Below, one piece after another: positions 1 through 64,000 of a stretch of DNA of 64,000 nt. The stretch lies in contig JAISBT010000077.1 of NCBI GenBank assembly GCA_031266055.1, forward strand, positions 2,278 through 66,277, given 5' to 3'. This DNA is from Deltaproteobacteria bacterium (GTDB taxonomy: Bacteria > Desulfobacterota > Desulfovibrionia > Desulfovibrionales > Desulfovibrionaceae). How positions within the stretch are numbered: the stretch's first letter is position 1; each line of letters starts with the position of its first letter. Made by a program: the position numbers and the translations under genes. The notes below the pieces were generated by a model. The model was not told where the DNA came from and ran no database searches. It worked only from the letters and a program-made list of their open reading frames with translations.

Positions 1-100
1 ACCATATGTACCGCCCAAAAGATGTTTGGAATAAACCGCTCATATAGCGATTTATGCAATAGGTTGTAATATATTCCCGGAAAGCGCAAATGGAAAGGCT

Positions 101-225
101 CAGAGCGGTACAACTTTGAAAAGTTGTACCGCTCTGCAAGGATTTGTTCACAAATCCTTGCCGCGAAATGCTTGCAGGCGAGCGAACGCTCGCCGTTAAG
201 CAAGCATTTCAAGCGTAAAATGCGC
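101..225. repeat. Mosaic multi-hairpin intergenic repeat (family B, alpha type): three consecutive hairpins ending in GCGTAAAATGC
   Basis: Hairpins CAGAGCGGTACAACTTT/AAGTTGTACCGCTCTG, GCAAGGATTTG/CAAATCCTTGC and CGAAATGCTTGC...GCAAGCATTTCAAG. The same three-module architecture recurs at 33073-33200, with a partial copy at 8013-8062. Confidence 0.8.
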
Positions 226-247
226 AAGCCGGGAGGCTTTTTTTTGC

Positions 248-276
248 TTGACAAGCGGCGTATAAACTTTTATCAA
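248..276 (+). promoter_or_regulatory. Candidate sigma70-type promoter of rplM-rpsI
   Basis: TTGACA (248-253), a 17-nt spacer, then TATCAA (271-276), about 70 nt upstream of the rplM start. Confidence 0.4.
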
Positions 277-348
277 GATTTTTTGCCGGGCGGCAGGCTC
301 AAGTGAAAAATGCCGTATTAAACTGCTCTTCTTAAGGAGTTACTTTAC

Positions 349-783
349 ATGAAAACATTCAGCCCTACCCCCGCTGATATAAACCGCGAATGGTACGTGG
401 TGGATGCCGAAAATAAAATCCTGGGCCGTCTGGCCGCTCAAATCGCGCACCGTTTGCGGGGCAAGCATAAGCCTGAGTTCGCGCCGCATATGGATAACGG
501 TGATTTTATAGTGGTTATAAACTGTGAAAAAGTGCTTGTAACCGGAAAAAAACTTGACGACAAGGTTTATCGCCGTCATACCGGATATCCCGGTGGTTTG
601 AAAGAGACCCGTCTCGGCAAAATGCTTGCCGCCAAACCGGAGTTTGTGCTTATGCATGCTGTGCGCGGCATGTTGCCGAAAAATCGTTTGGGCCGCGCCA
701 TACTTACAAAATTGAAAGTATATCGCGGCGTTGAGCATCCGCATATTGCCCAGAAGCCTAAAGCTCTGGTTTTCCCGTATTAA
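349..783 (+). CDS. rplM: 50S ribosomal protein L13
   Basis: 144 aa. The N-terminus [29 protein letters not shown] and the following KPEF...D.GD.VVVIN pattern are typical of L13. Followed by rpsI as in the conserved operon. Confidence 0.97.
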
Positions 784-792
784 TCCGGCAAG

Positions 793-1197
793 ATGGAGAA
801 AAATATGTCCAATGAATTCCATTATGGCACCGGGCGCCGCAAAAATGCCACCGCCCGCACTCGTCTGTACAGCGGCAGCGGAGACATCCAGATAAACGGA
901 CGCTCCGTGGATGCCTATTTTCCGCGCAAGACGCTGCAAATGATTGTGCGCCAGCCTCTTGTTCTTACCAAGCTTGCGGATCAATTCGACATCCGGGTCA
1001 ATGTCCAGGGCGGCGGCGTCAGCGGGCAGGCGGAAGCTGTGCGCCACGGCATTGCCCGCGCTTTGCTGGGTATTGATATAAACCTGCGCGGGCAGTTGAA
1101 AAAAGCCGGCTTTCTTACCCGCGACGCGCGTAAAAAAGAACGCAAAAAATATGGTCTGCGTGGAGCCCGCGCCAGATACCAGTACTCCAAGCGTTAA
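793..1197 (+). CDS. rpsI: 30S ribosomal protein S9
   Basis: [15 protein letters not shown] near the N-terminus and the C-terminal [22 protein letters not shown] are hallmark S9 sequences. The start may be the internal ATG at 805. Confidence 0.97.
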
Positions 1198-1271
1198 TGC
1201 TGTAGTGTCGCGTAAAGCGACAATGTCAAAAAAGGATCTTGCTGCGCATGGAGCGCGAGAGAAAATAGCCT

Positions 1272-1526
1272 ATGCCCTTTGTTGACAAAATTTTCGAATT
1301 TTGGAAGGCGCTGGGGCCTGTGGGGCCGTGCGCGGTGCTGTTTCTGGGTGGTTGCTTCTTACTGCTTGGCTTTGTGCGTAACTGGAAGTGGTTGTACCCC
1401 AGCCGCCATACCGTAAGGAATTTTTCCCCCGGAATACGAAGAACGCTCGTTCTGGTAGCAGGGATTATTTGTATACTGTGCAGTGTGCTTTTTTATGTGT
1501 TCAGGGCCAATATGTACTGGTACTAA
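1272..1526 (+). CDS. Hypothetical small membrane protein (two predicted TM helices)
   Basis: 84-aa ORF with two hydrophobic stretches. Weak RBS. Its stop codon lies at the edge of repeat 1527-1652. Confidence 0.35.
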   Translation: MPFVDKIFEFWKALGPVGPCAVLFLGGCFLLLGFVRNWKWLYPSRHTVRNFSPGIRRTLVLVAGIICILCSVLFYVFRANMYWY

Positions 1527-1652
1527 GGCAATTTAACTTTGAGACGCTCCCTCCGGCGCTTTACGGCGAAACAAGTTTCGCCTACGCCTGCGGGGCGGGC
1601 GGCGGTATCCGCCGCCAGAGAATTTAAACATTTTCAATGTTAAAATGCTCTA
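1527..1652 (+). repeat. Family B (beta type) multi-hairpin repeat, about 125 bp
   Basis: GGCAATTTAACTTTGAGACGCTCCCTCCGGCGCTTTACGGCGAAACAAGTTTCGCC...CATTTTCAATGTTAAAATGCTCTA. A near-identical copy lies at 15778-15903 and an inverted, interrupted copy at 4190-4457. Confidence 0.9.
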
Positions 1653-1670
1653 ATCTCAGGAGGAACTAAA

Positions 1671-2201
1671 ATGGGCTTGTTCGACAAACTGGCCAGCACT
1701 GTCGGCGGCGCCATCGGCAACGCGATGGGCGGATCAACCGGCGGGCAATCCGGCGGCGACTCCGCGGGAAAAAGGGAAGAAATCCGGAATATCTTCGATT
1801 CCAGGGTGAAGGACGGCACAACCTACACGGTGTTAGCCGGAATGAACATGGTGACGACCAAAAAATTAACGAAAGAGATTCGGACGTATTTCAATTATCT
1901 TGTCGGCTATAAAGACGGAGATGATCCGGAAATTGTACTCATCTCCACAGTAAACGACCTGTCGTCAGTTGATGAACCGGTGATATGCAAAAAAAGCGAA
2001 TGCACAAAAGCCGTATATGTGCAAAATACCGGCAGCTTCAGCATTGCACATCCACAGCTTGGCAATGCTCCGGTAGACTTCAGCATTATCTCATCAGCCG
2101 CGTGGGGCGCGCCCGGAAGCGGCGCATTGATTATTCCGGTATCCTATCTTGATGAATATACGCCATTTACAGAATTTTTTCAAAATCGGTTTGCCAAATA
2201 G
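1671..2201 (+). CDS. Hypothetical protein with a Gly-rich N-terminus
   Basis: 176-aa ORF with an AGGAGG RBS about 8 nt upstream. No family recognised. Confidence 0.55.
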   Translation: MGLFDKLASTVGGAIGNAMGGSTGGQSGGDSAGKREEIRNIFDSRVKDGTTYTVLAGMNMVTTKKLTKEIRTYFNYLVGYKDGDDPEIVLISTVNDLSSVDEPVICKKSECTKAVYVQNTGSFSIAHPQLGNAPVDFSIISSAAWGAPGSGALIIPVSYLDEYTPFTEFFQNRFAK

Positions 2202-2269
2202 CACATACCGTCCGGCAACAGGTTTCGGTTGGCGCTCACGCGGAGGGAGCTTCTAAAAATTAAACTGCT

Positions 2270-2740
2270 CTAGTGGTGGTAGCCGGTTCCCCGCAAAATG
2301 GAATCCGCCCGGTAGAGCTGTTCCCACAAAATGACCCGGGCGAGTTCGTGGGTAAAAGTCATTGAACTCAAACGCAGGGTTTTACCGGCGCTTTTCAGGA
2401 GTTCCGGAGTCAGGCCGTAAGCCCCGCCGATTATAAAGCAGGGCTGGAGCGCCTGCTCGGCGCAACTGAGGATGAGTTCGGCCAGATTTTTTGAAGTAAG
2501 GGTTTCTCCGCGTTCATCCAGGCAGACGGAGCGGATGCCGGGCAAGCTGTCCAGCACGGATGAAATGCGCGCTGACTCGTCGTTTCTACGCTGCTCCACG
2601 CTCAGACCGCCATCCGCGTCTTTAAGCTGTATTTCCTTAAATTTCCAGGTGTGCCGGAGTTTTCGGCGGTAGTAATCCGCGCCGTCGCGCCAAAAAGGTA
2701 TTTTAAGGCGCCCTACGGAAATAATCGTGCCTTTGCGCAT
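2270..2740 (-). CDS. rlmH: 23S rRNA (pseudouridine1915-N3)-methyltransferase RlmH (SPOUT)
   Basis: The C-terminal FIIGGAYGL...LSSMTFTHELARVILWEQLYRA...G.GYHH pattern is typical of RlmH. The start was moved to MRKGTIISVG (2740) from the longer ORF 2270-2833. Confidence 0.9.
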   Translation of the reverse strand: MRKGTIISVGRLKIPFWRDGADYYRRKLRHTWKFKEIQLKDADGGLSVEQRRNDESARISSVLDSLPGIRSVCLDERGETLTSKNLAELILSCAEQALQPCFIIGGAYGLTPELLKSAGKTLRLSSMTFTHELARVILWEQLYRADSILRGTGYHH

Positions 2741-2841
2741 CTTGCCCCCTGTGCAGTGTACCGCCCTTGCTTGAGTATTACGATTACGCCAGATTGCTGG
2801 TTTTTTCAAGACCGCCCAGCCCTCCGGAGGCATAAACCTTT

Positions 2842-3534
2842 ATGCAGTGCGCCGCCCGCATTCAGCGGATGAACGATCCGGAACTCTCCCTGCCTGAAGC
2901 CTGCCGGCTCATAACCGGCGGTGGGCTGCTCATTTATCCCACAGAAACTTTTTATGCTTTGGGGTGCGACGCTTTTAACGCGGAGGCCGTGCGCGGGGTT
3001 TATGCGGTGAAACGGCGCGGACACGGACAGCCTTTGCCGGTAATTATCGGCGGCCCGGAGCAGCTCGGCGCGCTGGCTGCGGAAGTAAACAGCCTGGAGA
3101 GAGAGCTTATGCGGGTTTTCTGGCCTGGCCCCTTGTCCATACTTTTTTCCGGCGCGGCAGGCGTACCGGAAGTTTTGACCGCCGGTACAGGCAGAGTGGC
3201 GGTGCGCTGTTCTTCCCATCCGGCGGCTTTGGAACTGTGCAGGCGAAGTTCCAGGCCGCTGGTATCCTCCAGCGCGAATCTCAGCGGGCGCAGACCGGCC
3301 GGGCTGGCGGCCGGCTTGGATAGAGAGCTTCTGGAGCGGGTAAGGGAATTCAACCGTGGCACAGCCTGTCTCTATGCGGCGGAACAGGATGTTCCGCAAG
3401 GCGGCTTGCCCTCCACCATAGTGGAAGCGCGGGAGGCACCGGGTGGCGGGGTTTTGCGGGTACTGCGCCAAGGTGCGGTGAGCCTGGAGGAGTTGCGGGC
3501 CGCAATTCCGGCGCAAGTGGGAATTACGAATTAA
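2842..3534 (+). CDS. tsaC: L-threonylcarbamoyladenylate synthase, TsaC/YrdC/Sua5 family
   Basis: YrdC-domain motifs LLIYPTETFYALGCDA and VYAVKRRGHGQPLPVII, plus SSSANLSG. Confidence 0.85.
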   Translation: MQCAARIQRMNDPELSLPEACRLITGGGLLIYPTETFYALGCDAFNAEAVRGVYAVKRRGHGQPLPVIIGGPEQLGALAAEVNSLERELMRVFWPGPLSILFSGAAGVPEVLTAGTGRVAVRCSSHPAALELCRRSSRPLVSSSANLSGRRPAGLAAGLDRELLERVREFNRGTACLYAAEQDVPQGGLPSTIVEAREAPGGGVLRVLRQGAVSLEELRAAIPAQVGITN

Positions 3535-3607
3535 TTCGATTGACTTATGGGCGTATTTTTGCGATTGAAGGACAACATTGAGATGTTTGGAAAATAAGGA
3601 GAAATTT

Positions 3608-4141
3608 ATGAGCAATTTTCTGGAGTTGTGTCTGCGCAGGCAAAGTTGCAGGAGTTTTTCGGATCAACCGGTGGAGCATGATAAACTGGCGCAGTGCGTG
3701 GAGGCGGGGCGTCTGGCCCCTTCCGGCTGCAACGCCCAGCCCTGGAGCTTCGTTGTGGCTGAAACTCCCGCTGTGGTCGCCGAGGTCGCGAAATGCGGCC
3801 AGCAGATGAACATGAACCCTTTTCTTTCCAAAGCGCAGGCTTTCATCATTGTACTTGAAGAACACGCGGTTTTGGCTCCGGCCATACGTAAACTGCTGGA
3901 CAGCCAGTATTTTGCGAAAGGCGATCTGGGGGCCGCCACAGTGCAAATATGCCTTGAAGCCGCCGAACAGGGGCTTGGAACATGCATTATCGGCGTCTAT
4001 GATCGCGAAAAAATTTGCGAATTGCTGGATATCCCGGTTACAAAACAATTCGGCGCCCTGATCGCCGTGGGCTACCCCGCTGACGGCAAAATCCGCCCGA
4101 AAATCCGCAAGAGCACGGATGAAGTGCTTCGCTTCGTATAA
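3608..4141 (+). CDS. Nitroreductase family protein
   Basis: SCRSFSDQPV...RLAPSGCNAQPWSFVV is the classic nitroreductase N-terminal motif. The start was set at the ATG preceded by AAGGAG. Confidence 0.85.
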   Translation: MSNFLELCLRRQSCRSFSDQPVEHDKLAQCVEAGRLAPSGCNAQPWSFVVAETPAVVAEVAKCGQQMNMNPFLSKAQAFIIVLEEHAVLAPAIRKLLDSQYFAKGDLGAATVQICLEAAEQGLGTCIIGVYDREKICELLDIPVTKQFGALIAVGYPADGKIRPKIRKSTDEVLRFV

Positions 4142-4189
4142 CCGCGTTCAAGCATTCCGGAAGCGCAGGGCGCTTGCTGTTATTATCGG

Positions 4190-4457
4190 AGCAGCGCGGG
4201 CGGCGGGTACCGCCGCCCGCCCCGCAGGCGTAGGCGAAACTTGCTTCAGCCGTTGCGACGAAGGAAGCTACGGATGAAGACAGCAATTGGTTACACAGAG
4301 CGCGAAGCGGAGAACCGCTGTCGCTATCCGTAAAACGGCAAGCCGCTTAACGGATACCGCGCTTCAGCCGTTGCTGCGCAGCAGCTTACGGATGAAGACA
4401 GCAGCGATGTTTCGCCGTCAAGCGCCGGAGGGGGCGTCTCAAAATTAAATTGCTTTA
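4190..4457 (-). repeat. Family B beta-type repeat in inverted orientation, split by about 170 bp of other hairpin modules (nested insertion)
   Basis: Left arm, from about 4197: CGGGCGGCGGGTACCGCCGCCCGCCCCGCAGGCGTAGGCGAAAC. Right arm, ending at 4453: TTTCGCCGTCAAGCGCCGGAGGGGGCGTCTCAAAATTAAATTGC. Both are the reverse complement of the two halves of 1527-1652. The interior holds two CTTCAGCCGTTGC...ACGGATGAAGACAGCA modules that are also seen at 14037-14080. Confidence 0.85.
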
Positions 4458-5431
4458 GTTACCAGCGCAGTATACAGGGCCGCGCTGAACTGTTTTTCAT
4501 AGCGGGCGTCTTCCATCAGTTCTTTAGCCGCGCTCAGGGCGTCTTTAGCCGGAGCATAAGGACGTTTTTGCAGCATGGCGGAAAAAGAATCCGCCACCGC
4601 GCAAAGAGCGCCCGCGCGTCTTATTTTTGCAGCGTTGAGTTTTCGCGGATAGCCGGAACCGTCAAGACGCTCGTGGTGTTCCGCGATGGCGCTGCTTATT
4701 TCGTCCAGGTTCAAGTCCATTTTTTGGGCAATCTGGATGCCGCCCGGCACATGCGCATGGATTTTTTCCTTTTCCTCATTGGTAAGCGCGTTGCCCTTAT
4801 TCAAAATAAAAGCCGGCACCCTGCACATGCCCGCATCGTGCAGCAAAAGAGCCAGGCACATGTTATCCAGCTCCTTTCTGCTCAACTCCCAGTTCTTGCT
4901 GTTCAAAAACAGCCACAGCCCGACAATGAGCGTATTGACCGTATGCGCGGCCAGGCTGTATTCTTCCTTGTTCAGGCGATGCAGGAAACTTTTGATGCTA
5001 TACTTGTCATTCCGGATATATTCCGTAAAAACCATAACGTCTTTATACAACTCGTCGAATATGGGCCTGACGGGCTGCTCAAAAAAATTATTCAGGCGGG
5101 TAGTCAGAGCCTGCAGAAAAATATCCGTAATTTCATTTGGTTTGAGGTTTTGATCCAACAAAACCAAGTCCAACTGTTTTACTATATGCTTGGAATAAAT
5201 AGGGTGATCCGTCCGCGAAACAAAAAGCAGGTCATCCTGGCAATACGTACGAATGGCGTCCACTTGCTCGTTGGTAAGGCGGGTGTCTTTTTTATAATAC
5301 AGCACGAGCTGAACCACGTCTTCTTCGAGCAGAAACAAATCCAGAGGCATCCTGTATTTGGGAAAACTCAACAGAACAGGTTCGCTTATCTGATAGTAGT
5401 CTTCCTGTATACTGGCAATATCATTTTCCAC
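4445..5431 (-). CDS. HD-GYP domain protein (putative c-di-GMP phosphodiesterase)
   Basis: LLLHDAGM and EHHERLDGSGYPRKL motifs. 328 aa. Confidence 0.85.
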   Translation of the reverse strand: MENDIASIQEDYYQISEPVLLSFPKYRMPLDLFLLEEDVVQLVLYYKKDTRLTNEQVDAIRTYCQDDLLFVSRTDHPIYSKHIVKQLDLVLLDQNLKPNEITDIFLQALTTRLNNFFEQPVRPIFDELYKDVMVFTEYIRNDKYSIKSFLHRLNKEEYSLAAHTVNTLIVGLWLFLNSKNWELSRKELDNMCLALLLHDAGMCRVPAFILNKGNALTNEEKEKIHAHVPGGIQIAQKMDLNLDEISSAIAEHHERLDGSGYPRKLNAAKIRRAGALCAVADSFSAMLQKRPYAPAKDALSAAKELMEDARYEKQFSAALYTALVTKAI

Positions 5432-5436
5432 CTTAC

Positions 5437-6849
5437 TTATTTCCTGTAAATTTTTACCAGGTTAGTCCCCTTCGGGGGATCGCCCTTGCGCGGTTGCCCG
5501 GCGGTAATTACCAGGCTGTCCCCAAGTTTGAAATCTTCAAAGTTTACAATGAAATTTTCAGAGCGCTCCAGGTGCCCCAGGGCATCCTCCCGGATAAGAT
5601 AAGGCCGTACTCCCCAGGAGAAATTCAAAGCCCTGAAAACCACACTGTCCGGCGTAAGAATAAAAATAGTCTGCCGCGGACGGCGGGCGGATAAATTGCG
5701 GGCGGCGGCGCCGGACATGCTGTGCGCCACCAGAGCCACCGCGCCGACTTTTTCGGCCAAAAGACAGGCGGAATATGATAAAAAATCCGAAGCCACATCA
5801 TTTTCGGGCAGTTCAAGCCTGTTCGCCCGCTCCAAAAGCAAAGCTTCCGCCTCGTGCGTTATCCGGCGCATAAAGTTTACGGTTTCCACCGGGTAACTGC
5901 CCATGGCCGTTTCTTCCGAAAGCATCACGCAATCCGCTCCATCCAGCACGGCATTGGCCACATCCGTGGTTTCAGCTCTGGTCGGCGAAGGGTTATTGAC
6001 CATGGAAAGCAACATTTGCGTGGCCACAATGACCGGGATGGAGCGGTCGTTGCACGCCTTGATAATGCGTTTTTGCATGGACGGCAGCGTGGGCAGGGGG
6101 CACTCCACCCCCAGGTCGCCGCGGGCCACCATGACTATATCCACCACCTTGAGAATGTCCGGCAGGCGATCCACCGCGTTTTTCCGCTCCAGCTTGGCAA
6201 TCACCGGAATATTTCTGGCGGATTCCTTGATTATGGCCTTGGCTTCAAGAATATCTTCCGGGGTCTGCACAAAAGAAAGAGCAACCGCATCCACGCCCAG
6301 AACCATGCCTTCGCGCAAATCTTTTTTATCTTTTTCGGTGAGCGCGGGCAAATTGATATCTTTGCCGGGTAAAGCCAACCCCTTACGCGAAGTGACAATG
6401 CCGTTGTTCTTGGATTCCAGCAAAAAGTTTTTATCCGAAAGTTTTTCCAGCACCAGCAGTTGCAAAGCCCCGTCCGCAAGAGCCAGCACATCGCCCGTTT
6501 CTAGGGAATCCAGAACCTCATGCTTGTCAAAAGGAATATATGCGCGGCCTTTATCCGCGCAAGGAGCGGGCCCGAGAATAATTTTATCGCCGTAGGCTAT
6601 GGTCAGCGGGCCGGGCAAGTCGCCGATGCGAATTTTGGGGCCGGATAAATCCTGCAAAACCGTCAGCGGCCTGCCCAGTTCCTGTTCCAGGCTACGTATG
6701 GTCTTTACAATAGGAGCAAAACTGGCCGCGTCGCTATGCGAAAAATTCAGCCGGAAAATACTTACTCCGGCCTGCGCCAGTTCTTTAAGCTTTTCAGGAG
6801 AATTACAGGCCGGGCCAACCGTCGCTATTATTTTGGTTTTCATAATCAT
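5437..6849 (-). CDS. pyk: Pyruvate kinase
   Basis: TKIIATVGPA, NFSHS, the MVARGDLGVE active-site region and ATQMLLSM motifs. 470 aa. Confidence 0.95.
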   Translation of the reverse strand: MIMKTKIIATVGPACNSPEKLKELAQAGVSIFRLNFSHSDAASFAPIVKTIRSLEQELGRPLTVLQDLSGPKIRIGDLPGPLTIAYGDKIILGPAPCADKGRAYIPFDKHEVLDSLETGDVLALADGALQLLVLEKLSDKNFLLESKNNGIVTSRKGLALPGKDINLPALTEKDKKDLREGMVLGVDAVALSFVQTPEDILEAKAIIKESARNIPVIAKLERKNAVDRLPDILKVVDIVMVARGDLGVECPLPTLPSMQKRIIKACNDRSIPVIVATQMLLSMVNNPSPTRAETTDVANAVLDGADCVMLSEETAMGSYPVETVNFMRRITHEAEALLLERANRLELPENDVASDFLSYSACLLAEKVGAVALVAHSMSGAAARNLSARRPRQTIFILTPDSVVFRALNFSWGVRPYLIREDALGHLERSENFIVNFEDFKLGDSLVITAGQPRKGDPPKGTNLVKIYRK

Positions 6850-7142
6850 GCCTTATAAAAGGGTTGATTTGACGGTTCAGGCGAAAGCGCTGTTTCACCC
6901 TGCCGATTTTTCAGATAAAAATTACCGTTTTGAAAAAGTCGTTTCCGGCTTTTTCAGCATCGACTATGGAGTGTTTTATGGATAATATCTCCTGTAACCG
7001 CATGTGGTCAAGATTATTATTGGAAGCTGCCGCAATTCCTCATTTCCCAGCCCGGAGGATACGGCAAAAAAATATTTCAATTTGTGTTGCAAAGCGGAAG
7101 GGCTTGCTGATAATCCATGTACATAAAGCCAAGGAAACCAAG

Positions 7143-8003
7143 ATGAATCTTAAGGAAATTTCCGCATTTACGACCGGGCTGCTGGACGCTCCGCAAAACC
7201 GCGTGGCGCGGGAAGCCGCCCTTTCCGACGACCTTGTCGGACTGAAAATGTTCGACTTTGTTGAAATCGGCGCTGTACGCGCTGATGACGGATATTTTGC
7301 GCGCTGCAGAGCGCCTGAAATTGTCGGGCCGCAGTTCATGCTGCCCGGTGACTGGCTGGCGGAAGCAAAAAGCGTGCTTTCGATTTTTTTCAAATTCACG
7401 GAAAGAGTGATGAAAAGTTCAGCCGCGCTTCCCGCCTGGCCTTCCAACGAATGGCTGCACGCGAGAATTGAAGGGCAGATGTTCATCAACTGGGCCATGG
7501 ACGCCCTTGCCGGGAAGCTTACTCAGGGCGGATACCCTTCCCTGGCGCCTTCTTCAGACCGGCGCTTTTTAAGCGCGCAGAAAAAGCCCGGCGTGAAGGC
7601 CTTTTCCAATTCCTCCTTTACCAGTAACTGGTCTGAGCGGCATGTGGCGTTTATCTGCGGCCTGGGCACCTTTGGCCTTTCCAAAGGTCTGATCACAAAA
7701 GCCGGCATGAGCGGAAGGTTCGGCAGCCTGGTTTCCGCCCTGGACTTGCCCCCGACCGGGCGGGAATATTCGGAAGTATACGAATACTGCATAATGTGCG
7801 GAAAATGCGCCAAAAATTGCCCTCCGCAGGCCATCAGCCTGGAGAAGGGGAAAAACCATTCCCTGTGCGCCGAATTTCTTGACCGAACCGCGGCAAAGCA
7901 TGCCCCGCGCTATGGATGCGGCAAATGCCAGGTGAATGTTCCGTGTCAGAACGGCATCCCGGGAAGAAAAAAAATTCCGCTTGCCGCCGATCAACATACC
8001 TGA
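7143..8003 (+). CDS. 4Fe-4S cluster-binding protein, epoxyqueuosine-reductase (QueG)/reductive-dehalogenase-like
   Basis: CIMCGKCAKNCPPQAI ferredoxin motif plus a second Cys cluster CGKCQVNVPC. The start was moved to ATG 7143 (AAGGA RBS). The upstream 71 codons of ORF 6930 look non-coding. Confidence 0.65.
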   Translation: MNLKEISAFTTGLLDAPQNRVAREAALSDDLVGLKMFDFVEIGAVRADDGYFARCRAPEIVGPQFMLPGDWLAEAKSVLSIFFKFTERVMKSSAALPAWPSNEWLHARIEGQMFINWAMDALAGKLTQGGYPSLAPSSDRRFLSAQKKPGVKAFSNSSFTSNWSERHVAFICGLGTFGLSKGLITKAGMSGRFGSLVSALDLPPTGREYSEVYEYCIMCGKCAKNCPPQAISLEKGKNHSLCAEFLDRTAAKHAPRYGCGKCQVNVPCQNGIPGRKKIPLAADQHT

Positions 8004-8079
8004 TATCAAGTCGCTTCCGCCGCAAATCCTTGCCGAGAAATGCTTGCAGGCGGGCGAAAGCCCGCCGCCATGGAATAAA

Positions 8080-9024
8080 ATGTCCGACCATGCAGCGCTG
8101 GGTACCCTGCGCCAAAAACTTTTCCGCTTTGCCGCCGCCCGGCCTCGACTGTCCGGTTATCTCGGCGCTGTTTCGGCCACTTTCATCTGGTCCGGGAATT
8201 TTATCGCCGGCCGTGTGTTGAAAGAAACGACAACTCCAGGTATTCTGACCTTCTGGCGTTGCATGCTGGCTGCGTTGATTCTGCTGCCCTTCGCCTTGCC
8301 CCGCCTGAAAAAAGAATGGCCTGTCATACGCGCCAATATCAAATTTTTCATCCCGCTTTCAATTTTGGGCATCTCTGTCCCGAATATTTTCATCTATTCC
8401 GCGGCGCGCTACTCCCAAACCCTCAATCTTTCCATTCTGGCTCTTTCCGTACCTCTTTTCGTGATTATTCTGGCCCGTATTTTTTTTAACGAACCTTTGG
8501 GCCTCCTGCGCGTATTCGGCCTTGCCGTTACTATTGCAGGCATTTTAATGCTCCTTTCCCGGGGCGATATCAGCCTGCTGGTGAACCTGCGCTTTGAACG
8601 GGGCGATTTGCTCATCTTCGGCAACACCATACCCTTTGCCGTATATACTCTTATGGTGCGCAAAATGCCCAAGGGCATACACGGAACAACTTTTATGCTG
8701 ATCTTCCTGTTTTTGGGCGCCGTCTTCGTCATCCCTCCGCTGCTTTGGGAACTTTGCACCGACGGCTATATGATTTTTTCGCCCGCGCTTGCCGGATGGC
8801 TTATTTATGTCAGCCTTGGCGCGAGCATTCTGGGCTACGCCTTCTGGAACCTGGGCGTGGCCAATATAGGCCCGGCCAAAACGTCGATTATTTATTATCT
8901 TATACCGGTATTTTGTGGTATTGAAGGTCTGTTTCTGCTGGATGAACCGGTTCTTCCCGTCCATGCGGTAAGCATGTCCCTGATTATTGCGGGAACTTTT
9001 CTGGCCATTAACGCGAAAAAATGA
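8080..9024 (+). CDS. EamA/DMT family transporter
   Basis: About 10 hydrophobic segments, duplicated EamA-like halves and polytopic composition. The start was set after repeat-derived sequence at 8013-8062. Confidence 0.8.
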   Translation: MSDHAALGTLRQKLFRFAAARPRLSGYLGAVSATFIWSGNFIAGRVLKETTTPGILTFWRCMLAALILLPFALPRLKKEWPVIRANIKFFIPLSILGISVPNIFIYSAARYSQTLNLSILALSVPLFVIILARIFFNEPLGLLRVFGLAVTIAGILMLLSRGDISLLVNLRFERGDLLIFGNTIPFAVYTLMVRKMPKGIHGTTFMLIFLFLGAVFVIPPLLWELCTDGYMIFSPALAGWLIYVSLGASILGYAFWNLGVANIGPAKTSIIYYLIPVFCGIEGLFLLDEPVLPVHAVSMSLIIAGTFLAINAKK

Positions 9025-9056
9025 TTGCGGACAAAAACTGTATTAAACTGTTCTGA

Positions 9057-9824
9057 ATGGAGTTTTTTAAAGTGCTGAAAAAAATACTGCTTGTTGTTTT
9101 GGCGTTGTTCCTCTGCTCCGGGTTTAAAATCGGCTCCCTGAACATGGACGGCATCATAGACGCGGGGAGTGACGCTGTCACCGCCGCCACGCTCACCCAG
9201 GCGCAAATGGCCGAAATGGGCAAGCAATCCGCCGCCCAGTTGGACAAGAAGAATAAAGTAGCTCCCGCTTCCAGCGCATACGTCACGCGCCTGAACAAAA
9301 TCATGGGCAATCTGACCGCGGTGGACGGCCTGAAGCTGAACTACAAGGTGTACATTACCAAAGATATCAACGCCTTTGCCCTGCCTGACGGTTCAATCCG
9401 CATTTATTCCGGCCTGATGGATCTTATGACGGACGATGAAATTTTCTTTGTGCTCGGCCACGAAATCGGGCATGTCAAAAACGGCGACAGCGCCGACAAA
9501 TACCGCATGGCCTATGCCGCTTCGGCGGCGCGCAAAGCCGCTGCGGCCGCTGGCGGAAAAATGGCCTCCTTATCCGACTCCGAGTTGGGCAGCTTGGGCG
9601 AAGCTGTGCTGAACGCCCAATTTTCCCAGACTCAGGAAAGCGATGCCGACCTGTACGGCATGAAACTTATGGAAAGGTACAAAAGAAACACCAGAGCCGC
9701 GGTATCCGCCCTGCGCAAACTGGCCGGCCCGGGGAGCGGAGGCGGCCTGACGGAAAAGCTTTTGTCTTCTCACCCTGACCCCAACGCCAGAGCGAACAGG
9801 ATCGAAGCTTTGATCAAAAAATAG
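9057..9824 (+). CDS. M48 family metallopeptidase, probable lipoprotein
   Basis: HEIGHVKNGD zinc motif. Signal peptide with a lipobox-like LFLCSG. Confidence 0.85.
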   Translation: MEFFKVLKKILLVVLALFLCSGFKIGSLNMDGIIDAGSDAVTAATLTQAQMAEMGKQSAAQLDKKNKVAPASSAYVTRLNKIMGNLTAVDGLKLNYKVYITKDINAFALPDGSIRIYSGLMDLMTDDEIFFVLGHEIGHVKNGDSADKYRMAYAASAARKAAAAAGGKMASLSDSELGSLGEAVLNAQFSQTQESDADLYGMKLMERYKRNTRAAVSALRKLAGPGSGGGLTEKLLSSHPDPNARANRIEALIKK

Positions 9825-9847
9825 AACGTGCCCGAGGCCGCCTGCTT

Positions 9848-11224
9848 ATGCCGTTTTTACAACCAGCGCAAACTCTGCGGACAATTTCCTTCAAAGATAT
9901 CTGGATGCTGACCTGGCCCCAACTGTTGATGATGCTGTTCCAGTTTATGGTCGGCTTTACCGACGTGTGGGTCGCCGGGCGCATTAATCCGCAGGTGCAG
10001 GCGGCTCTGGGCGTGGTCACCCAGTGCCTGTTCTTTTTTATGGTCATCGGCATTGCCATAGCCAACGCGGCTGTTTCCACCATGAGCCAGTCGCTGGGCG
10101 CCAACAGGCCGCAACGCGCGAAACGTTTTCTCGGACTGGTGATTAACCTGGGGATCTGTTTTTGCGTCATCACCATGCTCGCCGGCTTTTTTTTCCGCGT
10201 GCAAATCATGGGCCTGCTCCGCGTACCGGAAGAAATGATGGAGGAATGCCTGCGCCTCTGGATGTTTTTTTTATGCTCCATACCCTTTCAATATGCCATG
10301 TCCTTCGGCGGTTCCGCCTTCAGAGCGTATAAAAAAGTGCATATTCCCCTGTATACCGGCATGGTCGTCTGCGTTATAAATTTTATTCTGGATATGGGCC
10401 TGGGTCTGGGCTACGGGGGGCTGCCCAATCTGGGCGTGAACGGTTTGGCTCTGGCAACGCTCATATCCACTGCCGGCGGGGCTGTTTTCAGCTTTTACAT
10501 GTTGATGCGCAATAAATATCTCACGCGGGATTCTTTCGCGCCTACGGGCTGGCAGCGTAAAGCCGCGGTGTATCTGGCCCGGGTTGCCCTCCCCGCCGGC
10601 GGCAACCAGTTCAGTTGGCAGCTTGGCTACCTTGTGCTTATCGGCCTGACCGCCTCCCTGCCCACGGACAGCGTCAACGCCCTGGCCGGCCTGGCCACCG
10701 GCATGCGCATTGAATCCATACTTTTTTTGCCCGCCATCGCTTTCGGCATGACGGGCACAGTGCTGGTCGGACACTGTCTGGGCAACAACAACAAGCTTGA
10801 GGCCAAGAAAGCGGGTATCAAAGTGCTGCTGGCGGCCTGCGCCGGCATGAGCCTCATGGCGCTGCTGCTCTGGCCTTTCACGGAGCGGGTATCCGCCTTC
10901 ATGTCTCCGTCCGCGGCCGTTTTGCCGCATACAATAAGTTATATCAGCATAAATTTGCTCTCCACTCCCTTCACCGTCGGAAGCATGACTCTGGCCGGAA
11001 TTTTCACCGGAGCGGGAGCGAGCATTTATCCCTTTATTGTTTACAGTTCCGCTACCTGGATGGTAAGGTTGCCCTTGGCCTGGCTGTTGGGACATGTTAT
11101 CTGGCAAAGCTCCTCCGGAGTTTTTCTTGCCATGCTTATTTCGCAAATTGTGCAGTGCAGCATTATCACATACATATTTCTGCGTTGCGGCTGGGAACGT
11201 TTTTCCATGTATCACCGTAATTAG
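9848..11224 (+). CDS. MATE family efflux transporter
   Basis: 458 aa with 12 hydrophobic segments. The N-terminal WPQLLMMLFQFMVGFTDVWVAGR pattern is typical of MATE (NorM/DinF-like) proteins. Confidence 0.85.
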   Translation: MPFLQPAQTLRTISFKDIWMLTWPQLLMMLFQFMVGFTDVWVAGRINPQVQAALGVVTQCLFFFMVIGIAIANAAVSTMSQSLGANRPQRAKRFLGLVINLGICFCVITMLAGFFFRVQIMGLLRVPEEMMEECLRLWMFFLCSIPFQYAMSFGGSAFRAYKKVHIPLYTGMVVCVINFILDMGLGLGYGGLPNLGVNGLALATLISTAGGAVFSFYMLMRNKYLTRDSFAPTGWQRKAAVYLARVALPAGGNQFSWQLGYLVLIGLTASLPTDSVNALAGLATGMRIESILFLPAIAFGMTGTVLVGHCLGNNNKLEAKKAGIKVLLAACAGMSLMALLLWPFTERVSAFMSPSAAVLPHTISYISINLLSTPFTVGSMTLAGIFTGAGASIYPFIVYSSATWMVRLPLAWLLGHVIWQSSSGVFLAMLISQIVQCSIITYIFLRCGWERFSMYHRN

Positions 11225-11320
11225 TCGGCCCTTAAAAAGTATATAATATATTTATATCATTAACTATAAATGTTAAATCTCTGTATTTTTCGACCGGAAA
11301 TATACCAAAGGGCCGACTAA
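11221..11320. repeat. 13-bp perfect inverted repeat flanking a 74-nt AT-rich core
   Basis: TTAGTCGGCCCTT (11221-11233) pairs with AAGGGCCGACTAA (11308-11320). The interior is strikingly AT-rich compared with its surroundings. The left arm overlaps the MATE stop codon. Confidence 0.8.
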
Positions 11321-11556
11321 TCCGGTCGATGCAATCGACCGGGCGCGGCGGAAAGCGAGCCGCAATTTACTTGCGGCGCCCGCGTAGCGGCGCTTGGAGC
11401 CGGCGTGCCTTTCTGAAAAAGTCGGGAAACGACTTTTTCAGCATCGACTTTAGCATCATGTCACGTCTGTACTGTCGTAACAGGCGCGACATGACGCTAT
11501 CCATCCCGAATCGCATATTGCGCGGGTGTTCATGCCTTAATAAGGATCATATCTGA

Positions 11557-12468
11557 ATGACACCGGACTACTCTCCCATTTCCATTGATTATATGGATGA
11601 ATATCGTAAACTTTTGTGCAAATCGGAAAGCCGGGCTTCTGACTACTCTTTCGGCAATGTCTGGGGCTGGGCTGAACACTATGGGCTGGAATGGCGCAGT
11701 TGCGGCAAACTTTGCTGGATAAAGCAGACGGCGCCCTCTCCTGTCTACTGGGCGCCCGTGGGAGCATGGGACGACTTTGACTGGGCGGCCGCGTTCACCC
11801 GTGGAACCTGTACGCCGGAATGCGCTGAAGGCATGACTTTTATCCGGGTGCCGGAAAAACTCCTGCAGCTCTGGCAGAAAATTATCCCGCCCGCGCGGCT
11901 GCAAGTTACCGAAACCAGAGGGCACTGGGATTATCTGTACAGTACGGCCGAACTTGCCGCTCTGCCCGGCAACCGTTTCCACAAGAAAAAAAACCTGCTC
12001 AACCAGTTCAATAAAAATTACGCTTTCGTATATGCCGAAATGAACGCCGACTGCGTGGAAGCCGTACTGGAAATGCAGGAAGAATGGAACAAATTCCGCG
12101 AACTTGGCGAAGCGCCCATATTGCTGGCGGAAAACAAGGCGGTTTTTCGCGTGCTTTCCATGTGGGATCAGCTTTCCGGTTTCGTCGGCGGCGCTATCCA
12201 CCTGAACGGCGAGGTGGTGGCCTATACCATAGGTGAAAGAATCTGCGCCGATACCCTGGTGGTGCATTTTGAAAAGGGAATTCCCGTATACAAAGGCGTA
12301 TATCAGGCCATCAACAAATTTTTCGCCGGAAGCGTGGCTGAAAACGAACAAATCCTGTACCTGAACCGGGAACAGGATCTGGATGATCCGGGCTTGCGCA
12401 AAGCCAAAGAAAGCTATAACCCCGTAGATTACGTTAAAAAATATTCCGTGCGGGTTCTGCCCGCATGA
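11557..12468 (+). CDS. DUF2156 (LPG_synthase_C / MprF C-terminal-like) domain protein, stand-alone
   Basis: SDYSFGNVWGWAEHYGLEW, GNRFHKKKNLLNQFNKNY and LNREQDLDDPGLRKAKESYNP match the conserved blocks I recall for DUF2156 proteins. Confidence 0.75.
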   Translation: MTPDYSPISIDYMDEYRKLLCKSESRASDYSFGNVWGWAEHYGLEWRSCGKLCWIKQTAPSPVYWAPVGAWDDFDWAAAFTRGTCTPECAEGMTFIRVPEKLLQLWQKIIPPARLQVTETRGHWDYLYSTAELAALPGNRFHKKKNLLNQFNKNYAFVYAEMNADCVEAVLEMQEEWNKFRELGEAPILLAENKAVFRVLSMWDQLSGFVGGAIHLNGEVVAYTIGERICADTLVVHFEKGIPVYKGVYQAINKFFAGSVAENEQILYLNREQDLDDPGLRKAKESYNPVDYVKKYSVRVLPA

Positions 12469-13940
12469 ACGTGGAGCAACCCGCCCGCGGAACGGATCTT
12501 TTTTCCGGACAGGAGTCAACGTTGAACATAGTAACCAGGTTTGCGCCCAGTCCGACCGGGCATCTGCATATAGGCGGAGCCAGAACGGCAATTTTTTGCT
12601 GGCTGCTGGCCAGGCACTTCGGCGGTAAATTTTTGCTGCGCATTGAAGATACGGACATGGAGCGATCCAAACCGGAATATACCGAGTCCATCCTGGATTC
12701 CATGCGCTGGCTCAAGCTCGACCCGGACGGAGAAATCGCCTTTCAGAGCCGGCGTCTGGCTTTGTATAATGAACAGGTGGACAAGCTCCTGTCCTCCGGA
12801 CACGCTTACTGGTGCGGCTGTTCCCCGGAAGCGGTGGAAAGCATGCGCGAGGAGGCGCGGGCGAAAGGCGAAAAACCCCGCTACAATCAGGCTTGCCGGG
12901 AAAAAAACCTGGGGCCGGGGCCGGGCCGGGTAGTGCGGTTGAAAACTCCGGCCGCCGGGCGGATTGTGTTTGACGATCTGTTCAAAGGAACTATCGCCGT
13001 TGATATAAACGAATTGGACGATATGGTTTTGCGCCGCTCCGACGGCGCGCCCACTTATAACATGGCGGTGGTGGTTGACGATGCGCTCATGCGGGTGACG
13101 CATGTGGTGCGCGGGGACGACCATGTGAACAACACGCCCAAGCAGATTCTGATTTATCAGGCCCTTGGCCTGCCGGTGCCTGTATTCGGCCATGTGCCCA
13201 TGATTCTGGGGGCGGACAGACAAAAACTCTCCAAACGGCATGGAGCCAAGGCGGTTATCGAGTACCGGGAGGACGGGCTGCTGCCGGAGGCTTTGATCAA
13301 TTACCTGGTACGCCTGGGCTGGTCGCACGGGGATAAGGAAATTTTTTCACTGTCCGAATTGATTGACCTTTTCGACGGCAAAAACCTGCATAGCGCCGCA
13401 GCGGCTTTTGACCCGGAAAAACTGCTCTGGGTGAACGCGCGGCATCTGCATGGGAAAAACGCGCAAGAACTGGCCGCGCTGGTTTTGCCCTTTGTGCGCG
13501 CGCTGCCTCTGGCGCCGGAAGGGCCGGATGCGGAAATTTTATCCGAGCTTGAACGGTTCATCCCCCTGTTTCAAAGCCGGTCTTCCACGCTCAGGGAATT
13601 GGCCCGGCATCTGTCCTGTCTGCTGGTTCCGGCGGACAAAGTGGAGTATAATCAGGAAGAGCTGAAAAAAGTCCTTACTCCTGAAGGCGGGGAGCATCTT
13701 GAACGCCTGCGGGGAGTTTTTGCCGCGCTTCCCCGGTTTGACCGGGAAACGCTGCATACGGCTTTAAACCAATATGTCGCGGACAGCGGCGCCAAATTCA
13801 AGGCGGTCGCCCCGGCGCTGCGGGTCAGTTTGCTCGGTTTTATGGGCGGGCCGGATTTGGCTGAAATCATGCAGGCTCTCGGGAGCGCGGAAACCCTGGC
13901 CCGGATGGCGCGGACGGCGCGGACGGCAACCCTGCAATAA
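12465..13940 (+). CDS. gltX: Glutamate--tRNA ligase
   Basis: VTRFAPSPTGHLHIGGARTA (HIGH motif) and KLSKRHG (KMSKS motif). The true start may be TTG at 12522 (AGGAG RBS 6 nt upstream) rather than ATG 12465. Confidence 0.95.
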   Translation: MNVEQPARGTDLFSGQESTLNIVTRFAPSPTGHLHIGGARTAIFCWLLARHFGGKFLLRIEDTDMERSKPEYTESILDSMRWLKLDPDGEIAFQSRRLALYNEQVDKLLSSGHAYWCGCSPEAVESMREEARAKGEKPRYNQACREKNLGPGPGRVVRLKTPAAGRIVFDDLFKGTIAVDINELDDMVLRRSDGAPTYNMAVVVDDALMRVTHVVRGDDHVNNTPKQILIYQALGLPVPVFGHVPMILGADRQKLSKRHGAKAVIEYREDGLLPEALINYLVRLGWSHGDKEIFSLSELIDLFDGKNLHSAAAAFDPEKLLWVNARHLHGKNAQELAALVLPFVRALPLAPEGPDAEILSELERFIPLFQSRSSTLRELARHLSCLLVPADKVEYNQEELKKVLTPEGGEHLERLRGVFAALPRFDRETLHTALNQYVADSGAKFKAVAPALRVSLLGFMGGPDLAEIMQALGSAETLARMARTARTATLQ

Positions 13941-13957
13941 AACGCCGGCCCGGCGCG

Positions 13958-14220
13958 CCGCCGCAGGCGTAATAGAGCGTTTTAACATTGAAAATGTATA
14001 AAGCGCTCTGCAAGGATTTGCCCGCAAATCCTTGCTTCAGCCGTTGCGACGAAGGAAGCTACGGATGAAGACAGCAAATAGTTGCTAGGCATTCCATCTT
14101 GGCCAATCGCTGTCGCTGTCCGTAAAGCGGCAAGCCGCTTAACGGCTACCGCGCCGCGAGATTATCGCAAGGCGAACTTGCTTCGCCGTTAAGCGATAAT
14201 CTCAAGCGCAAAATGCTCTA
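13958..14220. repeat. Composite of family B hairpin modules
   Basis: In order: the GAGCGTTTTAACATTGAAAATGT palindrome, the GCAAGGATTTGCCCGCAAATCCTTGC hairpin, the CTTCAGCCGTTGCGACGAAGGAAGCTACGGATGAAGACAGCAA module, GAGATTATCGC...GCGATAATCTC, and the terminal AAAATGCTCTA. Confidence 0.85.
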
Positions 14221-14271
14221 GTTCCGGTCATTTTTCCCGCGTTGTGTTGTCAAAAACAAAAGGAAACCGTC

Positions 14272-15213
14272 ATGGACTACACCCTTTTATCCGATTTGGG
14301 CCCCACCGCCGCAGTGCTGTTTCTGGTTCTGCTTGCGCTCGTGCTGATGCGCCAGGGACTGAAATCCGTGCCTCAGGGCTATCAATGGACCGTGGAACGC
14401 TTCGGCCGCTTTACCCGCCTTTTGACCCCGGGACTGAATATCATCATTCCTTTCTTTGATTCGGTAGGGCACAGGATCAACATGATGGAGCAGGTTCTGG
14501 ACATTCCCAAGCAGGAAGTCATCTCCAAGGATAACGCCAACGTCACCATCGACGCCGTCTGTTTTTTCCAGATCGTGCAGCCCGCGCAGGCCGCCTATGA
14601 GGTAAGCGATCTCATCATGGCCATCCTCAATCTGACCATGACCAACATCCGAACCGTGCTCGGCGAAATGGAACTGGATGAAATGCTCTCCAAGCGCGAA
14701 GTGATCAACGCCAAACTCCTGGAAGTCATCGACCTTGCCACCAACCCCTGGGGCGTCAAGGTCACCCGCATCGAGATCCGCGACGTGCGTCCGCCCGAAG
14801 AGCTGGTTGCGGCCATGAACGCCCAGATGAAGGCCGAACGCACCAAAAGAGCCACCGTGCTGGAGGCCGAAGGCGAGAAAGCCGCCGCCATCCTGGTGGC
14901 GGAAGGGAAAAAGGAAGCGGAAATCCGCGAGGCCGAAGGCAGAAAACAGGCGGAGATCCTCCGCGCCGAAGCTCGGGAACGCTCGGCCGAAGCCGAAGCC
15001 AGAGCCACCAACGTGGTTTCCCAAGCCATCGCCGAAGGCGATATCGCGGCGGTGCAGTATTTTGTGGCTCTCAAATACACCGAGGCCCTGCAGGAAATCG
15101 GCGTATCCAAAAGCAGCAAGGTGCTCATGGTGCCTCTGGACGCCGCCGGACTCATGGGCTCCGTTGCCGGCGTGGCCGAAATGCTCGCCCACAAGGGCAA
15201 AGTAATTCCATAG
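14272..15213 (+). CDS. SPFH/Band 7 (stomatin/QmcA-like) protein
   Basis: An N-terminal TM segment, then the SPFH core ([15 protein letters not shown]...[13 protein letters not shown]) and a coiled-coil Ala/Glu-rich tail. Paired with a downstream NfeD gene. Confidence 0.9.
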
Positions 15214-15246
15214 CGGTCTTCACCCCGGAAGATTACAGGAGAACCT

Positions 15247-15735
15247 ATGGAGACATGGCTGCAAAACATCGCTCCCTTCTGGATCTGGTTGACGGTGGCC
15301 TGTATTTTTCTGATCATGGAAGCGCTGGTCATGCCCGCCGGCTATTTGCTCTGCCTCGGCACCGCCGCCGGGGCCGTGGCCGCGCTGGTCTTTTTCTTTC
15401 CGGATCTTTCCCGGCTCTGGTCCCTGACCCTGTTCGCCCTGTTTACGGTCGTCGCGGGCCTGGTCTGGTGGAAAACGCTGCGGAAAAAACGCGGACGGAA
15501 CATCGTGGAGGAGGACGAAGGGCTGCTCAACGTCAAAACCCGGCAGCTTGTCGGCTACCGGGCCGTGTTGGGCGAAGACATCAGAGGCGGCCGGGGGCGC
15601 ATCCGGGTCAATGATTCTCCCTGGCCCGTGAAGGCCGATTCCGACTACCCCGCCGGCACTCTGGTGGAAGTGACCGAAGTACACGGCATCACCCTCAAGG
15701 TGAAAAAAGCGGAGGGCTCCCCGCCTCCGGCATAA
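15247..15735 (+). CDS. NfeD family membrane protein
   Basis: Hydrophobic N-terminus and a C-terminal OB-like GRIRVNDSPWPVKAD...VEVTEVHGITLKVKK. Canonical partner of SPFH proteins. Confidence 0.85.
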   Translation: METWLQNIAPFWIWLTVACIFLIMEALVMPAGYLLCLGTAAGAVAALVFFFPDLSRLWSLTLFALFTVVAGLVWWKTLRKKRGRNIVEEDEGLLNVKTRQLVGYRAVLGEDIRGGRGRIRVNDSPWPVKADSDYPAGTLVEVTEVHGITLKVKKAEGSPPPA

Positions 15736-15777
15736 AGCGGTTGCACTTTGACATGCCCTCTCGGGCGGATATCCTAA

Positions 15778-16062
15778 GGCAATTTAACTTTGAGACGCTC
15801 CCTCCGGCGCTTTACGGCGAAACAAGTTTCGCCTGCGCCTGCGGGGCGGGCGGCAGTACCCGCCGCCAGAGCATTCCAACATTTTCAATGTTAAAACGCT
15901 CTAAAAACCGCGGCGGATGGCGGACGCGAGCGTTTTACGTTCGAGATTGCCGCAAGGCGGAACAAGATTCGTCTTGCGGCAATCTCACGGCAAGGATTTG
16001 AGAGCAAATCTTCGCCGAATTGCTGTGCCGGCAAGTGGCACTATTTTCAAAATTAAAATGCT
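15778..16062 (+). repeat. Family B beta-type repeat (15778-15903) followed by further hairpin modules
   Basis: The first 126 bp are almost identical to 1527-1652. GAGATTGCCGCAAGGCGG...CTTGCGGCAATCTC and GCAAGGATTTGAGAGCAAATCTT hairpins follow. The terminal ATTAAAATGCTCTA overlaps the stop codon of the Leu-dehydrogenase gene. Confidence 0.9.
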
Positions 16063-17106
16063 CTATTTGCGGGCTTTCAGAATGATGCCCATGGCATATT
16101 CGTCCGCCGCGGCCGCGGTGCTGATTTTTTTATCCTTGGCCAATTTGATGATGTTCAGGGTTGTATCGTAAATCAGATCAACCTTTTTGTTCACCGCGTC
16201 CGCGCTGTACACCGGATCAACTATCTCCGCCTCGCAGTTGATGATGCCGCCGGCATTCACAATGTAATCCGGGCAGTAGAGGATGCCGAGTTTGGTCAGG
16301 GCATCGCCCGTGGCCGCATCCACCAGCACGTTGTTGGCGCAGCCGCAGATCATCATGCACTTCAGATTCTTGACGTTGTTCACGTTAAGAACGGCGCCCA
16401 GAGCGCAGGGCGAAAAAATGTCGCACTGCGTGGTCAGTATTTCATCCGCGCCCACGGCGACAGCCCCGAACTCCGTTACGGCCCTGTTCATGGCGTCTTT
16501 GTTGATGTCGAATACTTTCAGCCTGGCGCCTTCCTTATGCACATATTCGGCAATAAAGTGGCCGACGCTCCCCAGGCCCATGACGGCTACGGTTTTTCCG
16601 GCCAGATTGTCCGAGCCGTAAAGAGCTTTGGCGCCGGCCTTCATGGCCTTGTACACGCCGCGCGCGGTGAAGGGCGAGGGGTTTCCGCTGATTTCCGGAG
16701 TGCCCATAACATACTGGGTGGTTTCGTGCATGTGGTTGATGTCCGTGGTGTTGGTGTTGACATCTTCAGCGGTATAGTATTTTCCGCCCAGCGACTGCAC
16801 GATCCTGCCGTAGGCGTGGAAAAATTCACGGCTTTTGAGCTTTTTGGGGTCTCCGATGATGACCGCCTTGCCGCCGCCCAGTTTGAGACGCGCGCCGGCA
16901 TTCTTCAGGCTCATGCCTCTGGACAGACGCAGCACATCGTACAGAGCCTCCTCTTCAGTCGCGTAATTCCAGAAACGCGTGCCGCCGCCCGCCGGCCCCA
17001 AAGTGGTGTCGTGCACGGCGATAATCGTTTTCAAGCCGACTTTTTCATCCCTGGCAAAGACAATCATTTCATGCCCGTAAGAATCCATTTCTTCAAAAAC
17101 TTTCAT
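16063..17106 (-). CDS. Leucine (Leu/Val/Phe) dehydrogenase, Glu/Leu/Phe/Val dehydrogenase family
   Basis: GPAGGGTRFWNY and LKNAGARLKLGGGKAVI catalytic-region motifs, plus the GLGSVG NAD-binding loop. 347 aa. Confidence 0.88.
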   Translation of the reverse strand: MKVFEEMDSYGHEMIVFARDEKVGLKTIIAVHDTTLGPAGGGTRFWNYATEEEALYDVLRLSRGMSLKNAGARLKLGGGKAVIIGDPKKLKSREFFHAYGRIVQSLGGKYYTAEDVNTNTTDINHMHETTQYVMGTPEISGNPSPFTARGVYKAMKAGAKALYGSDNLAGKTVAVMGLGSVGHFIAEYVHKEGARLKVFDINKDAMNRAVTEFGAVAVGADEILTTQCDIFSPCALGAVLNVNNVKNLKCMMICGCANNVLVDAATGDALTKLGILYCPDYIVNAGGIINCEAEIVDPVYSADAVNKKVDLIYDTTLNIIKLAKDKKISTAAAADEYAMGIILKARK

Positions 17107-17260
17107 GGTAATCCTCCAATGATGTTACATGTTTTATATTTTACAGCAGTTGACGCTTGAACCGCTCCTTGCGGCAGGTTTGCGCCCGCCTGCCCGCATC
17201 TTGCGGCAAGGATTCGTACGCAAGCCCTTGTGGAGCGTTTCAAGGATGAAATGCCGGGAA

Positions 17261-18337
17261 TTATCCGTATATTGCCGCTTCCTCCTTGCCCCTGAGCACG
17301 CGCAGCACGCTCAGAGCCAGGGAAGCCATTTCATGCTCTCCGGGATACGTTTTTACCGGGGCTATATGATCGACCATTTGTTTGATGGAACCGGTAAAAC
17401 GCGTGGAACAGGCCAGCCCGCCGGTCAGGATGACGGCGTTGATCCTCCCTTCCAGCACCACGGCCATGGCGCCTATTTCCTTGGCGGTCTGATAGGCCAT
17501 GGAGTCCATAACCAGAGCCGCGTGTTCGTCGCCGTGTTTGATCATTTTTTCCACTTCCCGCAGGTCATTGGTGCCGAGATAGGCGGTCATGCCGCCGCGG
17601 TTATGGCAGAGTTCCAGAATTTCAGTTTCCGTGTACCGTCCCGAAAAGCACAATTCCACAAGCGGTTCCAAGGGCACAGCGCCGCAACGCTCCGGAGAGA
17701 ACGGCCCTTCTCCGGCCAGGGGGTCGTTTACGTCAATGATCCTCCCGTACCGGTGCGCGCCTACGGTTATACCGCCGCCAAGGTGGGCCACCACAAAACG
17801 TCCGTCCTCATACGTTATGCCCAGGCTCTCCGCGCACAGTCTCGCAATGGCTTTGGAATGCAGAGCATGAAAGAGATTTCTTCTCTCAATGCCGGGAATG
17901 CCGGTGAGTCTGGTGCGGGGTTCCATTTCATCCATCACCAGCGGATCAACCACATAAGCCGGAATACCGTAGGATTGCCCGAATTCGGCGGCCATCAGGC
18001 CTCCCAGGGACGAACTGTGCGTGACCGCCCCGTCTATGGACAAATCCCGGATGATGGTGTCGTTGACCAGGAATGCGCCTGCATCCAGGAGAGTCACAAA
18101 GCCGCTGCGGCCTGCCACAGCGCTCAGTTTTTCAGGTTTTATCTGATGGGCCGCCAAGGTTTCCATGATAAAGCGCATGCGGATATCCATCTGCTCCAGC
18201 AGATTCGCGCAGCCTTCAAATTCGCCCGCCGCATGGTAAACGGCGCGCTCGAAAAGCTGAGTCTCGTTTTTATACACCGCGCACTTGGTGGAGATTGATC
18301 CGGGATTGACAATCAGTATTATGTGTGCGCTGTCCAT
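17261..18337 (-). CDS. buk: Butyrate (branched-chain acyl) kinase
   Basis: IILIVNPGSISTK N-terminus and the ASKHA-fold motif AHLGGGITVGAH. The start is MDSAHI, and its ATG overlaps the upstream stop (TGATG). Confidence 0.88.
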   Translation of the reverse strand: MDSAHIILIVNPGSISTKCAVYKNETQLFERAVYHAAGEFEGCANLLEQMDIRMRFIMETLAAHQIKPEKLSAVAGRSGFVTLLDAGAFLVNDTIIRDLSIDGAVTHSSSLGGLMAAEFGQSYGIPAYVVDPLVMDEMEPRTRLTGIPGIERRNLFHALHSKAIARLCAESLGITYEDGRFVVAHLGGGITVGAHRYGRIIDVNDPLAGEGPFSPERCGAVPLEPLVELCFSGRYTETEILELCHNRGGMTAYLGTNDLREVEKMIKHGDEHAALVMDSMAYQTAKEIGAMAVVLEGRINAVILTGGLACSTRFTGSIKQMVDHIAPVKTYPGEHEMASLALSVLRVLRGKEEAAIYG

Positions 18338-18792
18338 CACTTTTCTCCTTTGCCCAGGGAAAGGCCCAAAACACCGCCCCGGGCGCACGCGACATTGTTT
18401 TCGCGCAGCTTCTCAAATATGGCGTCAATGACGGGCGGTTCAGCCATATATTCGACAAAGGTCATCCCGCCTTCTTCGCTGATTACGCGCATGCCGTCTT
18501 CCATCAGGTGCTTCTGGCGCTCATTGAATCTGGCCAGCAGCAGCTCGCGGATGATATGCGTCTCCGGAACGCACTTTTCCCAGCCGCGCACGCAGGACAT
18601 TTCGCTGAGGCGGCTGCCGAGAACGTCCAGACGGACGTGTCCGTCAAAAACCATGGTTATTTGCGATATTCCTTCCGCGACGCTGCCGGAGGCTATGGCC
18701 TGAATATTCACGCTGTTGCGGCGGATGATGCCGGTGATTTGATCCAGCACGCCAGGCCGGTCAAAAACGTGTACACACATGATCTTGTGCAT
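18337..18792 (-). CDS. ACT domain protein (acetolactate-synthase small-subunit-like)
   Basis: VHVFDRPGVLDQITGIIRRNSVNIQAI is an ACT-type beta-alpha-beta start. 151 aa. Translationally coupled to buk. Confidence 0.7.
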   Translation of the reverse strand: MHKIMCVHVFDRPGVLDQITGIIRRNSVNIQAIASGSVAEGISQITMVFDGHVRLDVLGSRLSEMSCVRGWEKCVPETHIIRELLLARFNERQKHLMEDGMRVISEEGGMTFVEYMAEPPVIDAIFEKLRENNVACARGGVLGLSLGKGEK

Positions 18793-18864
18793 AATTCACC
18801 TCGCTTGCGGGTTAATGGATTCAGATTTTCCGGAGCGGTTTGACATTTTCAATGCCGAACCGCT

Positions 18865-20175
18865 TCAGGCGCCTGTGACTGTATGGATGCGTGGAGCGGT
18901 TTTGAAAAACATGCCGACAATGCCGCAAACTATTGCCGGGATAATCCAGCCCAAGCTCTGCGCCTGGAACGGAAGCAGTTGGATGAAGCTGAACGTGTCC
19001 GGGAAATACCAGCCCATGACTTCGCAAAAACTGACCGTGAGCGCTCCTGCGGTGGCGAACCTGAAAATATTGTCATTGGCGATCCGGGCGTCAAACAGGG
19101 AAAGCAACACCACGACCAGAGCGCCGGGATAAATGAAGGTCAGAATCGGCGCGGCCAGGGCGATGATGTTGGACAGCCCGAAATTGGCGACCACCGCGCT
19201 GAAGATGCAGACCACAGTGACCACGGTTCGGTAGGGCAATCTGTCCCTGGTCACTGTGCTGAAAAAAGTGCCGGCGGCGCCCACCAGGGCGACGGCGGTG
19301 GTCAGGCAGGCCATGGCGACCACAACGCTCAGGATGACGGAGCCGGTGTTGCCGAAAATATGCCTGGATATGTCCACCACCAGTCCACCCTTGTCTATAT
19401 CTTCCGGATAGAGGGAGGATACCGTCGCGCCAAGGAAGCAGAGGCCGCCGTAAATAACCAGCAGGAGCGCTCCTGCCACTATGCTGGCCATTCCGACGGA
19501 CAGGAACTTGTGTTTCGTGCTGGTGTAACCTTTGGCTTTGAGGGAATTGACGACAATGAGGCCAAACACCAGAGCCGCCAGCACATCCATGGTCTGGTAT
19601 CCTGAACTGATGCCGACCAGAGCGACGTTGTCAATCTTGGGCGCGGTGTCGGTGGAGCCGATGGGGAAGACGGCCCCGACGATGATCATCAGAAAGAGCC
19701 CGGTTACAAGAACAGGAGTAAGATAGCGCCCCACAATATCCACCAGCTTGGATTCATTGATGGAAAAAATCAACGTCGCCGTGAAGAAGGCCACGGTAAA
19801 GAGTATTTGCAGCCACATGGCGTCGGTTCCGGCCAGAGGAACAACCGACATGGAAAAGGTTGTGGCGCAGGTTCTGGGTACGGCCAGAAGGGGGCCCAGG
19901 CATAAAATCGCCGCGCCCATCATAAATTTTGAGGGGATATTGCCCAGACGGAACATGATGCCTTCGGGCCTGTCAATGCAGTCGGCCCGCAGCATGGCGA
20001 AAATCGCCAGCAAAGCCAGGCCGACGTCCGCTATATAATAGCACAGGTAGCCGCTAATCCAGTCAGAACCAGCCGCCAGGCCCACATAAGGCGGAAAAAT
20101 GATGTTGCCCGCGCCAAAAAACATGGAGAACAAAGCAAACCCGACTATTACCGAGTTAATGTGCAGACTTTTCAT
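18865..20175 (-). CDS. brnQ: Branched-chain amino acid transport system II carrier (LIVCS family)
   Basis: GFALFSMFFGAGNIIFPPYVG is the signature N-terminal BrnQ motif. 436 aa, polytopic. Confidence 0.92.
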   Translation of the reverse strand: MKSLHINSVIVGFALFSMFFGAGNIIFPPYVGLAAGSDWISGYLCYYIADVGLALLAIFAMLRADCIDRPEGIMFRLGNIPSKFMMGAAILCLGPLLAVPRTCATTFSMSVVPLAGTDAMWLQILFTVAFFTATLIFSINESKLVDIVGRYLTPVLVTGLFLMIIVGAVFPIGSTDTAPKIDNVALVGISSGYQTMDVLAALVFGLIVVNSLKAKGYTSTKHKFLSVGMASIVAGALLLVIYGGLCFLGATVSSLYPEDIDKGGLVVDISRHIFGNTGSVILSVVVAMACLTTAVALVGAAGTFFSTVTRDRLPYRTVVTVVCIFSAVVANFGLSNIIALAAPILTFIYPGALVVVLLSLFDARIANDNIFRFATAGALTVSFCEVMGWYFPDTFSFIQLLPFQAQSLGWIIPAIVCGIVGMFFKTAPRIHTVTGA

Positions 20176-20561
20176 AAGGGCTCCTTTGTTTCGAACATAG
20201 ATGAAAAAAATAAAACCTGTTAATAAAATCCAGGCTGATTTGTGGTAATTTTCACTCTGCGAGTGAGTTATCCGCGGCGAGTGAATATTATTGGAGGGAA
20301 AATAACGGGTGGGGGCCAGAGCGTTTTAACATTGAAAATGTTGAAATGCTCTGGCGGCGGGCACCGGCATAGGCAAGCTTCATATCATTTGCTCGCGACA
20401 GGGCTGTAAAAATACTTGCGTTTTTCGCGGGAGCAGGTATATTGAGTGTCAGGCGGGCCGGGAAGCGCATGAACGCTCTCGGCCCTGGCAAGTCCCTCGG
20501 ATTTTACAATCTTCAGAACATGCCCCTGACTGGATGACAGTTCCTTCAGGGGCAAACCTTT

Positions 20562-20645
20562 TTAGACGTTAAAGAAACGAATAATAAGGGCCACGAGAAC
20601 GCCGGCCACAACAGCGGCCAGCACGTTCACAAGGAACTTCGCCAT
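20562..20645 (-). CDS. 27-aa hydrophobic small ORF (MAKFLVNVLAAVVAGVLVALIIRFFNV)
   Basis: Found by eye, below the ORF-track cutoff. AAGGAGGA RBS 7 nt upstream of the ATG. A single TM-like helix. A GCCCCTGA...TCAGGGGC hairpin follows directly downstream. Confidence 0.5.
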   Translation of the reverse strand: MAKFLVNVLAAVVAGVLVALIIRFFNV

Positions 20646-20875
20646 TGGCGTATCCTCCTTTCGGGGGACTTGCCTATGGCCTTCTTACCCTGTCCGCCTC
20701 AAACCCGCAAGTTTTTCACCGGCAAGTCCAATTCCGAATGAAAATGCGCTCATTTTCCGGGCGGATCACCCTTTCGCTACATTGCCGTTGAGCGTCTCAA
20801 GTTCCGCTGGATAAAAAATTATCTTTACTGTATGGTTCCACCTTGAAAATTAATTCAACCTAACGGGAGATCAGT

Positions 20876-21718
20876 ATGAAAAGCATTCTTGTCATCGGCG
20901 CAGGCACAATGGGTTCAGGCATTGCCCAGGTCGTGGCCCAAGGAGGGTTCAAGGTCTTTTTGCGGGACGTCAAGCAGGAATTTGTTTCCAGAGGCGTTGA
21001 TTCCATCGGCAAAAATCTTGCCCGCATGGTGGAAAAAAATAAACTTCAGGCTGCGGAAAAAGAGGCCATAACCGGGCGCATCACCGGCATCGTCGATCTG
21101 AGCGCCGCCAAGGACGTGGACTTTGTGATTGAAGCCGCCTTTGAAGACATGGCCGTCAAAAAAAGCATTTACCAGGAACTTGATTCCACCCTGAAGGCGG
21201 ATGCCGTTCTCGCCACCAATACCTCCAGTCTGAGCATCACCGAAGTGGCCGCCATAACCAAACGCCCGGATAAAATTATCGGTATGCATTTCTTCAACCC
21301 GGCCCCGGTCATGGCCCTGGTTGAAGTCATCCGCGGCGTCGCCACCTCGGAAGAAACCTACAAGGCTACAATGGAACTGGCCCGCGCTCTGGGCAAAACC
21401 CCGGTCACGGTGACCGAAGCCCCGGGTTTTGTGGTCAACCGCATTCTGGTGCCGCTGGTCAACGAAGGCGCGGTAGTGCTTTCCGAAGGCACAGCCACAG
21501 CCGAAGACATTGACATCGCCATGAAACTGGGCGCGAATCATCCCATGGGGCCGCTGGCTCTGGGCGACCTCATCGGCCTGGATGTCTGCAAGGCCATTAT
21601 GGATGTATTATACAAGGAAACCGGCGACCCCAAATACCGCGTAGCCCCGATCATCAACAAAATGGTACGCGCGGGCAAACTCGGCCGCAAGACTAAAGAA
21701 GGATTTTTCAAATATTAG
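20876..21718 (+). CDS. hbd: 3-hydroxybutyryl-CoA dehydrogenase
   Basis: [14 protein letters not shown] Rossmann motif, NTSSLSIT, and the [15 protein letters not shown] signature of 3-hydroxyacyl-CoA dehydrogenases. Confidence 0.92.
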
Positions 21719-21752
21719 AGCATGTTAACGTTGAAAATGTTAAAATGCTCTA
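21716..21752. repeat. Isolated palindromic unit of family B (TAGAGCATGTTAACGTTGAAAATGTTAAAATGCTCTA)
   Basis: Near-perfect 37-bp palindrome whose first TAG is the hbd stop codon. The same unit recurs at about 1620-1652, 13975-14008, 15875-15903 and 20318-20352. Confidence 0.9.
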
Positions 21753-21764
21753 GCGAAAATACCC

Positions 21765-21800
21765 GGAGTCACGTCATTTTTTGCACCATGACGTGACTCC
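21765..21800 (-). terminator. 13-bp perfect-stem hairpin, likely terminator of the aminotransferase gene (possibly bidirectional)
   Basis: GGAGTCACGTCAT (21765-21777) pairs with ATGACGTGACTCC (21788-21800). It is followed on the minus strand by GGGTATTTT. Confidence 0.55.
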
Positions 21801-21807
21801 GGACGGG

Positions 21808-22920
21808 TTATTTCATGCAAGCGGCCAGTGCGGCGAGCAGCCTGTCCACGTTGGCGGGACGCGCCGTATGCCCCATAAGGCCGATACGCCATATTTTTCC
21901 AGCCAGAGGGCCAAGGCCGGAGCCTATTTCAATGCCGTATTCTTTAAGCAGGCGCGAGCGCACCCCGGCATCGTCAACAGATTCGGGAATGGTCACGGCG
22001 TTGAGCATGGGCAGGCGGCATTCTTCTCGTACATACATGCTGAGCCCCAGTTCGCCCAGTCCCTGCGCCAGCTTCCGGTGCATCGCCCGGTGCCGGGCGA
22101 ATGCGGCCTCCAGACCCTCCGCCATAATGCAGCGCAGGGACGCGTACAGCGCGTAAACCATATTGATGGGAGCGGTATGGTGATAGGCGCGGCTGTTTCC
22201 TTCCCAGTAATTCATGATCATGCTGAGATCCAGATACCAGTTGGGCACCTTGCTCTTGCGGTTTTTCAGCTTTTCCAGGGCCTGCCCGGAAGCGGAAACC
22301 GGCGCAAGGCCGGGAGGGCAGGAGAGGCATTTCTGCGTCCCGCTGTACAAAAGATCCGCGCCCCAGGCGTCCATGGTCACAGGGATTCCGCCCAGGCTGG
22401 TCACGCAGTCCACAAGATACAGCGCCCCTGTGGGTTTGACCAGATCGCCGATGGCCTGCACCGGGTTCTCAACCCCGGTGGAAGTTTCCGCATGCACCAC
22501 CGCCACAATGGAATACGGGCCTTGTTCAAGCTGTTTCTCCACTGCTTCCGGCACCACCGGCGTACCCCATTCAAATTCCAGGGCGTCCACCCGCGCGCCG
22601 AGGCGTCCGGCGACATCCTGCATCCGTTTGCCGAAAACGCCGTTAGTGAGGATCAGCACCCGGTCGCCCGGTTCCGTGAAGTTGACAAACGCCGTTTCCA
22701 TGCCGGCGGAGCCGGTTCCGGACATGGGTATGGTCAGACGGTTTTTTGTACCGATAATGGTTTGTAAATCCGCTTTTACCGCATCCATGATTTTGATGAA
22801 ATACGGATCAAGATGCCCGATGGTCGGTTTGGCCAGCGCGGCGTATGTCTCGTCAAACACGCAGGAAGGGCCGGGGCCCATAAGCAAAGTAGGTTTGAGT
22901 CCATCAAGCAGGTCAGCCAT
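21808..22920 (-). CDS. Class V aminotransferase (serine-pyruvate / alanine-glyoxylate type)
   Basis: SGTGSAGMETAF, VVHAETSTGV, LVDCVTSLGG and the PLP-lysine region SGTQKCLS. Confidence 0.88.
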   Translation of the reverse strand: MADLLDGLKPTLLMGPGPSCVFDETYAALAKPTIGHLDPYFIKIMDAVKADLQTIIGTKNRLTIPMSGTGSAGMETAFVNFTEPGDRVLILTNGVFGKRMQDVAGRLGARVDALEFEWGTPVVPEAVEKQLEQGPYSIVAVVHAETSTGVENPVQAIGDLVKPTGALYLVDCVTSLGGIPVTMDAWGADLLYSGTQKCLSCPPGLAPVSASGQALEKLKNRKSKVPNWYLDLSMIMNYWEGNSRAYHHTAPINMVYALYASLRCIMAEGLEAAFARHRAMHRKLAQGLGELGLSMYVREECRLPMLNAVTIPESVDDAGVRSRLLKEYGIEIGSGLGPLAGKIWRIGLMGHTARPANVDRLLAALAACMK

Positions 22921-23033
22921 GTTGCTCTCCTTGTTACACAGTCCTGAACCTGCGCCGGGGCGGAATTCTCTTCATTCCCCGGCGCAGTTCAATTTTGCGA
23001 CGCTCCCTTGGAGCATTTCGCGGCAAGGCCGCT

Positions 23034-26000
23034 TTACTCCAGTTCATCCTCATAAGTTACCATTGGGCCTTCTTCCTGGTCTTCCAGGTATTTATCCGCT
23101 TTTTCGCGTTGTTCCGGCACCACAATGTCGGAGTTGACGTATTCGCGGTAGCCGGTGCCGGCCGGAATGAGGCGCCCGACAATAACATTTTCTTTCAGAC
23201 CGCGCAGGTAATCGGATTTGCCTTTGAGCGAGGCTTCGGTCAGAACCTTGGTCGTTTCCTGGAAGGCGGCGGCGGATACAAAAGACGAAGTTGTGAGCGA
23301 GGCCTGGGTTATGCCCAGAACCAGCGGTTCGGCTGTGGCCGGCTGCATATCCTGAGCTCTGATTCGAGCGTTTTCGTCTTTAAATTCCTGTTTGTCCACC
23401 TGCTCGCCCACCAGAAAAGTGGTCTGGCCTGGGTCAAGCACGGAAACCTTTCTCAGCATTTGGCGCACAATAACTTCTATGTGCTTGTCATCTATGGCGA
23501 CGCCCTGGAAGCGGTAAACATCCTGAATTTCATCCACCAGATAGCCGGCCAGGAATTTTTCGCCCTTGGTGCGTAAAATATCGTGCAGCTCCGGGCTTCC
23601 TTCGGTAAGCAACTCGCCGGCTTCCACAAAGTCGCCGTCAGTCACGGTAATGTGGCGGCCCTTGGGCACCAGGTATTCTTTTAATTCGCCCACTTCCGGG
23701 GTAACGGTGATTTTGCGTTTACCTTTGGTTTCTCCGGCAAAACTGACGGTTCCGTCAATTTCGGAAACCAGGGCCATGTCTTTGGGCTTGCGTACTTCAA
23801 AGAGTTCGGCGACGCGAGGCAAGCCGCCGACGATATCTTTGGTTTTTGAGGATTCACGCGGCTTTCTGGCAATAATGTCTCCGGCGGCCACTTCCTGCCC
23901 GTCCTTGACCATGAGCAGGGCGCCCACCGGCAAGGTATACACGGCCGGAGTATTCGAAGCGGGGCGAATCATGGCGGCGCCTTTATCATCGCAAATACTT
24001 ACCGACGGGCGGAAGTTGGTGGTGCGGTATTCAATAATGGATTGCGAAGAAATCTGGGTGGTTTCATCCACTTTTTCCTGCACGGTTTTGCCTTCGATAA
24101 TGTCGGTAAATTTGGCCGTGCCCCGGACTTCCGACACAAAGGGTTCGTTAAAGGGATCCCATTCGGCCAGAATCTGGCCTTTCCGCACATCCTGCCCATC
24201 GGCCACAAACAGCTTGGAGCCGTTGGGCAGCATGTATTTTTCGCGTTCCCTTCCCTGATCGTCCACAACGCTGACTTGTCCGCTTTTGCTGAGCACCATC
24301 AGTGAACCGTCCAGAGTTTTCACAAACTTGACGCGTGAAAGGATGACGCGGCCCGCGAACATGGCTTCCACTTTGGAACGTTCTATTTCGCGCGAGGCCG
24401 TGCCGCCGATGTGGAAGGTGCGCATGGTAAGCTGGGTGCCCGGTTCGCCGATGGACTGGGCGGCAATGATGCCGACGGTTTCGCCGATATTGACCAGGTG
24501 CCCGCGGGCAAGGTCGCGGCCGTAGCACAAGGCGCAGATGCCGCGTTCAGCCTGGCAGGTCAGTGGAGAGCGTATGGTAACGCTGTTTACCCCGGCTTTG
24601 TCCAGCGTTTCAGCCACGTTTTCGGTGACCAGGGTGTTTGCGGCATAGAGCATTTCGCGGGTTTCCGGATGGTATACCGGGTAGAGCAGTACGCGGCCCA
24701 CAATGCGTTCGGCGAGGCGCAGCTTGATTTCTCCGGCCTTGACCAGGTGGGTCATTTCGATGCCGTCCACAGTGCCGCAGTCATGCTGGCCGATGATTAC
24801 GTCCTGCACCACATCCACCAGACGCCGGGTAAGGTAGCCCGAGTTGGCCGTCTTGAGAGCGGTATCGGCCAGGCCTTTGCGCGCGCCGTGGGTAGAGTTG
24901 AAATATTGGCTGACGTCCAGACCTTCACGGAAGGAAGAGGTAATGGGCGTTTCAATAATTTCGCCCGAAGGCTTGGCCATGAGGCCGCGTAGACCGGCCA
25001 ACTGGCGCATTTGATCCTGGTTGCCCCGGGCGCCGGAGGTGGACATCATATAAATGGGGTTGAACGACTGGTTTATTTTGACCTCGCCGGTACGGGGGTT
25101 CTTTACTTCCTCATAGGCTATGCGCTTGATCATGGCCGTGGAAACATCCTGCGTGGCCTTGGTCCACACATCCACCACCTTGTTGTATTTTTCCGTGCGG
25201 GTGATGATGCCGTCGCGATACTGGCGCTCGATATCGTCCACTTCGTTCTGGGATTTATCAAGTATATCCTTTTTCTGCGGAGGAATTTCCAGGTCTTTGA
25301 CGCCAATGGTCACGCCGGCTCTGGTGGCGTATTCGTACCCGATGTCCTTGAGATGATCGCAGAGGATGACGGTGGATTTGCTGCCGGCTTCGCGGTATAC
25401 GGAACTTACCAGCTTGGCGATATTCTTTTTGTTCAGTACGCAGTTGACCAGTTCAAAATTTACCTTGGGCGGGAGTATTTCACCCACCAGCACCCGTCCG
25501 GGAGTGGTGTCGATGATTTTGCCCTGATGGCGCATTTTTATTTTGGCGTGCAGCGAGACCTGTTTGTTGTCAAAAGCCGTGATAACTTCCCAGGGCGCGC
25601 AGAAAATCCGCCCTTCGCCCTGTTCAAAGTCGCGGTCCACGGTCATATAATACAGGCCCAGCACTATATCCTGGCTCGGCACAATAACCGGGGAACCGTT
25701 GGCCGGCGAAAGGATATTGTTCGTACTCATCATAAGTACGCGGCATTCAACTTGCGCCTCCACGGAAAGCGGCAGATGCACGGCCATCTGGTCGCCGTCA
25801 AAGTCGGCGTTATAGGCGGTACAGACCAGAGGGTGCAACTGGATGGCCTTGCCTTCCACCAGGAGAGGCTCAAAGGATTGTATGCCGAGGCGGTGCAGGG
25901 TAGGGGCGCGGTTGAGCATAATGGGGTATTCGCGCACCACGTCTTCCAGAATGTCCCACACCACCAGGTCTTCGCGCTCAACCATTTTTTTGGCGCTTTT

Positions 26001-27215
26001 GATGGTGGAGGCCAGGCCGCGTTCCTCCAGCTTGGAGTAGATGAAAGGCTTGAAAAGTTCCAGAGCCATCTTTTTCGGCAGGCCGCACTGGTGCAATTTG
26101 AGTTTGGGGCCGACCACAATAACGGAACGGCCTGAATAGTCCACGCGTTTACCCAGAAGGTTCTGGCGGAAACGCCCCTGTTTGCCCTTGATCATGTCGG
26201 ACAGGGATTTCAGCGTGCGTCCGTTGGTTCCGGTAATGGCCCTGCCCCTGCGGCCATTGTCAAACAGGGCGTCCACAGCTTCCTGCAGCATGCGCTTCTC
26301 GTTGCGGATAATAATGTCCGGCGCGCCAAGTTCCATAAGCCGTTTCAGGCGGTTGTTCCTGTTGATGACGCGGCGGTAGAGATCGTTCAGGTCGGAAGTG
26401 GCAAAACGCCCGCCGTCCAGAGGAACCAGAGGGCGCAGTTCCGGCGGGATAATCGGGATTACTTCCAGGATCATCCATTCCGGCCTGTTGCCGGACTCCA
26501 CAAAGGCTTCCACAATTTTCAGGCGCTTGGTGAGTTTTTTCTTTTTGGTCTGCGAACGGGTGGTTTGCGATTCTTCACGCAGTTCCACGCGCAATTTTTC
26601 CAAATTCAGCTCTTCCAGCAGCTTGCGTACAGCCTCGGCCCCCATGCCGACCTTGACCGCGTCTTCGCCGTAGTGATCAATAATCTGTAAATATTGATCT
26701 TCCGAAATGACCTGCTGTCTGGACAAATTGGTTTTGCCCGGATCCGTAACCATAAAAGAGTCGAAATACAGCACTTTTTCCAGATCCGCCATGGTCATAT
26801 CCAGCAAGGTGCCGATTTTGGAGGGCAAAGTCTTGAGGAACCAGATGTGCGCCACCGGCGCCGCCAGTTCAATATGCCCCATGCGCTCCCGCCGGACTTT
26901 GGAGGCAATGACCTCAACCCCGCATTTTTCGCAGACAATGCCGCGGTGCTTCATGCGTTTATATTTTCCGCAGTTGCACTCGTAATCTTTCACCGGGCCG
27001 AAAATTTTGGCGCAGAACAGGCCGTCCCGTTCCGGTTTGAAGGTGCGGTAGTTGATGGTTTCGGGCTTTTTGACCTCTCCGAAAGACCATTCACGAATGG
27101 CTTCAGGGGAGGCTATGCTGACCTGAATAGCTTTCAGGTTTTTAATATTGGCCACTGCGGTTGCGGAACCCCTGGCTGTAAAAAGATCGTCCAAGGTCAT
27201 ATGAATACCTGCCAC
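23034..27215 (-). CDS. rpoC: DNA-directed RNA polymerase subunit beta-prime
   Basis: 1393 aa. [12 protein letters not shown] catalytic motif and zinc-binding [23 protein letters not shown]. Confidence 0.99.
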
Positions 27216-27275
27216 TTAGATTATTTAGTTGAGGCTGAAAGGGCCGAAGAACAATTTTAAACCCGTCGCTTGAAG

Positions 27276-30200
27276 CTATTCCTCATCCAGGGTGGTGCTG
27301 CTGAAACTTCCGGGACGCCGCGTGCGTTTTTTTATTTCTTCCTGATGCAGGGTAACGTTCAAACCCAGAGACATGAGCTCTTTGACCAGGACGTTAAAAG
27401 ATTCGGGCATGCCGGCTTCCAGGAAATTGTCGCCCTTGACGATTTTCTCGTACATTTTTACCCGCCCGGCCACATCATCGGACTTGACGGTAAGGAATTC
27501 CTGCAAGAGATAGGAAGCGCCGTAAGTTTCCAGCGCCCAGACCTCCATTTCACCCAGCCGCTGTCCGCCGAACTGCGCTTTTCCGCCCAGAGGCTGCTGA
27601 GTGACCAGCGAATACGGGCCGGTTGAGCGGGCATGAATTTTTTCGTCAACCAGGTGGTGCAGTTTAAGCATGTACATAATGCCGGTAGTTACACGGTTGG
27701 CAAAGGGTTCGCCCGTACGCCCGTCGTAGAGGACGGTTTTTCCGTCGTTGGGGAGACGGGCTTTTTCCAGCCAGTTCCAGATTTCATTTTCCGTGGCGCC
27801 GTCAAAAACCGGAGTTTTGGTGATAATGCCGGGACGCAGTTCTTTGACCGCTTTTTTGAACTCTTCGTCATTAAGGGAGTCAATAAGCTCCGTGGTACGT
27901 TGATCGTCAAAAATCTGTTTTACTTCGGCGCGCACCTGGTCAAGGGCGGCTCCGCTGTCCAGAAGCGCACCGAGTTGCAGGCCGAGTTCCCCGGCGGCCC
28001 AGCCCAGGTGTGTTTCCATAATTTGCCCGATGTTCATCCGCGAAGGCACGCCAAGGGGGTTAAGCACTATATCCACCGGGCGGCCGTCGGCGAAGAAGGG
28101 CATGTCCTCCACCGGCAGGATACAGGAGACAACCCCCTTGTTCCCGTGGCGGCCGGCCATCTTGTCGCCCACATTCAGTTTGCGTTTTACCGCAACGTAG
28201 ACCTTGACCATTTTTATGACTCCGGGTGGCAGGTCGTCGCCTTCGGTAACTTTTTCCCGCTTGGAGTCGTACATGGCTTTGATGAACCGCAGTTGCCGGT
28301 CGTAGCCGTCAAGAGCCTCGGCCACTTTCTCGTTGGTTTCCTTGCTTTTGAAAATGCCGGCTAGTTTTTTCACCGGGATTTCGTCAAGGGTTTCCAGGGT
28401 CATGGGATGTCCGGCCTCAAGCAGTATTTCACCCTTTTTTTTGCCGGCAACATTGGCATTCACCTGTTTCCCGCTGACAAAACCGAACAGGCTGTTTCTG
28501 GCCGCGCGGCCCAAGGCTTCTATATGGTCGTTTTCCTTGCGATCCAGAGCCGACAGTTCAAATTCTTCTATATTGAGCGTGCGCTCGTCTTTTTCGCCGG
28601 AGCGGCGGTTGAAAACCTTGACGTCAATAATGGTGCCTTCAATTCCCGGCGGAACCTTGAGGGAGGTATTTTTTACGTCTCTTGCCTTGTCGCCGAAGAT
28701 GGCCCGGAGCAGTTTTTCTTCCGGGGTGAGCTGGCTTTCGCCCTTGGGCGTTATTTTGCCCACCATAATGTCGTCCGGCTTGACGGCCGCGCCGATGCGG
28801 ATGATGCCGCTGGCGTCAAGGTCGTGCAGCATCTCTTCACCGACATTCGGAATATCGCGGGTTATTTCTTCCGGGCCAAGTTTGGTGTCGCGGGCAACAA
28901 CCTCGAACTCCTCAATATGTATGGATGTAAAGGTATCATCTTTAACGCAATTTTCAGAAATAAGAATGGAATCTTCATAGTTGTAGCCGCACCAGGGCAT
29001 GAAGGCCACGGTCAGGTTCTTGCCCAGAGCCAGCTCCCCGTTATGGATGCCCGGGCCGTCCGCCAGCACGTCGCCTTTTTTTACTTTTTGGCCGGGATAA
29101 CAACTGGGCTTTTGGCCAAAACAGGTGCTTTGGTTGGACTTATGGAATTTTTGCAGGTTATAGGCGCGGGAGCCGCCGCTTTCCGGATACACCCCGCCGG
29201 CATAATTGATAATAACGCGGTCAGCGTCAGCGTAGCTGACCATGCCGTCATATTCGGCCAGAATACAGGCGCCGGAGTCGCGGGCCACGTCGCCTTCCAT
29301 GCCTGTGCCCACAAGAGGCACATCGCTGCGTAAAAGCGGAACCGCCTGCCGCTGCATGTTTGAACCCATGAGAGCGCGGTTGGCATCGTCATGCTCCAGA
29401 AAAGGAATGAGCGCGGCGGAAATGGAGACCATCTGGCTTGGCGAAACGTCAATAAGAGTGACTTCTTCACGGCGGCTCATCACCACATCGCCATGCACCC
29501 TGGTGGTAACCGCCTCGTCCGCCAGATTTCCTTCAGCGTCGCGGCGGGCGTGGGCCTGCGCGATAACGTGGGCATCTTCGCGGGAGGCGTCCAGAAAGAC
29601 GACTTCATCGGTGACTTTTCCGTCTTTGACGGCGAAAAACGGCGTTTCGATAAAGCCGAAATCATTAACTTTGGCGTAAGTCGTCAAAGAAACAATCAGT
29701 CCGATGTTCGGGCCTTCCGGGGTTTCAATGGGGCAAATCCGTCCGTAGTGCGAAGTATGCACGTCGCGTACCTCAAACCCGGCGCGTTCGCGGGTGAGTC
29801 CGCCGGGGCCGAGAGCGGAAAGACGGCGTTTGTGCGTAACTTCGGAAAGCGAGTTGGTCTGATCCATAAACTGGGAAAGCTGGGAAGTGCCGAAAAATTC
29901 TTTCAGCACCGCGGCCACAGGTTTCGGGTTAATCAGGTCATGCGGCATGAGCGTGGAAACTTCCTGCAGGCTCATGCGCTCTTTGATGGCCCGCTCCATA
30001 CGCACAAGGCCGATGCGATACTGGTTTTCCACCAGTTCGCCCACCGGGCGCACCCGGCGGTTTCCCAGGTGGTCGATATCATCGGCCGGGCCGTGCGTAT
30101 CTTTGAGGTAGGCCAGAATTTTTATAGCTTTAAGGATGTTTTCATCCGTAAGGGTGCGCAGAGCCGGATCATCGTCAAGCTCCAAACGCTGGTTGAGTTT

Positions 30201-31421
30201 GTAGCGGCCCACCGGAGAAAGGTCGTAGTAATCCGGGTTACGGAACAGGTTGTTGAAAAAACCGGACGCTATTTCAGGCGTTGGCGGGGAACTGGGGCGC
30301 AACCTGCGGTAAATTTCAACCTGGGCTTCTTCCTTGTTTTTAGTTTTATCGGAAACCAGAGTATCGCGAATGGAGGCGGAAGTGTCGGTGCCCCTGGTGT
30401 GCAAAGCGGCAATGCGCGTTATGCCGGCTTCAAGAATATTGCCCAGCAGCGCTTCCGTGATTTCATCCGCGGCTTTGGCTATATAGGTGTCGTCACTGCC
30501 CGGCAGAAGAATATCTTCAGCCAGATACTGGCCCAAAACGGATTCCGGGGCAACTTCGACGGTGGGCGCGATCCCGTCGCTTTTTTCGCAAAGCTGGCGC
30601 CAGATGCGCTTGGTGATGGGCTTGCCGGCTTTGAGCAGCACTTTGCCGTCTTTATCCAGAATATCCCGGTAAGCGTTTTCCTTGCGGTAAAGCTCCCTGG
30701 AAACCTCCAGGCTGACGCCGCCGTCTTGATCCAACCGGTAATGCTCTTTTTCATAGAAATATTCCAAAATCTGGGCGCTGGTCATGCCCATGGCCTTGAA
30801 AAGAATGGTCACAGGCATTTTGCGGCGGCGGTCTATGCGCACATGCAGAATATCCTTGTGGTCATAGTCGAAATCCAGCCAGCTTCCGCGCATGGGTATG
30901 ATGCGGCATGAATACAGCACTTTGCGGCTGGAATGGGTTTTGCCGGAATCATGCTCGAAGATGATGCCGGGCGAACGCTGCAACTGGTTTACAATAACGC
31001 GCTCCGTTCCGTTGACGATAAAAGTGCCTTTTTCCGTCATGAGCGGAAGCGTGCCGAAGTAAATGTCCTGCTCCTTAATATCGCGAATGTTCCGGTTTCC
31101 GGTGTCCTCGTCCACGTCATAGACGACCAGGCGGACTTTTATGCGCACAGGCGCTTCATAGGTAAGCCCCTTGCTGATACATTCCACCTGATCATATTTG
31201 GGCTCGCTGATATCATAGCTCACGTACTCAAGGCTGGAGGTCTTGTTAAAATCGGTTATGGGGAAAACAGACCGGAACACGCCTTCAAGCCCGTCATCCG
31301 CGGTGCGGGCGGAACTGTCCGTTTGCAGAAACTTTTTGTATGAATCCACCTGCAGATTAAGCAGGTGGGGAGTGGGAAGAGTAACTGCAATTTTCCCGAA
31401 TTTTTTGGTAATCTGGCCCAT
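27276..31421 (-). CDS. rpoB: DNA-directed RNA polymerase subunit beta
   Basis: 1381 aa. [33 protein letters not shown] (rifampicin-region motif) and the GRHGNKGV motif. Confidence 0.99.
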
Positions 31422-31848
31422 GTTTTACCTCAAGGCTTGTTTTTCAATATACCGCCGTTAAGCGCAATAAACGCCGGGCGCAAAGCTTTTGTCCCATACA
31501 GCAAAGACGAATACTTGGAAAAAGTTTTTATGCAACGGGTACGGGTTGGACTATAAATATGACACCAATAGAACAAAGACGGCGCAACTTCAGAGCGCCT
31601 GACAGCGGAGCTATCGACCAGGATTTATATGATTTGCGGGATATAAACAAACTGGAACCTGTTGCTTGTATAGATTGCGCAATACACAGCGCGCTGCCGC
31701 CTTTGAATGAAGCCGCAACGTGCCGGAGCATTTTACGCTTGAGATTGCCGCCTGGAGCTTTTCGCCGCTCCACCCGGTATATTTCCAAATAGAAATAAAT
31801 ATTGAGTATACACAATAAAAAAAAATGTTCAAGCAAAAAATATGGATA

Positions 31849-31892
31849 AAATAAAAAAGAACAACCCCACCCTGAGCGAATTCAGCGTGGGG
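31849..31892 (-). terminator. Intrinsic terminator/attenuator between rplL and rpoB
   Basis: On the minus strand, CCCCACGCTGA...TCAGGGTGGGG (11-bp stem with one mismatch) is followed by TTGTTCTTTTTTATTTT. The position matches the known rplL-rpoB attenuator of other bacteria. Confidence 0.7.
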
Positions 31893-31920
31893 TCGCGCTC
31901 TTTTTATTTTTCAGAACCGG

Positions 31921-32304
31921 TTATTTTACTTCAACTTCAGCGCCCGCGTCAGCCAGTTGTTTTCTGGCATCCTCGGCTTTATCTTTGGCCACGGCTTCCA
32001 GCAGAGTGGAAGGAGCGCCGTCGACTTTGTCTTTGGCTTCTTTAAGGCCAAGGCTGGTAAGCGCGCGTACGACCTTGATGACCGCTATTTTATTGGCCCC
32101 CGCGGCTTTGAGGACTACGTCAAATTCGGTCTTTTCCTCTTCAGCCGGGGCGGCGGGCCCGGCGGCGGGCCCGGCGGCCATAGCCACAGCCGGGGCCGCG
32201 GCGGAAACGCCGAATTTGGCTTCCAGTTCTTTAATGAATTCCGAAAGCTCAAGCACAGTCATATTGGAAATAAATTCAACAACTTGTTCTTTAGTTACAG
32301 ACAT
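31921..32304 (-). CDS. rplL: 50S ribosomal protein L7/L12
   Basis: [28 protein letters not shown]..., an Ala/Pro hinge, and the C-terminal [19 protein letters not shown]. The start is at 32304 behind AAGGAG. Confidence 0.97.
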
Positions 32305-32383
32305 TTTATTCTCCTTAAAAAGGTCTTTAGAGCCGTTTAATTTCAAGACGCTCCCTCAAGGCTCCAGACGGCGAAACATCGCT

Positions 32384-32905
32384 TCAAGCGGCTTTTTTCT
32401 GCTCTTCAATGGCCTTGAGGGCATAGAGCATGCCGCGCAACATGTTGGCAAACAAAGAAACAAAATTGGTCGGCACGGCATTCATCGTGCCCAGAACTCT
32501 GGCCAGGAGTTCCTGTTTGCCGGGCAGTCTGGCCAAATCCTCAATTTGCGCGGCGGTAAGCAATTTACCTTCAAGGCTGCCATGCTTCAGAGCCAGCTTT
32601 TTGCTGGTTCGGGCGAAATCCGTGACCGCTTTGGCCAGAGCCACCGGGTCTTCTCTACCCACGGCCACAGCGCAGTTTTCACGGAACAGATCCTTGAGCG
32701 CATCGTGTTTACCATTGGTAAAGGCGATGCGCGCGAGAGTGTTTTTCACGATGACGAGCTCGCCGCCCACAGCGCGAAGTTTGACTCTCAAGCGGGTCAT
32801 TTCTTCCACCTGCATGCCCTTGAAGTCCGCGACAACCGCTATAGGCGCGTCCTGAGACTTGCTTATGAGCTGTTCGATTACCGCAGCTTTTTCAGTTCTA
32901 TTCAC
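32384..32905 (-). CDS. rplJ: 50S ribosomal protein L10
   Basis: 173 aa. Position between rplA and rplL, and the [13 protein letters not shown]...[13 protein letters not shown] pattern. Confidence 0.95.
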
Positions 32906-33072
32906 AGTGCTCTCCTGAATTTTACAGAGCTTGCGTTGCCGGTGAAATTAACTGAGCCAGAGACTATTTTGGTCTCGGCAGGAAATTGAGGGCAGGGTCA
33001 GGAACGGCCTGACCAATGCCCGCCTGCTTTCTACGACTCGGAAAATTCCATGTCCTTTGCCGATTGCGGGTT

Positions 33073-33200
33073 AGAGCAGATTAACTTTGAAAAAGTATGT
33101 CTGCTCTGCAAGGATTTGCCTGTAAATCCTTGCCGCGAAATGCTTGCTTAACGGTGGGCTTTGCCCACCGTTAAGCAAGCATTTCAAGCGTAAAATGCTC
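33073..33200. repeat. Family B alpha-type repeat (second copy)
   Basis: Same three hairpins as 101-225. The central hairpin is CGAAATGCTTGCTTAACGGTGGGCTTTGCCCACCGTTAAGCAAGCATTTCAAGCG, and the element ends in TAAAATGCTC. Confidence 0.88.
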
Positions 33201-33238
33201 CAGGCACCCGCATATAAAACCGGTTTGCACCGGGTTAA

Positions 33239-33379
33239 ATTACAGATTTCCGCATGGAAATCTGAACATCAGCCGTCCGGCTGATGTCGCCGCGAAGCGG
33301 CGAGAGGCAACCGAAAACCACGTTTTTCGGTTGACGATCCTCCGCAGGGAAAAGTTTGCTTTTCAATGCGGATATCAGT
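33239..33379 (-). repeat. Family A five-hairpin 140-bp element, copy 1 (inverted)
   Basis: Reverse complement of the 35637-35776 element. Lies between rplA and rplJ, directly next to the family B copy. Confidence 0.92.
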
Positions 33380-33391
33380 AAAAACCGTCCG

Positions 33392-34108
33392 TCAGGCCGC
33401 CGCGCCTTCAATAAACTTGCGGATAAGCGCGGGATCGACTTTAAAGCCCGGCCCCATGGTCGTGGAAATTGCCATGGAAACCATATAAGCGCCTTTGGCG
33501 CTGGAAGGCTTCAGACGGTTGATATGGTCGAGCAGAACCCTGAGATTGTCCAGAATTTTGTCCGGCCCGAATGAAACTTTGCCGACCGGCGCGTGGACGA
33601 TTCCGGCTTTGTCCACCCTGAATTCAACCCGCCCGCCTTTAACTTCTTTAACGGCTTTGCCCACATCAAAGGTAACCGTGCCGGTTTTGGCGTTGGGCAT
33701 AAGCCCGCGCGGGCCGAGCACGCGGCCGACTTGCCCGACCAGAGCCATCATATCGGGGGTGGCAATGGCCGAGTCGAAGTCCAGAAACCCTTCCTTGACC
33801 CTGGCGACCAGATCTTCTCCGCCGACAAAATCGGCGCCGGCCTCTTTTGCCTCCGTTTCTTTTTCGCCTTTGCAAAAAACCGCCACCCGCACGGTTTTAC
33901 CCAGGCCGTGCGGCAAAGCGCATGCGCCGCGCACCATTTGATCCGAATATTTGGGATCAACGCCAAGGCGCAAAGCCACATCGACCGTTTCGTCAAATTT
34001 GGCGTAAGAAGCGGAAAGCGCTTGGCTGACAGCTTCACCGACCGGGCGTCTGGTTTGAAGATCCGTGTTTTCTATTGATTTACGGTAGTTTTTTCCATGT
34101 CTGGGCAT
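33392..34108 (-). CDS. rplA: 50S ribosomal protein L1
   Basis: 238 aa. [15 protein letters not shown] and [16 protein letters not shown] motifs. Confidence 0.97.
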
Positions 34109-34208
34109 TCTTACCCACCTTCCTTGAAAGTCGTTCGAATCTCCTGCGGTTCCGGATAAGCTATGGTCTGGCAGCTACCAGAGGGAACGCAGTACAATTG
34201 ATTAAACG

Positions 34209-34631
34209 CTATTTTACATCAATACCCATGCTACGGGCGGTACCCATAATGGAATGTTTGGCCGCTTCCAAATCTCCGGCCGTAAGATCCGGCAATTTCA
34301 AGCGGGCGATTTCCTCAATCTGCTGCATTGAAACAGCGGCTACTTTGGTGCGGTTGGGCACGCCGGAACCTTTTTCAATTTTGGCAGCCTTGAGTAAAAG
34401 CACCGAGGCCGGCGGAGTTTTGGTTATAAAGCTGAAAGAGCGGTCGCTGTACACAGTAATGACTACAGGTATGATCGTGCCTTTTTGGTCAGCGGTTTTG
34501 GCGTTGAAAGCCTTGCAAAATTCCATGATGTTCAGCCCATGCTGACCAAGGGCCGGGCCTACCGGGGGCGACGGGTTGGCTACGCCTCCGGGTATTTGCA
34601 ATTTCACTTTCGCCACTTCTTTTTTAGCCAT
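34209..34631 (-). CDS. rplK: 50S ribosomal protein L11
   Basis: [34 protein letters not shown] is the canonical L11 N-terminus. Confidence 0.98.
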
Positions 34632-34660
34632 AATAGTTTTTCCTTACAATTAAGCCTGGT

Positions 34661-35215
34661 TCAACCTTTGGAAACCTGGACAAAATCCAGCTCAACCGGA
34701 GTTTGCCGGCCAAAAATGGAAACCGAAACCCGAAGTTTACCTTTATCAAAATTGACGTCTTCAACCACACCATTGAATCCGGCAAAAGGGCCGTCAATGA
34801 CCCGAACCTCGTCACTGCGCTCAAAATTGAATTTGGGCCGCGGCTGCTCATGGCGTGTTTCCATTATGGAAAGAATACGCGCGGCTTCACTGTCCAGCAT
34901 GGGCGCCGGGCGGGTTTTTCCGCCGACAAAGCCTGTAACCTTCGGAATGGATTGAACAAGGTGCCAGGATTCATCGGTCATAACCATGCGCAGCATCACA
35001 TAGCCGGGATAAAATTTGCGGGTGAAGGTCTTTTTTTCGCCGCGCACCAGTTCAATGATGCGCTCCGTGGGAATAATAACCTGCTCAATCGCGCCGCCGT
35101 CCTGGCCGGTGCGCATCATCTCACGTATGGTCTGCTCCACCCGGTTTTCAAAACCGGAGTAGGTATGCACAATATACCAGCGCGCTCTGGCTTGCGCAGT
35201 TTCAACTTCGCTCAT
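34661..35215 (-). CDS. nusG: Transcription termination/antitermination factor NusG
   Basis: RWYIVHTYSGFE NGN domain and C-terminal KOW (VRVIDGPFAGFNGVVEDV). Conserved secE-nusG-rplK order. Confidence 0.96.
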   Translation of the reverse strand: MSEVETAQARARWYIVHTYSGFENRVEQTIREMMRTGQDGGAIEQVIIPTERIIELVRGEKKTFTRKFYPGYVMLRMVMTDESWHLVQSIPKVTGFVGGKTRPAPMLDSEAARILSIMETRHEQPRPKFNFERSDEVRVIDGPFAGFNGVVEDVNFDKGKLRVSVSIFGRQTPVELDFVQVSKG

Positions 35216-35217
35216 GC

Positions 35218-35517
35218 CTATCTTCCTAAACTTGTTATAACTTCCACCGCCTTAACCAGGCCAAAATCCATAATGCCCAGGAAAATCGCCATTACGGTCA
35301 CCAGAATAAGCACCGCGACGGTCGTAATTCTGATTTCCTTTTTGTTCGGCCAGGTGACTTTTTTCAATTCCGCTTTGGAATCCTCAAAGAAAGTTCTGGC
35401 TTGCTCAAGCTTGCCCGGTTCGGAAGCGGCTTTCCCGGGATTTTTTTTCTCGGCGGCTTTTTTTTCCGGGCCGGCGGCAGCGCTTGAAGCGCGTACAGGG
35501 GTATTTTTCGTGGCCAT
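35218..35517 (-). CDS. secE: Preprotein translocase subunit SecE
   Basis: 99 aa. Lys-rich N-terminus, then ELKKVTWPNKKEI and a single C-terminal TM. Position upstream of nusG. Confidence 0.88.
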   Translation of the reverse strand: MATKNTPVRASSAAAGPEKKAAEKKNPGKAASEPGKLEQARTFFEDSKAELKKVTWPNKKEIRITTVAVLILVTVMAIFLGIMDFGLVKAVEVITSLGR

Positions 35518-35636
35518 GTTTGCCTCGGTTTATATCTGCTGGAACATTTTCCGCTTGAGATTGTGAAAAGGCGGCGCGGTAAAAAAAAGCCCGGCGCCCG
35601 GCTGGGCGTCTCAAAATTAAACCGCATTACTGCCTT

Positions 35637-35776
35637 ACTGATATCCGCATTGAAAAGTAAACTTTTCCCTGCGGAGGATCGTTAACCGAAAAACGTGGTT
35701 TTCGGTTGACTCTCGCCGCTTCGCGGCGACATCAGCCGTCCGGCTGACGTTCAGATTTCCATGCGGAAATCTGTAA
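35637..35776 (+). repeat. Family A five-hairpin 140-bp element, copy 2
   Basis: ACTGATATCCGCATTGAAAAGTAAACTTTTCCCTGCGGAGGATCGTTAACCGAAAAACGTGGTTTTCGGTTGACTCTCGCCGCTTCGCGGCGACATCAGCCGTCCGGCTGACGTTCAGATTTCCATGCGGAAATCTGTAA(T). Five successive stem-loops. The ends form an imperfect 13-nt terminal inverted repeat (CTGATATCCGCAT / ATGCGGAAATCTG). It abuts the 3' end of tRNA-Trp. Confidence 0.92.
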
Positions 35777-35852
35777 TGGCAGGGCAGGCAGGATTCGAAC
35801 CTGCAACCTGCGGTTTTGGAGACCGCTGCTCTAGCCGTTGAGCCACTGCCCT
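35777..35852 (-). tRNA. tRNA-Trp (anticodon CCA)
   Basis: Manual cloverleaf: acceptor AGGGCAG/CTGCCCT, anticodon stem GCGGT/ACCGC with loop CTCCAAA, T-loop TTCGAAT. CCA is encoded. Confidence 0.93.
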
Positions 35853-35994
35853 TTATAATCGCTTCGCTATCCTATAATAATCGCTTCGCTCCATGTCTTG
35901 CTTCGGCGGGAATGAATCCCGCCTCGCGCCGCCGCCTGGCGGCGGAGCAAGCCGGACTCACGTCCGTAGCAGCGATATATGGTTCAAAATGATC

Positions 35995-36144
35995 TTATCT
36001 GGTTTCGCGGTGAAGCGTCATTTTTCTGTCCCAGGGGCAGAATTTTTTCAATTCCAGCCTCCCGGAAGTGTTTTTTTTGTTTTTTGACGTAGCGTAATTA
36101 CGCCGCTTGCATTCCGTGCAAGCCAGCAGAAGGTTGGTTTGCAT
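35995..36144 (-). CDS. rpmG: 50S ribosomal protein L33
   Basis: Hand-translated 49 aa: [49 protein letters not shown]. It carries the L33 signature and sits in the canonical slot between tuf and tRNA-Trp/secE. Not in the ORF track because it is under 60 aa. Confidence 0.93.
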
Positions 36145-36147
36145 GTG

Positions 36148-37341
36148 CTACTCCAGAATCTGCGTCACCACGCCTGCGCCCACCGTACGGCCGCCTTCGC
36201 GAATCGCGAAACGCAGGCCCTGTTCCATGGCAATGGCGTGAATGAGTTCCACCGTAAAAGTGGAGTTATCGCCGGGCATGACCATTTCAACGCCTTCGGG
36301 CAGGTTGATGGAGCCGGTGATGTCAGTGGTGCGGAAATAGAACTGGGGACGGTACCCGGTGAAAAAGGGCGTATGGCGTCCGCCTTCGTCCTTGGACAGA
36401 ACGTAGACCTCGCCCTTGAACTTTTTGTGCGGGGTAATGGATTTGGGCGCGGCAAGAACCTGGCCGCGTTCCACGTCTTCACGCTTGGTGCCGCGCAAAA
36501 GCACGCCCACATTGTCGCCGGCCTGGCCCTGATCCAGGATGCGGCGGAACATTTCAACGCCGGTGCAGGTGGTTTTGATCGTGGGACGAATACCCACGAT
36601 TTCAACTTCATCGCCGGTTTTGACAATGCCGCGTTCCACGCGTCCGGTCACCACGGTGCCGCGGCCGGAGATGGAGAAAACGTCTTCAATGGGCATGAGG
36701 TAAGGTTTGTCAATTTCGCGCTGGGGCTCAGGGATGTAGGTATCGCAAGCGTTCAGCAGCTCAATGATGCCTTTGGCGTCTTCCGTGTCCGCTTTGTCGG
36801 TTTCCAGCGCTTTAAGCGCGGAACCGCGAATAACCGGAATATCGTCGCCCGGATAGCCGTACTTGCTCAAAAGTTCGCGGACTTCAAGCTCAACCAGCTC
36901 AAGCAGTTCCTCGTCATCCACCATGTCGCACTTGTTCAGGAAAACCACCAGGTAGGGCACGCCGACCTGACGGGCAAGCAGAATATGCTCGCGCGTCTGG
37001 GGCATGGGGCCGTCGGTGGCGGCAACGACAATGATGGCGCCGTCCATCTGGGCCGCGCCGGTAATCATGTTTTTAATGTAATCGGCGTGGCCCGGGCAGT
37101 CAACATGCGCATAGTGGCGCTTGTCGGTTTCGTATTCCACATGCGCGGTGGAAATGGTGATGCCGCGTTCTCTTTCTTCCGGCGCCTTGTCAATTTCGTC
37201 AAAAGAAACGAATTTGCCGTGCCCCAAAAAACCGGCGATTTTGGTAATAGCCGCGGTTAAAGTGGTTTTGCCGTGGTCAATGTGACCAATGGTGCCTATG
37301 TTGACGTGAGGTTTGTTACGCTGAAATTTTTCCTTACCCAT
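36148..37341 (-). CDS. tuf: Elongation factor Tu
   Basis: 397 aa. [18 protein letters not shown] and NKCD GTPase motifs. Preceded by the Thr-Tyr-Gly-Thr tRNA cluster. Confidence 0.99.
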
Positions 37342-37417
37342 GATTAATCTCCCTGCTTGTTACTTTATTGCGGCCTGCGGGCGGCAACTTTTCAAATTTC
37401 AAAATAATTGTACAAAA

Positions 37418-37493
<76 letters not shown>

Positions 37494-37532
37494 TTTGATG
37501 CGCGTGAGGGGAGAACTGCAAGCTTGGGATAA

Positions 37533-37608
37533 TGGAGCGGGAAACGAGATTCGAACTCGCAACCCTCAGCTTGGAAGGCTGATGCTCTAGCCGTTGAGCT
37601 ATTCCCGC
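37533..37608 (-). tRNA. tRNA-Gly (anticodon TCC)
   Basis: Manual cloverleaf: acceptor GCGGGAA/TTCCCGC, anticodon stem TCAGC/GCTGA with loop CTTCCAA, T-loop TTCGAAT. CCA is encoded. Confidence 0.92.
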
Positions 37609-37773
37609 GCATTTACCGTAGTTCTCCGACAGGCGCACTGTCTCCTACAGCCAGAACCGCTGAAAGGCGGCCAGCGGAACCGGCTCCGGCGCAGTTTCGC
37701 GCGGAACCGGTAAAAGGCAATTGCCATAGTCCGCGATTAAAAGCAAGAACTATTGCGGCTGCCTGAAAAATAG

Positions 37774-37859
37774 TGGTGGTGGGGGGTGGATTCGAACCAC
37801 CGAAGTCGTACGACGACAGATTTACAGTCTGTTCCCTTTAGCCACTCGGGAACCCCACC
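37774..37859 (-). tRNA. tRNA-Tyr (anticodon GTA), long variable arm
   Basis: Manual cloverleaf: acceptor GGTGGGG/CCCCACC, anticodon loop CTGTAAA, a 15-nt variable arm, T-loop TTCGAAT. CCA is encoded. Confidence 0.92.
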
Positions 37860-37938
37860 AGGAGCAAGCATGTTCAGAATTACCAGAAAAATTAAAAAAA
37901 AGCTACCGCGGAAACCGGAATGCGGCTGATTTTATCGG

Positions 37939-38011
37939 AGCTGGCGATGGGACTTGAACCCGCAACCTGCTGATTACAAATCAGCTGCTCTGCCAGTTGA
38001 GCTACGCCAGC
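37939..38011 (-). tRNA. tRNA-Thr (anticodon TGT)
   Basis: Manual cloverleaf: acceptor GCTGGCG/CGCCAGC, anticodon stem GCTGA/TCAGC with loop TTTGTAA. The T-stem has one C-A mismatch. The terminal CCA is not fully encoded (CCG). Confidence 0.85.
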
Positions 38012-38097
38012 AGCGAAAAAAAGCTATTATCCACACTTGCGCCAAAAAGCAAGCACATTTTTTCTTTTTACCGGAAAAATTCCGGGAAGGTATTAAT

Positions 38098-38238
38098 ACT
38101 GATATCCGCATTGAAAAGTAAACTTTTCCCTGCGGAGGATCGTCAACCGAAAAACGCGGTTTTCGGTTGACTCCCGCCGCTTCGCGGCGACATCAGCCGG
38201 ACGGCTGATGTGCAGATTTCCATGCGGAAATCTGTAAT
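38098..38238 (+). repeat. Family A five-hairpin element, copy 3
   Basis: About 95 percent identical by eye to 35637-35776. Lies in the divergent region between the tRNA/tuf operon and the mdh-like gene. Confidence 0.92.
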
Positions 38239-38319
38239 TCACTTTTGTTTGCGTTCAGGATACATTTCCTTGACGGGCCATTTGTGAATGAGTCAAATCA
38301 ATCAATGCGGAGGCAACTT

Positions 38320-39234
38320 ATGAAGCTGGCAATTGTTGGCGCGGCGGGTTCAATCGGTGCTCCGACCGCTTTTTATATCGCGCAGCGCAACATTGTGGAT
38401 AAAATTGTTCTGATTGATCCCAACCAGAAGCTCCTTAAAAACCATGCCATGGATATGACGCAGGCCGTTCTGGAAGTTTCCGACAGTGAAATCAGCACCG
38501 GCGACTATAAAGACCTCGCCGGCGTTGACATAATCATTTTGTCCGCGGCCCAGCCCGCTGCCGCCGTTACCTCCCGCAACGCCTGGCTTAAAGGCAACCT
38601 TGAGCTGTTGAGGGATGTTACCGGAGAAATAAAAAAGCACGTCCGGGACAAGGTGATCATTGTAGTCACCAACCCGGTGGATATCTGCACATATTACGTT
38701 TACAAACAGCTCGGCTGGAGCAGGAATAAAATCGTCGGGTTCAATGTCAATGATTCAGTGCGCGTGCGCTGGGCTTTGCACAAAACTACGGGTCTGGATT
38801 ATAAAAAGCTGGACGGCCTGTGCATCGGCGAGCACGGAATGTATCAGGTTCCCCTGTTCAGCCAGGTTACTTACGAGGGGAAGCCCCTCGCCATTACGGA
38901 TGAAGTCAGGGCCGCCACCAACAAAGCCATTCATGACTGGACCACCGAATTTCTGGAACTTGCGGATGCGCGCACAACCGGCTGGCTTTGCTGCATCACC
39001 CTTTCCGATTTGGTTGCGGATCTGGTTAAAGGCAGCAGCAAGCCGATAGTTTCCACTACCCCGCTTGAAGGCGAATACCGCGAGCGGGACATTTGCCTTG
39101 GCGTGCCGGTAATGCTTGGCCCGACAGGCATTCAGGAAATTGTCAGTTTGCCTATCAGCGCTGAGGAGCGCATGCAATTTCATGAAGCCGCGGAAAACGT
39201 CCGCAGGGTGATCAGGGACGCCGGTCTGCAATAG
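38320..39234 (+). CDS. Malate/L-lactate dehydrogenase family protein
   Basis: [15 protein letters not shown] Rossmann start, VTNPVD, and catalytic IGEHG. The substrate-loop sequence is atypical, so MDH versus LDH was not decided. The start was moved to 38320. Confidence 0.85.
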
Positions 39235-41821
39235 AAAAACTCAAGGCGCCGTCTTTCAGAATCACCTGTACGGATTGTCCGTCGCTTATCTCGCCGCTGA
39301 TTATTTTTTGGGCCAGCGGGGTTTCCACCCGCTGCTGCAAATAGCGGCGCAACGGGCGCGCTCCGTAAGCCGGAGCATAAGCGTTTTGCGCGATAAAACC
39401 GGCGGCTTCCCCGCTTATGTCAAGACTTATTTTGCGGTCGGCCAGCCGTTCGCGTAAACTCGCAAGCAAAAGCCGGACAATTTGCTGAATTTGTCCCAAA
39501 GAAAGCGGCGTGAAGGTGACAATCTCATCCACCCGGTTGAGAAATTCAGGTCTGAAGTGCCTGCGCAGTTCCGCAAGAACGCTGTCGCGCAAATCTTCGC
39601 CCATTTCCCCGTCTTTATGTATGCCTTCCAGCAGCAGGTGGGAGCCGATATTGGAAGTCATGATGATGATGGCGTTTTTGAAATCCACCGTGCGCCCGTG
39701 GCTGTCCGTAAGCCGGCCGTCATCAAGAATTTGCAGCAGGGCGTTAAAAACGTCCGGATGGGCTTTTTCTATTTCATCAAACAGAACAACGCTGTACGGG
39801 CGGCGGCGCACGGCCTCGGTAAGCTGTCCGCCTTCTTCATAGCCCACATAGCCCGGAGGCGAGCCCACAAGACGCGCTACGGCGCTTTTTTCCATGTACT
39901 CGCTCATGTCCAGGCGCACCATGTTTTCTTCCGTGTCAAACAACGCTTTCGCCAGGGTTTTGCAAAGCTCGGTTTTGCCGACTCCGGTGGGGCCGAGAAA
40001 AATAAATGAACCAATGGGGCGCGAGGGGTCGGAAAGCCCGGCGCGGGAACGCAACACCGCTTCGGCGACGGCGTTTACAGCTTCGTCCTGCCCGATCACG
40101 CGTTTATGCAATTCATCCGGCAGGCGCAGCAGTTTTTCTTTTTCCGGGGCCAGAAGCCTGGTGACAGGTATACCGGTCCAGCGGGCCACGATTTCCGCAA
40201 TGTTTTCAGGAAGAACCTCTTCCTTGAGCAGGCGGGAACCGTCCTGATCCGTCGTTTTCGTGTCTTCCAGCTGTTTTTCCAGCTTCAGCAGGGTGGAATA
40301 GCGCAGTTCCGCCGCCTTGTTCAAATCGTAAGCCCGTTCAGCCTCTTCTATTTTACGGCGGGTTTTTTCTATTTCTTCTTTCAGGGCGCGTACTTTGTTG
40401 ATGGAATTTTTTTCTTTTTCCCAGCGGCCCAGGAAAGAGGCCTGCTTTTCACGCAGGGAGGCCAGTTCGTTTTCCAATTTGGCCAGGCGTTCCGAGGAAG
40501 ACCTGTCGGTTTCTTTACGCAGGGCTTCGCGCTCGATTTCCAACTGCATGATCCGGCGTTTTATTTCGTCCAGTTCAGCCGGCATGGAGTCTATTTCCGT
40601 GCGGATCATGGCTGCGGCTTCATCAATCAGGTCAATGGCCTTATCCGGCAGCTGCCGGTCGCTTATATAGCGGGTGGACAAAAGCACCGCCTCCACGATG
40701 GCCGAATCCGCAATACGCACCCCGTGGTGCACCTCAAAGCGTTCTTTGAGTCCGCGCAGAATGGAAATAGCGTCTTCGGTTCCCGGTTCCTCCACGAGCA
40801 GGGGTTGAAAACGCCGTTCCAGAGCCGGGTCTTTTTCAATGTATTTGCGGTATTCATCCAGCGTGGTGGCTCCGATGCAGTGCAGTTCGCCCCTGGCCAG
40901 CATGGGTTTAAGGATGTTGCCGGCGTCCAGGGCGCCGTCCGTACGCCCGGCGCCGACAATTGTATGCAGTTCGTCAATGAACAGAATAATTTCGCCTTCG
41001 GACTGCTCTATTTCTTTCAGCACCGCTTTCAAGCGTTCTTCAAATTCTCCCCGGTATTTGGCCCCGGCAATCAGAGCGCCCATATCCAGGGCGAAAAGCA
41101 TTTTGTTTTTGAGACTTTCCGGCACGTCCCCATTCAGGATGCGGTGCGCCAGTCCCTCCACAATGGCGGTTTTGCCGACGCCCGGTTCCCCGATTAAAAC
41201 CGGATTGTTTTTGGTACGGCGCGAAAGAATGCGCACCGCCCGGCGTATTTCGGCATCGCGGCCGATGACCGGGTCAAGTTTGCCTTTGCGGGCTTCTTCC
41301 ACCAGATCGCGCCCGAAACGCTCCAGAGCTTCGTAGCTTTCTTCAGGGTTACGGCTGGTTACACGCTGATTGCCGCGAATCTGGTTCATGGCGGCTAAAA
41401 TTTTATCCCGGGTAATCCCAAAGGCTTTATTTACGCGGCCGAGGGGCGTCCGGTCATTTTCACCGGCCAATTCCAAGAAAAGATGCTCAACGCTCACATA
41501 TTCGTCTTTAAGCCGCTTGGCGCCATCCTCAGCGCGGGTCAAAACCTGGCGCAGCCCGGCGCTGACGCTGAGTTGAGCGTTATCCGCGCCCGGGCCGCTG
41601 ACCGAAGGCTTTTTTTTAAGTTCAGCCAGCAGGGCTTCGGCATAATCTTCGGGTTTAAATCCCATGCGTTCAAGCAGGCGCCCAGCCAGGCCTTTTTCCT
41701 GTTCAACCAGCGCCAGAGCCAGGTGCTCCGCCTCCACGCTCTGATGGCCCAGCCGGATGGCGCAACTTTGCGCATCCGACAAGGCCAGTTGTGATTTTTC
41801 CGTAAATTTGTTTAAATCCAT
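39212..41821 (-). CDS. clpB: ATP-dependent chaperone ClpB
   Basis: Two AAA+ modules ([13 protein letters not shown] and [12 protein letters not shown]) with a long coiled-coil middle domain. The start was set at [11 protein letters not shown] (41821). The 64-codon upstream extension overlaps the cbpA-like gene. Confidence 0.97.
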
Positions 41822-41844
41822 AATGTTAGCCTCATAACCGCGCC

Positions 41845-42798
41845 TCAGCGCGCCTTGAAGGACGAGGCGGCGGCCAGCGCCTCCCAATGGCGTTTTTCGT
41901 CGTCCGTAAGGGTTGCCGGCACCAGGATGTTTACCCGTATAAACTGATCCCCTTTGTTTTCTCCGCTGCCCATGCCCCGGCCGCGCATACGCAATTTTTT
42001 TCCGCTGCTGCAACCGGGGGGCAGGTTTATTTCCACCTCGCCGTCCAGGGTCGGAACACGGAGCTTGACGCCCAGAACAGCTTCCCAGGGGGCAAGGGCG
42101 AGGTCGTAGATCAGGTTGTTCTGCTCCAGGGTAAACTGTTTGTGCGGTAAAAGATTAACGCGCAGGTAAAGATCGCCGGGCTGGCCGCCCGCTCCCGGGT
42201 TGCCCTGGCCGGCCAGACGTATTCTGGCGCCTTCTTTGATCCCGGCCGGGATGTTCACCTCCAGCTCTTTTTGCCCGTGTACGCTGTTGATATTTACGTT
42301 TTTCATGCCTCCGCGGTAGGCTTCTTCCAGGGTCAGGGGCAGGGCGGCTTCGGCATCTCTGCCTCTTTTGGCTTTGCGGTTGAAGTTGCCGAAGGGATCC
42401 GGCCCGAAATTCCGGCCGTGACCGCCGCCGCCGAACAGCGTTTCAAAAAAATCGCTGAAGCTGGATTTGTCAAAGCCGCTTCCGTGCATCCCGCCCATTT
42501 CATCCGGGCCTCCGGAATAGGTGAAGTGAAAATCTTCAAAACCCGGCGGACGCTGAAAATTTTGGCCGTGCTGCCAGTTGGGGCCAAGCTTGTCATAGAG
42601 CTTGCGCTTTTCGTCATCTTTAAGAACTTCGTAAGCCTCGTTGATTTCTCTGAACTTTGCTTCAGCGGTTTTATTGCCGGGGTTTAAATCCGGGTGGTAT
42701 TTTTTGGCCAATTTTTTGTAGGCCTTGCCGATATCATCTTTGGCGGCGTTGCGCGCAATGCCGAGAAGTTTATAGTAATCCTTGTATTCAACGCCCAT
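41845..42798 (-). CDS. cbpA: J-domain co-chaperone, CbpA-like (no zinc-finger domain)
   Basis: DYYKLLGI...[12 protein letters not shown]-domain with HPD, a G/F-rich linker and a DnaJ C-terminal domain. The CxxCxGxG repeats are absent. Confidence 0.88.
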
Positions 42799-42966
42799 AT
42801 TGGTTAATTCTCCTTAAAGCGGCCGCGCAAGCGTAAAATGCTGCAAATGCTGAAATCACGCTGATATTTTTGGTGAATTTATATAATCTGAACATAACTA
42901 ACGCGCAAACGCGGTTAGTCAAGATGTATATTTACCGCCTTTTCAGCGTCAAATTAAAGGAGCGTT

Positions 42967-43914
42967 ATGAATTTGCCCCAGGAACAGGCCAGGCTGCTTA
43001 TTGAATGCCTGCCGTACATCAGGCGGTTTTATGGCGAAACAGTGGTAATAAAATATGGCGGACACGCCATGGAAAACGGACGGCTGAAGCAGGCTTTCGC
43101 CCTTAACATAGCTTTGCTGCGGTATGTGGGGATCCATCCGGTCATTGTGCATGGCGGAGGACCGCAAATCGGCCGCATGCTGGAGAACCTGCATATAAAA
43201 TCCACTTTTTACGAGGGACAGCGTGTCACGGACGAGGCCACCATGGAGGTGGTGGAAATGGTTCTGGTGGGCACGGTGAACAGTGAAATTGTCAATTTGC
43301 TCAACCTTGCCGGGGTGAAGGCTGTGGGACTCTCCGGCAAGGACGGGCATAGCGTGCGGGCTGAAAAGCTGCTGCTTGCCCCGGACAATGCCGGGGGTCA
43401 AACGGAGCAATCCGCGCAGGGCGCGGAAATAATCGATTTGGGCAAAGTAGGCAAAGTCGCCGGCGTGGATGCCGGATTGATTCTGTCCCTGAGCGCGGAC
43501 GGGTTTATTCCGGTGATTGCCCCGGTGGGAGTGGATAAGCACGGAGAAACCTACAATATCAATGCCGATTCAGTCGCCGGAGCTGTCGCCGCCGCGCTCA
43601 AGGCCAAGCGGCTGCTTCTTTTGACGGATGTGGAAGGAGTGCTGGATGCGGATAAAAAGCTCATCCAATCCATCCCGGCGCGGGAAGCGCGGATTTTGTT
43701 GGCGGACGGGACGCTGAAAGGCGGCATGATACCGAAAATAAGGTGTTGCCTTGAGGCGTTGGAGGGGGGAGTGGAAAAAGCCATGATTATTGACGGCAGG
43801 GTGGAAAATTGTATTTTGCTTGAGCTTTTTACCAACAGCGGCATCGGCACGGAAATTGTCCACAGCGCTGAAGATACCGGAGTCGGCGAACATTATCCCA
43901 GTTTTGAAGCGTGA
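42967..43914 (+). CDS. argB: Acetylglutamate kinase
   Basis: VIKYGGHAM and [10 protein letters not shown] motifs. 315 aa. Confidence 0.93.
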
Positions 43915-44085
43915 AGAAAAGCCGTGCAAAAACCGTGCTTTTTGCCCGGTTCACACCTCCGGAATAATTCCCTCTTGACTGTTCCATTTTTGTTCTTATT
44001 TTTCCGGTATAATTTCATTTCCGAATCAAAAAAGCTCTGTTTTGAGCCGGAATTTGAGAAAGATAAAAATGTCAGGAGGATTATT

Positions 44086-44586
44086 ATGAACTCACTTTCA
44101 ATTTTGACACCCAGAAACTGGATCAGAAGAACTGAGCCGGATTTGAACAGGTTCAGCGGGTTGGATCGGCTTTTTGACGTGCTGCTGGACGGTCTGTCTT
44201 TAAGCGGCCGGGATGCGCAAACGGAAAGTAAAAGTACGCTTGTCCCCAGGCTCGATATACACAAGGAAGACCACCAGTATTCCATCAATGTGGAAATACC
44301 CGGGGTTGAAGAAAAGGATATGCGCATTGAAGTAAAAGGCAACGAACTCGCCATAAGCGGCGAAAAGCGCTACGCGCGCGAGACGCAGGGCAAAGGCGGC
44401 TCTTCTCCGGCGAATTATTACAGCGAGCGCAGTTACGGCAGCTTTACGCGCGTCGTTACCCTGCCCGAGGATGTGGATTCGAACGCTATTGCCGCTAATT
44501 ACAAAAATGGAGTGCTTACCTTGCTCCTGCCGCGCAGGGAACCCGAAAAATCCAAAAGCAGAACCATCAGCGTAACCAACGTCTGA
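44086..44586 (+). CDS. Hsp20/alpha-crystallin family small heat-shock protein
   Basis: Alpha-crystallin core (PRLDIHKEDHQYSINVEIPGVEEKDMRIEVKGNELAISGE...GSFTRVVTLPEDVD...A.YKNGVLTLLLPR). The start is at the ATG behind AGGAGGA. Confidence 0.9.
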   Translation: MNSLSILTPRNWIRRTEPDLNRFSGLDRLFDVLLDGLSLSGRDAQTESKSTLVPRLDIHKEDHQYSINVEIPGVEEKDMRIEVKGNELAISGEKRYARETQGKGGSSPANYYSERSYGSFTRVVTLPEDVDSNAIAANYKNGVLTLLLPRREPEKSKSRTISVTNV

Positions 44587-44619
44587 TTTGGTAGCGCTTA
44601 TTTTGCAAATAAGCGCCAG

Positions 44620-44960
44620 TACGCCGCAATATTTAAAAGTTCGCATGGAACAGCGTACTAGCCGCGTCCGGCGGGGATTACCCCCACTGAACCGCTTGAA
44701 CAGTCAATACGGAAATAGTTGGAAACGATTTTTCCGTATTGACTGTAATTCATGAAGTATTATTTCGCTCCGGCGGCGTTGCCGCCGGTATTGCTTAGTG
44801 CGCTGTCCCGCTTAAAAATGCAGGTCAAACAGCGTACTGGACGCCGGGCGGCGAGCCCGGCGCGCCGCCTTAAGGCGGCGGAGCAAAGCAAAAACCACGT
44901 TTTTTGCTTTGCGATCTTCACACTTCAAACGTAGCGAAGCGAAGTTTTAAGTGTGACATG
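44620..44960. repeat. Hairpin-rich intergenic composite (further repeat modules)
   Basis: A 15-bp perfect hairpin, CAGTCAATACGGAAA (44701-44715) / TTTCCGTATTGACTG (44731-44745). Also GCAAAGCAAAAACCACGTTTTTTGCTTTGC (44883-44912), which shares its centre AAAACCACGTTTTT with hairpin 2 of family A, and CACACTT...AAGTGTG. Confidence 0.7.
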
Positions 44961-44980
44961 GTACTGGGCCGGGGATGGAA

Positions 44981-46396
44981 TCATGCCGGCAACTCCCAGA
45001 AAATCCGCTGCAATCTCGCCTGGCCGGCAAACATGCCCGCGCCGTCCATAACCCGGCAGCCGGCCGCTCCGGCCGCCCGCAAAAACGCGCTTGGCTTACC
45101 GTAAGAAAGATCCAGAGCCAGGGCGCCGGCTTGAAAGGGAATTTCCTCAAAAGCCAAGGAAACTCCAAAAGGCAGAGCATTGATTATAACATCGTAAGGC
45201 TTGGTCCGCAGTTCGCCGAGGCGGGAAAAAGCCCGCGTCGCAAGCGCGGAAGAAGCGCCAGGCAGTTTTTTTCCGGGAGTTCTGTTGTAGATCGCAAGAA
45301 CCGCTCCGCGTCTGTCCGCCTCATGGATAACCGCTTTGGCCGCGCCGCCCGCGCCAAGCACAACTACGGTTTTCCCCCGCCAGGAGCGTATTTCATCCAC
45401 TGAATCCAAAGCCCCTGCGCCGTCCGTATTCGTGGCGCTGAACCCGTCCGGCCCGGCTTTCAGGGTATTGACCGCCCCAATGGCCCGCCCCGTTTCGTCA
45501 ATAGCCGCCAGAAAAGGCATTACCGCCTCTTTCAGCGGCATGGTTATGCTCAATCCGGCCACGCCCAAAGCGCGCAGCAATGCAAGGGCCTGCCGGGTTT
45601 CCCCGCCGGTAATGCGCCATTTTACGTACACGGCATTACAAGCGGACGAGGCATTACGCTCATTGTGATACACATGCCCGATGCTTTGCCCGACCGGATC
45701 CCCCAAAAGCCCGTAAACAGCCGTGTCCCCGTCAAGGCTCGCAAAATTGTATACCTCGCGCAAAGTTGCCGCATCCAGTTGGCCGGGAGCGGACGCTTCA
45801 TCCACCGGGCAATAACAGAACCCCGTATGCGCCACCGGAGCCAGCACACGCGTGCTGATCCCGTCTTCTCCCATACAAATGCCGATCAGCGGCACTCCGC
45901 GAGCTTTCTGCTCCTTGCAAAAGACGAGCATGCGCAACGCATCCAGGCCGCTCCGCGCATAGGCGGCTATTTTATACACGGCCCCGCCGGCTTTTTGCAT
46001 CATGGAATCAAGTATGCTCCGCAGCGCAATTGGAGTCCGGTTGAAATCATGCTGCGACAAAATAATTTTTGTATCCGGAGAAAGAGAACGTATATAGGCT
46101 GTCCGCTCCGGCGCCACAGAAGCTTCTATGTCAAGGTAAGCAGGTTTGAGCCGCATCAAAGCGGCAAGCATCTCCAGCCGCTCCTCTTCGCCCTTGGGGT
46201 ACAAACCGCCTTCCGCCTTGCAGCGCAGAGTGAAGATGGCCGGAAGCGGCAAAGCAAGGCCGGCGAGCGCAACCGGATCCAAATCCGCGCAGGCGTCCAG
46301 CCGTAATTCAAGAACGTCATATGAGGAACTGTCCATACGTTCAAGCAAAGCGGCAAGTTCAGCCATGCTTTTTTTTTGAATCACGCCTACCAGCAA
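44981..46396 (-). CDS. aroDE: Bifunctional 3-dehydroquinate dehydratase (type I) / shikimate dehydrogenase
   Basis: The N-terminal half has type I DHQase features (LELRLD, YKIAAYA catalytic Lys region). The C-terminal half is shikimate dehydrogenase (GLLGDPVGQSIGHVYHN, LSITMPLK, VLGAGGAAKA). The start is uncertain: TTG at 46396 or ATG at 46366. The ORF-track start 46588 is probably too far upstream. Confidence 0.85.
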   Translation of the reverse strand: MLVGVIQKKSMAELAALLERMDSSSYDVLELRLDACADLDPVALAGLALPLPAIFTLRCKAEGGLYPKGEEERLEMLAALMRLKPAYLDIEASVAPERTAYIRSLSPDTKIILSQHDFNRTPIALRSILDSMMQKAGGAVYKIAAYARSGLDALRMLVFCKEQKARGVPLIGICMGEDGISTRVLAPVAHTGFCYCPVDEASAPGQLDAATLREVYNFASLDGDTAVYGLLGDPVGQSIGHVYHNERNASSACNAVYVKWRITGGETRQALALLRALGVAGLSITMPLKEAVMPFLAAIDETGRAIGAVNTLKAGPDGFSATNTDGAGALDSVDEIRSWRGKTVVVLGAGGAAKAVIHEADRRGAVLAIYNRTPGKKLPGASSALATRAFSRLGELRTKPYDVIINALPFGVSLAFEEIPFQAGALALDLSYGKPSAFLRAAGAAGCRVMDGAGMFAGQARLQRIFWELPA

Positions 46397-46755
46397 AATA
46401 GTTCCCCATAAAGCCCGGAGATATGATGATTGAACAGGGCTGAACAACAGCCTGCCCGGCCTTGCATCCCGTGGGTTGCGCTTCAGGCGTGAAACAACCG
46501 GCACAGAGCCAACCAAAGGAGGACAAGACCGGTGAAAAAGGTACTCCATGCAGGCATGGGCGTCCACAAGAAAAGTATATCCGTCCAAAGGGCAGAGGCA
46601 TCTTATACCATCTCTACGTCAAAACTGCATCCATGCAGTTTTGACGTATCGGCTGCGGCGGAAGCTTGGGTTCCGCCTTGGCTCCGAAATGCTTCGCATT
46701 TCAGCACGACGTCCTTCCGTGCATTCCAATTCCAATTAAAAATTAACACATTTTT

Positions 46756-46895
46756 ACTGATATCCGCATTGAAAAGTAAACTTTTCCCTGCGAGGATCGT
46801 CAACCGAAAAACGTGGTTTTCGGTTGACTCTCGCCGCTTCGCGTCGACATCAGCCTGACGGCTGATGCTCAGATTTCCATGCGGAAATCTGTAAT
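46756..46895 (+). repeat. Family A five-hairpin element, copy 4
   Basis: Same element as 35637-35776, with a 1-nt deletion in hairpin 1 and point changes in hairpins 3 and 4. Lies about 210 bp upstream of tRNA-Val. Confidence 0.9.
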
Positions 46896-47105
46896 TGGAA
46901 TTATTGCGCCTGACCTGTATATCCGTTGCTTGTACGGCTGAAGGCGGAGACATCCGCCATTACGGAACAATACCGAATCATTTTGCGGCATTGGGTTATG
47001 CTGTTGAAAAGTTTTCTTGTAAAGGACTTGCTTTTTACCGCATAGCTGGATATGTATTCTGCTCCTCTTATTTCAGTTGCCTCGGTTTTCAGTTGCCTCG
47101 GTTCC

Positions 47106-47181
47106 GGGCGGTTAGCTCAGTTGGTAGAGCATCGGCCTTACAAGCCGGGGGCCACAGGTTCGAGCCCTGTACCGCCCACCA
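47106..47181 (+). tRNA. tRNA-Val (anticodon TAC)
   Basis: Manual cloverleaf: acceptor GGGCGGT/ACCGCCC, D-arm GCTCAGTTGGTAGAGC, anticodon loop CTTACAA, T-arm ACAGGTTCGAGCCCTGT. CCA is encoded. Confidence 0.93.
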
Positions 47182-47315
47182 CTAGTCACACAAGGGTTTG
47201 CGTTGAAAGACGCGAACTCTTTTTTCAACCCATTGTCAACAGATTCTCAACACCTGTTTGACCAGCTAATTTGCTTTTTCACGTGCGCCGAGGGCCTACT
47301 TCAGGAGGTCTTCAT

Positions 47316-48572
47316 ATGGCGACACACAAAAGGGTAACAACTCGTTTCACCGGAGTATTCACCAGAACCACGTCAGATCCCAAGCGCAAGCATAATGGGC
47401 GACCTGACCGCGTGTTCGACATTTATTGGCGAGACGCGGATGGAAAACAATGCTGGGAAGTGACCGGCTGGCTGTCGGAGGGCATGACCGAACAGGCCGC
47501 CTTTAATCTGCGGACTGAACGTCTGGCAGCCGTCAAAAAATCTGTTTCATTCTCTCCCATTCAAGGTTCTCTACCAACTGGCGCACAGCAAACTCAGCCA
47601 TTACCGGAGGATCCGCAAAAGCCTGCGTTGGACACCCCGCTATTTTCCACCATTGCAGAGAATTATCTTCGTTGGTTGGAAGGTGAAAGCAAATATGCGG
47701 ATCGGGAAAAATTTCGTTATGACACACATTTACTGAAACCGCTGGGCAACGTGCCTGTTGATCAAATCGCGATCACGAATGCCAATAACTTTAAGCACCA
47801 ACTTATGCCCAAAATGGCAATAGGTACAGTTAAAAAATGTTTGAGTCTTTGCCGCGCAATGTATTTCTATGCGTCACTTACCGGGGCCTATTCGGGTCTC
47901 AACCCTTTCAGCAGGCGATGCGGTTTCAACATGCCGAAAGGAGCTACCGAGTGCGAAAGGTTTCTGACCCCGGACGAGGCGAAAATATTATTGGCCGAAC
48001 TGGCAAAGCGTAGCCCCCAATTAAGAAACATGTGCTATGTGTCCCTGCACACAGGAATAAGGCCTTGCGAGCTTTATTCCATCCGCGGCGGAGATTTGGT
48101 TCCGCAAGCTGGATTTTTCTGGGTTGACGGAAAAGGCGGAAAGCGTGAAAAGGTCGCCGCCAGCAAAGAAATTCTGGAGATTCTGGGGAATTATAAACGC
48201 AAGCCACATGAGTATATTTTTCAATCTAAAAGCGGCGGAAAAATAAAGCAAACTTCCGATACATTGCGCCGTACTGTGGAGGATCTGGGGCTCTCACCTC
48301 GAACTGTCATCAAAAAAGGGGGAAAGGAAGTTCGAGTTAAAATGGCACCTGAGGAAAAAAAAGAGTACCAGCGCAAAAAAATATGGCTTCACACATTTCG
48401 GCACACTTTTGCAAGCTGGTTGGCTCAAAGCGGCACAGTGACTTTGCTGGAACTGAGGGATTTACTCCGTCACGAATCCACGCAAATGACAGAACGATAT
48501 GCACACATGATACCTGACAAACTTGTTGAGCAATCGAGTAAAATCAATAAAATTCTAGGTGAAGTCGCCTAA
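47316..48572 (+). CDS. int: Tyrosine-type site-specific integrase
   Basis: Catalytic residues in context: LHTGIRPCEL (Arg), HTFRHTFASWL (His-x-x-Arg) and HESTQMTERYAH (Tyr). The start is at the ATG behind AGGAGG, directly downstream of tRNA-Val. Confidence 0.92.
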   Translation: MATHKRVTTRFTGVFTRTTSDPKRKHNGRPDRVFDIYWRDADGKQCWEVTGWLSEGMTEQAAFNLRTERLAAVKKSVSFSPIQGSLPTGAQQTQPLPEDPQKPALDTPLFSTIAENYLRWLEGESKYADREKFRYDTHLLKPLGNVPVDQIAITNANNFKHQLMPKMAIGTVKKCLSLCRAMYFYASLTGAYSGLNPFSRRCGFNMPKGATECERFLTPDEAKILLAELAKRSPQLRNMCYVSLHTGIRPCELYSIRGGDLVPQAGFFWVDGKGGKREKVAASKEILEILGNYKRKPHEYIFQSKSGGKIKQTSDTLRRTVEDLGLSPRTVIKKGGKEVRVKMAPEEKKEYQRKKIWLHTFRHTFASWLAQSGTVTLLELRDLLRHESTQMTERYAHMIPDKLVEQSSKINKILGEVA

Positions 48573-48581
48573 TACTCATAG

Positions 48582-48614
48582 GCGAGGGGCATGGCTGACT
48601 GGCCTGCCCCTCGT
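48582..48614. terminator. Hairpin between the convergent int and xis-like genes
   Basis: CGAGGGGC (48583-48590) pairs with GCCCCTCG (48606-48613). It sits exactly between two convergent stop codons. Confidence 0.5.
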
Positions 48615-48803
48615 CTATGCTGTGGTTAAAACCCGCTTCGACTCAATCCACTGTTCAACATCTTTGGGTTTATAGCGTATATGTTTCCCCAGTTTGTGAT
48701 AGGACGGCCCCATCTTAAGGGATCGCCATTTTTCAAGCGTTGTTGTCGGGATATTATACATCTCCTCAACCTCCACGGGGGAAAGTAACTTTTCAGTTAT
48801 CAT
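48615..48803 (-). CDS. Excisionase/AlpA-like helix-turn-helix protein
   Basis: LLSPVEVEEMYNIPTTTLEKWRSLKMGPSYHKLGKHIRYKPKDVEQWI matches the MerR-superfamily Xis/AlpA pattern. The start was chosen 6 nt after GGAGG. Confidence 0.75.
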   Translation of the reverse strand: MITEKLLSPVEVEEMYNIPTTTLEKWRSLKMGPSYHKLGKHIRYKPKDVEQWIESKRVLTTA

Positions 48804-49026
48804 TGCCATCCTCCCGCCCTTTATCCGCAAGGCAGGCGCCGGCCCGTAAAAACATTTCAAGATCAGATTTGCGGTATCTTATGGTTCCGTTTGCCAACCT
48901 GAAAAAAGTTATCTTTTTCTGCTTCCTCCACAGCCACAACGTATTCGGGCTGATATGGAGCAGGTAGGCCGCCTCCTTCTCGGTCCACATCCTCTCATCA
49001 ATACTCGTTACAAGATCCTCGGTCAT
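48793..49026 (-). CDS. Second excisionase-family helix-turn-helix protein
   Basis: WTEKEAAYLLHISPNTLWLWRKQKKITFFRLANGTIRYRKSDLEMFL fits the HTH_17/excisionase pattern. GGAGG RBS. Confidence 0.75.
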   Translation of the reverse strand: MTEDLVTSIDERMWTEKEAAYLLHISPNTLWLWRKQKKITFFRLANGTIRYRKSDLEMFLRAGACLADKGREDGNDN

Positions 49027-49095
49027 AAAAACCTCCAGATATAGATTTCATACCTGGAGGCTTTGGGAGACGTACTTAAGCAAATTGGATTGCGC

Positions 49096-50835
49096 TCACG
49101 GCTTGCGAGAGTCAGCCAACCCGGTATGCCCATCTCCGTCACCAGACGAGAGGGCAAGATGTTTCCGAACCTGCAGGGCAATCCAGACGCTCAATTTTGT
49201 TTGAATGTCGTTCAAGTCGATGTTCAAAATTTCTTTAATTTTCTCAATGCGATACTTTACAGTATTTCTATGGAGACCTGTGTTTCTGTATATATCTGAG
49301 AGATTTTGATTGTAAAACAGATAGGTTTCAAGTGTTTCGTAATAATCTTCCTTATGTTTTATTCTGGATGCCATAAAATGCCCCAGAACATCACCGCAGA
49401 AATTTTTGGCCCTTGTTTTGTCCTGCATGATGCCGTCCAACAGACTGTAATATTGGACGATTGGGTATTGTCCTGTATCGGAGAGAGACATTCGTGACAA
49501 TTCAAACCGTGCCGCTATCCGAATTGACGCTACAGCTTCATCAAAGCTCAAGCGCAGACTGACGATGCCAGCCCCAGGCCGCCCGACGCCGAGCCGGAAC
49601 TTAGGCAAATTTTTCTGGCTTTCCAATCGGCTCAGGACATATCCAAAACGCTCCTGGAATCCTGTTTTCACTATTTTTTGCTTTTTAGAGATTCTATCAT
49701 CAAGTATATGACAAAAGATGACTATTGAAGAATGATGTCGAATTACAAGAACATCTGGATCAATTGAACGCAGAGATTCAGAGAGTCGTGATATATGCGT
49801 ATCGTTTATGAAACCGACTGAAGATTCAGATCCCACAAGTTGGGCAACAACACAAAAGGAAGGAGTTTCGTAGTCGAAACCATATAGCTTGGCGCGGTTC
49901 TCGGCTTCGTTTTTTCGGATGGGATCAATTATGGCATTGAATAGTTCAAGGCGGATTTCGTCCTGAATCTCATAGGTTGAATCTTTCAAGGCAACAAGGG
50001 CAGTGGTATTTACTGCTACCCGCATCAGCAAAAGATCGTCGGCATCAAATTCTTTGTTGACTTGAATGACTGAGATATACCCATAAAAATGACGGCTAAT
50101 TTCAACGGGAAAGGTGAGCTGCCGATATTCCTTATTTTGCACGAAGAATTCGTGTTCTATAAACCGCAGTCCCCATGTAGGGATGGTTTTGTAGCTTGTT
50201 GGCCTGCTTAGCTTTGCGAAAATTTGTGACACGCAGCTTGCATCGCGTCGAGATGACAATATTTGACTTTCATGTGGTTTTTGGCTGTCACACGCGCTGA
50301 CAAGATTCATATTGGGTGTTTCGAGCAGAACGGGGTTGTTGAACGCTTCAGATAACGCCCGGACAAATTCCGGCATCCATCCTTCCACTGTTGCAAGGGT
50401 AATCTCCGAAAATGTATCCAGAACTTTTTTAAGAGTATCCGCCTTACCGGCAAGGATGCGGGTGATAATTTCCTCTCCCACTGCCGGCAATGAAAGGTCG
50501 TCATCCATCTCAATGATCGGAAAACTGTTCCAGTCGCCTATCTCCAGAAGGAATTGGGGAATTTTACCATTGTAAATCGAGCGTTTAATGCCGAGGGCAG
50601 AAGCGCCGGATTCTATCAGGGATTTGACCCAGGAGGATATTTCTTCTTCCGAGTGGGAGTCGGAAGCAAAGGACATCATGGACATGATGAATTCACCTCC
50701 TTTCATCCAAAGATAAAAATCAAAGCGTTCAGCCACATTCCAGCCCTGAACGGTTCTGTTAAGCCCAGAACGACCAGAAAGGACATGGCATCTTGAAAGA
50801 GATGGCAACTTCAATATTTCACCGACTGTCACCAT
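49096..50835 (-). CDS. PucR-family transcriptional regulator
   Basis: The N-terminal VTVGEILKLPSLSRCHVLSGRSGLNRTVQGWNVAE is PucR N-domain-like. The C-terminal LETYLFYNQNLSDIYRNTGLHRNTVKYRIEKIKEILNIDLND is a PucR_C HTH. AAGGAG RBS before ATG 50835. Confidence 0.85.
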   Translation of the reverse strand: MVTVGEILKLPSLSRCHVLSGRSGLNRTVQGWNVAERFDFYLWMKGGEFIMSMMSFASDSHSEEEISSWVKSLIESGASALGIKRSIYNGKIPQFLLEIGDWNSFPIIEMDDDLSLPAVGEEIITRILAGKADTLKKVLDTFSEITLATVEGWMPEFVRALSEAFNNPVLLETPNMNLVSACDSQKPHESQILSSRRDASCVSQIFAKLSRPTSYKTIPTWGLRFIEHEFFVQNKEYRQLTFPVEISRHFYGYISVIQVNKEFDADDLLLMRVAVNTTALVALKDSTYEIQDEIRLELFNAIIDPIRKNEAENRAKLYGFDYETPSFCVVAQLVGSESSVGFINDTHISRLSESLRSIDPDVLVIRHHSSIVIFCHILDDRISKKQKIVKTGFQERFGYVLSRLESQKNLPKFRLGVGRPGAGIVSLRLSFDEAVASIRIAARFELSRMSLSDTGQYPIVQYYSLLDGIMQDKTRAKNFCGDVLGHFMASRIKHKEDYYETLETYLFYNQNLSDIYRNTGLHRNTVKYRIEKIKEILNIDLNDIQTKLSVWIALQVRKHLALSSGDGDGHTGLADSRKP

Positions 50836-50921
50836 GAATTTCTCCTTATTATGCGTTATACTGAAATAACCGGCACAAACCCTTCCATGGTTGACCCACA
50901 CCGGAAATAAACGATTGGCAG

Positions 50922-51057
50922 ACGTAATTACGTTAAATTATTTGACTTATCGGTTTTGTTTTTTTGTTAATCTGTTTTTTACCGTTTTGTTTTTTTTTGA
51001 AATTTGATTTTTTGGCGTTTTGATGTTTTGTCAATTTGTTTTTTTGATTTTAAGGAT
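50922..51057. promoter_or_regulatory. Divergent control region: 12-bp palindrome ACGTAATTACGT plus about 100 bp of roughly helically phased T-tracts
   Basis: Palindrome at 50922-50933. T4-T9 runs start near 50953, 50958, 50975, 50985, 50990, 51008, 51018, 51026, 51039 and 51048. Lies between the divergent PucR-like and Rep-like genes. Confidence 0.6.
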
Positions 51058-51270
51058 ATTTATCATATAAAAACAAAACGTTATATGGCACATCTTCACC
51101 TGGTTGTCACATGGAAAATTCGGCTGAACCCGTTATTGTAGGAGAGCACGCAAAAGAAATACGTTGTATTGTAGGAAACCCCTTCAAATTTATTATCTTG
51201 CATTTTTTACGTTCCCGACCTCATTTCATGAGGGAAATGAGCACCCTCGTTTGTAACTGTGAGGGAACTT

Positions 51271-52668
51271 ATGAGCGACACAAACAGATATGCCTCTTCT
51301 GGCGGCAATACTTTGCCGTCAGAATCCTCCCTGAATTCAGAAAATTCTCCATATCCACCATATCCGATGGCTGAGGAAGGTTCATCGTTTGGGGACGCCG
51401 CTCCAGTAAAAACAAGTTTCGAGCGGTTCCCTGATGAATCACGCCTTTGTCCTTTACCTGTTCACGACCTGTCCAATATACCTGTCCAGGACCTGTCTTC
51501 AGCACCTGTTCACCACCTGTCCAGCATTGACGTGAACACGGGTAAGACAGGTGGTGGACAGGTGCTGAACACCTCAACTGGACAGGTGGTGAACAGTTCA
51601 ACCAGACAGGTGGTGGACAGTCCTGATGACTCGCCTGAGCCGTTTTATCTTCTCCGTAAGAATATGGCTTCGTGGACAGACAACCAAATCAAGGTGTTAG
51701 GCATGTTCAGGCAATGCAGGCACTGCGTTACCAACCATAAGGCAATCGGGGAAAAGCTTGGAATACCCTATGGAACAGTGAGAAATATCATCCGCAGGTT
51801 GACCAGTACCGGGCTCATTCGCTCAGAACCATACATAAATGCGGCTATCCGGGGCATTGAGGTGTGGTACTGCGGATCTGCCCCCTGTCCTTTTGTTCCG
51901 GATTCTTCAGGCATGGCACAAAGCCCTCGGATCGAAGATGAACAGGCCGGATGCACAGCTCCTGAACAGCATGTTAGGACAGGTGCTGAACACCTGACTT
52001 GGACAGGTGGTGAACAACTCGCATATAAGGAAGATAGAAAGAAAGAATATGGAATAGAAATACAAGAAAAGAATCAATCTATCGTAACTCTTGCAAAGGG
52101 TCAGATTAACGAACTATGGCCCAGCATGGGCAAGGCCGGACTTTTCGCGTCGCACATCAGGGAAGTCTTGGCTGCGATGGTAATTCAAGGAATTGAGGAA
52201 AAACCCGAGAAAATCATTGCTCAATCTTTGCGCTTTATAGATTGGCAACTCTCCCAAGGAGCGCTTAAAGACAAGCATGGAAAAGAGGTTCTTGACCCCG
52301 TGGCTTATTGGCGCGCCGCAATGAAAAGCAACGGTTTCTATCAGAAACCGCCGGGGTACATAGACCCGGAAGTGTTGGCTCTGCAACAGCTTTCCGAGGA
52401 AGGAGAAGCGAAGGTTAAAGCCATGTACGCTCTGGCCCAGCAACGCGCGGAGATGGAAAAAGCTGCCCGTAGAACAGAACTCGACGCTATCCTGCAATCG
52501 CTTGCCGACGAAGGTGAAAACCATCGCCTCTGGCCTCAAGTGCATGCAGCTTGGACGGAAAACGTCCGGCTTGAAGTAAAGAAAAATCCCCAGGCCATTC
52601 TCAGCAGCCCGGGGATTGCCGCGGCAACTAGGATTTACCTGAGAAAACTCTACGACTGGCCTGATTGA
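51271..52668 (+). CDS. Winged-helix DNA-binding protein, candidate replication/maintenance initiator of the element (function unverified)
   Basis: Long ORF (51259-52668, ATG at 51271 behind GAGGG). HTH-like segment LGIPYGTVRNIIRRLTSTGLIRSE. Iteron-like repeats lie inside its 5' third. Confidence 0.6.
   Translation: MSDTNRYASSGGNTLPSESSLNSENSPYPPYPMAEEGSSFGDAAPVKTSFERFPDESRLCPLPVHDLSNIPVQDLSSAPVHHLSSIDVNTGKTGGGQVLNTSTGQVVNSSTRQVVDSPDDSPEPFYLLRKNMASWTDNQIKVLGMFRQCRHCVTNHKAIGEKLGIPYGTVRNIIRRLTSTGLIRSEPYINAAIRGIEVWYCGSAPCPFVPDSSGMAQSPRIEDEQAGCTAPEQHVRTGAEHLTWTGGEQLAYKEDRKKEYGIEIQEKNQSIVTLAKGQINELWPSMGKAGLFASHIREVLAAMVIQGIEEKPEKIIAQSLRFIDWQLSQGALKDKHGKEVLDPVAYWRAAMKSNGFYQKPPGYIDPEVLALQQLSEEGEAKVKAMYALAQQRAEMEKAARRTELDAILQSLADEGENHRLWPQVHAAWTENVRLEVKKNPQAILSSPGIAAATRIYLRKLYDWPD
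51458..51620. repeat. Iteron-like array: three inverted then three or four direct copies of a 17-nt word on a 24-bp register
   Basis: Inverted copies: CTGTTCACGACCTGTCC (51458-51474), a degenerate copy (51480-51498) and CTGTTCACCACCTGTCC (51506-51522). Direct copies: AGACAGGTGGTGGACAG (51545-51561), GGACAGGTGCTGAACAC (51556-51572), GGACAGGTGGTGAACAG (51580-51596) and AGACAGGTGGTGGACAG (51604-51620). Confidence 0.9.
51977..52017 (+). repeat. Two further direct copies of the iteron-like word
   Basis: GGACAGGTGCTGAACAC (51977-51993) and GGACAGGTGGTGAACAA (52001-52017), again 24 bp apart. Confidence 0.88.
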
Positions 52669-52671
52669 TAG

Positions 52672-53262
52672 TCACCCTTTCCGTAGTTCATAAATTTTGC
52701 TGATAACGGCAGCTTTTATGGGTTTGGATGGCAGCACCGCCATGTAATAATCCCTGAACACCCCATCCTCAAAAAATTCCATGTTCAGCGCGAGGTCGTT
52801 TTTCTCGTTCCTGACCCGAGCCAGCAGTTTCTTCCGTAATTTTGAAAACTCCGTGTGCTGGCACATTATTTCAGCCCGCACCGCCTCATATTCTCTGTAT
52901 ATCCGTTTGTCGGCCATGGTCACTTTCAACCTGCCGGGGAGCCGCTCCCTGGAAATGCCACTTGGAGTATTGTCCCATGAAACCTTTGATTTTGGCGGTT
53001 CCAACCCGGCCTTCCCCATTTCCTCCCTTTGTTTCTTGCTGAAAGTCACATAGTAGTACCTCACCCAATAAATGGAATGCGGGCACATATCACATGCCTT
53101 CAATTCGGCGCACCGGTCCAGATGCAAAGTCCAGCCGCATTTCCTCGTTGCCGGAAATCGGTTGTAAAACGCTCCCGCCAAGTCCTCCATGAGCACTTTC
53201 CATTCCTTCAACTCGGCTGAGACATCTTTCAGCATTTTATCCAGGTTCAGACCGGTTTCCAT
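52672..53262 (-). CDS. Hypothetical Cys-containing protein, oppositely oriented
   Basis: 196 aa from METGLNLDK (GGAGG RBS 8 nt upstream). Contains C...C-x6-C-x2-C (CGWTLHLDRCAELKACDMC). No family recognised. Confidence 0.55.
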   Translation of the reverse strand: METGLNLDKMLKDVSAELKEWKVLMEDLAGAFYNRFPATRKCGWTLHLDRCAELKACDMCPHSIYWVRYYYVTFSKKQREEMGKAGLEPPKSKVSWDNTPSGISRERLPGRLKVTMADKRIYREYEAVRAEIMCQHTEFSKLRKKLLARVRNEKNDLALNMEFFEDGVFRDYYMAVLPSKPIKAAVISKIYELRKG

Positions 53263-53354
53263 AGTTTTTACCTCCTGATGACAGGCAGCGGGAGGGAATA
53301 CCGCGCAATTTGCCTTCCCATATCTCCCGAACGGAAAAAGTGGAGGTAACAATC

Positions 53355-54197
53355 ATGGCAAATCAAGCGTTAGGAATTCCATTGTTAGCGATCCTTTTGG
53401 CGTTGTCGTCTCAACCGAACAAAGGAAGTGAGGCGGACAAAGTTGTACAGGAACCGCGGAAAGCAATTGAGGAGAGGACGGCCGGCTTGCATGTCCGGCA
53501 GCCTGATGAGGAACGCGCGTGGACTGATGCACTGCCTGACGCTCTGACGGTGCCAGCGCAAACGCGGGAACAGGGAAGGGAGACCGCTGAAAAGGCCGTA
53601 GACGCAGCCAAAGAGCAGCAAGGCTTGGTTCAGACCTACACGGAAAACATCTGGGCGAAAGTCCAATCGGAGTCCGAGGAAAAAGGCTTTCAGTACGATG
53701 AAGAATACCTTGAACGGCTAGCCGTGCAAAATCGGGAACAAAGCCTGTATGAGAACACGCATCTGTATGTTTTCATTTCCGAATCCGTGCCGGACATCAC
53801 GTTGCAAAATTATCAGAAAGCCATGGAAGGTAGCCCTGCGGCCTTTGTTCTGCGTGGGCTCATAGGCGACGACCCGTCGAAGTTTCAGCCCACACAAGCT
53901 TGGGTTCAGCGCATGCTTTGCGGTGATCCGCCTTATGAGGCAGGCAGCAAATGCTTCCTGAACCCCGTGGACATCAGTCCCAACCTGTTCAGGGCGTTCG
54001 GAATTGAGCAAGTTCCGGCTTTGGTTTACGTTCCTCATCCCGAACAAATTGCGTCCTGTGGCGAATCGCCCATGCCGGAGAAAGATTTCTTTGTATGGTA
54101 CGGCGATCTGGCTTCGTCCTATATCCTGGAAGAAATTCAGAAACTCCGTCCAGATGATCTGACGTTGCACTCCATCATTCAGAAGATCGGACGGTGA
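53355..54197 (+). CDS. trbC: TrbC-like (F-type) conjugative pilus assembly protein
   Basis: Signal peptide, then LYVFISESVPDITLQNY...AFVLRGL...NPVDISPNLFRAFGIEQVPALVYV, which resembles the TrbC_Ftype domain. Followed by a TraF-like gene. Confidence 0.65.
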   Translation: MANQALGIPLLAILLALSSQPNKGSEADKVVQEPRKAIEERTAGLHVRQPDEERAWTDALPDALTVPAQTREQGRETAEKAVDAAKEQQGLVQTYTENIWAKVQSESEEKGFQYDEEYLERLAVQNREQSLYENTHLYVFISESVPDITLQNYQKAMEGSPAAFVLRGLIGDDPSKFQPTQAWVQRMLCGDPPYEAGSKCFLNPVDISPNLFRAFGIEQVPALVYVPHPEQIASCGESPMPEKDFFVWYGDLASSYILEEIQKLRPDDLTLHSIIQKIGR

Positions 54198-55087
54198 AGA
54201 TCAGGTTAATCATGGGCATTATTGCCTGTTGCCTGCTGTGGTCGGACATCGGGGCAGCCGATACGGTCAGGTTGCCCAACCCGACATATTACACTGACCC
54301 GAATGTATGCCGTGGATGGTTCTGCTACGAAGATCCTACGCCGGTTAAAGTGCCTGAGCCCGATACTCTCGTAGAACAGCCAAAGAGGCGGAGTTTCACA
54401 GGCAAGGTTGACTGGGACTCGGTATGGATAATGCACCCCGATGATATGCGCGAATTGATCAATCAAGCATTGGCTTTTGCCCAGGAAAAACCGCAAGACG
54501 AGGAACGGATGGTAACGTATCTCAAACTCCAGGGCGTTGCCATGCACCGGGCGAAGAATTTCCAGGAAGCCTGGGCCTCGGCGCTGCTGAAATACCCCGT
54601 GCTGGACACCACGGTGCAGCGCGCGCCAACCCTGGCGGCAACAACCGCGGAAGTAGTGGCCGAAAGAGAAGAACGGGAAATCGCGATTCAGGCCATGCGG
54701 GAAAACATGGGCATCTTGTTTTTCTACTCACCGACTTGCCGATATTGCAGCCAGCAAAAGGAAATCCTGGAAAATTTCATTCAGAAGTGGGGCTGGAGAA
54801 ACATCACCGCCATCAATGTCCTTTCGTCACCTGACACTGCCCGGAAATACGGAGTGCAGTCCGTACCGGATCTATGGGTTGCCGGTAACATCAGGGGTGA
54901 AACAGTCCAACGCAGGCTCAAATCAGGTCTTGTTGAATTCCACGATCTCGAAAGGGGTCTTCTTCAAGCATGGAGCCTGTGGAATGACGGCAGGAACTAT
55001 GAGCGTCCCGTGATGACCCACCAGCTGCAGTCTTTTGAGGATTTCCTGCAGCCGGCCAAACAAGGAGGTTATCAAAAGTGGCATTGA
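54194..55087 (+). CDS. traF: TraF/TrbB-like thioredoxin-fold conjugal transfer protein (CxxC present)
   Basis: GILFFYSPTCRYCSQQKEILENF...YGVQSVPDLWV fits the TraF-like (thioredoxin) family pattern. GTG start overlapping the trbC stop. Confidence 0.75.
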   Translation: MKIRLIMGIIACCLLWSDIGAADTVRLPNPTYYTDPNVCRGWFCYEDPTPVKVPEPDTLVEQPKRRSFTGKVDWDSVWIMHPDDMRELINQALAFAQEKPQDEERMVTYLKLQGVAMHRAKNFQEAWASALLKYPVLDTTVQRAPTLAATTAEVVAEREEREIAIQAMRENMGILFFYSPTCRYCSQQKEILENFIQKWGWRNITAINVLSSPDTARKYGVQSVPDLWVAGNIRGETVQRRLKSGLVEFHDLERGLLQAWSLWNDGRNYERPVMTHQLQSFEDFLQPAKQGGYQKWH

Positions 55088-55587
55088 AGCCGATATGTAT
55101 ACTGGTCATAACCTATATTTTTATTTGTACGGCTTCAGCGGCCCACGCGAATGATAAACTGGCTGCGCATTTTGAAGACGGCTGCGGCATGTGGGGTGTT
55201 CCTCCATCACTGGCAATGGCCATCGCCAAGGTGGAAAGCGATTTTCGGCCTTTTACCATCAATGTACAGGGCAGGAGTCATTATATGAATGACAAGGAAA
55301 GCTCTTTGGCGTTGATAAAAAAAGCATCATCCAGCAGGCAATCCTATGATGTCGGATTGATGCAGATCAACTCATACTGGCTCAATAAGCTCAATCTTGA
55401 TCCCGCCGAAGTTCTTGATCCAAGAATCAACATCATCATCGGGTGCTGGATCCTCTCAGAAGAGTTGAAGCGGTATGGCATGAACTGGAAAGCCATAGGG
55501 GCTTACCATACTCCGGTCAATAAAAACCCGGAACGCGCCAGGACGTATGCCGATAAAGTCCTTAAAGCGTGGGAGGACTACAAATGA
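55078..55587 (+). CDS. Lytic transglycosylase (SLT domain), T4SS-associated
   Basis: AIAKVESDFRP (catalytic Glu), YDVGLMQINSYWL and AYHTP motifs. Signal peptide. Confidence 0.85.
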   Translation: MALKPICILVITYIFICTASAAHANDKLAAHFEDGCGMWGVPPSLAMAIAKVESDFRPFTINVQGRSHYMNDKESSLALIKKASSSRQSYDVGLMQINSYWLNKLNLDPAEVLDPRINIIIGCWILSEELKRYGMNWKAIGAYHTPVNKNPERARTYADKVLKAWEDYK

Positions 55588-55976
55588 TCGGTTATCTGCC
55601 CATCAACGAGGCCAGCGGCAAAGCGGGAATCACCATCTACATGCTGAATAAGCTCATTGAGGATGGAAAGGTTCGGGTCAAAGAGACATCCGACATCTCC
55701 AGACACAGTAATTCGAGGCTGCGTTACGTCTGCCTCCAGGATATTATCGACGCGCAATCAGATTTGGAACTGAGCTACATTGATATAAGCCGGGTTGGCT
55801 CCGTATATGGACTCACATCTAACGCGGTAAGACATCAGATAAAGAAGCACAGGCTCCGGTGGCGGCGTAATGGAGTTCACCTCCAACCATGCTCTTCCGA
55901 TCTGGATCTGTTCGTTCAGGACAGCAAGACCAAACCTGTAGGCAGGCCGAAAGGCACCTTGTCCGCTTCATCATAA
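55584..55976 (+). CDS. Hypothetical DNA-binding (HTH-like) protein
   Basis: The ATG overlaps the upstream stop (ATGA) behind GGGAGGA. INEASGKAGITIYMLNKLIEDGKV resembles an excisionase/MerR-type HTH. Followed by an intrinsic terminator. Confidence 0.55.
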   Translation: MIGYLPINEASGKAGITIYMLNKLIEDGKVRVKETSDISRHSNSRLRYVCLQDIIDAQSDLELSYIDISRVGSVYGLTSNAVRHQIKKHRLRWRRNGVHLQPCSSDLDLFVQDSKTKPVGRPKGTLSASS

Positions 55977-56032
55977 AGTCACGCCAGGCCACGCGCCGGA
56001 TTATCAGATACCCAACAACCAGAATGGATTTT

Positions 56033-56062
56033 AGGCGAGGCCGCAAGGCTTCGCCTTTTTTT
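56033..56062 (+). terminator. Rho-independent terminator
   Basis: AGGCGAGGCCGCAAGGCTTCGCCT stem-loop followed by TTTTTTT. Confidence 0.8.
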
Positions 56063-56497
56063 AGCTGTGCACCCGAATTTGATGGTGGAAGTCCTCTACC
56101 CGATCTTGGCCTTGTTCTTACCTACAAGTGGAAATAATTTTGGAAAACTTTTCTGAAACTTTGCCAAGCAAAATTTATTTATTCCAGGCTATTATATAAT
56201 ATATGGAAAGCATTTTGGAAAACTGAAGATAAAAATATGCTTAATAACACCGGCTTACGGATACACTCTTTTGGTCAATCTGCACAATTTTTCCAGTAAG
56301 AGCTATCAGGGACGTTCTGAAAACCCGAAAAACTCTGCTCTATCCCCTTGCCGCAACAAGCGCCGGAAAATAGTCAAACAGATAACCACCTGAAATCATA
56401 GAGAGGCGATTAACATTCTGGAACTATAGATGATTTAAGATGATTTGGGTTGTTTTGAATATTGACCATTTTCACCCGTTTTCTGTAATTCTGGTGG

Positions 56498-57508
56498 ATG
56501 GAATTACTGGTGGAACTCACGGCTTTTTATCCCATCGTTCAAGAGCATGGGTTATCCAAATGGTGGATATACAAACAGTTGTCCAAGCTGTCCCATGGCC
56601 TGAAACGTGGTGTTCTTCCTTCCGGACGTTCCACTGCCTCTTCATTGGTGCCCTACGAAGAATTGATGCACCTTGTTTTATGCGCATCAAAGAAAAGGAG
56701 CATAGAGAATATTATTCATCTTGCGTGGACGGTAATCTACGGAAGAAGAATGACACATATGGCATCGCGGTCTCACGGTAATTGGCAGCGCCATTACTCA
56801 ATTCAACGAAATAAAGGGCGAATCGCCATAGGTACTCCTGAAGATTTCTTCGATCTCCGCCCTCGGTTCCTGTTCTTCAAGGACAATCTTGGCGAGTTGG
56901 AAACGGTCATGGCGCCGAAATATTATGCTAAACTCGTCGCATTTCTTGATTCGGCAGAAACCAGGGCAAGAAAATACATTGACAAGATGAGTAAATCGCA
57001 AACTGTTCAGCAGAAGCTGGTAAGTATCGACTATGAACAGTTTTACCATCTCATGCTGGATGCCTTAATATACGGGGCGTCTGAGGAACTTGCATTCAAT
57101 CAGGCTCTGAAAAACGCTCCGAAGCGCTCCGATAAAGGCAGCAGCAAAGAATTTATCACTGCCACGGAAGGAGCCATTGAAAGCTTCGCTGAAGCCGGCG
57201 TGCCCGTGAACTCTTCACCGTTCAAAATGGATTTTGAAAAGCTGCGGCTCGGTTTTGCGGAACAGTTGCTTCAGGAACGAATGACAGCCATGAAGTCACG
57301 AAAACGGCTCACCCATGATGACGAAAACAAGGCATGCGCGCTCGCTGCCGAGGACATGGCGATCTTGGATTTCGTTATTGATGGACTCACGGATGCCGAA
57401 ATTCTGGATAAACTGAACCTGACCTGCACCCGCCAAGCTCTGACCATGCGGCGCTCCCATATCATGGATCTGGCAAAAGAGCACTTCGCGCATCTGATGG
57501 AGGAATAG
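56498..57508 (+). CDS. Hypothetical protein with a C-terminal LuxR/sigma70-region-4-like HTH (candidate tra regulator)
   Basis: 336-aa ORF. The C-terminal MAILDFVIDGLTDAEILDKLNLTCTRQALTMRRSHIM resembles a LuxR-type HTH. No firm family call. Confidence 0.5.
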   Translation: MELLVELTAFYPIVQEHGLSKWWIYKQLSKLSHGLKRGVLPSGRSTASSLVPYEELMHLVLCASKKRSIENIIHLAWTVIYGRRMTHMASRSHGNWQRHYSIQRNKGRIAIGTPEDFFDLRPRFLFFKDNLGELETVMAPKYYAKLVAFLDSAETRARKYIDKMSKSQTVQQKLVSIDYEQFYHLMLDALIYGASEELAFNQALKNAPKRSDKGSSKEFITATEGAIESFAEAGVPVNSSPFKMDFEKLRLGFAEQLLQERMTAMKSRKRLTHDDENKACALAAEDMAILDFVIDGLTDAEILDKLNLTCTRQALTMRRSHIMDLAKEHFAHLMEE

Positions 57509-57566
57509 GTTCAGACGCCGATTTGCATAAACACGCCTCCCGGCTTCTTTGGTCAGGAGGTTTCTT

Positions 57567-58442
57567 ATGCCTGACATCCAATCATTGCACTCGGCTCTTG
57601 GCACCCTACCCCAGAAAGAGCGGAATGAGTTTCTGGGCGCGGCCTTATCCCAACAACCCGTCGAGTTTCTTGAAAGCATCCTGCAGAAACTCGGCCTTGA
57701 AGAACTGCCTGTAAACGCCAAGGTCCGCCTGGTGTTCAAAATGGGCCTTTCTCCCGTTGCCCACGCTTACAAGGCTGGCCCGGATCGTCAACTTCAGTGG
57801 GTTATCCCCTCGGTGCCGGATCATCTGCGTCCTCTGGTTTACTCGACTTCCAGGCTCATCAACGAATTTCTGGAAACCCTCGCCTGTCTGAAAAACGGCA
57901 AAGGCGACTTCGTTAAAGCCTTTACACTGCTCAATCCTGACAACATGCTGGGAATGGTCAACCGCTTCAATGACGAAATGCAGACCTACACCCAGCAGCT
58001 GCGAGAGGCCAATGGCCGCTTTAACCGGTACGGACAGCAAAGAGGCAGGCACGGCAACGGTCTGAAACCGGCCACACCCGCCGCTTCACCTCAGGATGCT
58101 CCACAGGAACAGCCTGCATCGAAAATCGCAATGCCGGAACCAGAACCTGAGCTGAAGACCCGCAAATCGAACGCGAAAACACGATCCAAAGCGCAGCCTC
58201 AGGCCGCGGAAAAAAGCGGTGAAAACCCCTCCGGCGTTGAAAGTCCGGCTCCTGCACTGATTCATGAACCGGTGCCCGAATCTGTCGCAATCGACGCTTC
58301 CTCATACGAATGTGAAGCAGCTCCCGCAGCCGTGCCAGATGGCGATTCTGCCTCTTCTCTCACCGGTAACGAACTGGCGGCCTTCGGCTTTGACGTGCTT
58401 GCCGCGGCTGCGGAAACTCCCCGGGCTGATTCCGGGAAGTAG
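57567..58442 (+). CDS. Hypothetical protein with a Pro/Ala/Glu-rich disordered C-terminal half
   Basis: ATG behind AGGAGG. 291 aa. No family recognised. Confidence 0.5.
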   Translation: MPDIQSLHSALGTLPQKERNEFLGAALSQQPVEFLESILQKLGLEELPVNAKVRLVFKMGLSPVAHAYKAGPDRQLQWVIPSVPDHLRPLVYSTSRLINEFLETLACLKNGKGDFVKAFTLLNPDNMLGMVNRFNDEMQTYTQQLREANGRFNRYGQQRGRHGNGLKPATPAASPQDAPQEQPASKIAMPEPEPELKTRKSNAKTRSKAQPQAAEKSGENPSGVESPAPALIHEPVPESVAIDASSYECEAAPAAVPDGDSASSLTGNELAAFGFDVLAAAAETPRADSGK

Positions 58443-58451
58443 GCACGTACC

Positions 58452-59105
58452 ATGGCAGAACCGCAATACAAGCCGCTGGGTCTGATTCGCCTGACCATTG
58501 CCATAGGAGCGCTCCTGCTTCTGGCGAGCGTCTTCCTGCGGATTTGGGCTGTTCAGCATGCCCCTGAACAAAGGGGAGGATGGAACTACCTGAAGGGCGG
58601 CAACAAGGAATATGTGGTCTGGGCTCCCCTGGAGAATGAAAAAGCTCTCTACCGCGAGGCCGGCTATTCCATTGAGTTTATGGATGGCCCTTCTACGGAG
58701 AAGCTCCGGATCGTCCTAGGGCCATACGCCATCATATTCGAGCTGTTCGCCCTAAGATTCTACGGGTTGCTGACCATTCTCCCCCTGGTGTTGTTCACCT
58801 GCCTGTTCGGCTTCTGCGAAGGCAGAATCATCTACCACGAGAAGATCGCAAGTTTCGGAAATCTATCGGCAACCCGCTTCAAGCTGTTCACGCTGCTGGC
58901 GGTATTCTGCTTCGCGCTGTGCTTCATCTATCTGTCATTGCCGTTTGGTTCCGAACTCCCGTTTATAGGGGCAATTCCACTGACAATCGAGATTTTGGGG
59001 TACCCGCTCTGGACTACGGCCCCATACGTCTGGGCCGTGGTATTCAGCGTCCTCATGTTCTGCGTTGCCCATCAGGTTACGGGCAATCTGGCGCGGGAAA
59101 TTTAG
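58452..59105 (+). CDS. Hypothetical integral membrane protein (4-5 TM)
   Basis: 217 aa with several long hydrophobic segments. Position just upstream of the pilin candidate. Confidence 0.55.
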   Translation: MAEPQYKPLGLIRLTIAIGALLLLASVFLRIWAVQHAPEQRGGWNYLKGGNKEYVVWAPLENEKALYREAGYSIEFMDGPSTEKLRIVLGPYAIIFELFALRFYGLLTILPLVLFTCLFGFCEGRIIYHEKIASFGNLSATRFKLFTLLAVFCFALCFIYLSLPFGSELPFIGAIPLTIEILGYPLWTTAPYVWAVVFSVLMFCVAHQVTGNLAREI

Positions 59106-59329
59106 GGAAGAAACAACAAAGGAGGTGAACCATGCGGCTTAACGGCGGACGTCCGGAGGCGCCGAAGGGCAGGCCGTCCGCCGGCCTGTGAATCGCGTTC
59201 TGCCATTCTTCCGTGAAAGGAGGTGCCGAGAAGGAATGTAATCTCAATCAGTTGCTCAAAGCTCATACCCTCCAGTTAAATCAACCCTCTAACCCAGGCC
59301 TGCTTGCTGCGGCAGGCAGGCCCTTCTTT

Positions 59330-59659
59330 ATGGAGATAAAAACCTTGAAACGCCATTCTTTCACGAATCGCATGCTTTTCATGCTTGCGCTCATCATCTG
59401 CGCAACTTTTGCCCTGGCTGGCAACGCCTTCGCCTTCAGCGCCCCCTCCCAGGGGGACATGTGGTTTGAACTGTACGAAGTGTTTTACGACAAGCTGGTC
59501 GAAGGCCCTCTCGGTGCGGCCTTTGTGGGCGGCGTCCTCACCTGGGGCATTCTCGCGGCAATTCGCGGCTCGGTGTTCCAGTTCGCGGTCTGCTCCTGCG
59601 CGGCGGCGATCATTTTTTCCCTGGAAACCGTTGTCACCAGCCTCGGCATGATCGCCTGA
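59330..59659 (+). CDS. Candidate conjugative pilin (TraA/VirB2-like)
   Basis: 109 aa. Long leader ending AGNAFA, then a mature part of about 75 aa with two hydrophobic helices. Lies immediately upstream of traL-traE-traK-traB, as in F-type operons. Confidence 0.55.
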   Translation: MEIKTLKRHSFTNRMLFMLALIICATFALAGNAFAFSAPSQGDMWFELYEVFYDKLVEGPLGAAFVGGVLTWGILAAIRGSVFQFAVCSCAAAIIFSLETVVTSLGMIA

Positions 59660-59677
59660 CCGGGCGGAACGGAGGTC

Positions 59678-59971
59678 ATGGACATGGCAAAAGGGAGTGG
59701 AACAGGGAGAATCCCCCGGTATTTGGATGCACCCATCACCATTTTGATCTGGGACGCGGACGTGTTTATTCCGGCCGCCCTGCTTTTCGTTCTGGGGGTA
59801 TTCACCCGCAATTTCCTGCTGTTTACCTCGTTTTCCGTTGCCTACCTGTATGTGATGGCCCGCTGCCAGAATAGCCTTCCCAGGGGGATGGTCGGCAACA
59901 TACTGCATCGCTTCGGCCTGTATCCCTACTCGGGATACCCGGACGGAGCGATCAAGCTATTCCGGGGGTAA
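59678..59971 (+). CDS. traL: Type IV conjugative transfer system protein TraL
   Basis: IPRYLDAPITILIWDADVFIPAALLFVLG and the C-terminal ...YPDGAIKLFRG fit the TraL family pattern. 97 aa. Confidence 0.75.
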   Translation: MDMAKGSGTGRIPRYLDAPITILIWDADVFIPAALLFVLGVFTRNFLLFTSFSVAYLYVMARCQNSLPRGMVGNILHRFGLYPYSGYPDGAIKLFRG

Positions 59972-59974
59972 GGC

Positions 59975-60565
59975 ATGGATTTCAAGATATTCAGCGACGA
60001 TTTGCGGGATGTTGGCGCCAAATACAGGCTGCTGCTGTGCGTCAACATCCTGCTTGTCTTCATGGTTGCCGGTCTGGCCGTCCATACGATGTGGATGGCC
60101 AACCGGGCACGAGTCATCATCGTGCCTACCCACCTTGCCGCCCAAGTTGAAATGAAAGGGGAAAAAGCTTCGCCGGAGTATGTGCGCATCATGCTACTGC
60201 ATATGACGCATTTGCTCTACACATACACCCCCTACAGCATCATGGAGCAATACCGGGAGTTTCTGGCCTATCTCCCCGCTGAAAAGCTGGTTTCCGTCAA
60301 GGAGCAGCTCCAGCACCGGATAGACCAAATTGCAAAGCTTAGAATCAACGAGACCTTCCAGGCGAGAGAGGCGCTTCTGCCATCGCCGGGGGTCTGCCTC
60401 ATTTCAGGCAAGACCGTCCGCTGGTCATCCGGGCAGGAACTGGCAACCGAGGAACTTTACCTGAAATACGAATACCAAATTAAAGACGGAGGGTTCCGAA
60501 TTGAAGCCATATCACTGCTTACTTCTAATGAGTATAATGCTCTGCAACGTCCTGACCGTAAGTAG
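59975..60565 (+). CDS. traE: Type IV conjugative transfer system protein TraE
   Basis: 196 aa. An N-terminal TM, then the ...SPEYVRIMLLHMTHLLYTYTPYSI... layout resembling F TraE. Conserved position after traL. Confidence 0.75.
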   Translation: MDFKIFSDDLRDVGAKYRLLLCVNILLVFMVAGLAVHTMWMANRARVIIVPTHLAAQVEMKGEKASPEYVRIMLLHMTHLLYTYTPYSIMEQYREFLAYLPAEKLVSVKEQLQHRIDQIAKLRINETFQAREALLPSPGVCLISGKTVRWSSGQELATEELYLKYEYQIKDGGFRIEAISLLTSNEYNALQRPDRK

Positions 60566-61619
60566 CGCCTGGGCGGATCAATGGCCGCCCGAGGATTGCG
60601 CGTGGAATTCCGTCGAACCGCTGCCTTCGGTCCAGAACATGGATCTGATTTGCAGCAGCGATCTCGACAAAGCGGTCTTGGGTAACGAATCCCTTACTCT
60701 GCCGGAAAAACCTTCTGAGCAGGCGCTGCTCGTTACGGATGCGGAACCCGCCGTTGAACAACCGGAACAGAACGCCGAGGAAAGAATCATCAATCTCCTG
60801 AAAGATGTTTCCACCTCAAATGGAAAAGGCAAACCGGATAAGCCCGCCCCGGCCAGACCCGCAAATCCCGGCGAAAATCCCAAGGACAGGCAGATTTCGT
60901 ACAACAAGGACACTGACAGCTTCAGGGTGCACGTAGAGTCACCCGAGTGGCAACGAGCTTTTTCCGACCGGCGCTCTTTCGGCGCCTTCGCCCGCAACTA
61001 TACCAACCGGATTCATTGCGATGGCGTGATTGCAGATGTGATCTACCCGACGACAAAGGGATTGGAGCTGGAACTAAAGAACAAGGGGCATGATCTGTTT
61101 ATTCAGGTCGGTTCCGCAGTGCCTTCCGACATCTCCTATTTTCCCGTGGATCTGAATATCGTATGTCAGGGCGAAGTGTTCCAGATCAACGCCGTGGTGG
61201 ATACCCAGTACGCCGGGACAAACATGGAACTTGTCCTGAACGGCGGCGTATCCCCGGAAACGCTCCGACCGTATGAGTCGTCCATACTCAAGGCCCAGGC
61301 GCTTCCCCATGAAGAGCGGTTGGTCAAAATCCTCACCAGGGTTTGGAACCGGGATTATCTCCCGTATTGGGTTACGAAGAAAATAGACAGCTCATGCGCG
61401 TTCAGTTCTCCCTGCAAGCTCAGCACATCCATCGACACAGGCATCAGTGGCGTTATCGCCTGGGACTTCCTCGCTCCCAGCAATGCGGCCATTCCCGAAT
61501 TACTGGCCAAGCTGAGCCAGCATGTCACCGGGGAGATCATCGGCATAGGCCGCGTCCATCTCAGGGAAGCCCAACGGGTGATCATCCTGAGCGTGGCCAA
61601 TAAGGCAGAGAAGAAATGA
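60501..61619 (+). CDS. traK: TraK-like (VirB9-type) outer-membrane complex protein with a long acidic/Pro-rich N-terminal extension
   Basis: Signal peptide ...LTVSSAWA. The C-terminal part (RIHCDGVIADVIYPTTKGLELELKNKGHDLFIQV...) and the position between traE and traB support the call. TTG start behind GGAGGG. Confidence 0.6.
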   Translation: MKPYHCLLLMSIMLCNVLTVSSAWADQWPPEDCAWNSVEPLPSVQNMDLICSSDLDKAVLGNESLTLPEKPSEQALLVTDAEPAVEQPEQNAEERIINLLKDVSTSNGKGKPDKPAPARPANPGENPKDRQISYNKDTDSFRVHVESPEWQRAFSDRRSFGAFARNYTNRIHCDGVIADVIYPTTKGLELELKNKGHDLFIQVGSAVPSDISYFPVDLNIVCQGEVFQINAVVDTQYAGTNMELVLNGGVSPETLRPYESSILKAQALPHEERLVKILTRVWNRDYLPYWVTKKIDSSCAFSSPCKLSTSIDTGISGVIAWDFLAPSNAAIPELLAKLSQHVTGEIIGIGRVHLREAQRVIILSVANKAEKK

Positions 61620-62953
61620 ATATCAGTGACCTTACAACCCATATCCGTGAATTCTGGCTCAACCTGTCTTCGGGACAACGGCGCATCGCTACCTTCGGTG
61701 TACTGATTTTGGCAGTGGCGACGATCTACTATGTGGCGACGCCTGACAGAGCGCCCCGGGAGCGGAGGGAACAGAAATCACCGTTTGATTTCACACAGCC
61801 CGACATGGCTGCGGAGGTCATGGCTGAAAAGCTGCAAAACAGCATTCAGTCTCAAAAAGCTCAGATGCAGGCCATGCAGCAACGCCTTGAAATGCTGGAA
61901 AGCAAACAGCAACGCGGAACGACCGCCTCGCCTTCGAGTTCTTCCGGTTCTCAATCCAGGACAAAGCCTTTCGGTGAAGACGCATTGCTCCGGGAAATGA
62001 ACCGGACTATCGGGTCTTCTGAAATCGTTGACGGCGGACAGATTCCTTATGCCCCCGCTCCTGTCCTGCAGTTGCCCCTGCCATCAGGAACAACGTCGGG
62101 CCAGCAGACGCAGGTTCCGCAGTCACCCCAAGAAGGCGCGGCTACGCCTGCTGTGCAGCCCAAGAAACAAACCGGGCCGAACGGGGAGGATATTCCTCCT
62201 CCGCGCAGCCTCGGCGTGCTTTCCTGGTCGCCCCCGGCGTCAATGGAGCAAGGAAAAGTTGAAAAGCCCACGCCGCAGGGATTTTACGTCCCTTCGGCAT
62301 CGTTCTTTTCCGTTTCGCTGCTGACGGGCCTTGATGCTCCCACCGGCAACAAGGCTAAAAATCAACCCTCTCCTCTCGCGCTCCGCGTACAGGATCTGAG
62401 TTGGCTGCCCAACGAAGTGCGGCAAAATGTCCGCGGCTGCTTTCTTTTGGCTGAAGGAATCGGCGAACTATCCACGGAGAGAGTCAATATCCGCGGTATG
62501 ACCATCTCCTGCGTGAATAATGATGGCGAAAGGGTCATCGACCAAAAGTTGCTGGGCTATGTCGCTGACAGCGACGGCAAAGCCGGCATGCGCGGCGAAG
62601 TGGTCTCAAAGGCCGGCAAACTCCTCGCTGAAACAATGAAAGTAGGCTTTATCCAGGGGCTGGGAGAATTTTTTCAGTTCAACGCCCGCAGCCTGACAGT
62701 GACGGACTCCGGGGCCATCAGTTCGCCGAACTCGAATGATCTGGGGAACGCGCTGCTTGGCGGTACATCGTCGGGCATCGGCCGCGCTCTGGATAAGGTC
62801 GCCTCCTACTACATGTCGCTGGCTGAAGAGATCTTTCCGGTGATTCAGGTGGGAGCAACTCGTTCCGCGACCTTTGTGGTCACACAGGGAACGGAAATCG
62901 TTTTCGATAAACAACTGAGCATAGGAAAAAAGGATGGGGCTTATGACCTCTAA
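61616..62953 (+). CDS. traB: TraB (VirB10-like) conjugal transfer protein
   Basis: 445 aa. N-terminal TM, a coiled-coil, a Pro/Gln-rich linker, then a C-terminal beta-rich domain. The ATG overlaps the traK stop. Confidence 0.75.
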   Translation: MNISDLTTHIREFWLNLSSGQRRIATFGVLILAVATIYYVATPDRAPRERREQKSPFDFTQPDMAAEVMAEKLQNSIQSQKAQMQAMQQRLEMLESKQQRGTTASPSSSSGSQSRTKPFGEDALLREMNRTIGSSEIVDGGQIPYAPAPVLQLPLPSGTTSGQQTQVPQSPQEGAATPAVQPKKQTGPNGEDIPPPRSLGVLSWSPPASMEQGKVEKPTPQGFYVPSASFFSVSLLTGLDAPTGNKAKNQPSPLALRVQDLSWLPNEVRQNVRGCFLLAEGIGELSTERVNIRGMTISCVNNDGERVIDQKLLGYVADSDGKAGMRGEVVSKAGKLLAETMKVGFIQGLGEFFQFNARSLTVTDSGAISSPNSNDLGNALLGGTSSGIGRALDKVASYYMSLAEEIFPVIQVGATRSATFVVTQGTEIVFDKQLSIGKKDGAYDL

Positions 62954-63650
62954 AATTAAATTGTTTTTATTGGTTCTTATCTGCATGTCCAGCGGTTGCG
63001 CCAAGATGATGCCGTATGGCGACACATATGACTGTCCGCAGACGGAAAAGGGACAATGCGTTTCCGTGGAAGCGGCCTATGAATATGCACTCGTTGGCGC
63101 AACGCCTGGCTCAGGCAATGCGGAGAGCGTGTCAGCTTCCCGGGAAGCTCTTGGCGACGCCATCGAAAAGTACAGAAAGGCTGTGGTGAAAGGCGAGGCG
63201 GCGGAAATTGAACAGCGGCAGAATGAACTGCTACGGATCGTCAACCCCGGCCAAGCCAACGAGTTTGGTCAGGCCTTGGAGCAATTCAAGGAAGCGGTAA
63301 AGGCCAGCAAACCGAACAAAATTTCCGAGGCCGAGCAGCACCTGCACGAGATCCATGCGCGGGCAGTGGCCAACGCCAAGGACACCGCGCGTCTTGAGTA
63401 CAACATCACCAGCGAAGCCACGAGGCAGGAATTCCTTGGCAGATACGCGCAGGGCCAGAAAACTCAAGCCGTACTGCTGCCTCCGGTGATTATGGAAACG
63501 CATATTCTCCCGTATCAGACGGCATTCAACACTCTGGCTGGCGAGAGGACGATGTGGATACCGGTTGAGCCGTCTCGCTGGACCTGGCCGGACAAGTTCA
63601 ACAGCGGCAAGGGTGAAGAGATCGGCAGTACAGTAAGGGGGGGGGAGTGA
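62934..63650 (+). CDS. traV: TraV-like conjugative transfer lipoprotein
   Basis: Lipobox LICMSSGC, followed by YDCPQTEKGQCVSVEAAY, the Cys pattern typical of TraV. Confidence 0.7.
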   Translation: MGLMTSKIKLFLLVLICMSSGCAKMMPYGDTYDCPQTEKGQCVSVEAAYEYALVGATPGSGNAESVSASREALGDAIEKYRKAVVKGEAAEIEQRQNELLRIVNPGQANEFGQALEQFKEAVKASKPNKISEAEQHLHEIHARAVANAKDTARLEYNITSEATRQEFLGRYAQGQKTQAVLLPPVIMETHILPYQTAFNTLAGERTMWIPVEPSRWTWPDKFNSGKGEEIGSTVRGGE

Positions 63651-64000
63651 AATATTACGGCATCGCGCCCATCGCACTTCTTATGCTTCTCATACCGTGT
63701 CCGCAGGCACACACTATGGTCGTCGGCAGAGAAGGCGTCACCTACGCCATCAAAGAAAGAGACATGCTGGAAGTAATCCGGCATCGGCTTTCGGAAGTGG
63801 ATTTGCGGAAGCTGCAGGAGGATATCCAGGCCGCCTTGAAAGAGGAAGTGAAGACTTTCCGGCTCCGGGATGCCGTGAGCGGGTTGCCGCCCGCTACCAA
63901 GGGCAGGCAGTACAGGGTGGATTTGACCTATACCGTGCCGCAGGACATCAAAGATCTGCACGGCAACGTCGTATATCCGAAAGGGCATAAGCTGAACCCG
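63647..64000 (+). CDS. traW: TraW (partial, runs off the window end)
   Basis: Hand-translated frame not in the ORF track: GTG 63647 (overlapping the traV stop), MKYYGIAPIALLMLLIPCPQAHTMVVGREGVTYAIKERDMLEVIRHRLSEVD...DLHGNVVYPKGHKLNP. It resembles the F TraW N-terminus (..G..Y.I.E.DML..I..RL.. then ..G.V....G...NPL). Confidence 0.78.
   Translation, partial: MKYYGIAPIALLMLLIPCPQAHTMVVGREGVTYAIKERDMLEVIRHRLSEVDLRKLQEDIQAALKEEVKTFRLRDAVSGLPPATKGRQYRVDLTYTVPQDIKDLHGNVVYPKGHKLNP

Follow-up and report, generated by a model that had tools for sequence, protein, structure and literature searches.

Family A, a probable TA-inserting MITE of five hairpins in intergenic spacers of termite-gut Desulfovibrionaceae

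The window analysed here is a 64-kb (64,000-nt) stretch of DNA from an uncultured termite-gut member of the Desulfovibrionaceae. Along its minus strand the gene order is rpoB, rplL, rplJ, copy 1 of a repeat that we call Family A, rplA, rplK, nusG, secE, copy 2, tRNA-Trp and tuf; beyond tuf it continues with tRNA-Thr/Gly/Tyr/Thr, copy 3, approximately 970 nt without a recognisable gene, and clpB. Four copies of Family A with pairwise identities of 94-96% were recovered from the window by repeat search and alignment (Table 1), and the program-made list of open reading frames contained no gene-sized frame confined to the element. The original prediction had described four near-identical copies, the first of them inverted, and this was confirmed with slightly shifted limits. 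Its gene context also held for copies 1, 3 and 4, the distance for copy 3 being 85 and not 86 nt; copy 2, which had been described as touching tRNA-Trp, was found to be separated from it by a gap of 1 nt between its TA and the encoded CCA end of the tRNA (35777). The orientation relative to local transcription was not constant, as had been noted: copy 1 runs in the same direction and copy 2 in the opposite one.

Table 1. Coordinates of the Family A copies in the window and of the structural parts of copy 2
Feature	Coordinates	Strand	Remarks
Copy 1	33241..33380	-	TA 33241-33242, core 33243-33378, TA 33379-33380; 13 nt past the rplA stop, upstream of the rplJ leader (repeat search, alignment)
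Copy 2	35636..35775	+	TA 35636-35637, core 35638-35773, TA 35774-35775; in the spacer that separates secE from the 3' CCA end of tRNA-Trp (35777); antisense to local transcription
Copy 3	38097..38236	+	TA-flanked; 85 nt upstream of tRNA-Thr(tgt) in the tRNA-Thr-Tyr-Gly-Thr-tuf cluster
Copy 4	46755..46893	+	TA-flanked; 1-nt deletion in hairpin 1; ~210 nt upstream of tRNA-Val, in the divergent spacer that separates this tRNA from the aroD/aroE fusion gene
Left terminal inverted repeat, copy 2	35638..35650	+	CTGATATCCGCAT
Right terminal inverted repeat, copy 2	35761..35773	-	CAGATTTCCGCAT, minus-strand reading; inside hairpin 5
Hairpin 1	35640..35680	.	Left repeat (GAT/TCCGCA) paired with internal TGCGGA..ATC, similar to the right end
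Hairpin 2	35681..35710	.	12 bp; G-C to A-U compensatory changes across genomes
Hairpin 3	35713..35729	.	CGCCGCTTCGCGGCG; nearly invariant
Hairpin 4	35730..35749	.	Most variable; 3 pairs altered on both sides across genomes
Hairpin 5	35752..35773	.	CAGATTTCC-ATGC-GGAAATCTG; fold-back holding the right terminal repeat

Several other features were observed in the window. The approximately 970 nt that separate copy 3 from the end of clpB (38240-39212) contain no Pfam-recognisable gene, and the only frame tested there, a minus-strand ORF of 158 aa, had no Pfam match; the stretch may be a pseudogene or an unknown gene. A second repeat, a 130-nt hairpin chain (-73 kcal/mol) at 33073-33202, adjoins copy 1 and has relatives at 119-228, 8023-8067, 13993-14221 and 17172-17243. 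It sits in the loop of a small hairpin, GCGGGTGCC-G-AACCCGCA, which is unbroken in a strain 95% identical to the window (L141), where the repeat is precisely absent. No TA duplication is obvious, and this repeat may move by a mechanism other than that of Family A. Further GC-rich chained-hairpin intergenic families, direct and inverted, lie at 1522-1653, 4194-4459, 15774-15904 and 20318-20366, and a high-copy repeat with a depth of about 2000 in runs X1 and X2 lies at 46660-46710, just left of copy 4. In this lineage, several repeat families crowd the spacers and vary from one close strain to another (L142, L144). A hairpin module, GAGCAAAGCA(A/G)AAACCACG(C/T)TTTTTGCTTTGCGATCTT, was found after the HSP20 gene (44881-44922) and in the rpmG-tRNA-Trp spacer of a relative (L143, 1540-1590). 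The module is 76% alike to hairpin 2 of Family A, a likeness that hints at a possible exchange between repeat families. In the region 47106-62953, an integrative conjugative element appears to have inserted at tRNA-Val. After the tRNA (47106-47181) come a phage-type integrase (47271-48572) and genes for F-type conjugation (TrbC, TraF, an SLT transglycosylase, TraE and TrbI/TraB), and GC content falls to 45% at 48-52 kb. Within this putative element, periodic 24-nt repeats, GGACAGGTG(C/G)TGAACA, form direct and inverted arrays at 51480-52040, inside or adjoining an ORF with a weak winged-helix match (51259-52668), and may be iteron-like putative binding sites.

The limits of Family A were set from the flanks aligned over 34 full copies, both TA dinucleotides being counted in. 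In this alignment the conserved block runs from T-TA-CTGATATCCGCAT at its start to ATGCGGAAATCTG-TA-A at its end, with a core of 136 nt between the two TAs. TA was present on both sides in 29 of the 34 copies, the outer base was T at -3 in 28 and A at +3 in 27, and the sequence beyond was random or unrelated. The ends form imperfect terminal inverted repeats of 13 nt, CTGATATCCGCAT versus CAGATTTCCGCAT, in which 11 of 13 positions match, exactly as had been proposed. The end pattern TACWGATWTCCGCAT was found in eight exact occurrences, and in nine when up to two mismatches were allowed, against 0.37 expected by chance. Few columns of the alignment are better conserved than the ends, although the use of the right end as the search probe inflates its apparent conservation; the near-invariance of hairpin 5 is likewise partly an effect of ascertainment, because this hairpin was the probe.

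The minimum-free-energy fold of copy 2, modelled as RNA, consists of five consecutive local hairpins on both strands, in agreement with the chain of five stem-loops that had been read from the sequence. The folding energies on the two strands are -64.7 and -65.8 kcal/mol (z -7.4 and -8.2), and none of 200 dinucleotide shuffles was as stable. The hairpin sequences given in the original prediction are correct as a family consensus but do not hold for every copy; hairpin 4 of copy 2, for example, contains mismatches. This architecture differs from that of typical bacterial MITEs, in which the two ends form one long stem.

Evidence on how Family A comes to occupy its sites was obtained from orthologous loci. 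A JGI contig from the close strain (L141), found through RplA homologues, matches the window at 95.2% identity across 1367 nt of rplK-rplA and lacks copy 1. Past the rplA stop it reads CCTGACGGTTTTT-TA-ATTTAAACCGG (in its longer form CCTGACGGTTTTT-TA-ATTTAAACCGGCGCAAACCGGTTTTATAT), where the window reads ...GGTTTT-TA-element-TA-ATTTAACCCGG (in its longer form CCTGACGGACGGTTTT-TA-136-nt element-TA-ATTTAACCCGGTGCAAACCGGTTTTATAT). The same empty junction, joining 33242 to 33389, was present in an independent low-depth Logan contig of run X2. A small homopolymer/CCGT-repeat indel (one extra T, one fewer CGGA/CCGT unit) lies beside the empty site. Because copy 1 is precisely absent and a single TA is present in a close strain, copy 1 is a recent insertion accompanied by duplication of a TA target site; this site (copy 1, rplA-rplJ) is the one empty site that was read directly. 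At the sites of copies 2-4 in the close strain, run X2 yielded no flanking contigs, and the contigs reaching towards secE (L142) and aroDE (L144) end earlier in other repeats.

More distant relatives, with 78-87% nucleotide identity to the window genes where measured, were also free of the element at the orthologous sites. The rplA-rplJ site was uninterrupted in L137-L140, with the context AATTAGATTTAAACCGG unbroken in L138, and the tRNA-Trp-secE site had a short spacer without the element in L139, L140 and L143. Family A was found in none of the 80 JGI metagenome loci (L057-L136) covering the rplA-rplJ operon. In comparisons between MAGs, synteny was lost at the element in L009 (bin8) and L032 (Kf353). 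The orthologous loci thus displayed presence/absence polymorphism, the copy 1 site being empty in the 95% strain and the sites being unoccupied in relatives. The outcome that had been named as contrary to mobility, namely restriction to four places with conservation at orthologous positions, was not what we found: many copies lie elsewhere and the orthologous sites are empty.

To locate these other copies, an invariant 20-mer from hairpin 5 was searched for in 185,579 species-representative genomes. The scan returned 56 loci, 53 of them in four termite-gut Desulfovibrio MAGs (Nc350_bin8, Nc350_bin1, Kf353_bin37 and Roe453_bin138). The matches outside Desulfovibrio (L017, L031 and L055) had no further similarity to Family A and were rejected as chance. 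A BLAST search of the MAG loci with the whole element recovered about 70 copies, some full and some partial, and many of these lay where a contig ends. Besides the window, at least three Desulfovibrio MAGs carry many dispersed copies, and a fourth, Roe453_bin138, carries a solo hairpin 5 as its sole trace of the family. The genome-wide count and the inspection of flanks thus gave about 70 dispersed copies with unrelated flanks and TA at the ends. Truncated copies consist of hairpins 3-5, hairpins 4-5 or hairpin 5 alone; internal-deletion variants skip 50-100 nt; and partial copies of hairpins 3-5 lie directly 3' of stop codons in L014. A solo hairpin 5, a 22-bp fold-back with TA on both sides (TA-CAGATTTCCATGCGGAAATCTG-TA), occurs at L032 4428-4453 and L053 2296-2321. 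It is possible that this form, in effect two terminal repeats back to back, is a minimal form of Family A. In Logan contigs of run X1, joints that go back 143-145 nt from element end to element start were observed at 35635-35777 and 46753-46896; they represent either head-to-tail tandem copies somewhere in the community or cycles in the assembly graph.

Within genomes the copies were 95% (window), 89% (bin1) and 88% (bin8) identical, compared with 72-88% between genomes. Since copies are more alike within than between genomes, they form lineage-specific subfamilies, which fits lineage-specific amplification. In Logan contigs from the source termite-gut metagenome, the depth of Family A was approximately 5,000-11,000, against 9-10 for the flanking genes, that is, about 500-1000 times the depth of the flanking genome; the element is therefore very abundant in that gut community. 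BLAST against 72,556 plasmids gave no match to Family A, and exact scans of IMG/VR with both ends gave none.

Taken together, Family A is probably a MITE, i.e. a non-coding DNA transposon, with a 136-nt core, imperfect inverted repeats of 13 nt and a 2-bp TA duplication. By the definition of the bacterial MITE class that we applied (PMC2229807), it combines a length below 200-300 bp, absence of coding capacity, terminal inverted repeats, a TA duplication and many dispersed copies. In several Desulfovibrio genomes from termite guts, these copies are found in intergenic spacers and in both orientations. The preference for mobile, MITE-like DNA over an RNA gene, which had been put forward from the letters of the window, is borne out by the spread of copies, the TA flanks, the empty site and the lack of an Rfam match. 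The family is new, but elements of this kind are well known, and no new kind of biology is involved. No published description of it was found when the full-text literature was searched with element sub-sequences or in the literature on Desulfovibrio MITEs and termites.

We propose that Family A would move by cut-and-paste, its CWGATWTCCGCAT ends (right-hand form ATGCGGAWATCWG-TA) being recognised by a DDE transposase provided in trans. This transposase would most likely belong to the IS630/Tc1-mariner superfamily, an assignment for which the TA duplication is the sole basis. The IS630/Tc1-mariner elements are the prokaryotic group that characteristically duplicates TA, and Family A does have a duplicated TA target. 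On the same TA grounds, RUP of pneumococcus has been tied to IS630-Spn1 (PMC2229807). The target preference is likely to be T-TA-A in A/T-rich spacers, which would explain copies beside tRNA genes and at operon junctions, where insertions are tolerated.

To find an autonomous partner, end-like sites with at most 3 mismatches were paired wherever two of them lay no more than 4 kb apart in the window or in one of the loci L001-L056, and the ORFs between or near such pairs were inspected. No transposase was found between paired end-like sites in the 436 kb of window and loci, and MAGs usually lose insertion sequences. The pairs enclosed housekeeping genes (phosphomannomutase, pseudouridine synthase, leuB/leuD-like genes, tgt and others) and were rejected as insertion sequences; they correspond to truncated copies. 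Pfam searches of 20 window ORFs revealed the integrase and conjugation genes and no transposase. Likewise, the window, 372 kb of MAG loci and the phage and plasmid collections yielded no autonomous element or transposase with matching ends, so that the transposase or RAYT gene that had been envisaged was not tied to the Family A ends in the window and MAG loci. Terminal repeats matching an IS630-family element were absent from the window, the MAG loci and the plasmid and IMG/VR scans, which lowers the likelihood of membership in this family but not that of the cut-and-paste model.

The original prediction had further linked Family A to tRNA genes, as three of the four window copies lie near one. 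This link proved weak. Approximately 7 of the 70 copies in the MAG loci (about 10%) lie within 250 nt of a tRNA gene, one of them abutting the 5' end of tRNA-Gln (L048), against a rough expectation of about 7% under intergenic insertion. The association is roughly at the level of intergenic insertion and not clearly above chance. Because the rate in the MAG loci is near this expectation and the window is rich in tRNA genes, the three copies are not evidence for targeting.

The conservation of the hairpins raises the question of whether they serve a function. Over the 34-copy alignment, 93% of the stem cells were paired, compared with 36-47% in slid controls. Double-sided changes affected 10 pairs and 29 cells, against 8.9 +/- 2.3 cells in shuffles, and compensatory double changes were seen in hairpins 1, 2, 4 and 5 (in hairpin 4, for instance, G-C to U-A and G-C to A-U). 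Single-sided stem mismatches comprised 37 G:T and 50 A:C (p=0.2), and therefore neither strand displays the G:U tolerance expected of a functional RNA. Compensatory changes without strand bias indicate that what is constrained is the palindromes as such or, just as well, the transcripts of either strand; a single RNA gene with a fixed orientation would not leave this signature. These stem-preserving changes may reflect selection on the palindromes or hairpin-templated correction. In three loci (L002 1703-1843, L030 3289-3310 and L051 6480-6501) the loop of hairpin 5 is inverted relative to the adjoining hairpin 4 (GCAT versus ATGC). This suggests palindrome-mediated loop flipping or template switching, and the flipped loops indicate that palindrome-specific processes do occur.

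It is conceivable that a MITE of this kind has also been put to use by its host, as in REP/BIME and Correia elements. In DNA, or in transcripts of either orientation, the hairpin chain might stabilise mRNA 3' ends, be processed by RNase III/E, pause transcription or offer an array for protein binding. Such a role would add to the MITE reading and is compatible with it, and it would explain why the stems are maintained. The very stable folds on both strands, the compensatory changes and the paired stems described above, and the position of copies at operon junctions (between rplA and the rplJ leader, between tRNA-Trp and secE, and upstream of a tRNA operon) are consistent with host use, as are the L014 partial copies past stop codons and a conservation between genomes that exceeds that of housekeeping genes (as a bound only). 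However, no T-run follows the hairpins and copy 1 is dispensable in the 95% strain. Hairpin-templated repair or conversion, of which the flipped loops are a sign, can keep palindromes symmetric without selection, and the apparent conservation of hairpin 5 is inflated because the loci were ascertained through it. On balance we consider a host function unlikely.

The conservation between genomes bears on a broader proposal. The Family A copies in the NCBI MAGs have 84-92% nucleotide identity to the window copies, while the best NCBI matches to the window proteins have amino-acid identities of 85% (RplA) and 61% (AroDE). This comparison is a bound only, as the MAGs' own orthologues are unassigned, and is valid only if the bins contain the RplA and AroDE genes. 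If the bound holds, Family A appears from these alignments to be better conserved between genomes than housekeeping genes, which suggests either horizontal spread among co-resident species or constraint on its sequence. Pure selfish drift is a poor fit because of the compensatory changes and the 84-92% identity between genomes. One might accordingly picture a five-hairpin architecture under selection whose sequence is held or exchanged over genus-level distances among co-resident termite-gut Desulfovibrionaceae, through horizontal movement (e.g. by conjugative elements like that at tRNA-Val in the window) or through host use at operon junctions. We regard this proposal as quite improbable. If it were true, Family A and the neighbouring chained-hairpin families would mark an unusual, actively remodelled intergenic system in symbionts.

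A different route of mobility was also considered, in which the palindromic element moves as single-stranded DNA under the action of an HUH tyrosine transposase, either as a PATE of the IS200/IS605 type or as a RAYT-driven, REP/BIME-like element. Such an enzyme would recognise the subterminal hairpins and not the inverted repeats. Hairpins 1 and 5 are indeed at the ends of Family A, and imperfect palindromes follow one another along its whole length; it shares its spacers with several other chained-hairpin families, as in BIME clusters. The left flank is usually TTAC, which is the target tetranucleotide of IS608. However, the empty site, TTTTTTAATTTAA, contains no TTAC. Family A has true inverted repeats (11/13) and TA on both sides that is present once in the empty site, whereas HUH elements make no target duplication, and no HUH gene was seen near any copy in the window and the ORFs inspected. 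Because of the true inverted repeats, the duplicated TA and the empty site without TTAC, an HUH/RAYT mechanism is very unlikely.

Family A does resemble REP/BIME elements in that these are intergenic imperfect palindromes arranged in mosaics, with several repeat types per spacer and possible roles in mRNA stability. However, a REP consists of one palindrome, about 20-40 nt long, that has a conserved GTAG head but neither terminal inverted repeats nor a target duplication, whereas the 136 nt of Family A form a fixed unit whose ends are inverted repeats and whose TA target is duplicated. It is not a short single palindrome with a 5' tetranucleotide, the GTAG-type head is absent, and no RAYT gene flanked by repeats was present in the window or the ORFs inspected. 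The likeness is in hairpin-mosaic character only.

Family A could also be read not as mobile DNA but as the gene of a structured non-coding RNA in several copies, or as a cis-regulatory RNA, a tRNA-linked sRNA being one example. This reading could appeal to the element's strong predicted structure, its covariation and the three window copies near tRNA genes, but it is extremely improbable: Rfam gave only tRNAs, without a match to Family A at the gathering score or even at E<=1, so that the known structured RNA family that would have overturned the original prediction did not appear; a scan for a consensus promoter or intrinsic terminator inside the element gave nothing above shuffled expectation; its orientation is inconsistent with neighbouring transcription; stem mismatches show a G:U excess on neither strand; it is precisely present or absent at a TA between strains; orthologous sites are empty in all relatives examined; and only about 10% of copies in other genomes are near tRNA genes.

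As a TA-inserting MITE, Family A has its closest known analogues in Correia/NEMIS, RUP and other bacterial MITEs with this target. To our knowledge, the Correia sequence is unrelated to that of Family A, the two being set apart here by description. Correia elements have repeats of about 24-26 bp that form one long stem and carry an IHF site and promoter elements, whereas Family A has 13-nt repeats, five independent hairpins and no consensus promoter; their hosts are Neisseria and uncultured termite-gut Desulfovibrionaceae, respectively. Correia/NEMIS elements of Neisseria are like Family A in being non-coding and about 100-155 bp long, with terminal inverted repeats and TA termini with duplication; their intergenic copies also number from dozens to hundreds, with sites that are filled in some strains and empty in others, internal deletions and no cognate host transposase identified (PMC2229807). 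RUP of Streptococcus pneumoniae is similarly small and intergenic, inserts at TA and has a high within-genome similarity suggesting recent activity, and its mobilisation in trans by an IS630-family transposase was proposed from its TA target (PMC2229807). The RUP repeats match those of the resident IS630-Spn1, whereas no insertion sequence with ends matching Family A was found in the window and MAG loci. The cyanobacterial Nezha, a small, intergenic, TA-inserting MITE, is also attributed to IS630.

For the annotation of Desulfovibrionaceae genomes from termite guts, Family A is a repeat family with a name and defined limits. Short-read assemblies break at the element, as many MAG contigs end inside it. 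Being polymorphic between strains that are approximately 95% identical, it can be used as a strain marker and can be a source of regulatory variation at core operons; those touched in the window are rplKAJL, tRNA-Trp/secE and tRNA-tuf. Apart from this value for marking and annotation, Family A is an ordinary bacterial MITE. Its transposase, if found, would add a TA-specific transposon system from an uncultured lineage of anaerobes.

What the first reader, a model, noticed from the sequence alone, without database searches (positions are those of the whole stretch)
51458..52017. 24-bp-phased inverted and direct iteron array inside the coding sequence of a winged-helix protein of the conjugative element
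- **Direct copies.** The 17-nt word GGACAGGTG(G/C)TGAACA(G/C/A) and its variant AGACAGGTGGTGGACAG occur in direct orientation at 51545, 51556, 51580, 51604, 51977 and 52001. Neighbouring copies sit exactly 24 bp apart.
- **Inverted copies.** The reverse complement occurs at 51458 and 51506, which is 2 x 24 bp apart. A degenerate copy lies between them, with ACCTGTCC and ACCTGTCT half sites at 51480 and 51491.
- **Overall shape.** The inverted and direct blocks face each other across about 33 bp. Together they form a large imperfect palindrome centred near 51539.
- **Evidence for DNA-level selection.** Everything lies inside ORF 51259-52668. There it is read as odd 8-residue repeats (PVHDLSNI/PVQDLSSA/PVHHLSSI, then GGGQVLNT/STGQVVNS/STRQVVDS). 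It also creates a mirror-image ORF on the other strand (51269-51601). That pattern points to selection on the DNA rather than on the protein.
- **Context.** The ORF carries an HTH-like segment (LGIPYGTVRNIIRRLTSTGLIRSE) just downstream of the array. It sits beside a phased T-tract region.
- **Interpretation.** Origins embedded in the initiator gene are established for RepA_N-type plasmids of Firmicutes. I know of no description for an F-type ICE in a Desulfovibrio-like host. The array could equally be a centromere or an autoregulatory operator.
Basis: partly seen in the sequence, partly recalled or inferred. Interest (0 to 1): 0.72.

Follow-up and report, generated by a model that had tools for sequence, protein, structure and literature searches.

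The report
Centromere-like repeat array inside its own gene
A DNA-binding protein gene of an integrated conjugative element carries about 20 copies of a short DNA word inside its own coding sequence. Its distant relatives on Desulfovibrio-type plasmids do the same and sit right after a ParA partition ATPase, so the array is most likely a built-in centromere-like binding site rather than a replication origin.

Summary
**Observation: confirmed.** About 21 copies of ACCTGTYCA/TGRACAGGT, spaced 11 or 13 bp (24-bp double unit), form three blocks inside ORF 51271-52668: left 51447-51523, inverted right 51533-51620, distal 51939-52017.

**The constraint is on the DNA.**
- One word is read in five frame and strand contexts (PV[HQ], LS, GQ, L[DN]S, WTG).
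- Its synonymous positions are fixed across orthologues of about 50% identity.
- The blocks fall in the two predicted disordered segments flanking a winged helix.

**Origin/initiator reading: not supported.** There is no Rep-family match and no DnaA box.

**Relatives point to partition.**
- About 300 representative relatives exist. In 49 of 56 distinct loci the gene directly follows a small ParA gene.
- Each relative carries its own 7-9-nt word, 7-25 times at 12-13-bp period, at the same two positions in its own gene and almost nowhere else.
- Loci with identical recognition helices carry the same word, and words differ between subfamilies.

**Best reading (inferred, no binding data).** A new winged-helix centromere-binding family whose centromere-like array lies in its own coding sequence. 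The ICE branch is an orphan: no ParA in the sequence available, and no basic N-terminal peptide.

Function in the ICE is unproven. Stabilising or positioning the excised element is favoured, with StbA/TraM-like transfer control as the main rival.

The parts
51271..52668 (+). Gene for the winged-helix protein, called X here. It is 465 aa from the conserved ATG; the ORF listing starts it at GTG 51259, giving the 469-aa numbering used in this report. Layout: disordered N-terminal region, winged helix, disordered linker, helical C-terminal domain.
   Evidence: ORF. Conserved MSD start after the Shine-Dalgarno sequence. AlphaFold2 gives pLDDT below 50 for aa 1-137 and 210-272, and high confidence for aa 141-204 and 273-469.
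51447..51523 (+). Left block: seven copies (two degenerate) of ACCTGTYCA spaced 11/11/13/11/13/11 bp. It is translated as PVHDLSNI / PVQDLSSA / PVHHLSSI, so the same word is read in two frames (PV[HQ] and LS).
51533..51620 (-). Right block: eight copies (two or three degenerate) of the same word in the opposite orientation (TGRACAGGT on the + strand), spaced 11/11/11/13/11/13/11 bp. It mirrors the left block about position 51539. It is translated as GQVLNT / GQVVNS / RQVVDS, using the GQ and L/V-[DN]-S frames.
   Evidence: (pairs I2-I4, I9).
51679..51870 (+). Coding region of the winged-helix DNA-binding domain (aa 141-204). The recognition helix IPYGTVRNIIRRL is invariant in the ICE clade. 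This region contains almost no copies of the word.
51939..52017 (-). Distal block in the linker after the winged helix: six copies in the same orientation as the right block, at 51939, 51963, 51976, 51987, 52000 and 52011. Here the word is read in a third frame (TWTGGEQ).
   Evidence: (family D1, pair I10).
52075..52665 (+). Helical C-terminal domain (aa 273-469) with a 52-residue helix, presumed to mediate oligomerisation. It carries the family signature (F/L)xDWQL ... PVAYW ... NGxYxKPxGY. No Pfam family and no PDB or BFVD fold match.
   Evidence: (mean pLDDT 88.9).
51140..51270 (+). Nearly invariant 5' leader of the gene, with two hairpins and an outer helix that pairs TCCC with the Shine-Dalgarno sequence GAGGGA. 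Probably controls expression of X. Not an Rfam family.
50954..51051 (+). T-rich array with 8-bp period (NNNNTTTG, about 12 copies) in the divergent intergenic region between the PucR-type regulator gene and X. It is a second, different repeat system. Whether it belongs to the same machine is unknown.

Best explanation
**What it is.** The repeats are a centromere-like array of binding sites for the winged-helix protein encoded by the same gene.

**What is shown.**
- The 7-9-nt word is under DNA-level constraint.
- It is confined to two places in the gene: the N-terminal disordered region and the linker after the winged helix.
- The same architecture, with a different word for each recognition helix, is found throughout a family of about 300 representative proteins.
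- Outside the ICE clade, these genes lie directly downstream of a small Walker-type ParA gene, in the ParB position.

**What is inferred.**
- Many X dimers bind cooperatively, about one dimer per 24-bp double unit, as reported for StbA on its stbDR repeats.
- They coat the two arrays and build a partition-complex-like nucleoprotein structure.
- In the plasmid cassettes a basic N-terminal peptide (for example MAKKKRRSLYDTL) would activate ParA.
- The ICE branch lacks that peptide, and no ParA gene is seen in the sequence available. It therefore probably acts without a dedicated ATPase on the excised circular ICE. Candidate roles are holding or positioning the element so it is not lost before re-integration or transfer, and possibly feeding back on its own transcription, because the sites lie inside its own gene.
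For: **DNA-level selection.**
- The word is read as PV[QH], LS, GQ, L[DN]S and WTG, which covers three frames and both strands.
- Codon choice at synonymous sites is locked to the word across 13 orthologues:
  - GGA 84% in the repeats against 19% background (p=5e-17).
  - CCT 100% against 15%.
  - ACA 94% against 24%.
  - AGY 83% against 30%.
- In the folded domains of the same genes, third-base identity at conserved four-fold codons is only 0.39, against 0.27 expected from composition. Synonymous sites there are close to saturation.

**Conserved architecture.**
- All ICE orthologues have a + block, a - block and a distal - block, with the word 10-20 times denser in the gene than outside.
- Same-orientation spacings are 11 bp (25 times), 13 bp (17), 24 bp (16) and 37 bp (12).
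- Across the 50 distinct genes carrying at least 7 copies of their word, 382 copies lie before the winged helix and 198 in the linker. Only 7 lie in the winged-helix coding part and 9 in the C-domain part.
- The arrays coincide with the AlphaFold2 disordered segments.

**Link to partition.**
- tblastn finds relatives only on Desulfovibrionales plasmids. All six plasmid loci whose annotation was fetched have the gene immediately after ParA.
- In metagenome loci, ParA is the only conserved neighbour: 49 of 56 distinct loci, same strand, ending about 15 nt before the start of X.
- In 38 ParA-X cassettes, no copy of the word lies within 400 nt upstream of parA. The intragenic array is therefore the only candidate centromere carrying that word in the cassette.

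**Specificity.** Loci with identical recognition helices carry the same word, and words differ between subfamilies. Examples: ACCGCTCA, GCGACCCAG, CTTCGACAACG, GGTCWGACC, TCCTGTCC.

**Periods.** A 13-bp period changes the reading frame at every repeat, so it cannot arise from selection on a peptide.

**Precedents.** A parS site inside the coding sequence of SCP2 parT (PMC12260392). NTPase-free segregation by StbA on ten short direct repeats arranged in two sets of five (bioRxiv 10.1101/2022.04.29.490116).
Against: - No binding, stability or localisation data exist for any member of the family.
- The ICE gene has no ParA next to it, and no ParA-like ORF occurs in the 64-kb window or in the orthologous contigs. 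The partition inference is carried over from relatives of only 20-26% identity.
- The ICE runs off the end of the window, so a ParA or another partner further along cannot be excluded.
- X is not a ParB/Spo0J-family protein: no ParBc or KorB match.
- The inverted arrangement of the left and right blocks is peculiar to the ICE clade and a few plasmids, and the centromere reading does not explain it.
- None of the plasmids examined has an annotated Rep gene, so a replication role for the cassette is not formally excluded.
- The link between helix and word is confounded by shared ancestry. At least one pair has similar words with different helices: L025 (TCCTGTCC) and the ICE clade.
Confidence: 0.58

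Rival explanations
1. Transfer-control or relaxosome accessory factor, analogous to TraM or StbA. X binds the array at the head of the F-type transfer region, next to a possible oriT in the T-rich intergenic region. It would control the switch between vertical maintenance and conjugation, or repress its own and neighbouring transcription.
For: - X is the first gene after an AT-rich, repeat-laden intergenic region, directly upstream of trbC-traF-slt...traL-traE-traB. This position is conserved in all ICE orthologues.
- It has no ParA partner and lacks the basic N-terminal peptide of the plasmid relatives.
- StbA of R388 is a centromere-binding protein whose two-set repeat array lies next to oriT and which also regulates conjugation (PMC3098194 listed).
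- From my own knowledge: F TraM binds motifs phased at about 12 bp.
- Sites inside its own gene would make a simple negative feedback by blocking transcription.
Against: - The word is not clustered at any other promoter or intergenic region in the 17 kb of ICE available. StbA and KorB, by contrast, have operators at several promoters.
- Relatives are overwhelmingly on ParA cassettes, and 13 of 14 plasmid hits are predicted non-mobilizable.
- No nic site or relaxase gene could be identified in the window.
Confidence: 0.2
2. Replication origin embedded in its initiator gene. X would be a Rep protein, the repeats its iterons, and the upstream T-rich region the unwinding element.
For: - Repeats sit in a poorly conserved linker of the gene, as in RepA_N plasmids (my own knowledge).
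- A T-rich region lies about 400 bp upstream.
- No Rep gene is annotated in pDMC2, pDMC1 or pDRET01.
- In pDMC2 and pDRET01, helicase-like genes lie near the cassette.
Against: - No Rep-family match in Pfam, NCBIfam or PDB. PHROGs gives only a non-significant hit (E=0.07) restricted to the HTH.
- No DnaA box in 50.9-52.7 kb.
- The 11-13-bp period with up to 25 tandem copies matches centromere arrays rather than iterons of about 22 bp.
- The conserved neighbour is ParA, and no replication gene is conserved nearby.
- The plasmid proteins carry a ParB-like basic N-terminal peptide.
- The upstream T-rich array changes type with the divergent regulator rather than with X.
Confidence: 0.1
3. A structure-forming element. 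The inverted left and right blocks fold into a long hairpin in the mRNA, or in the transferred single strand, and the hairpin rather than protein binding is the selected feature.
For: - Region 51440-51630 folds at -96.6 kcal/mol, z = -7.8 against shuffles.
- The +/- block arrangement is kept in all ICE orthologues.
Against: - The word itself is conserved across orthologues, not merely the complementarity, while copy numbers and spacers of the two arms differ.
- A third block in the same orientation as the right block lies about 400 nt away.
- Most relatives have purely direct arrays that cannot form hairpins.
- Rfam gives only spurious miRNA-type hairpin hits.
Confidence: 0.05
4. No DNA function. 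The repeats are recent slippage expansions of a low-complexity peptide in disordered linkers.
For: The arrays lie in disordered, poorly conserved protein segments, and copy number varies between orthologues.
Against: - Slippage cannot produce inverted copies, alternating 11/13-bp offsets, or the same word in two arrays 350-450 nt apart in different frames.
- The core word is kept across lineages whose synonymous sites are near saturation.
- Each subfamily has a different word, and loci with identical recognition helices share a word.
Confidence: 0.03

Closest known systems
Type I (ParA-ParB-parS) plasmid partition cassettes, especially type Ib with a small ParA
   Same: - In 49 of 56 relatives' loci, a two-gene cassette: a small Walker ParA (about 260-270 aa) followed by a DNA-binding protein.
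- A cis array of short repeats.
- A basic N-terminal peptide on the binding protein.
- A system-specific word, as expected of incompatibility determinants.
   Different: - The binding protein is neither a ParB/Spo0J (ParBc) protein nor a ribbon-helix-helix ParG. It is a winged helix joined to a C-terminal domain that matches no Pfam or NCBIfam family and no PDB or BFVD fold.
- The array lies inside the binding protein's own coding sequence, split around the DNA-binding domain.
- The ICE copy has no ParA.
StbA/stbS of plasmid R388 and Par of pSK1 (segregation by one DNA-binding protein, no plasmid NTPase)
   Same: - An HTH-type protein acting on arrays of short direct repeats at roughly one-turn spacing, arranged in two sets.
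- No dedicated ATPase, matching the ICE situation.
- StbA sits next to the transfer region and also controls conjugation.
   Different: - No sequence or family relationship was shown.
- The StbA and Par sites lie in promoters, not in coding sequence.
- X is much larger (465 aa) and has long disordered segments.
parS inside the centromere-binding gene: SCP2 parT (PMC12260392); B. subtilis spo0J (own knowledge)
   Same: The centromere lies within the coding sequence of the protein that binds it.
   Different: Those are single palindromic sites of 16-18 bp. Here there are 15-25 tandem short words translated as low-complexity peptide, in up to three frames and on both strands.
RepA_N-type replicons (pAD1, pSK41, pCF10) with the origin inside the rep gene
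   Same: DNA repeats bound by the gene's own product are embedded in a poorly conserved linker of that gene.
   Different: - X matches no Rep family.
- The period is 11-13 bp rather than about 22 bp.
- The conserved partner is ParA.
- No replication function is indicated.
TubR/tubC and ParR/parC (types III and II)
   Same: - Arrays of 11-12-bp repeats in two clusters, coated cooperatively by a small DNA binder.
- TubR is a winged helix.
   Different: - No TubZ or ParM partner.
- No homology was shown.
- Those arrays are intergenic.

Membership tests
Iteron replicon with Rep initiator (RepA_N, Rep_3 and similar) | The protein belongs to a known initiator family. | tested here: not met
   Pfam, NCBIfam and PDB give no Rep-type match. 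PHROGs gives only a non-significant hit (E=0.07) confined to the HTH. Only generic winged-helix hits appear.
Iteron replicon with Rep initiator (RepA_N, Rep_3 and similar) | Iterons of about 17-22 bp at about 22-bp spacing, next to an AT-rich unwinding element and DnaA boxes. | tested here: not met
   The unit is a 9-nt word at 11/13-bp spacing. There is no DnaA box in 50.9-52.7 kb. The T-rich stretch lies about 400 bp away.
Iteron replicon with Rep initiator (RepA_N, Rep_3 and similar) | The fragment supports autonomous replication. | not testable with these tools
   Needs cloning into a suicide vector in a suitable host.
Type I ParABS-like partition cassette | A Walker-type ParA gene is adjacent, in an operon with the DNA-binding protein. 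| tested here: not met
   For the ICE gene: no ParA-like ORF in the window or in the ICE orthologue contigs. For the wider family the feature is met: 49 of 56 loci and 6 of 6 plasmids.
Type I ParABS-like partition cassette | A cis-acting array of specific repeats within the cassette. | tested here: met
   No copy of the word lies upstream of parA.
Type I ParABS-like partition cassette | The binding protein binds the repeats, and the cassette stabilises a replicon. | not testable with these tools
   Only indirect support: loci with identical recognition helices carry the same word.
ParB/Spo0J/KorB protein family | ParB N-terminal (ParBc, CTPase) domain plus the ParB-type HTH. | tested here: not met
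   No such match in Pfam or NCBIfam at E up to 0.1. The C-terminal domain has no PDB fold match.
NTPase-independent single-protein segregation (StbA of R388, Par of pSK1) | One HTH protein plus an array of short direct repeats, with no element-encoded NTPase. | tested here: inconclusive
   The array and the winged helix are present, and no ParA occurs in the 17 kb of ICE available. The ICE is truncated at the end of the window.
NTPase-independent single-protein segregation (StbA of R388, Par of pSK1) | Homology to StbA or to pSK1 Par. | not tested
   No reference sequences were at hand. Pfam gave no such hit.
Structured RNA (Rfam family) | Match to a curated covariance model at or above the gathering score. 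| tested here: not met
   Only sub-threshold miRNA-like hairpin hits caused by the palindrome.

The most novel reading that the evidence does not exclude
An undescribed family of ParA-partnered winged-helix centromere-binding proteins writes its centromere into its own coding sequence. Tandem 12-13-bp words are translated, in up to three frames and on both strands, as the disordered tethers on either side of the DNA-binding domain. An ICE-borne branch has shed ParA and uses the same self-encoded array to hold, position or regulate the excised element without a dedicated motor.
Probability: 0.45. Interest if true: 0.82.

Novelty: new variant of a known kind. Interest (0 to 1): 0.7.

Why it matters
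**For plasmid and ICE biology.** If the arrays are centromeres, this adds a partition-protein family that matches no Pfam or NCBIfam model and no solved or BFVD structure. It is common on Desulfovibrionales plasmids, including pDV of the model sulfate reducer *N. vulgaris* Hildenborough, and most of those plasmids could not be assigned a replicon type.

**As a case of dual coding.** A protein-binding DNA array and a protein linker share the same nucleotides. That constrains both and ties the specificity determinant physically to its site, so the pair can never be separated by recombination.

**For ICEs.** It offers a testable candidate for how an excised F-type element is kept or positioned without a ParA.

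**In practice.** The word-in-own-gene signature gives a simple way to predict centromeres and incompatibility groups from sequence. The cassettes could also be tried as stabilising modules for Desulfovibrio vectors.

Tried and rejected
**Searches that found nothing useful.**
- The genome-contig scan with the ICE-clade alignment returned only an archaeal winged-helix hit. The family is absent from the GTDB representatives under the patterns used.
- Foldseek of the full model returned only generic MarR/CodY/AspA winged helices. The confidently modelled C-domain alone (pLDDT 88.9) matched nothing in PDB or BFVD.
- Long family members (550-971 aa) were scanned for informative fusions. None were found.
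- Rfam search of 50.7-52.8 kb gave only spurious miRNA hairpins.
- Literature searches found no paper on this family or on DVUA0002 function. The pSK1 Par primary paper was not in the library.
- The first metagenome scan with the very diverse alignment A3 failed for lack of conserved stretches. It worked with the plasmid-type alignment A4.

**Ideas tested and dropped.**
- Operator copies of the word upstream of parA: none in 38 cassettes.
- Extra word clusters elsewhere in the ICE: none.
- A conserved replication gene next to the cassettes: none. Apart from ParA, the 'conserved' neighbours were spurious ORFs in GC-rich DNA.
- A sigma-54 reading of the conserved leader motif GG...TTGCA: rejected by eye, because the spacing is about 25 nt and variable.

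**Not done.**
- The host was not identified. All plasmid relatives are Desulfovibrionales.
- The leader is too conserved to give covariation support.
Full report
**1.

- The 17-mer TGGACAGGTGGTGAACA (up to 3 mismatches) occurs 10 times in the 64-kb window. Nine occurrences lie in 51459-52016. Dinucleotide-preserving shuffles give 0.07 on average.
- CCTGTYCA occurs 18 times against 3.06 expected, with nine of the 18 in the gene.
- The repeat finder and TRF recover the 24-bp phasing, the inverted left and right blocks, and the distal direct block.
- Reading the sequence shows that each 24-bp unit is two copies of a 9-nt word, ACCTGTYCA, spaced alternately 11 and 13 bp.

| Block | Word starts | Orientation |
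|---|---|---|
| Left | 51447, 51458, 51469, 51482, 51493, 51506, 51517 | + |
| Right | 51533, 51544, 51555, 51566, 51579, 51590, 51603, 51614 | - |
| Distal | 51939, 51963, 51976, 51987, 52000, 52011 | - |

The left and right blocks mirror each other about position 51539.

**2. Context**

- The gene lies in an element integrated at tRNA-Val (47106-47181).
- Its neighbours are a tyrosine integrase, an HTH_17 excisionase-like gene, a divergent PucR-type regulator, and downstream TrbC, TraF, SLT, TraE and TraB/TrbI.
- The element runs off the end of the window.
- The conserved start is the ATG at 51271 (MSD...), after GAGGGAA.
- AlphaFold2 predicts a disordered N-terminal region (aa 1-137), a winged helix (141-204), a disordered linker (210-272) and a helical C-terminal domain (273-469).
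- Modelled alone, the C-domain reaches pLDDT 88.9. It has no fold match in PDB or BFVD.
- The three repeat blocks fall exactly in the two disordered segments.

**3. Selection acts on the DNA**

Only 14 close homologues exist in 5.8 billion proteins. Twelve orthologous loci were fetched. All show the same gene order, from the integrase through X and a reverse gene of about 196 aa to trbC-traF.

Four lines of evidence point to the DNA:
- **Same core word, same architecture.** All close ICE orthologues carry CTGTYCA/TGRACAG with a + block, a - block and a distal - block. Density is 5-12 per kb in the gene against about 0.5 per kb outside. The most divergent homologue, L012 (31% identity), has only two copies.
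- **Five reading contexts.** The word is read as PV[QH], LS, GQ, L[DN]S and WTG.
- **Locked synonymous positions**, shown in the table below.
- **Saturated background.** In the folded domains of the same genes, third-base identity at conserved four-fold codons is 0.39, against 0.27 expected from composition.

| Codon in the word | Share in repeats | Background | p |
|---|---|---|---|
| GGA (Gly) | 84% | 19% | 5e-17 |
| CCT (Pro) | 100% | 15% | 5e-12 |
| ACA (Thr) | 94% | 24% | 7e-9 |
| AGY (Ser) | 83% | 30% | 2e-5 |

The result is the reverse.

**4. What the protein is not**

- Pfam, NCBIfam, PHROGs and PDB sequence searches give only weak generic winged-helix hits.
- There is no Rep, ParB or KorB family match.
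- No DnaA box lies in 50.9-52.7 kb.

**5. The decisive lead: distant relatives sit behind ParA**

- tblastn against 72,556 plasmids finds relatives (24-26% identity over the winged helix and C-domain) only on Desulfovibrionales plasmids.
- In all six plasmids examined, the gene directly follows a ParA gene. The ParA identity was confirmed by Pfam matches to AAA_31, CbiA and ParA.
- The six plasmids are pDMC1, pDMC2, pDRET01, a *D. bizertense* plasmid, *N. vulgaris* pDsulf-L2-2 and pDV.
- A profile search of 1.84 billion representatives finds 296 family members.
- A metagenome scan returned 79 loci. Among 56 distinct loci, ParA is the only conserved neighbour: 49 of 56, same strand, ending about 15 nt before the start of X.
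- The plasmid-type proteins begin with a basic peptide such as MAKKKRRSLYDTL, MARKTLRDQLRES or MALSLREKLKQAS. From my own knowledge this resembles the ParA-activating N-termini of centromere-binding proteins.
- The ICE clade begins MSDTNRY and lacks that peptide.

**6. The intragenic array is a family-wide property**

- Every plasmid or metagenome relative carries its own 7-9-nt word, 7-25 times inside its own gene and 0-5 times in the 4-8 kb around it.
- The dominant period is 12 or 13 bp. A 13-bp period shifts the reading frame at every repeat, which rules out a peptide-level origin.
- Across the 50 distinct genes carrying at least 7 copies of their word, 382 copies lie before the winged helix and 198 in the linker after it. 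Only 7 and 9 lie in the parts coding for the two folded domains.
- Loci with identical recognition helices carry the same word, and words differ between subfamilies.

| Recognition helix | Word |
|---|---|
| YSTTRRIISKF | ACCGCTCA |
| PPATVQTICRRL | GCGACCCAG |
| YKTLRWVMSSL | CTTCGACAACG |
| PTTLRK.L | GGTCWGACC |
| YRTVRRGIDKL | TCCTGTCC / CTTGTCC |
| YGTVRNIIRRL (ICE clade) | CTGTYCA |
| RTTIRNVFRRW (pDMC2) | TGTGTCCAAA |

- In 38 ParA-X cassettes, no copy of the word lies within 400 nt upstream of parA. The intragenic array is therefore the only candidate centromere carrying that word in the cassette.

**7. Interpretation**

Shown:
- DNA-level constraint on the word.
- A conserved two-array architecture around the part coding for the DNA-binding domain.
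- Word identity that follows the recognition helix among close relatives.
- ParA linkage of the family.

Inferred:
- X binds its own arrays cooperatively and forms a partition-complex-like structure.
- In the plasmids, X is the ParB analogue of a type Ib-like system.

The ICE branch has no ParA in the window or in the orthologous contigs, and it lacks the basic peptide. It is therefore an orphan. Its role may resemble the NTPase-independent StbA/stbS system of R388. StbA also acts on two sets of short direct repeats beside the transfer region and balances stability against conjugation.

The word is not clustered anywhere else in the 17 kb of ICE available. That argues against a KorB- or StbA-style global regulator. 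Autoregulation by roadblock within its own gene remains possible.

**8. Rivals**

- **Origin/initiator.** This fits poorly: no Rep match, no DnaA box, the wrong period, ParA as the conserved partner, and no conserved replication neighbour. It is not excluded, because the plasmids have no annotated Rep.
- **RNA or single-strand hairpin.**
  - It is thermodynamically strong (-96.6 kcal/mol, z = -7.8).
  - It does not explain conservation of the word, the third block, or the purely direct arrays of most relatives.
  - The inverted arrangement in the ICE clade is still unexplained.
- **Neutral slippage.** Excluded by the inverted copies, the frame changes, the two separated arrays, and conservation across lineages.

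**9. Novelty**

- A single parS site inside a centromere-binding gene is known: SCP2 parT (PMC12260392) and, from my own knowledge, *B. subtilis* spo0J.
- Iterons inside RepA_N rep genes are also known.
- I found no description of this protein family, or of tandem centromere-type arrays translated as the disordered linkers of the binding protein.
- I rate it a new variant of a known kind: partition or centromere-binding systems.

**10. Limits**

- All functional statements are inferences from sequence.
- The ICE is truncated by the window.
- The host was not identified.
- The link between helix and word is not corrected for phylogeny.

Noticed in passing
window 51140-51270: The 5' leader of the gene is more conserved than much of the coding sequence across all ICE orthologues. 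Conserved elements are GTTRTATTGTAGGAACCCC, TTGCATTTTT, a hairpin CCTCAT-N5-ATGAGG, a second hairpin, and an outer helix pairing TCCC with the Shine-Dalgarno sequence GAGGGA. This suggests translational or transcriptional control. There is no Rfam match, and the leader varies too little to give covariation.
   Followed up: partly
window 50954-51051; L002 2341-2440; L009 and L014 upstream regions: A second repeat system with an unusual 8-bp period lies in the divergent intergenic region. Loci whose divergent neighbour is a PucR-type regulator have NNNNTTTG units. Of the three loci with GTTTCCAT/GTTTCCGT units, L002 has a 90-aa ORF in place of PucR. The neighbours in L009 and L014 were not established. 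The array type may therefore follow the neighbouring regulator rather than the winged-helix protein.
   Followed up: partly
window 52672-53262 (- strand): A reverse-strand gene of about 196 aa follows X in every ICE orthologue whose contig extends that far. It contains Cys pairs (CDMCPH) and has no Pfam, NCBIfam or PHROGs match. It could be a partner of the winged-helix protein.
   Followed up: no
window 47074-47105: A tandem 16-nt duplication (CAGTTGCCTCGGTTTT / CAGTTGCCTCGGTTCC) sits immediately 5' of the tRNA-Val gene that serves as the ICE integration site.
   Followed up: no
L020 1636-5031 (N. vulgaris Hildenborough pDV, DVU_RS15910): The pDV homologue is a 1131-aa protein directly after ParA. 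It carries 21 copies of GTCACCC inside its gene, an extreme expansion of the repeat-bearing disordered region in a model organism where the idea could be tested.
   Followed up: partly
L019 3343-4270 (N. vulgaris L2 plasmid pDsulf-L2-2): Between ParA and the annotated 235-aa homologue fragment lies an unannotated stretch of about 900 nt with 16 copies of GGACAGT/TGGACAG. This is probably the unannotated or frameshifted N-terminal array region. The word resembles that of the ICE clade.
   Followed up: no
window 51269-51601 (- strand): The 110-aa mirror ORF on the opposite strand is a by-product of the inverted repeats, since the word lacks stop codons in both orientations. There is no evidence that it is a gene.
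   Followed up: partly
L016/L100 (pDRET01): pDRET01 carries the ParA-X cassette plus a separate ParA-ParG pair, an extra parG and a further AAA ATPase gene. No Rep gene is annotated in this plasmid.
   Followed up: no
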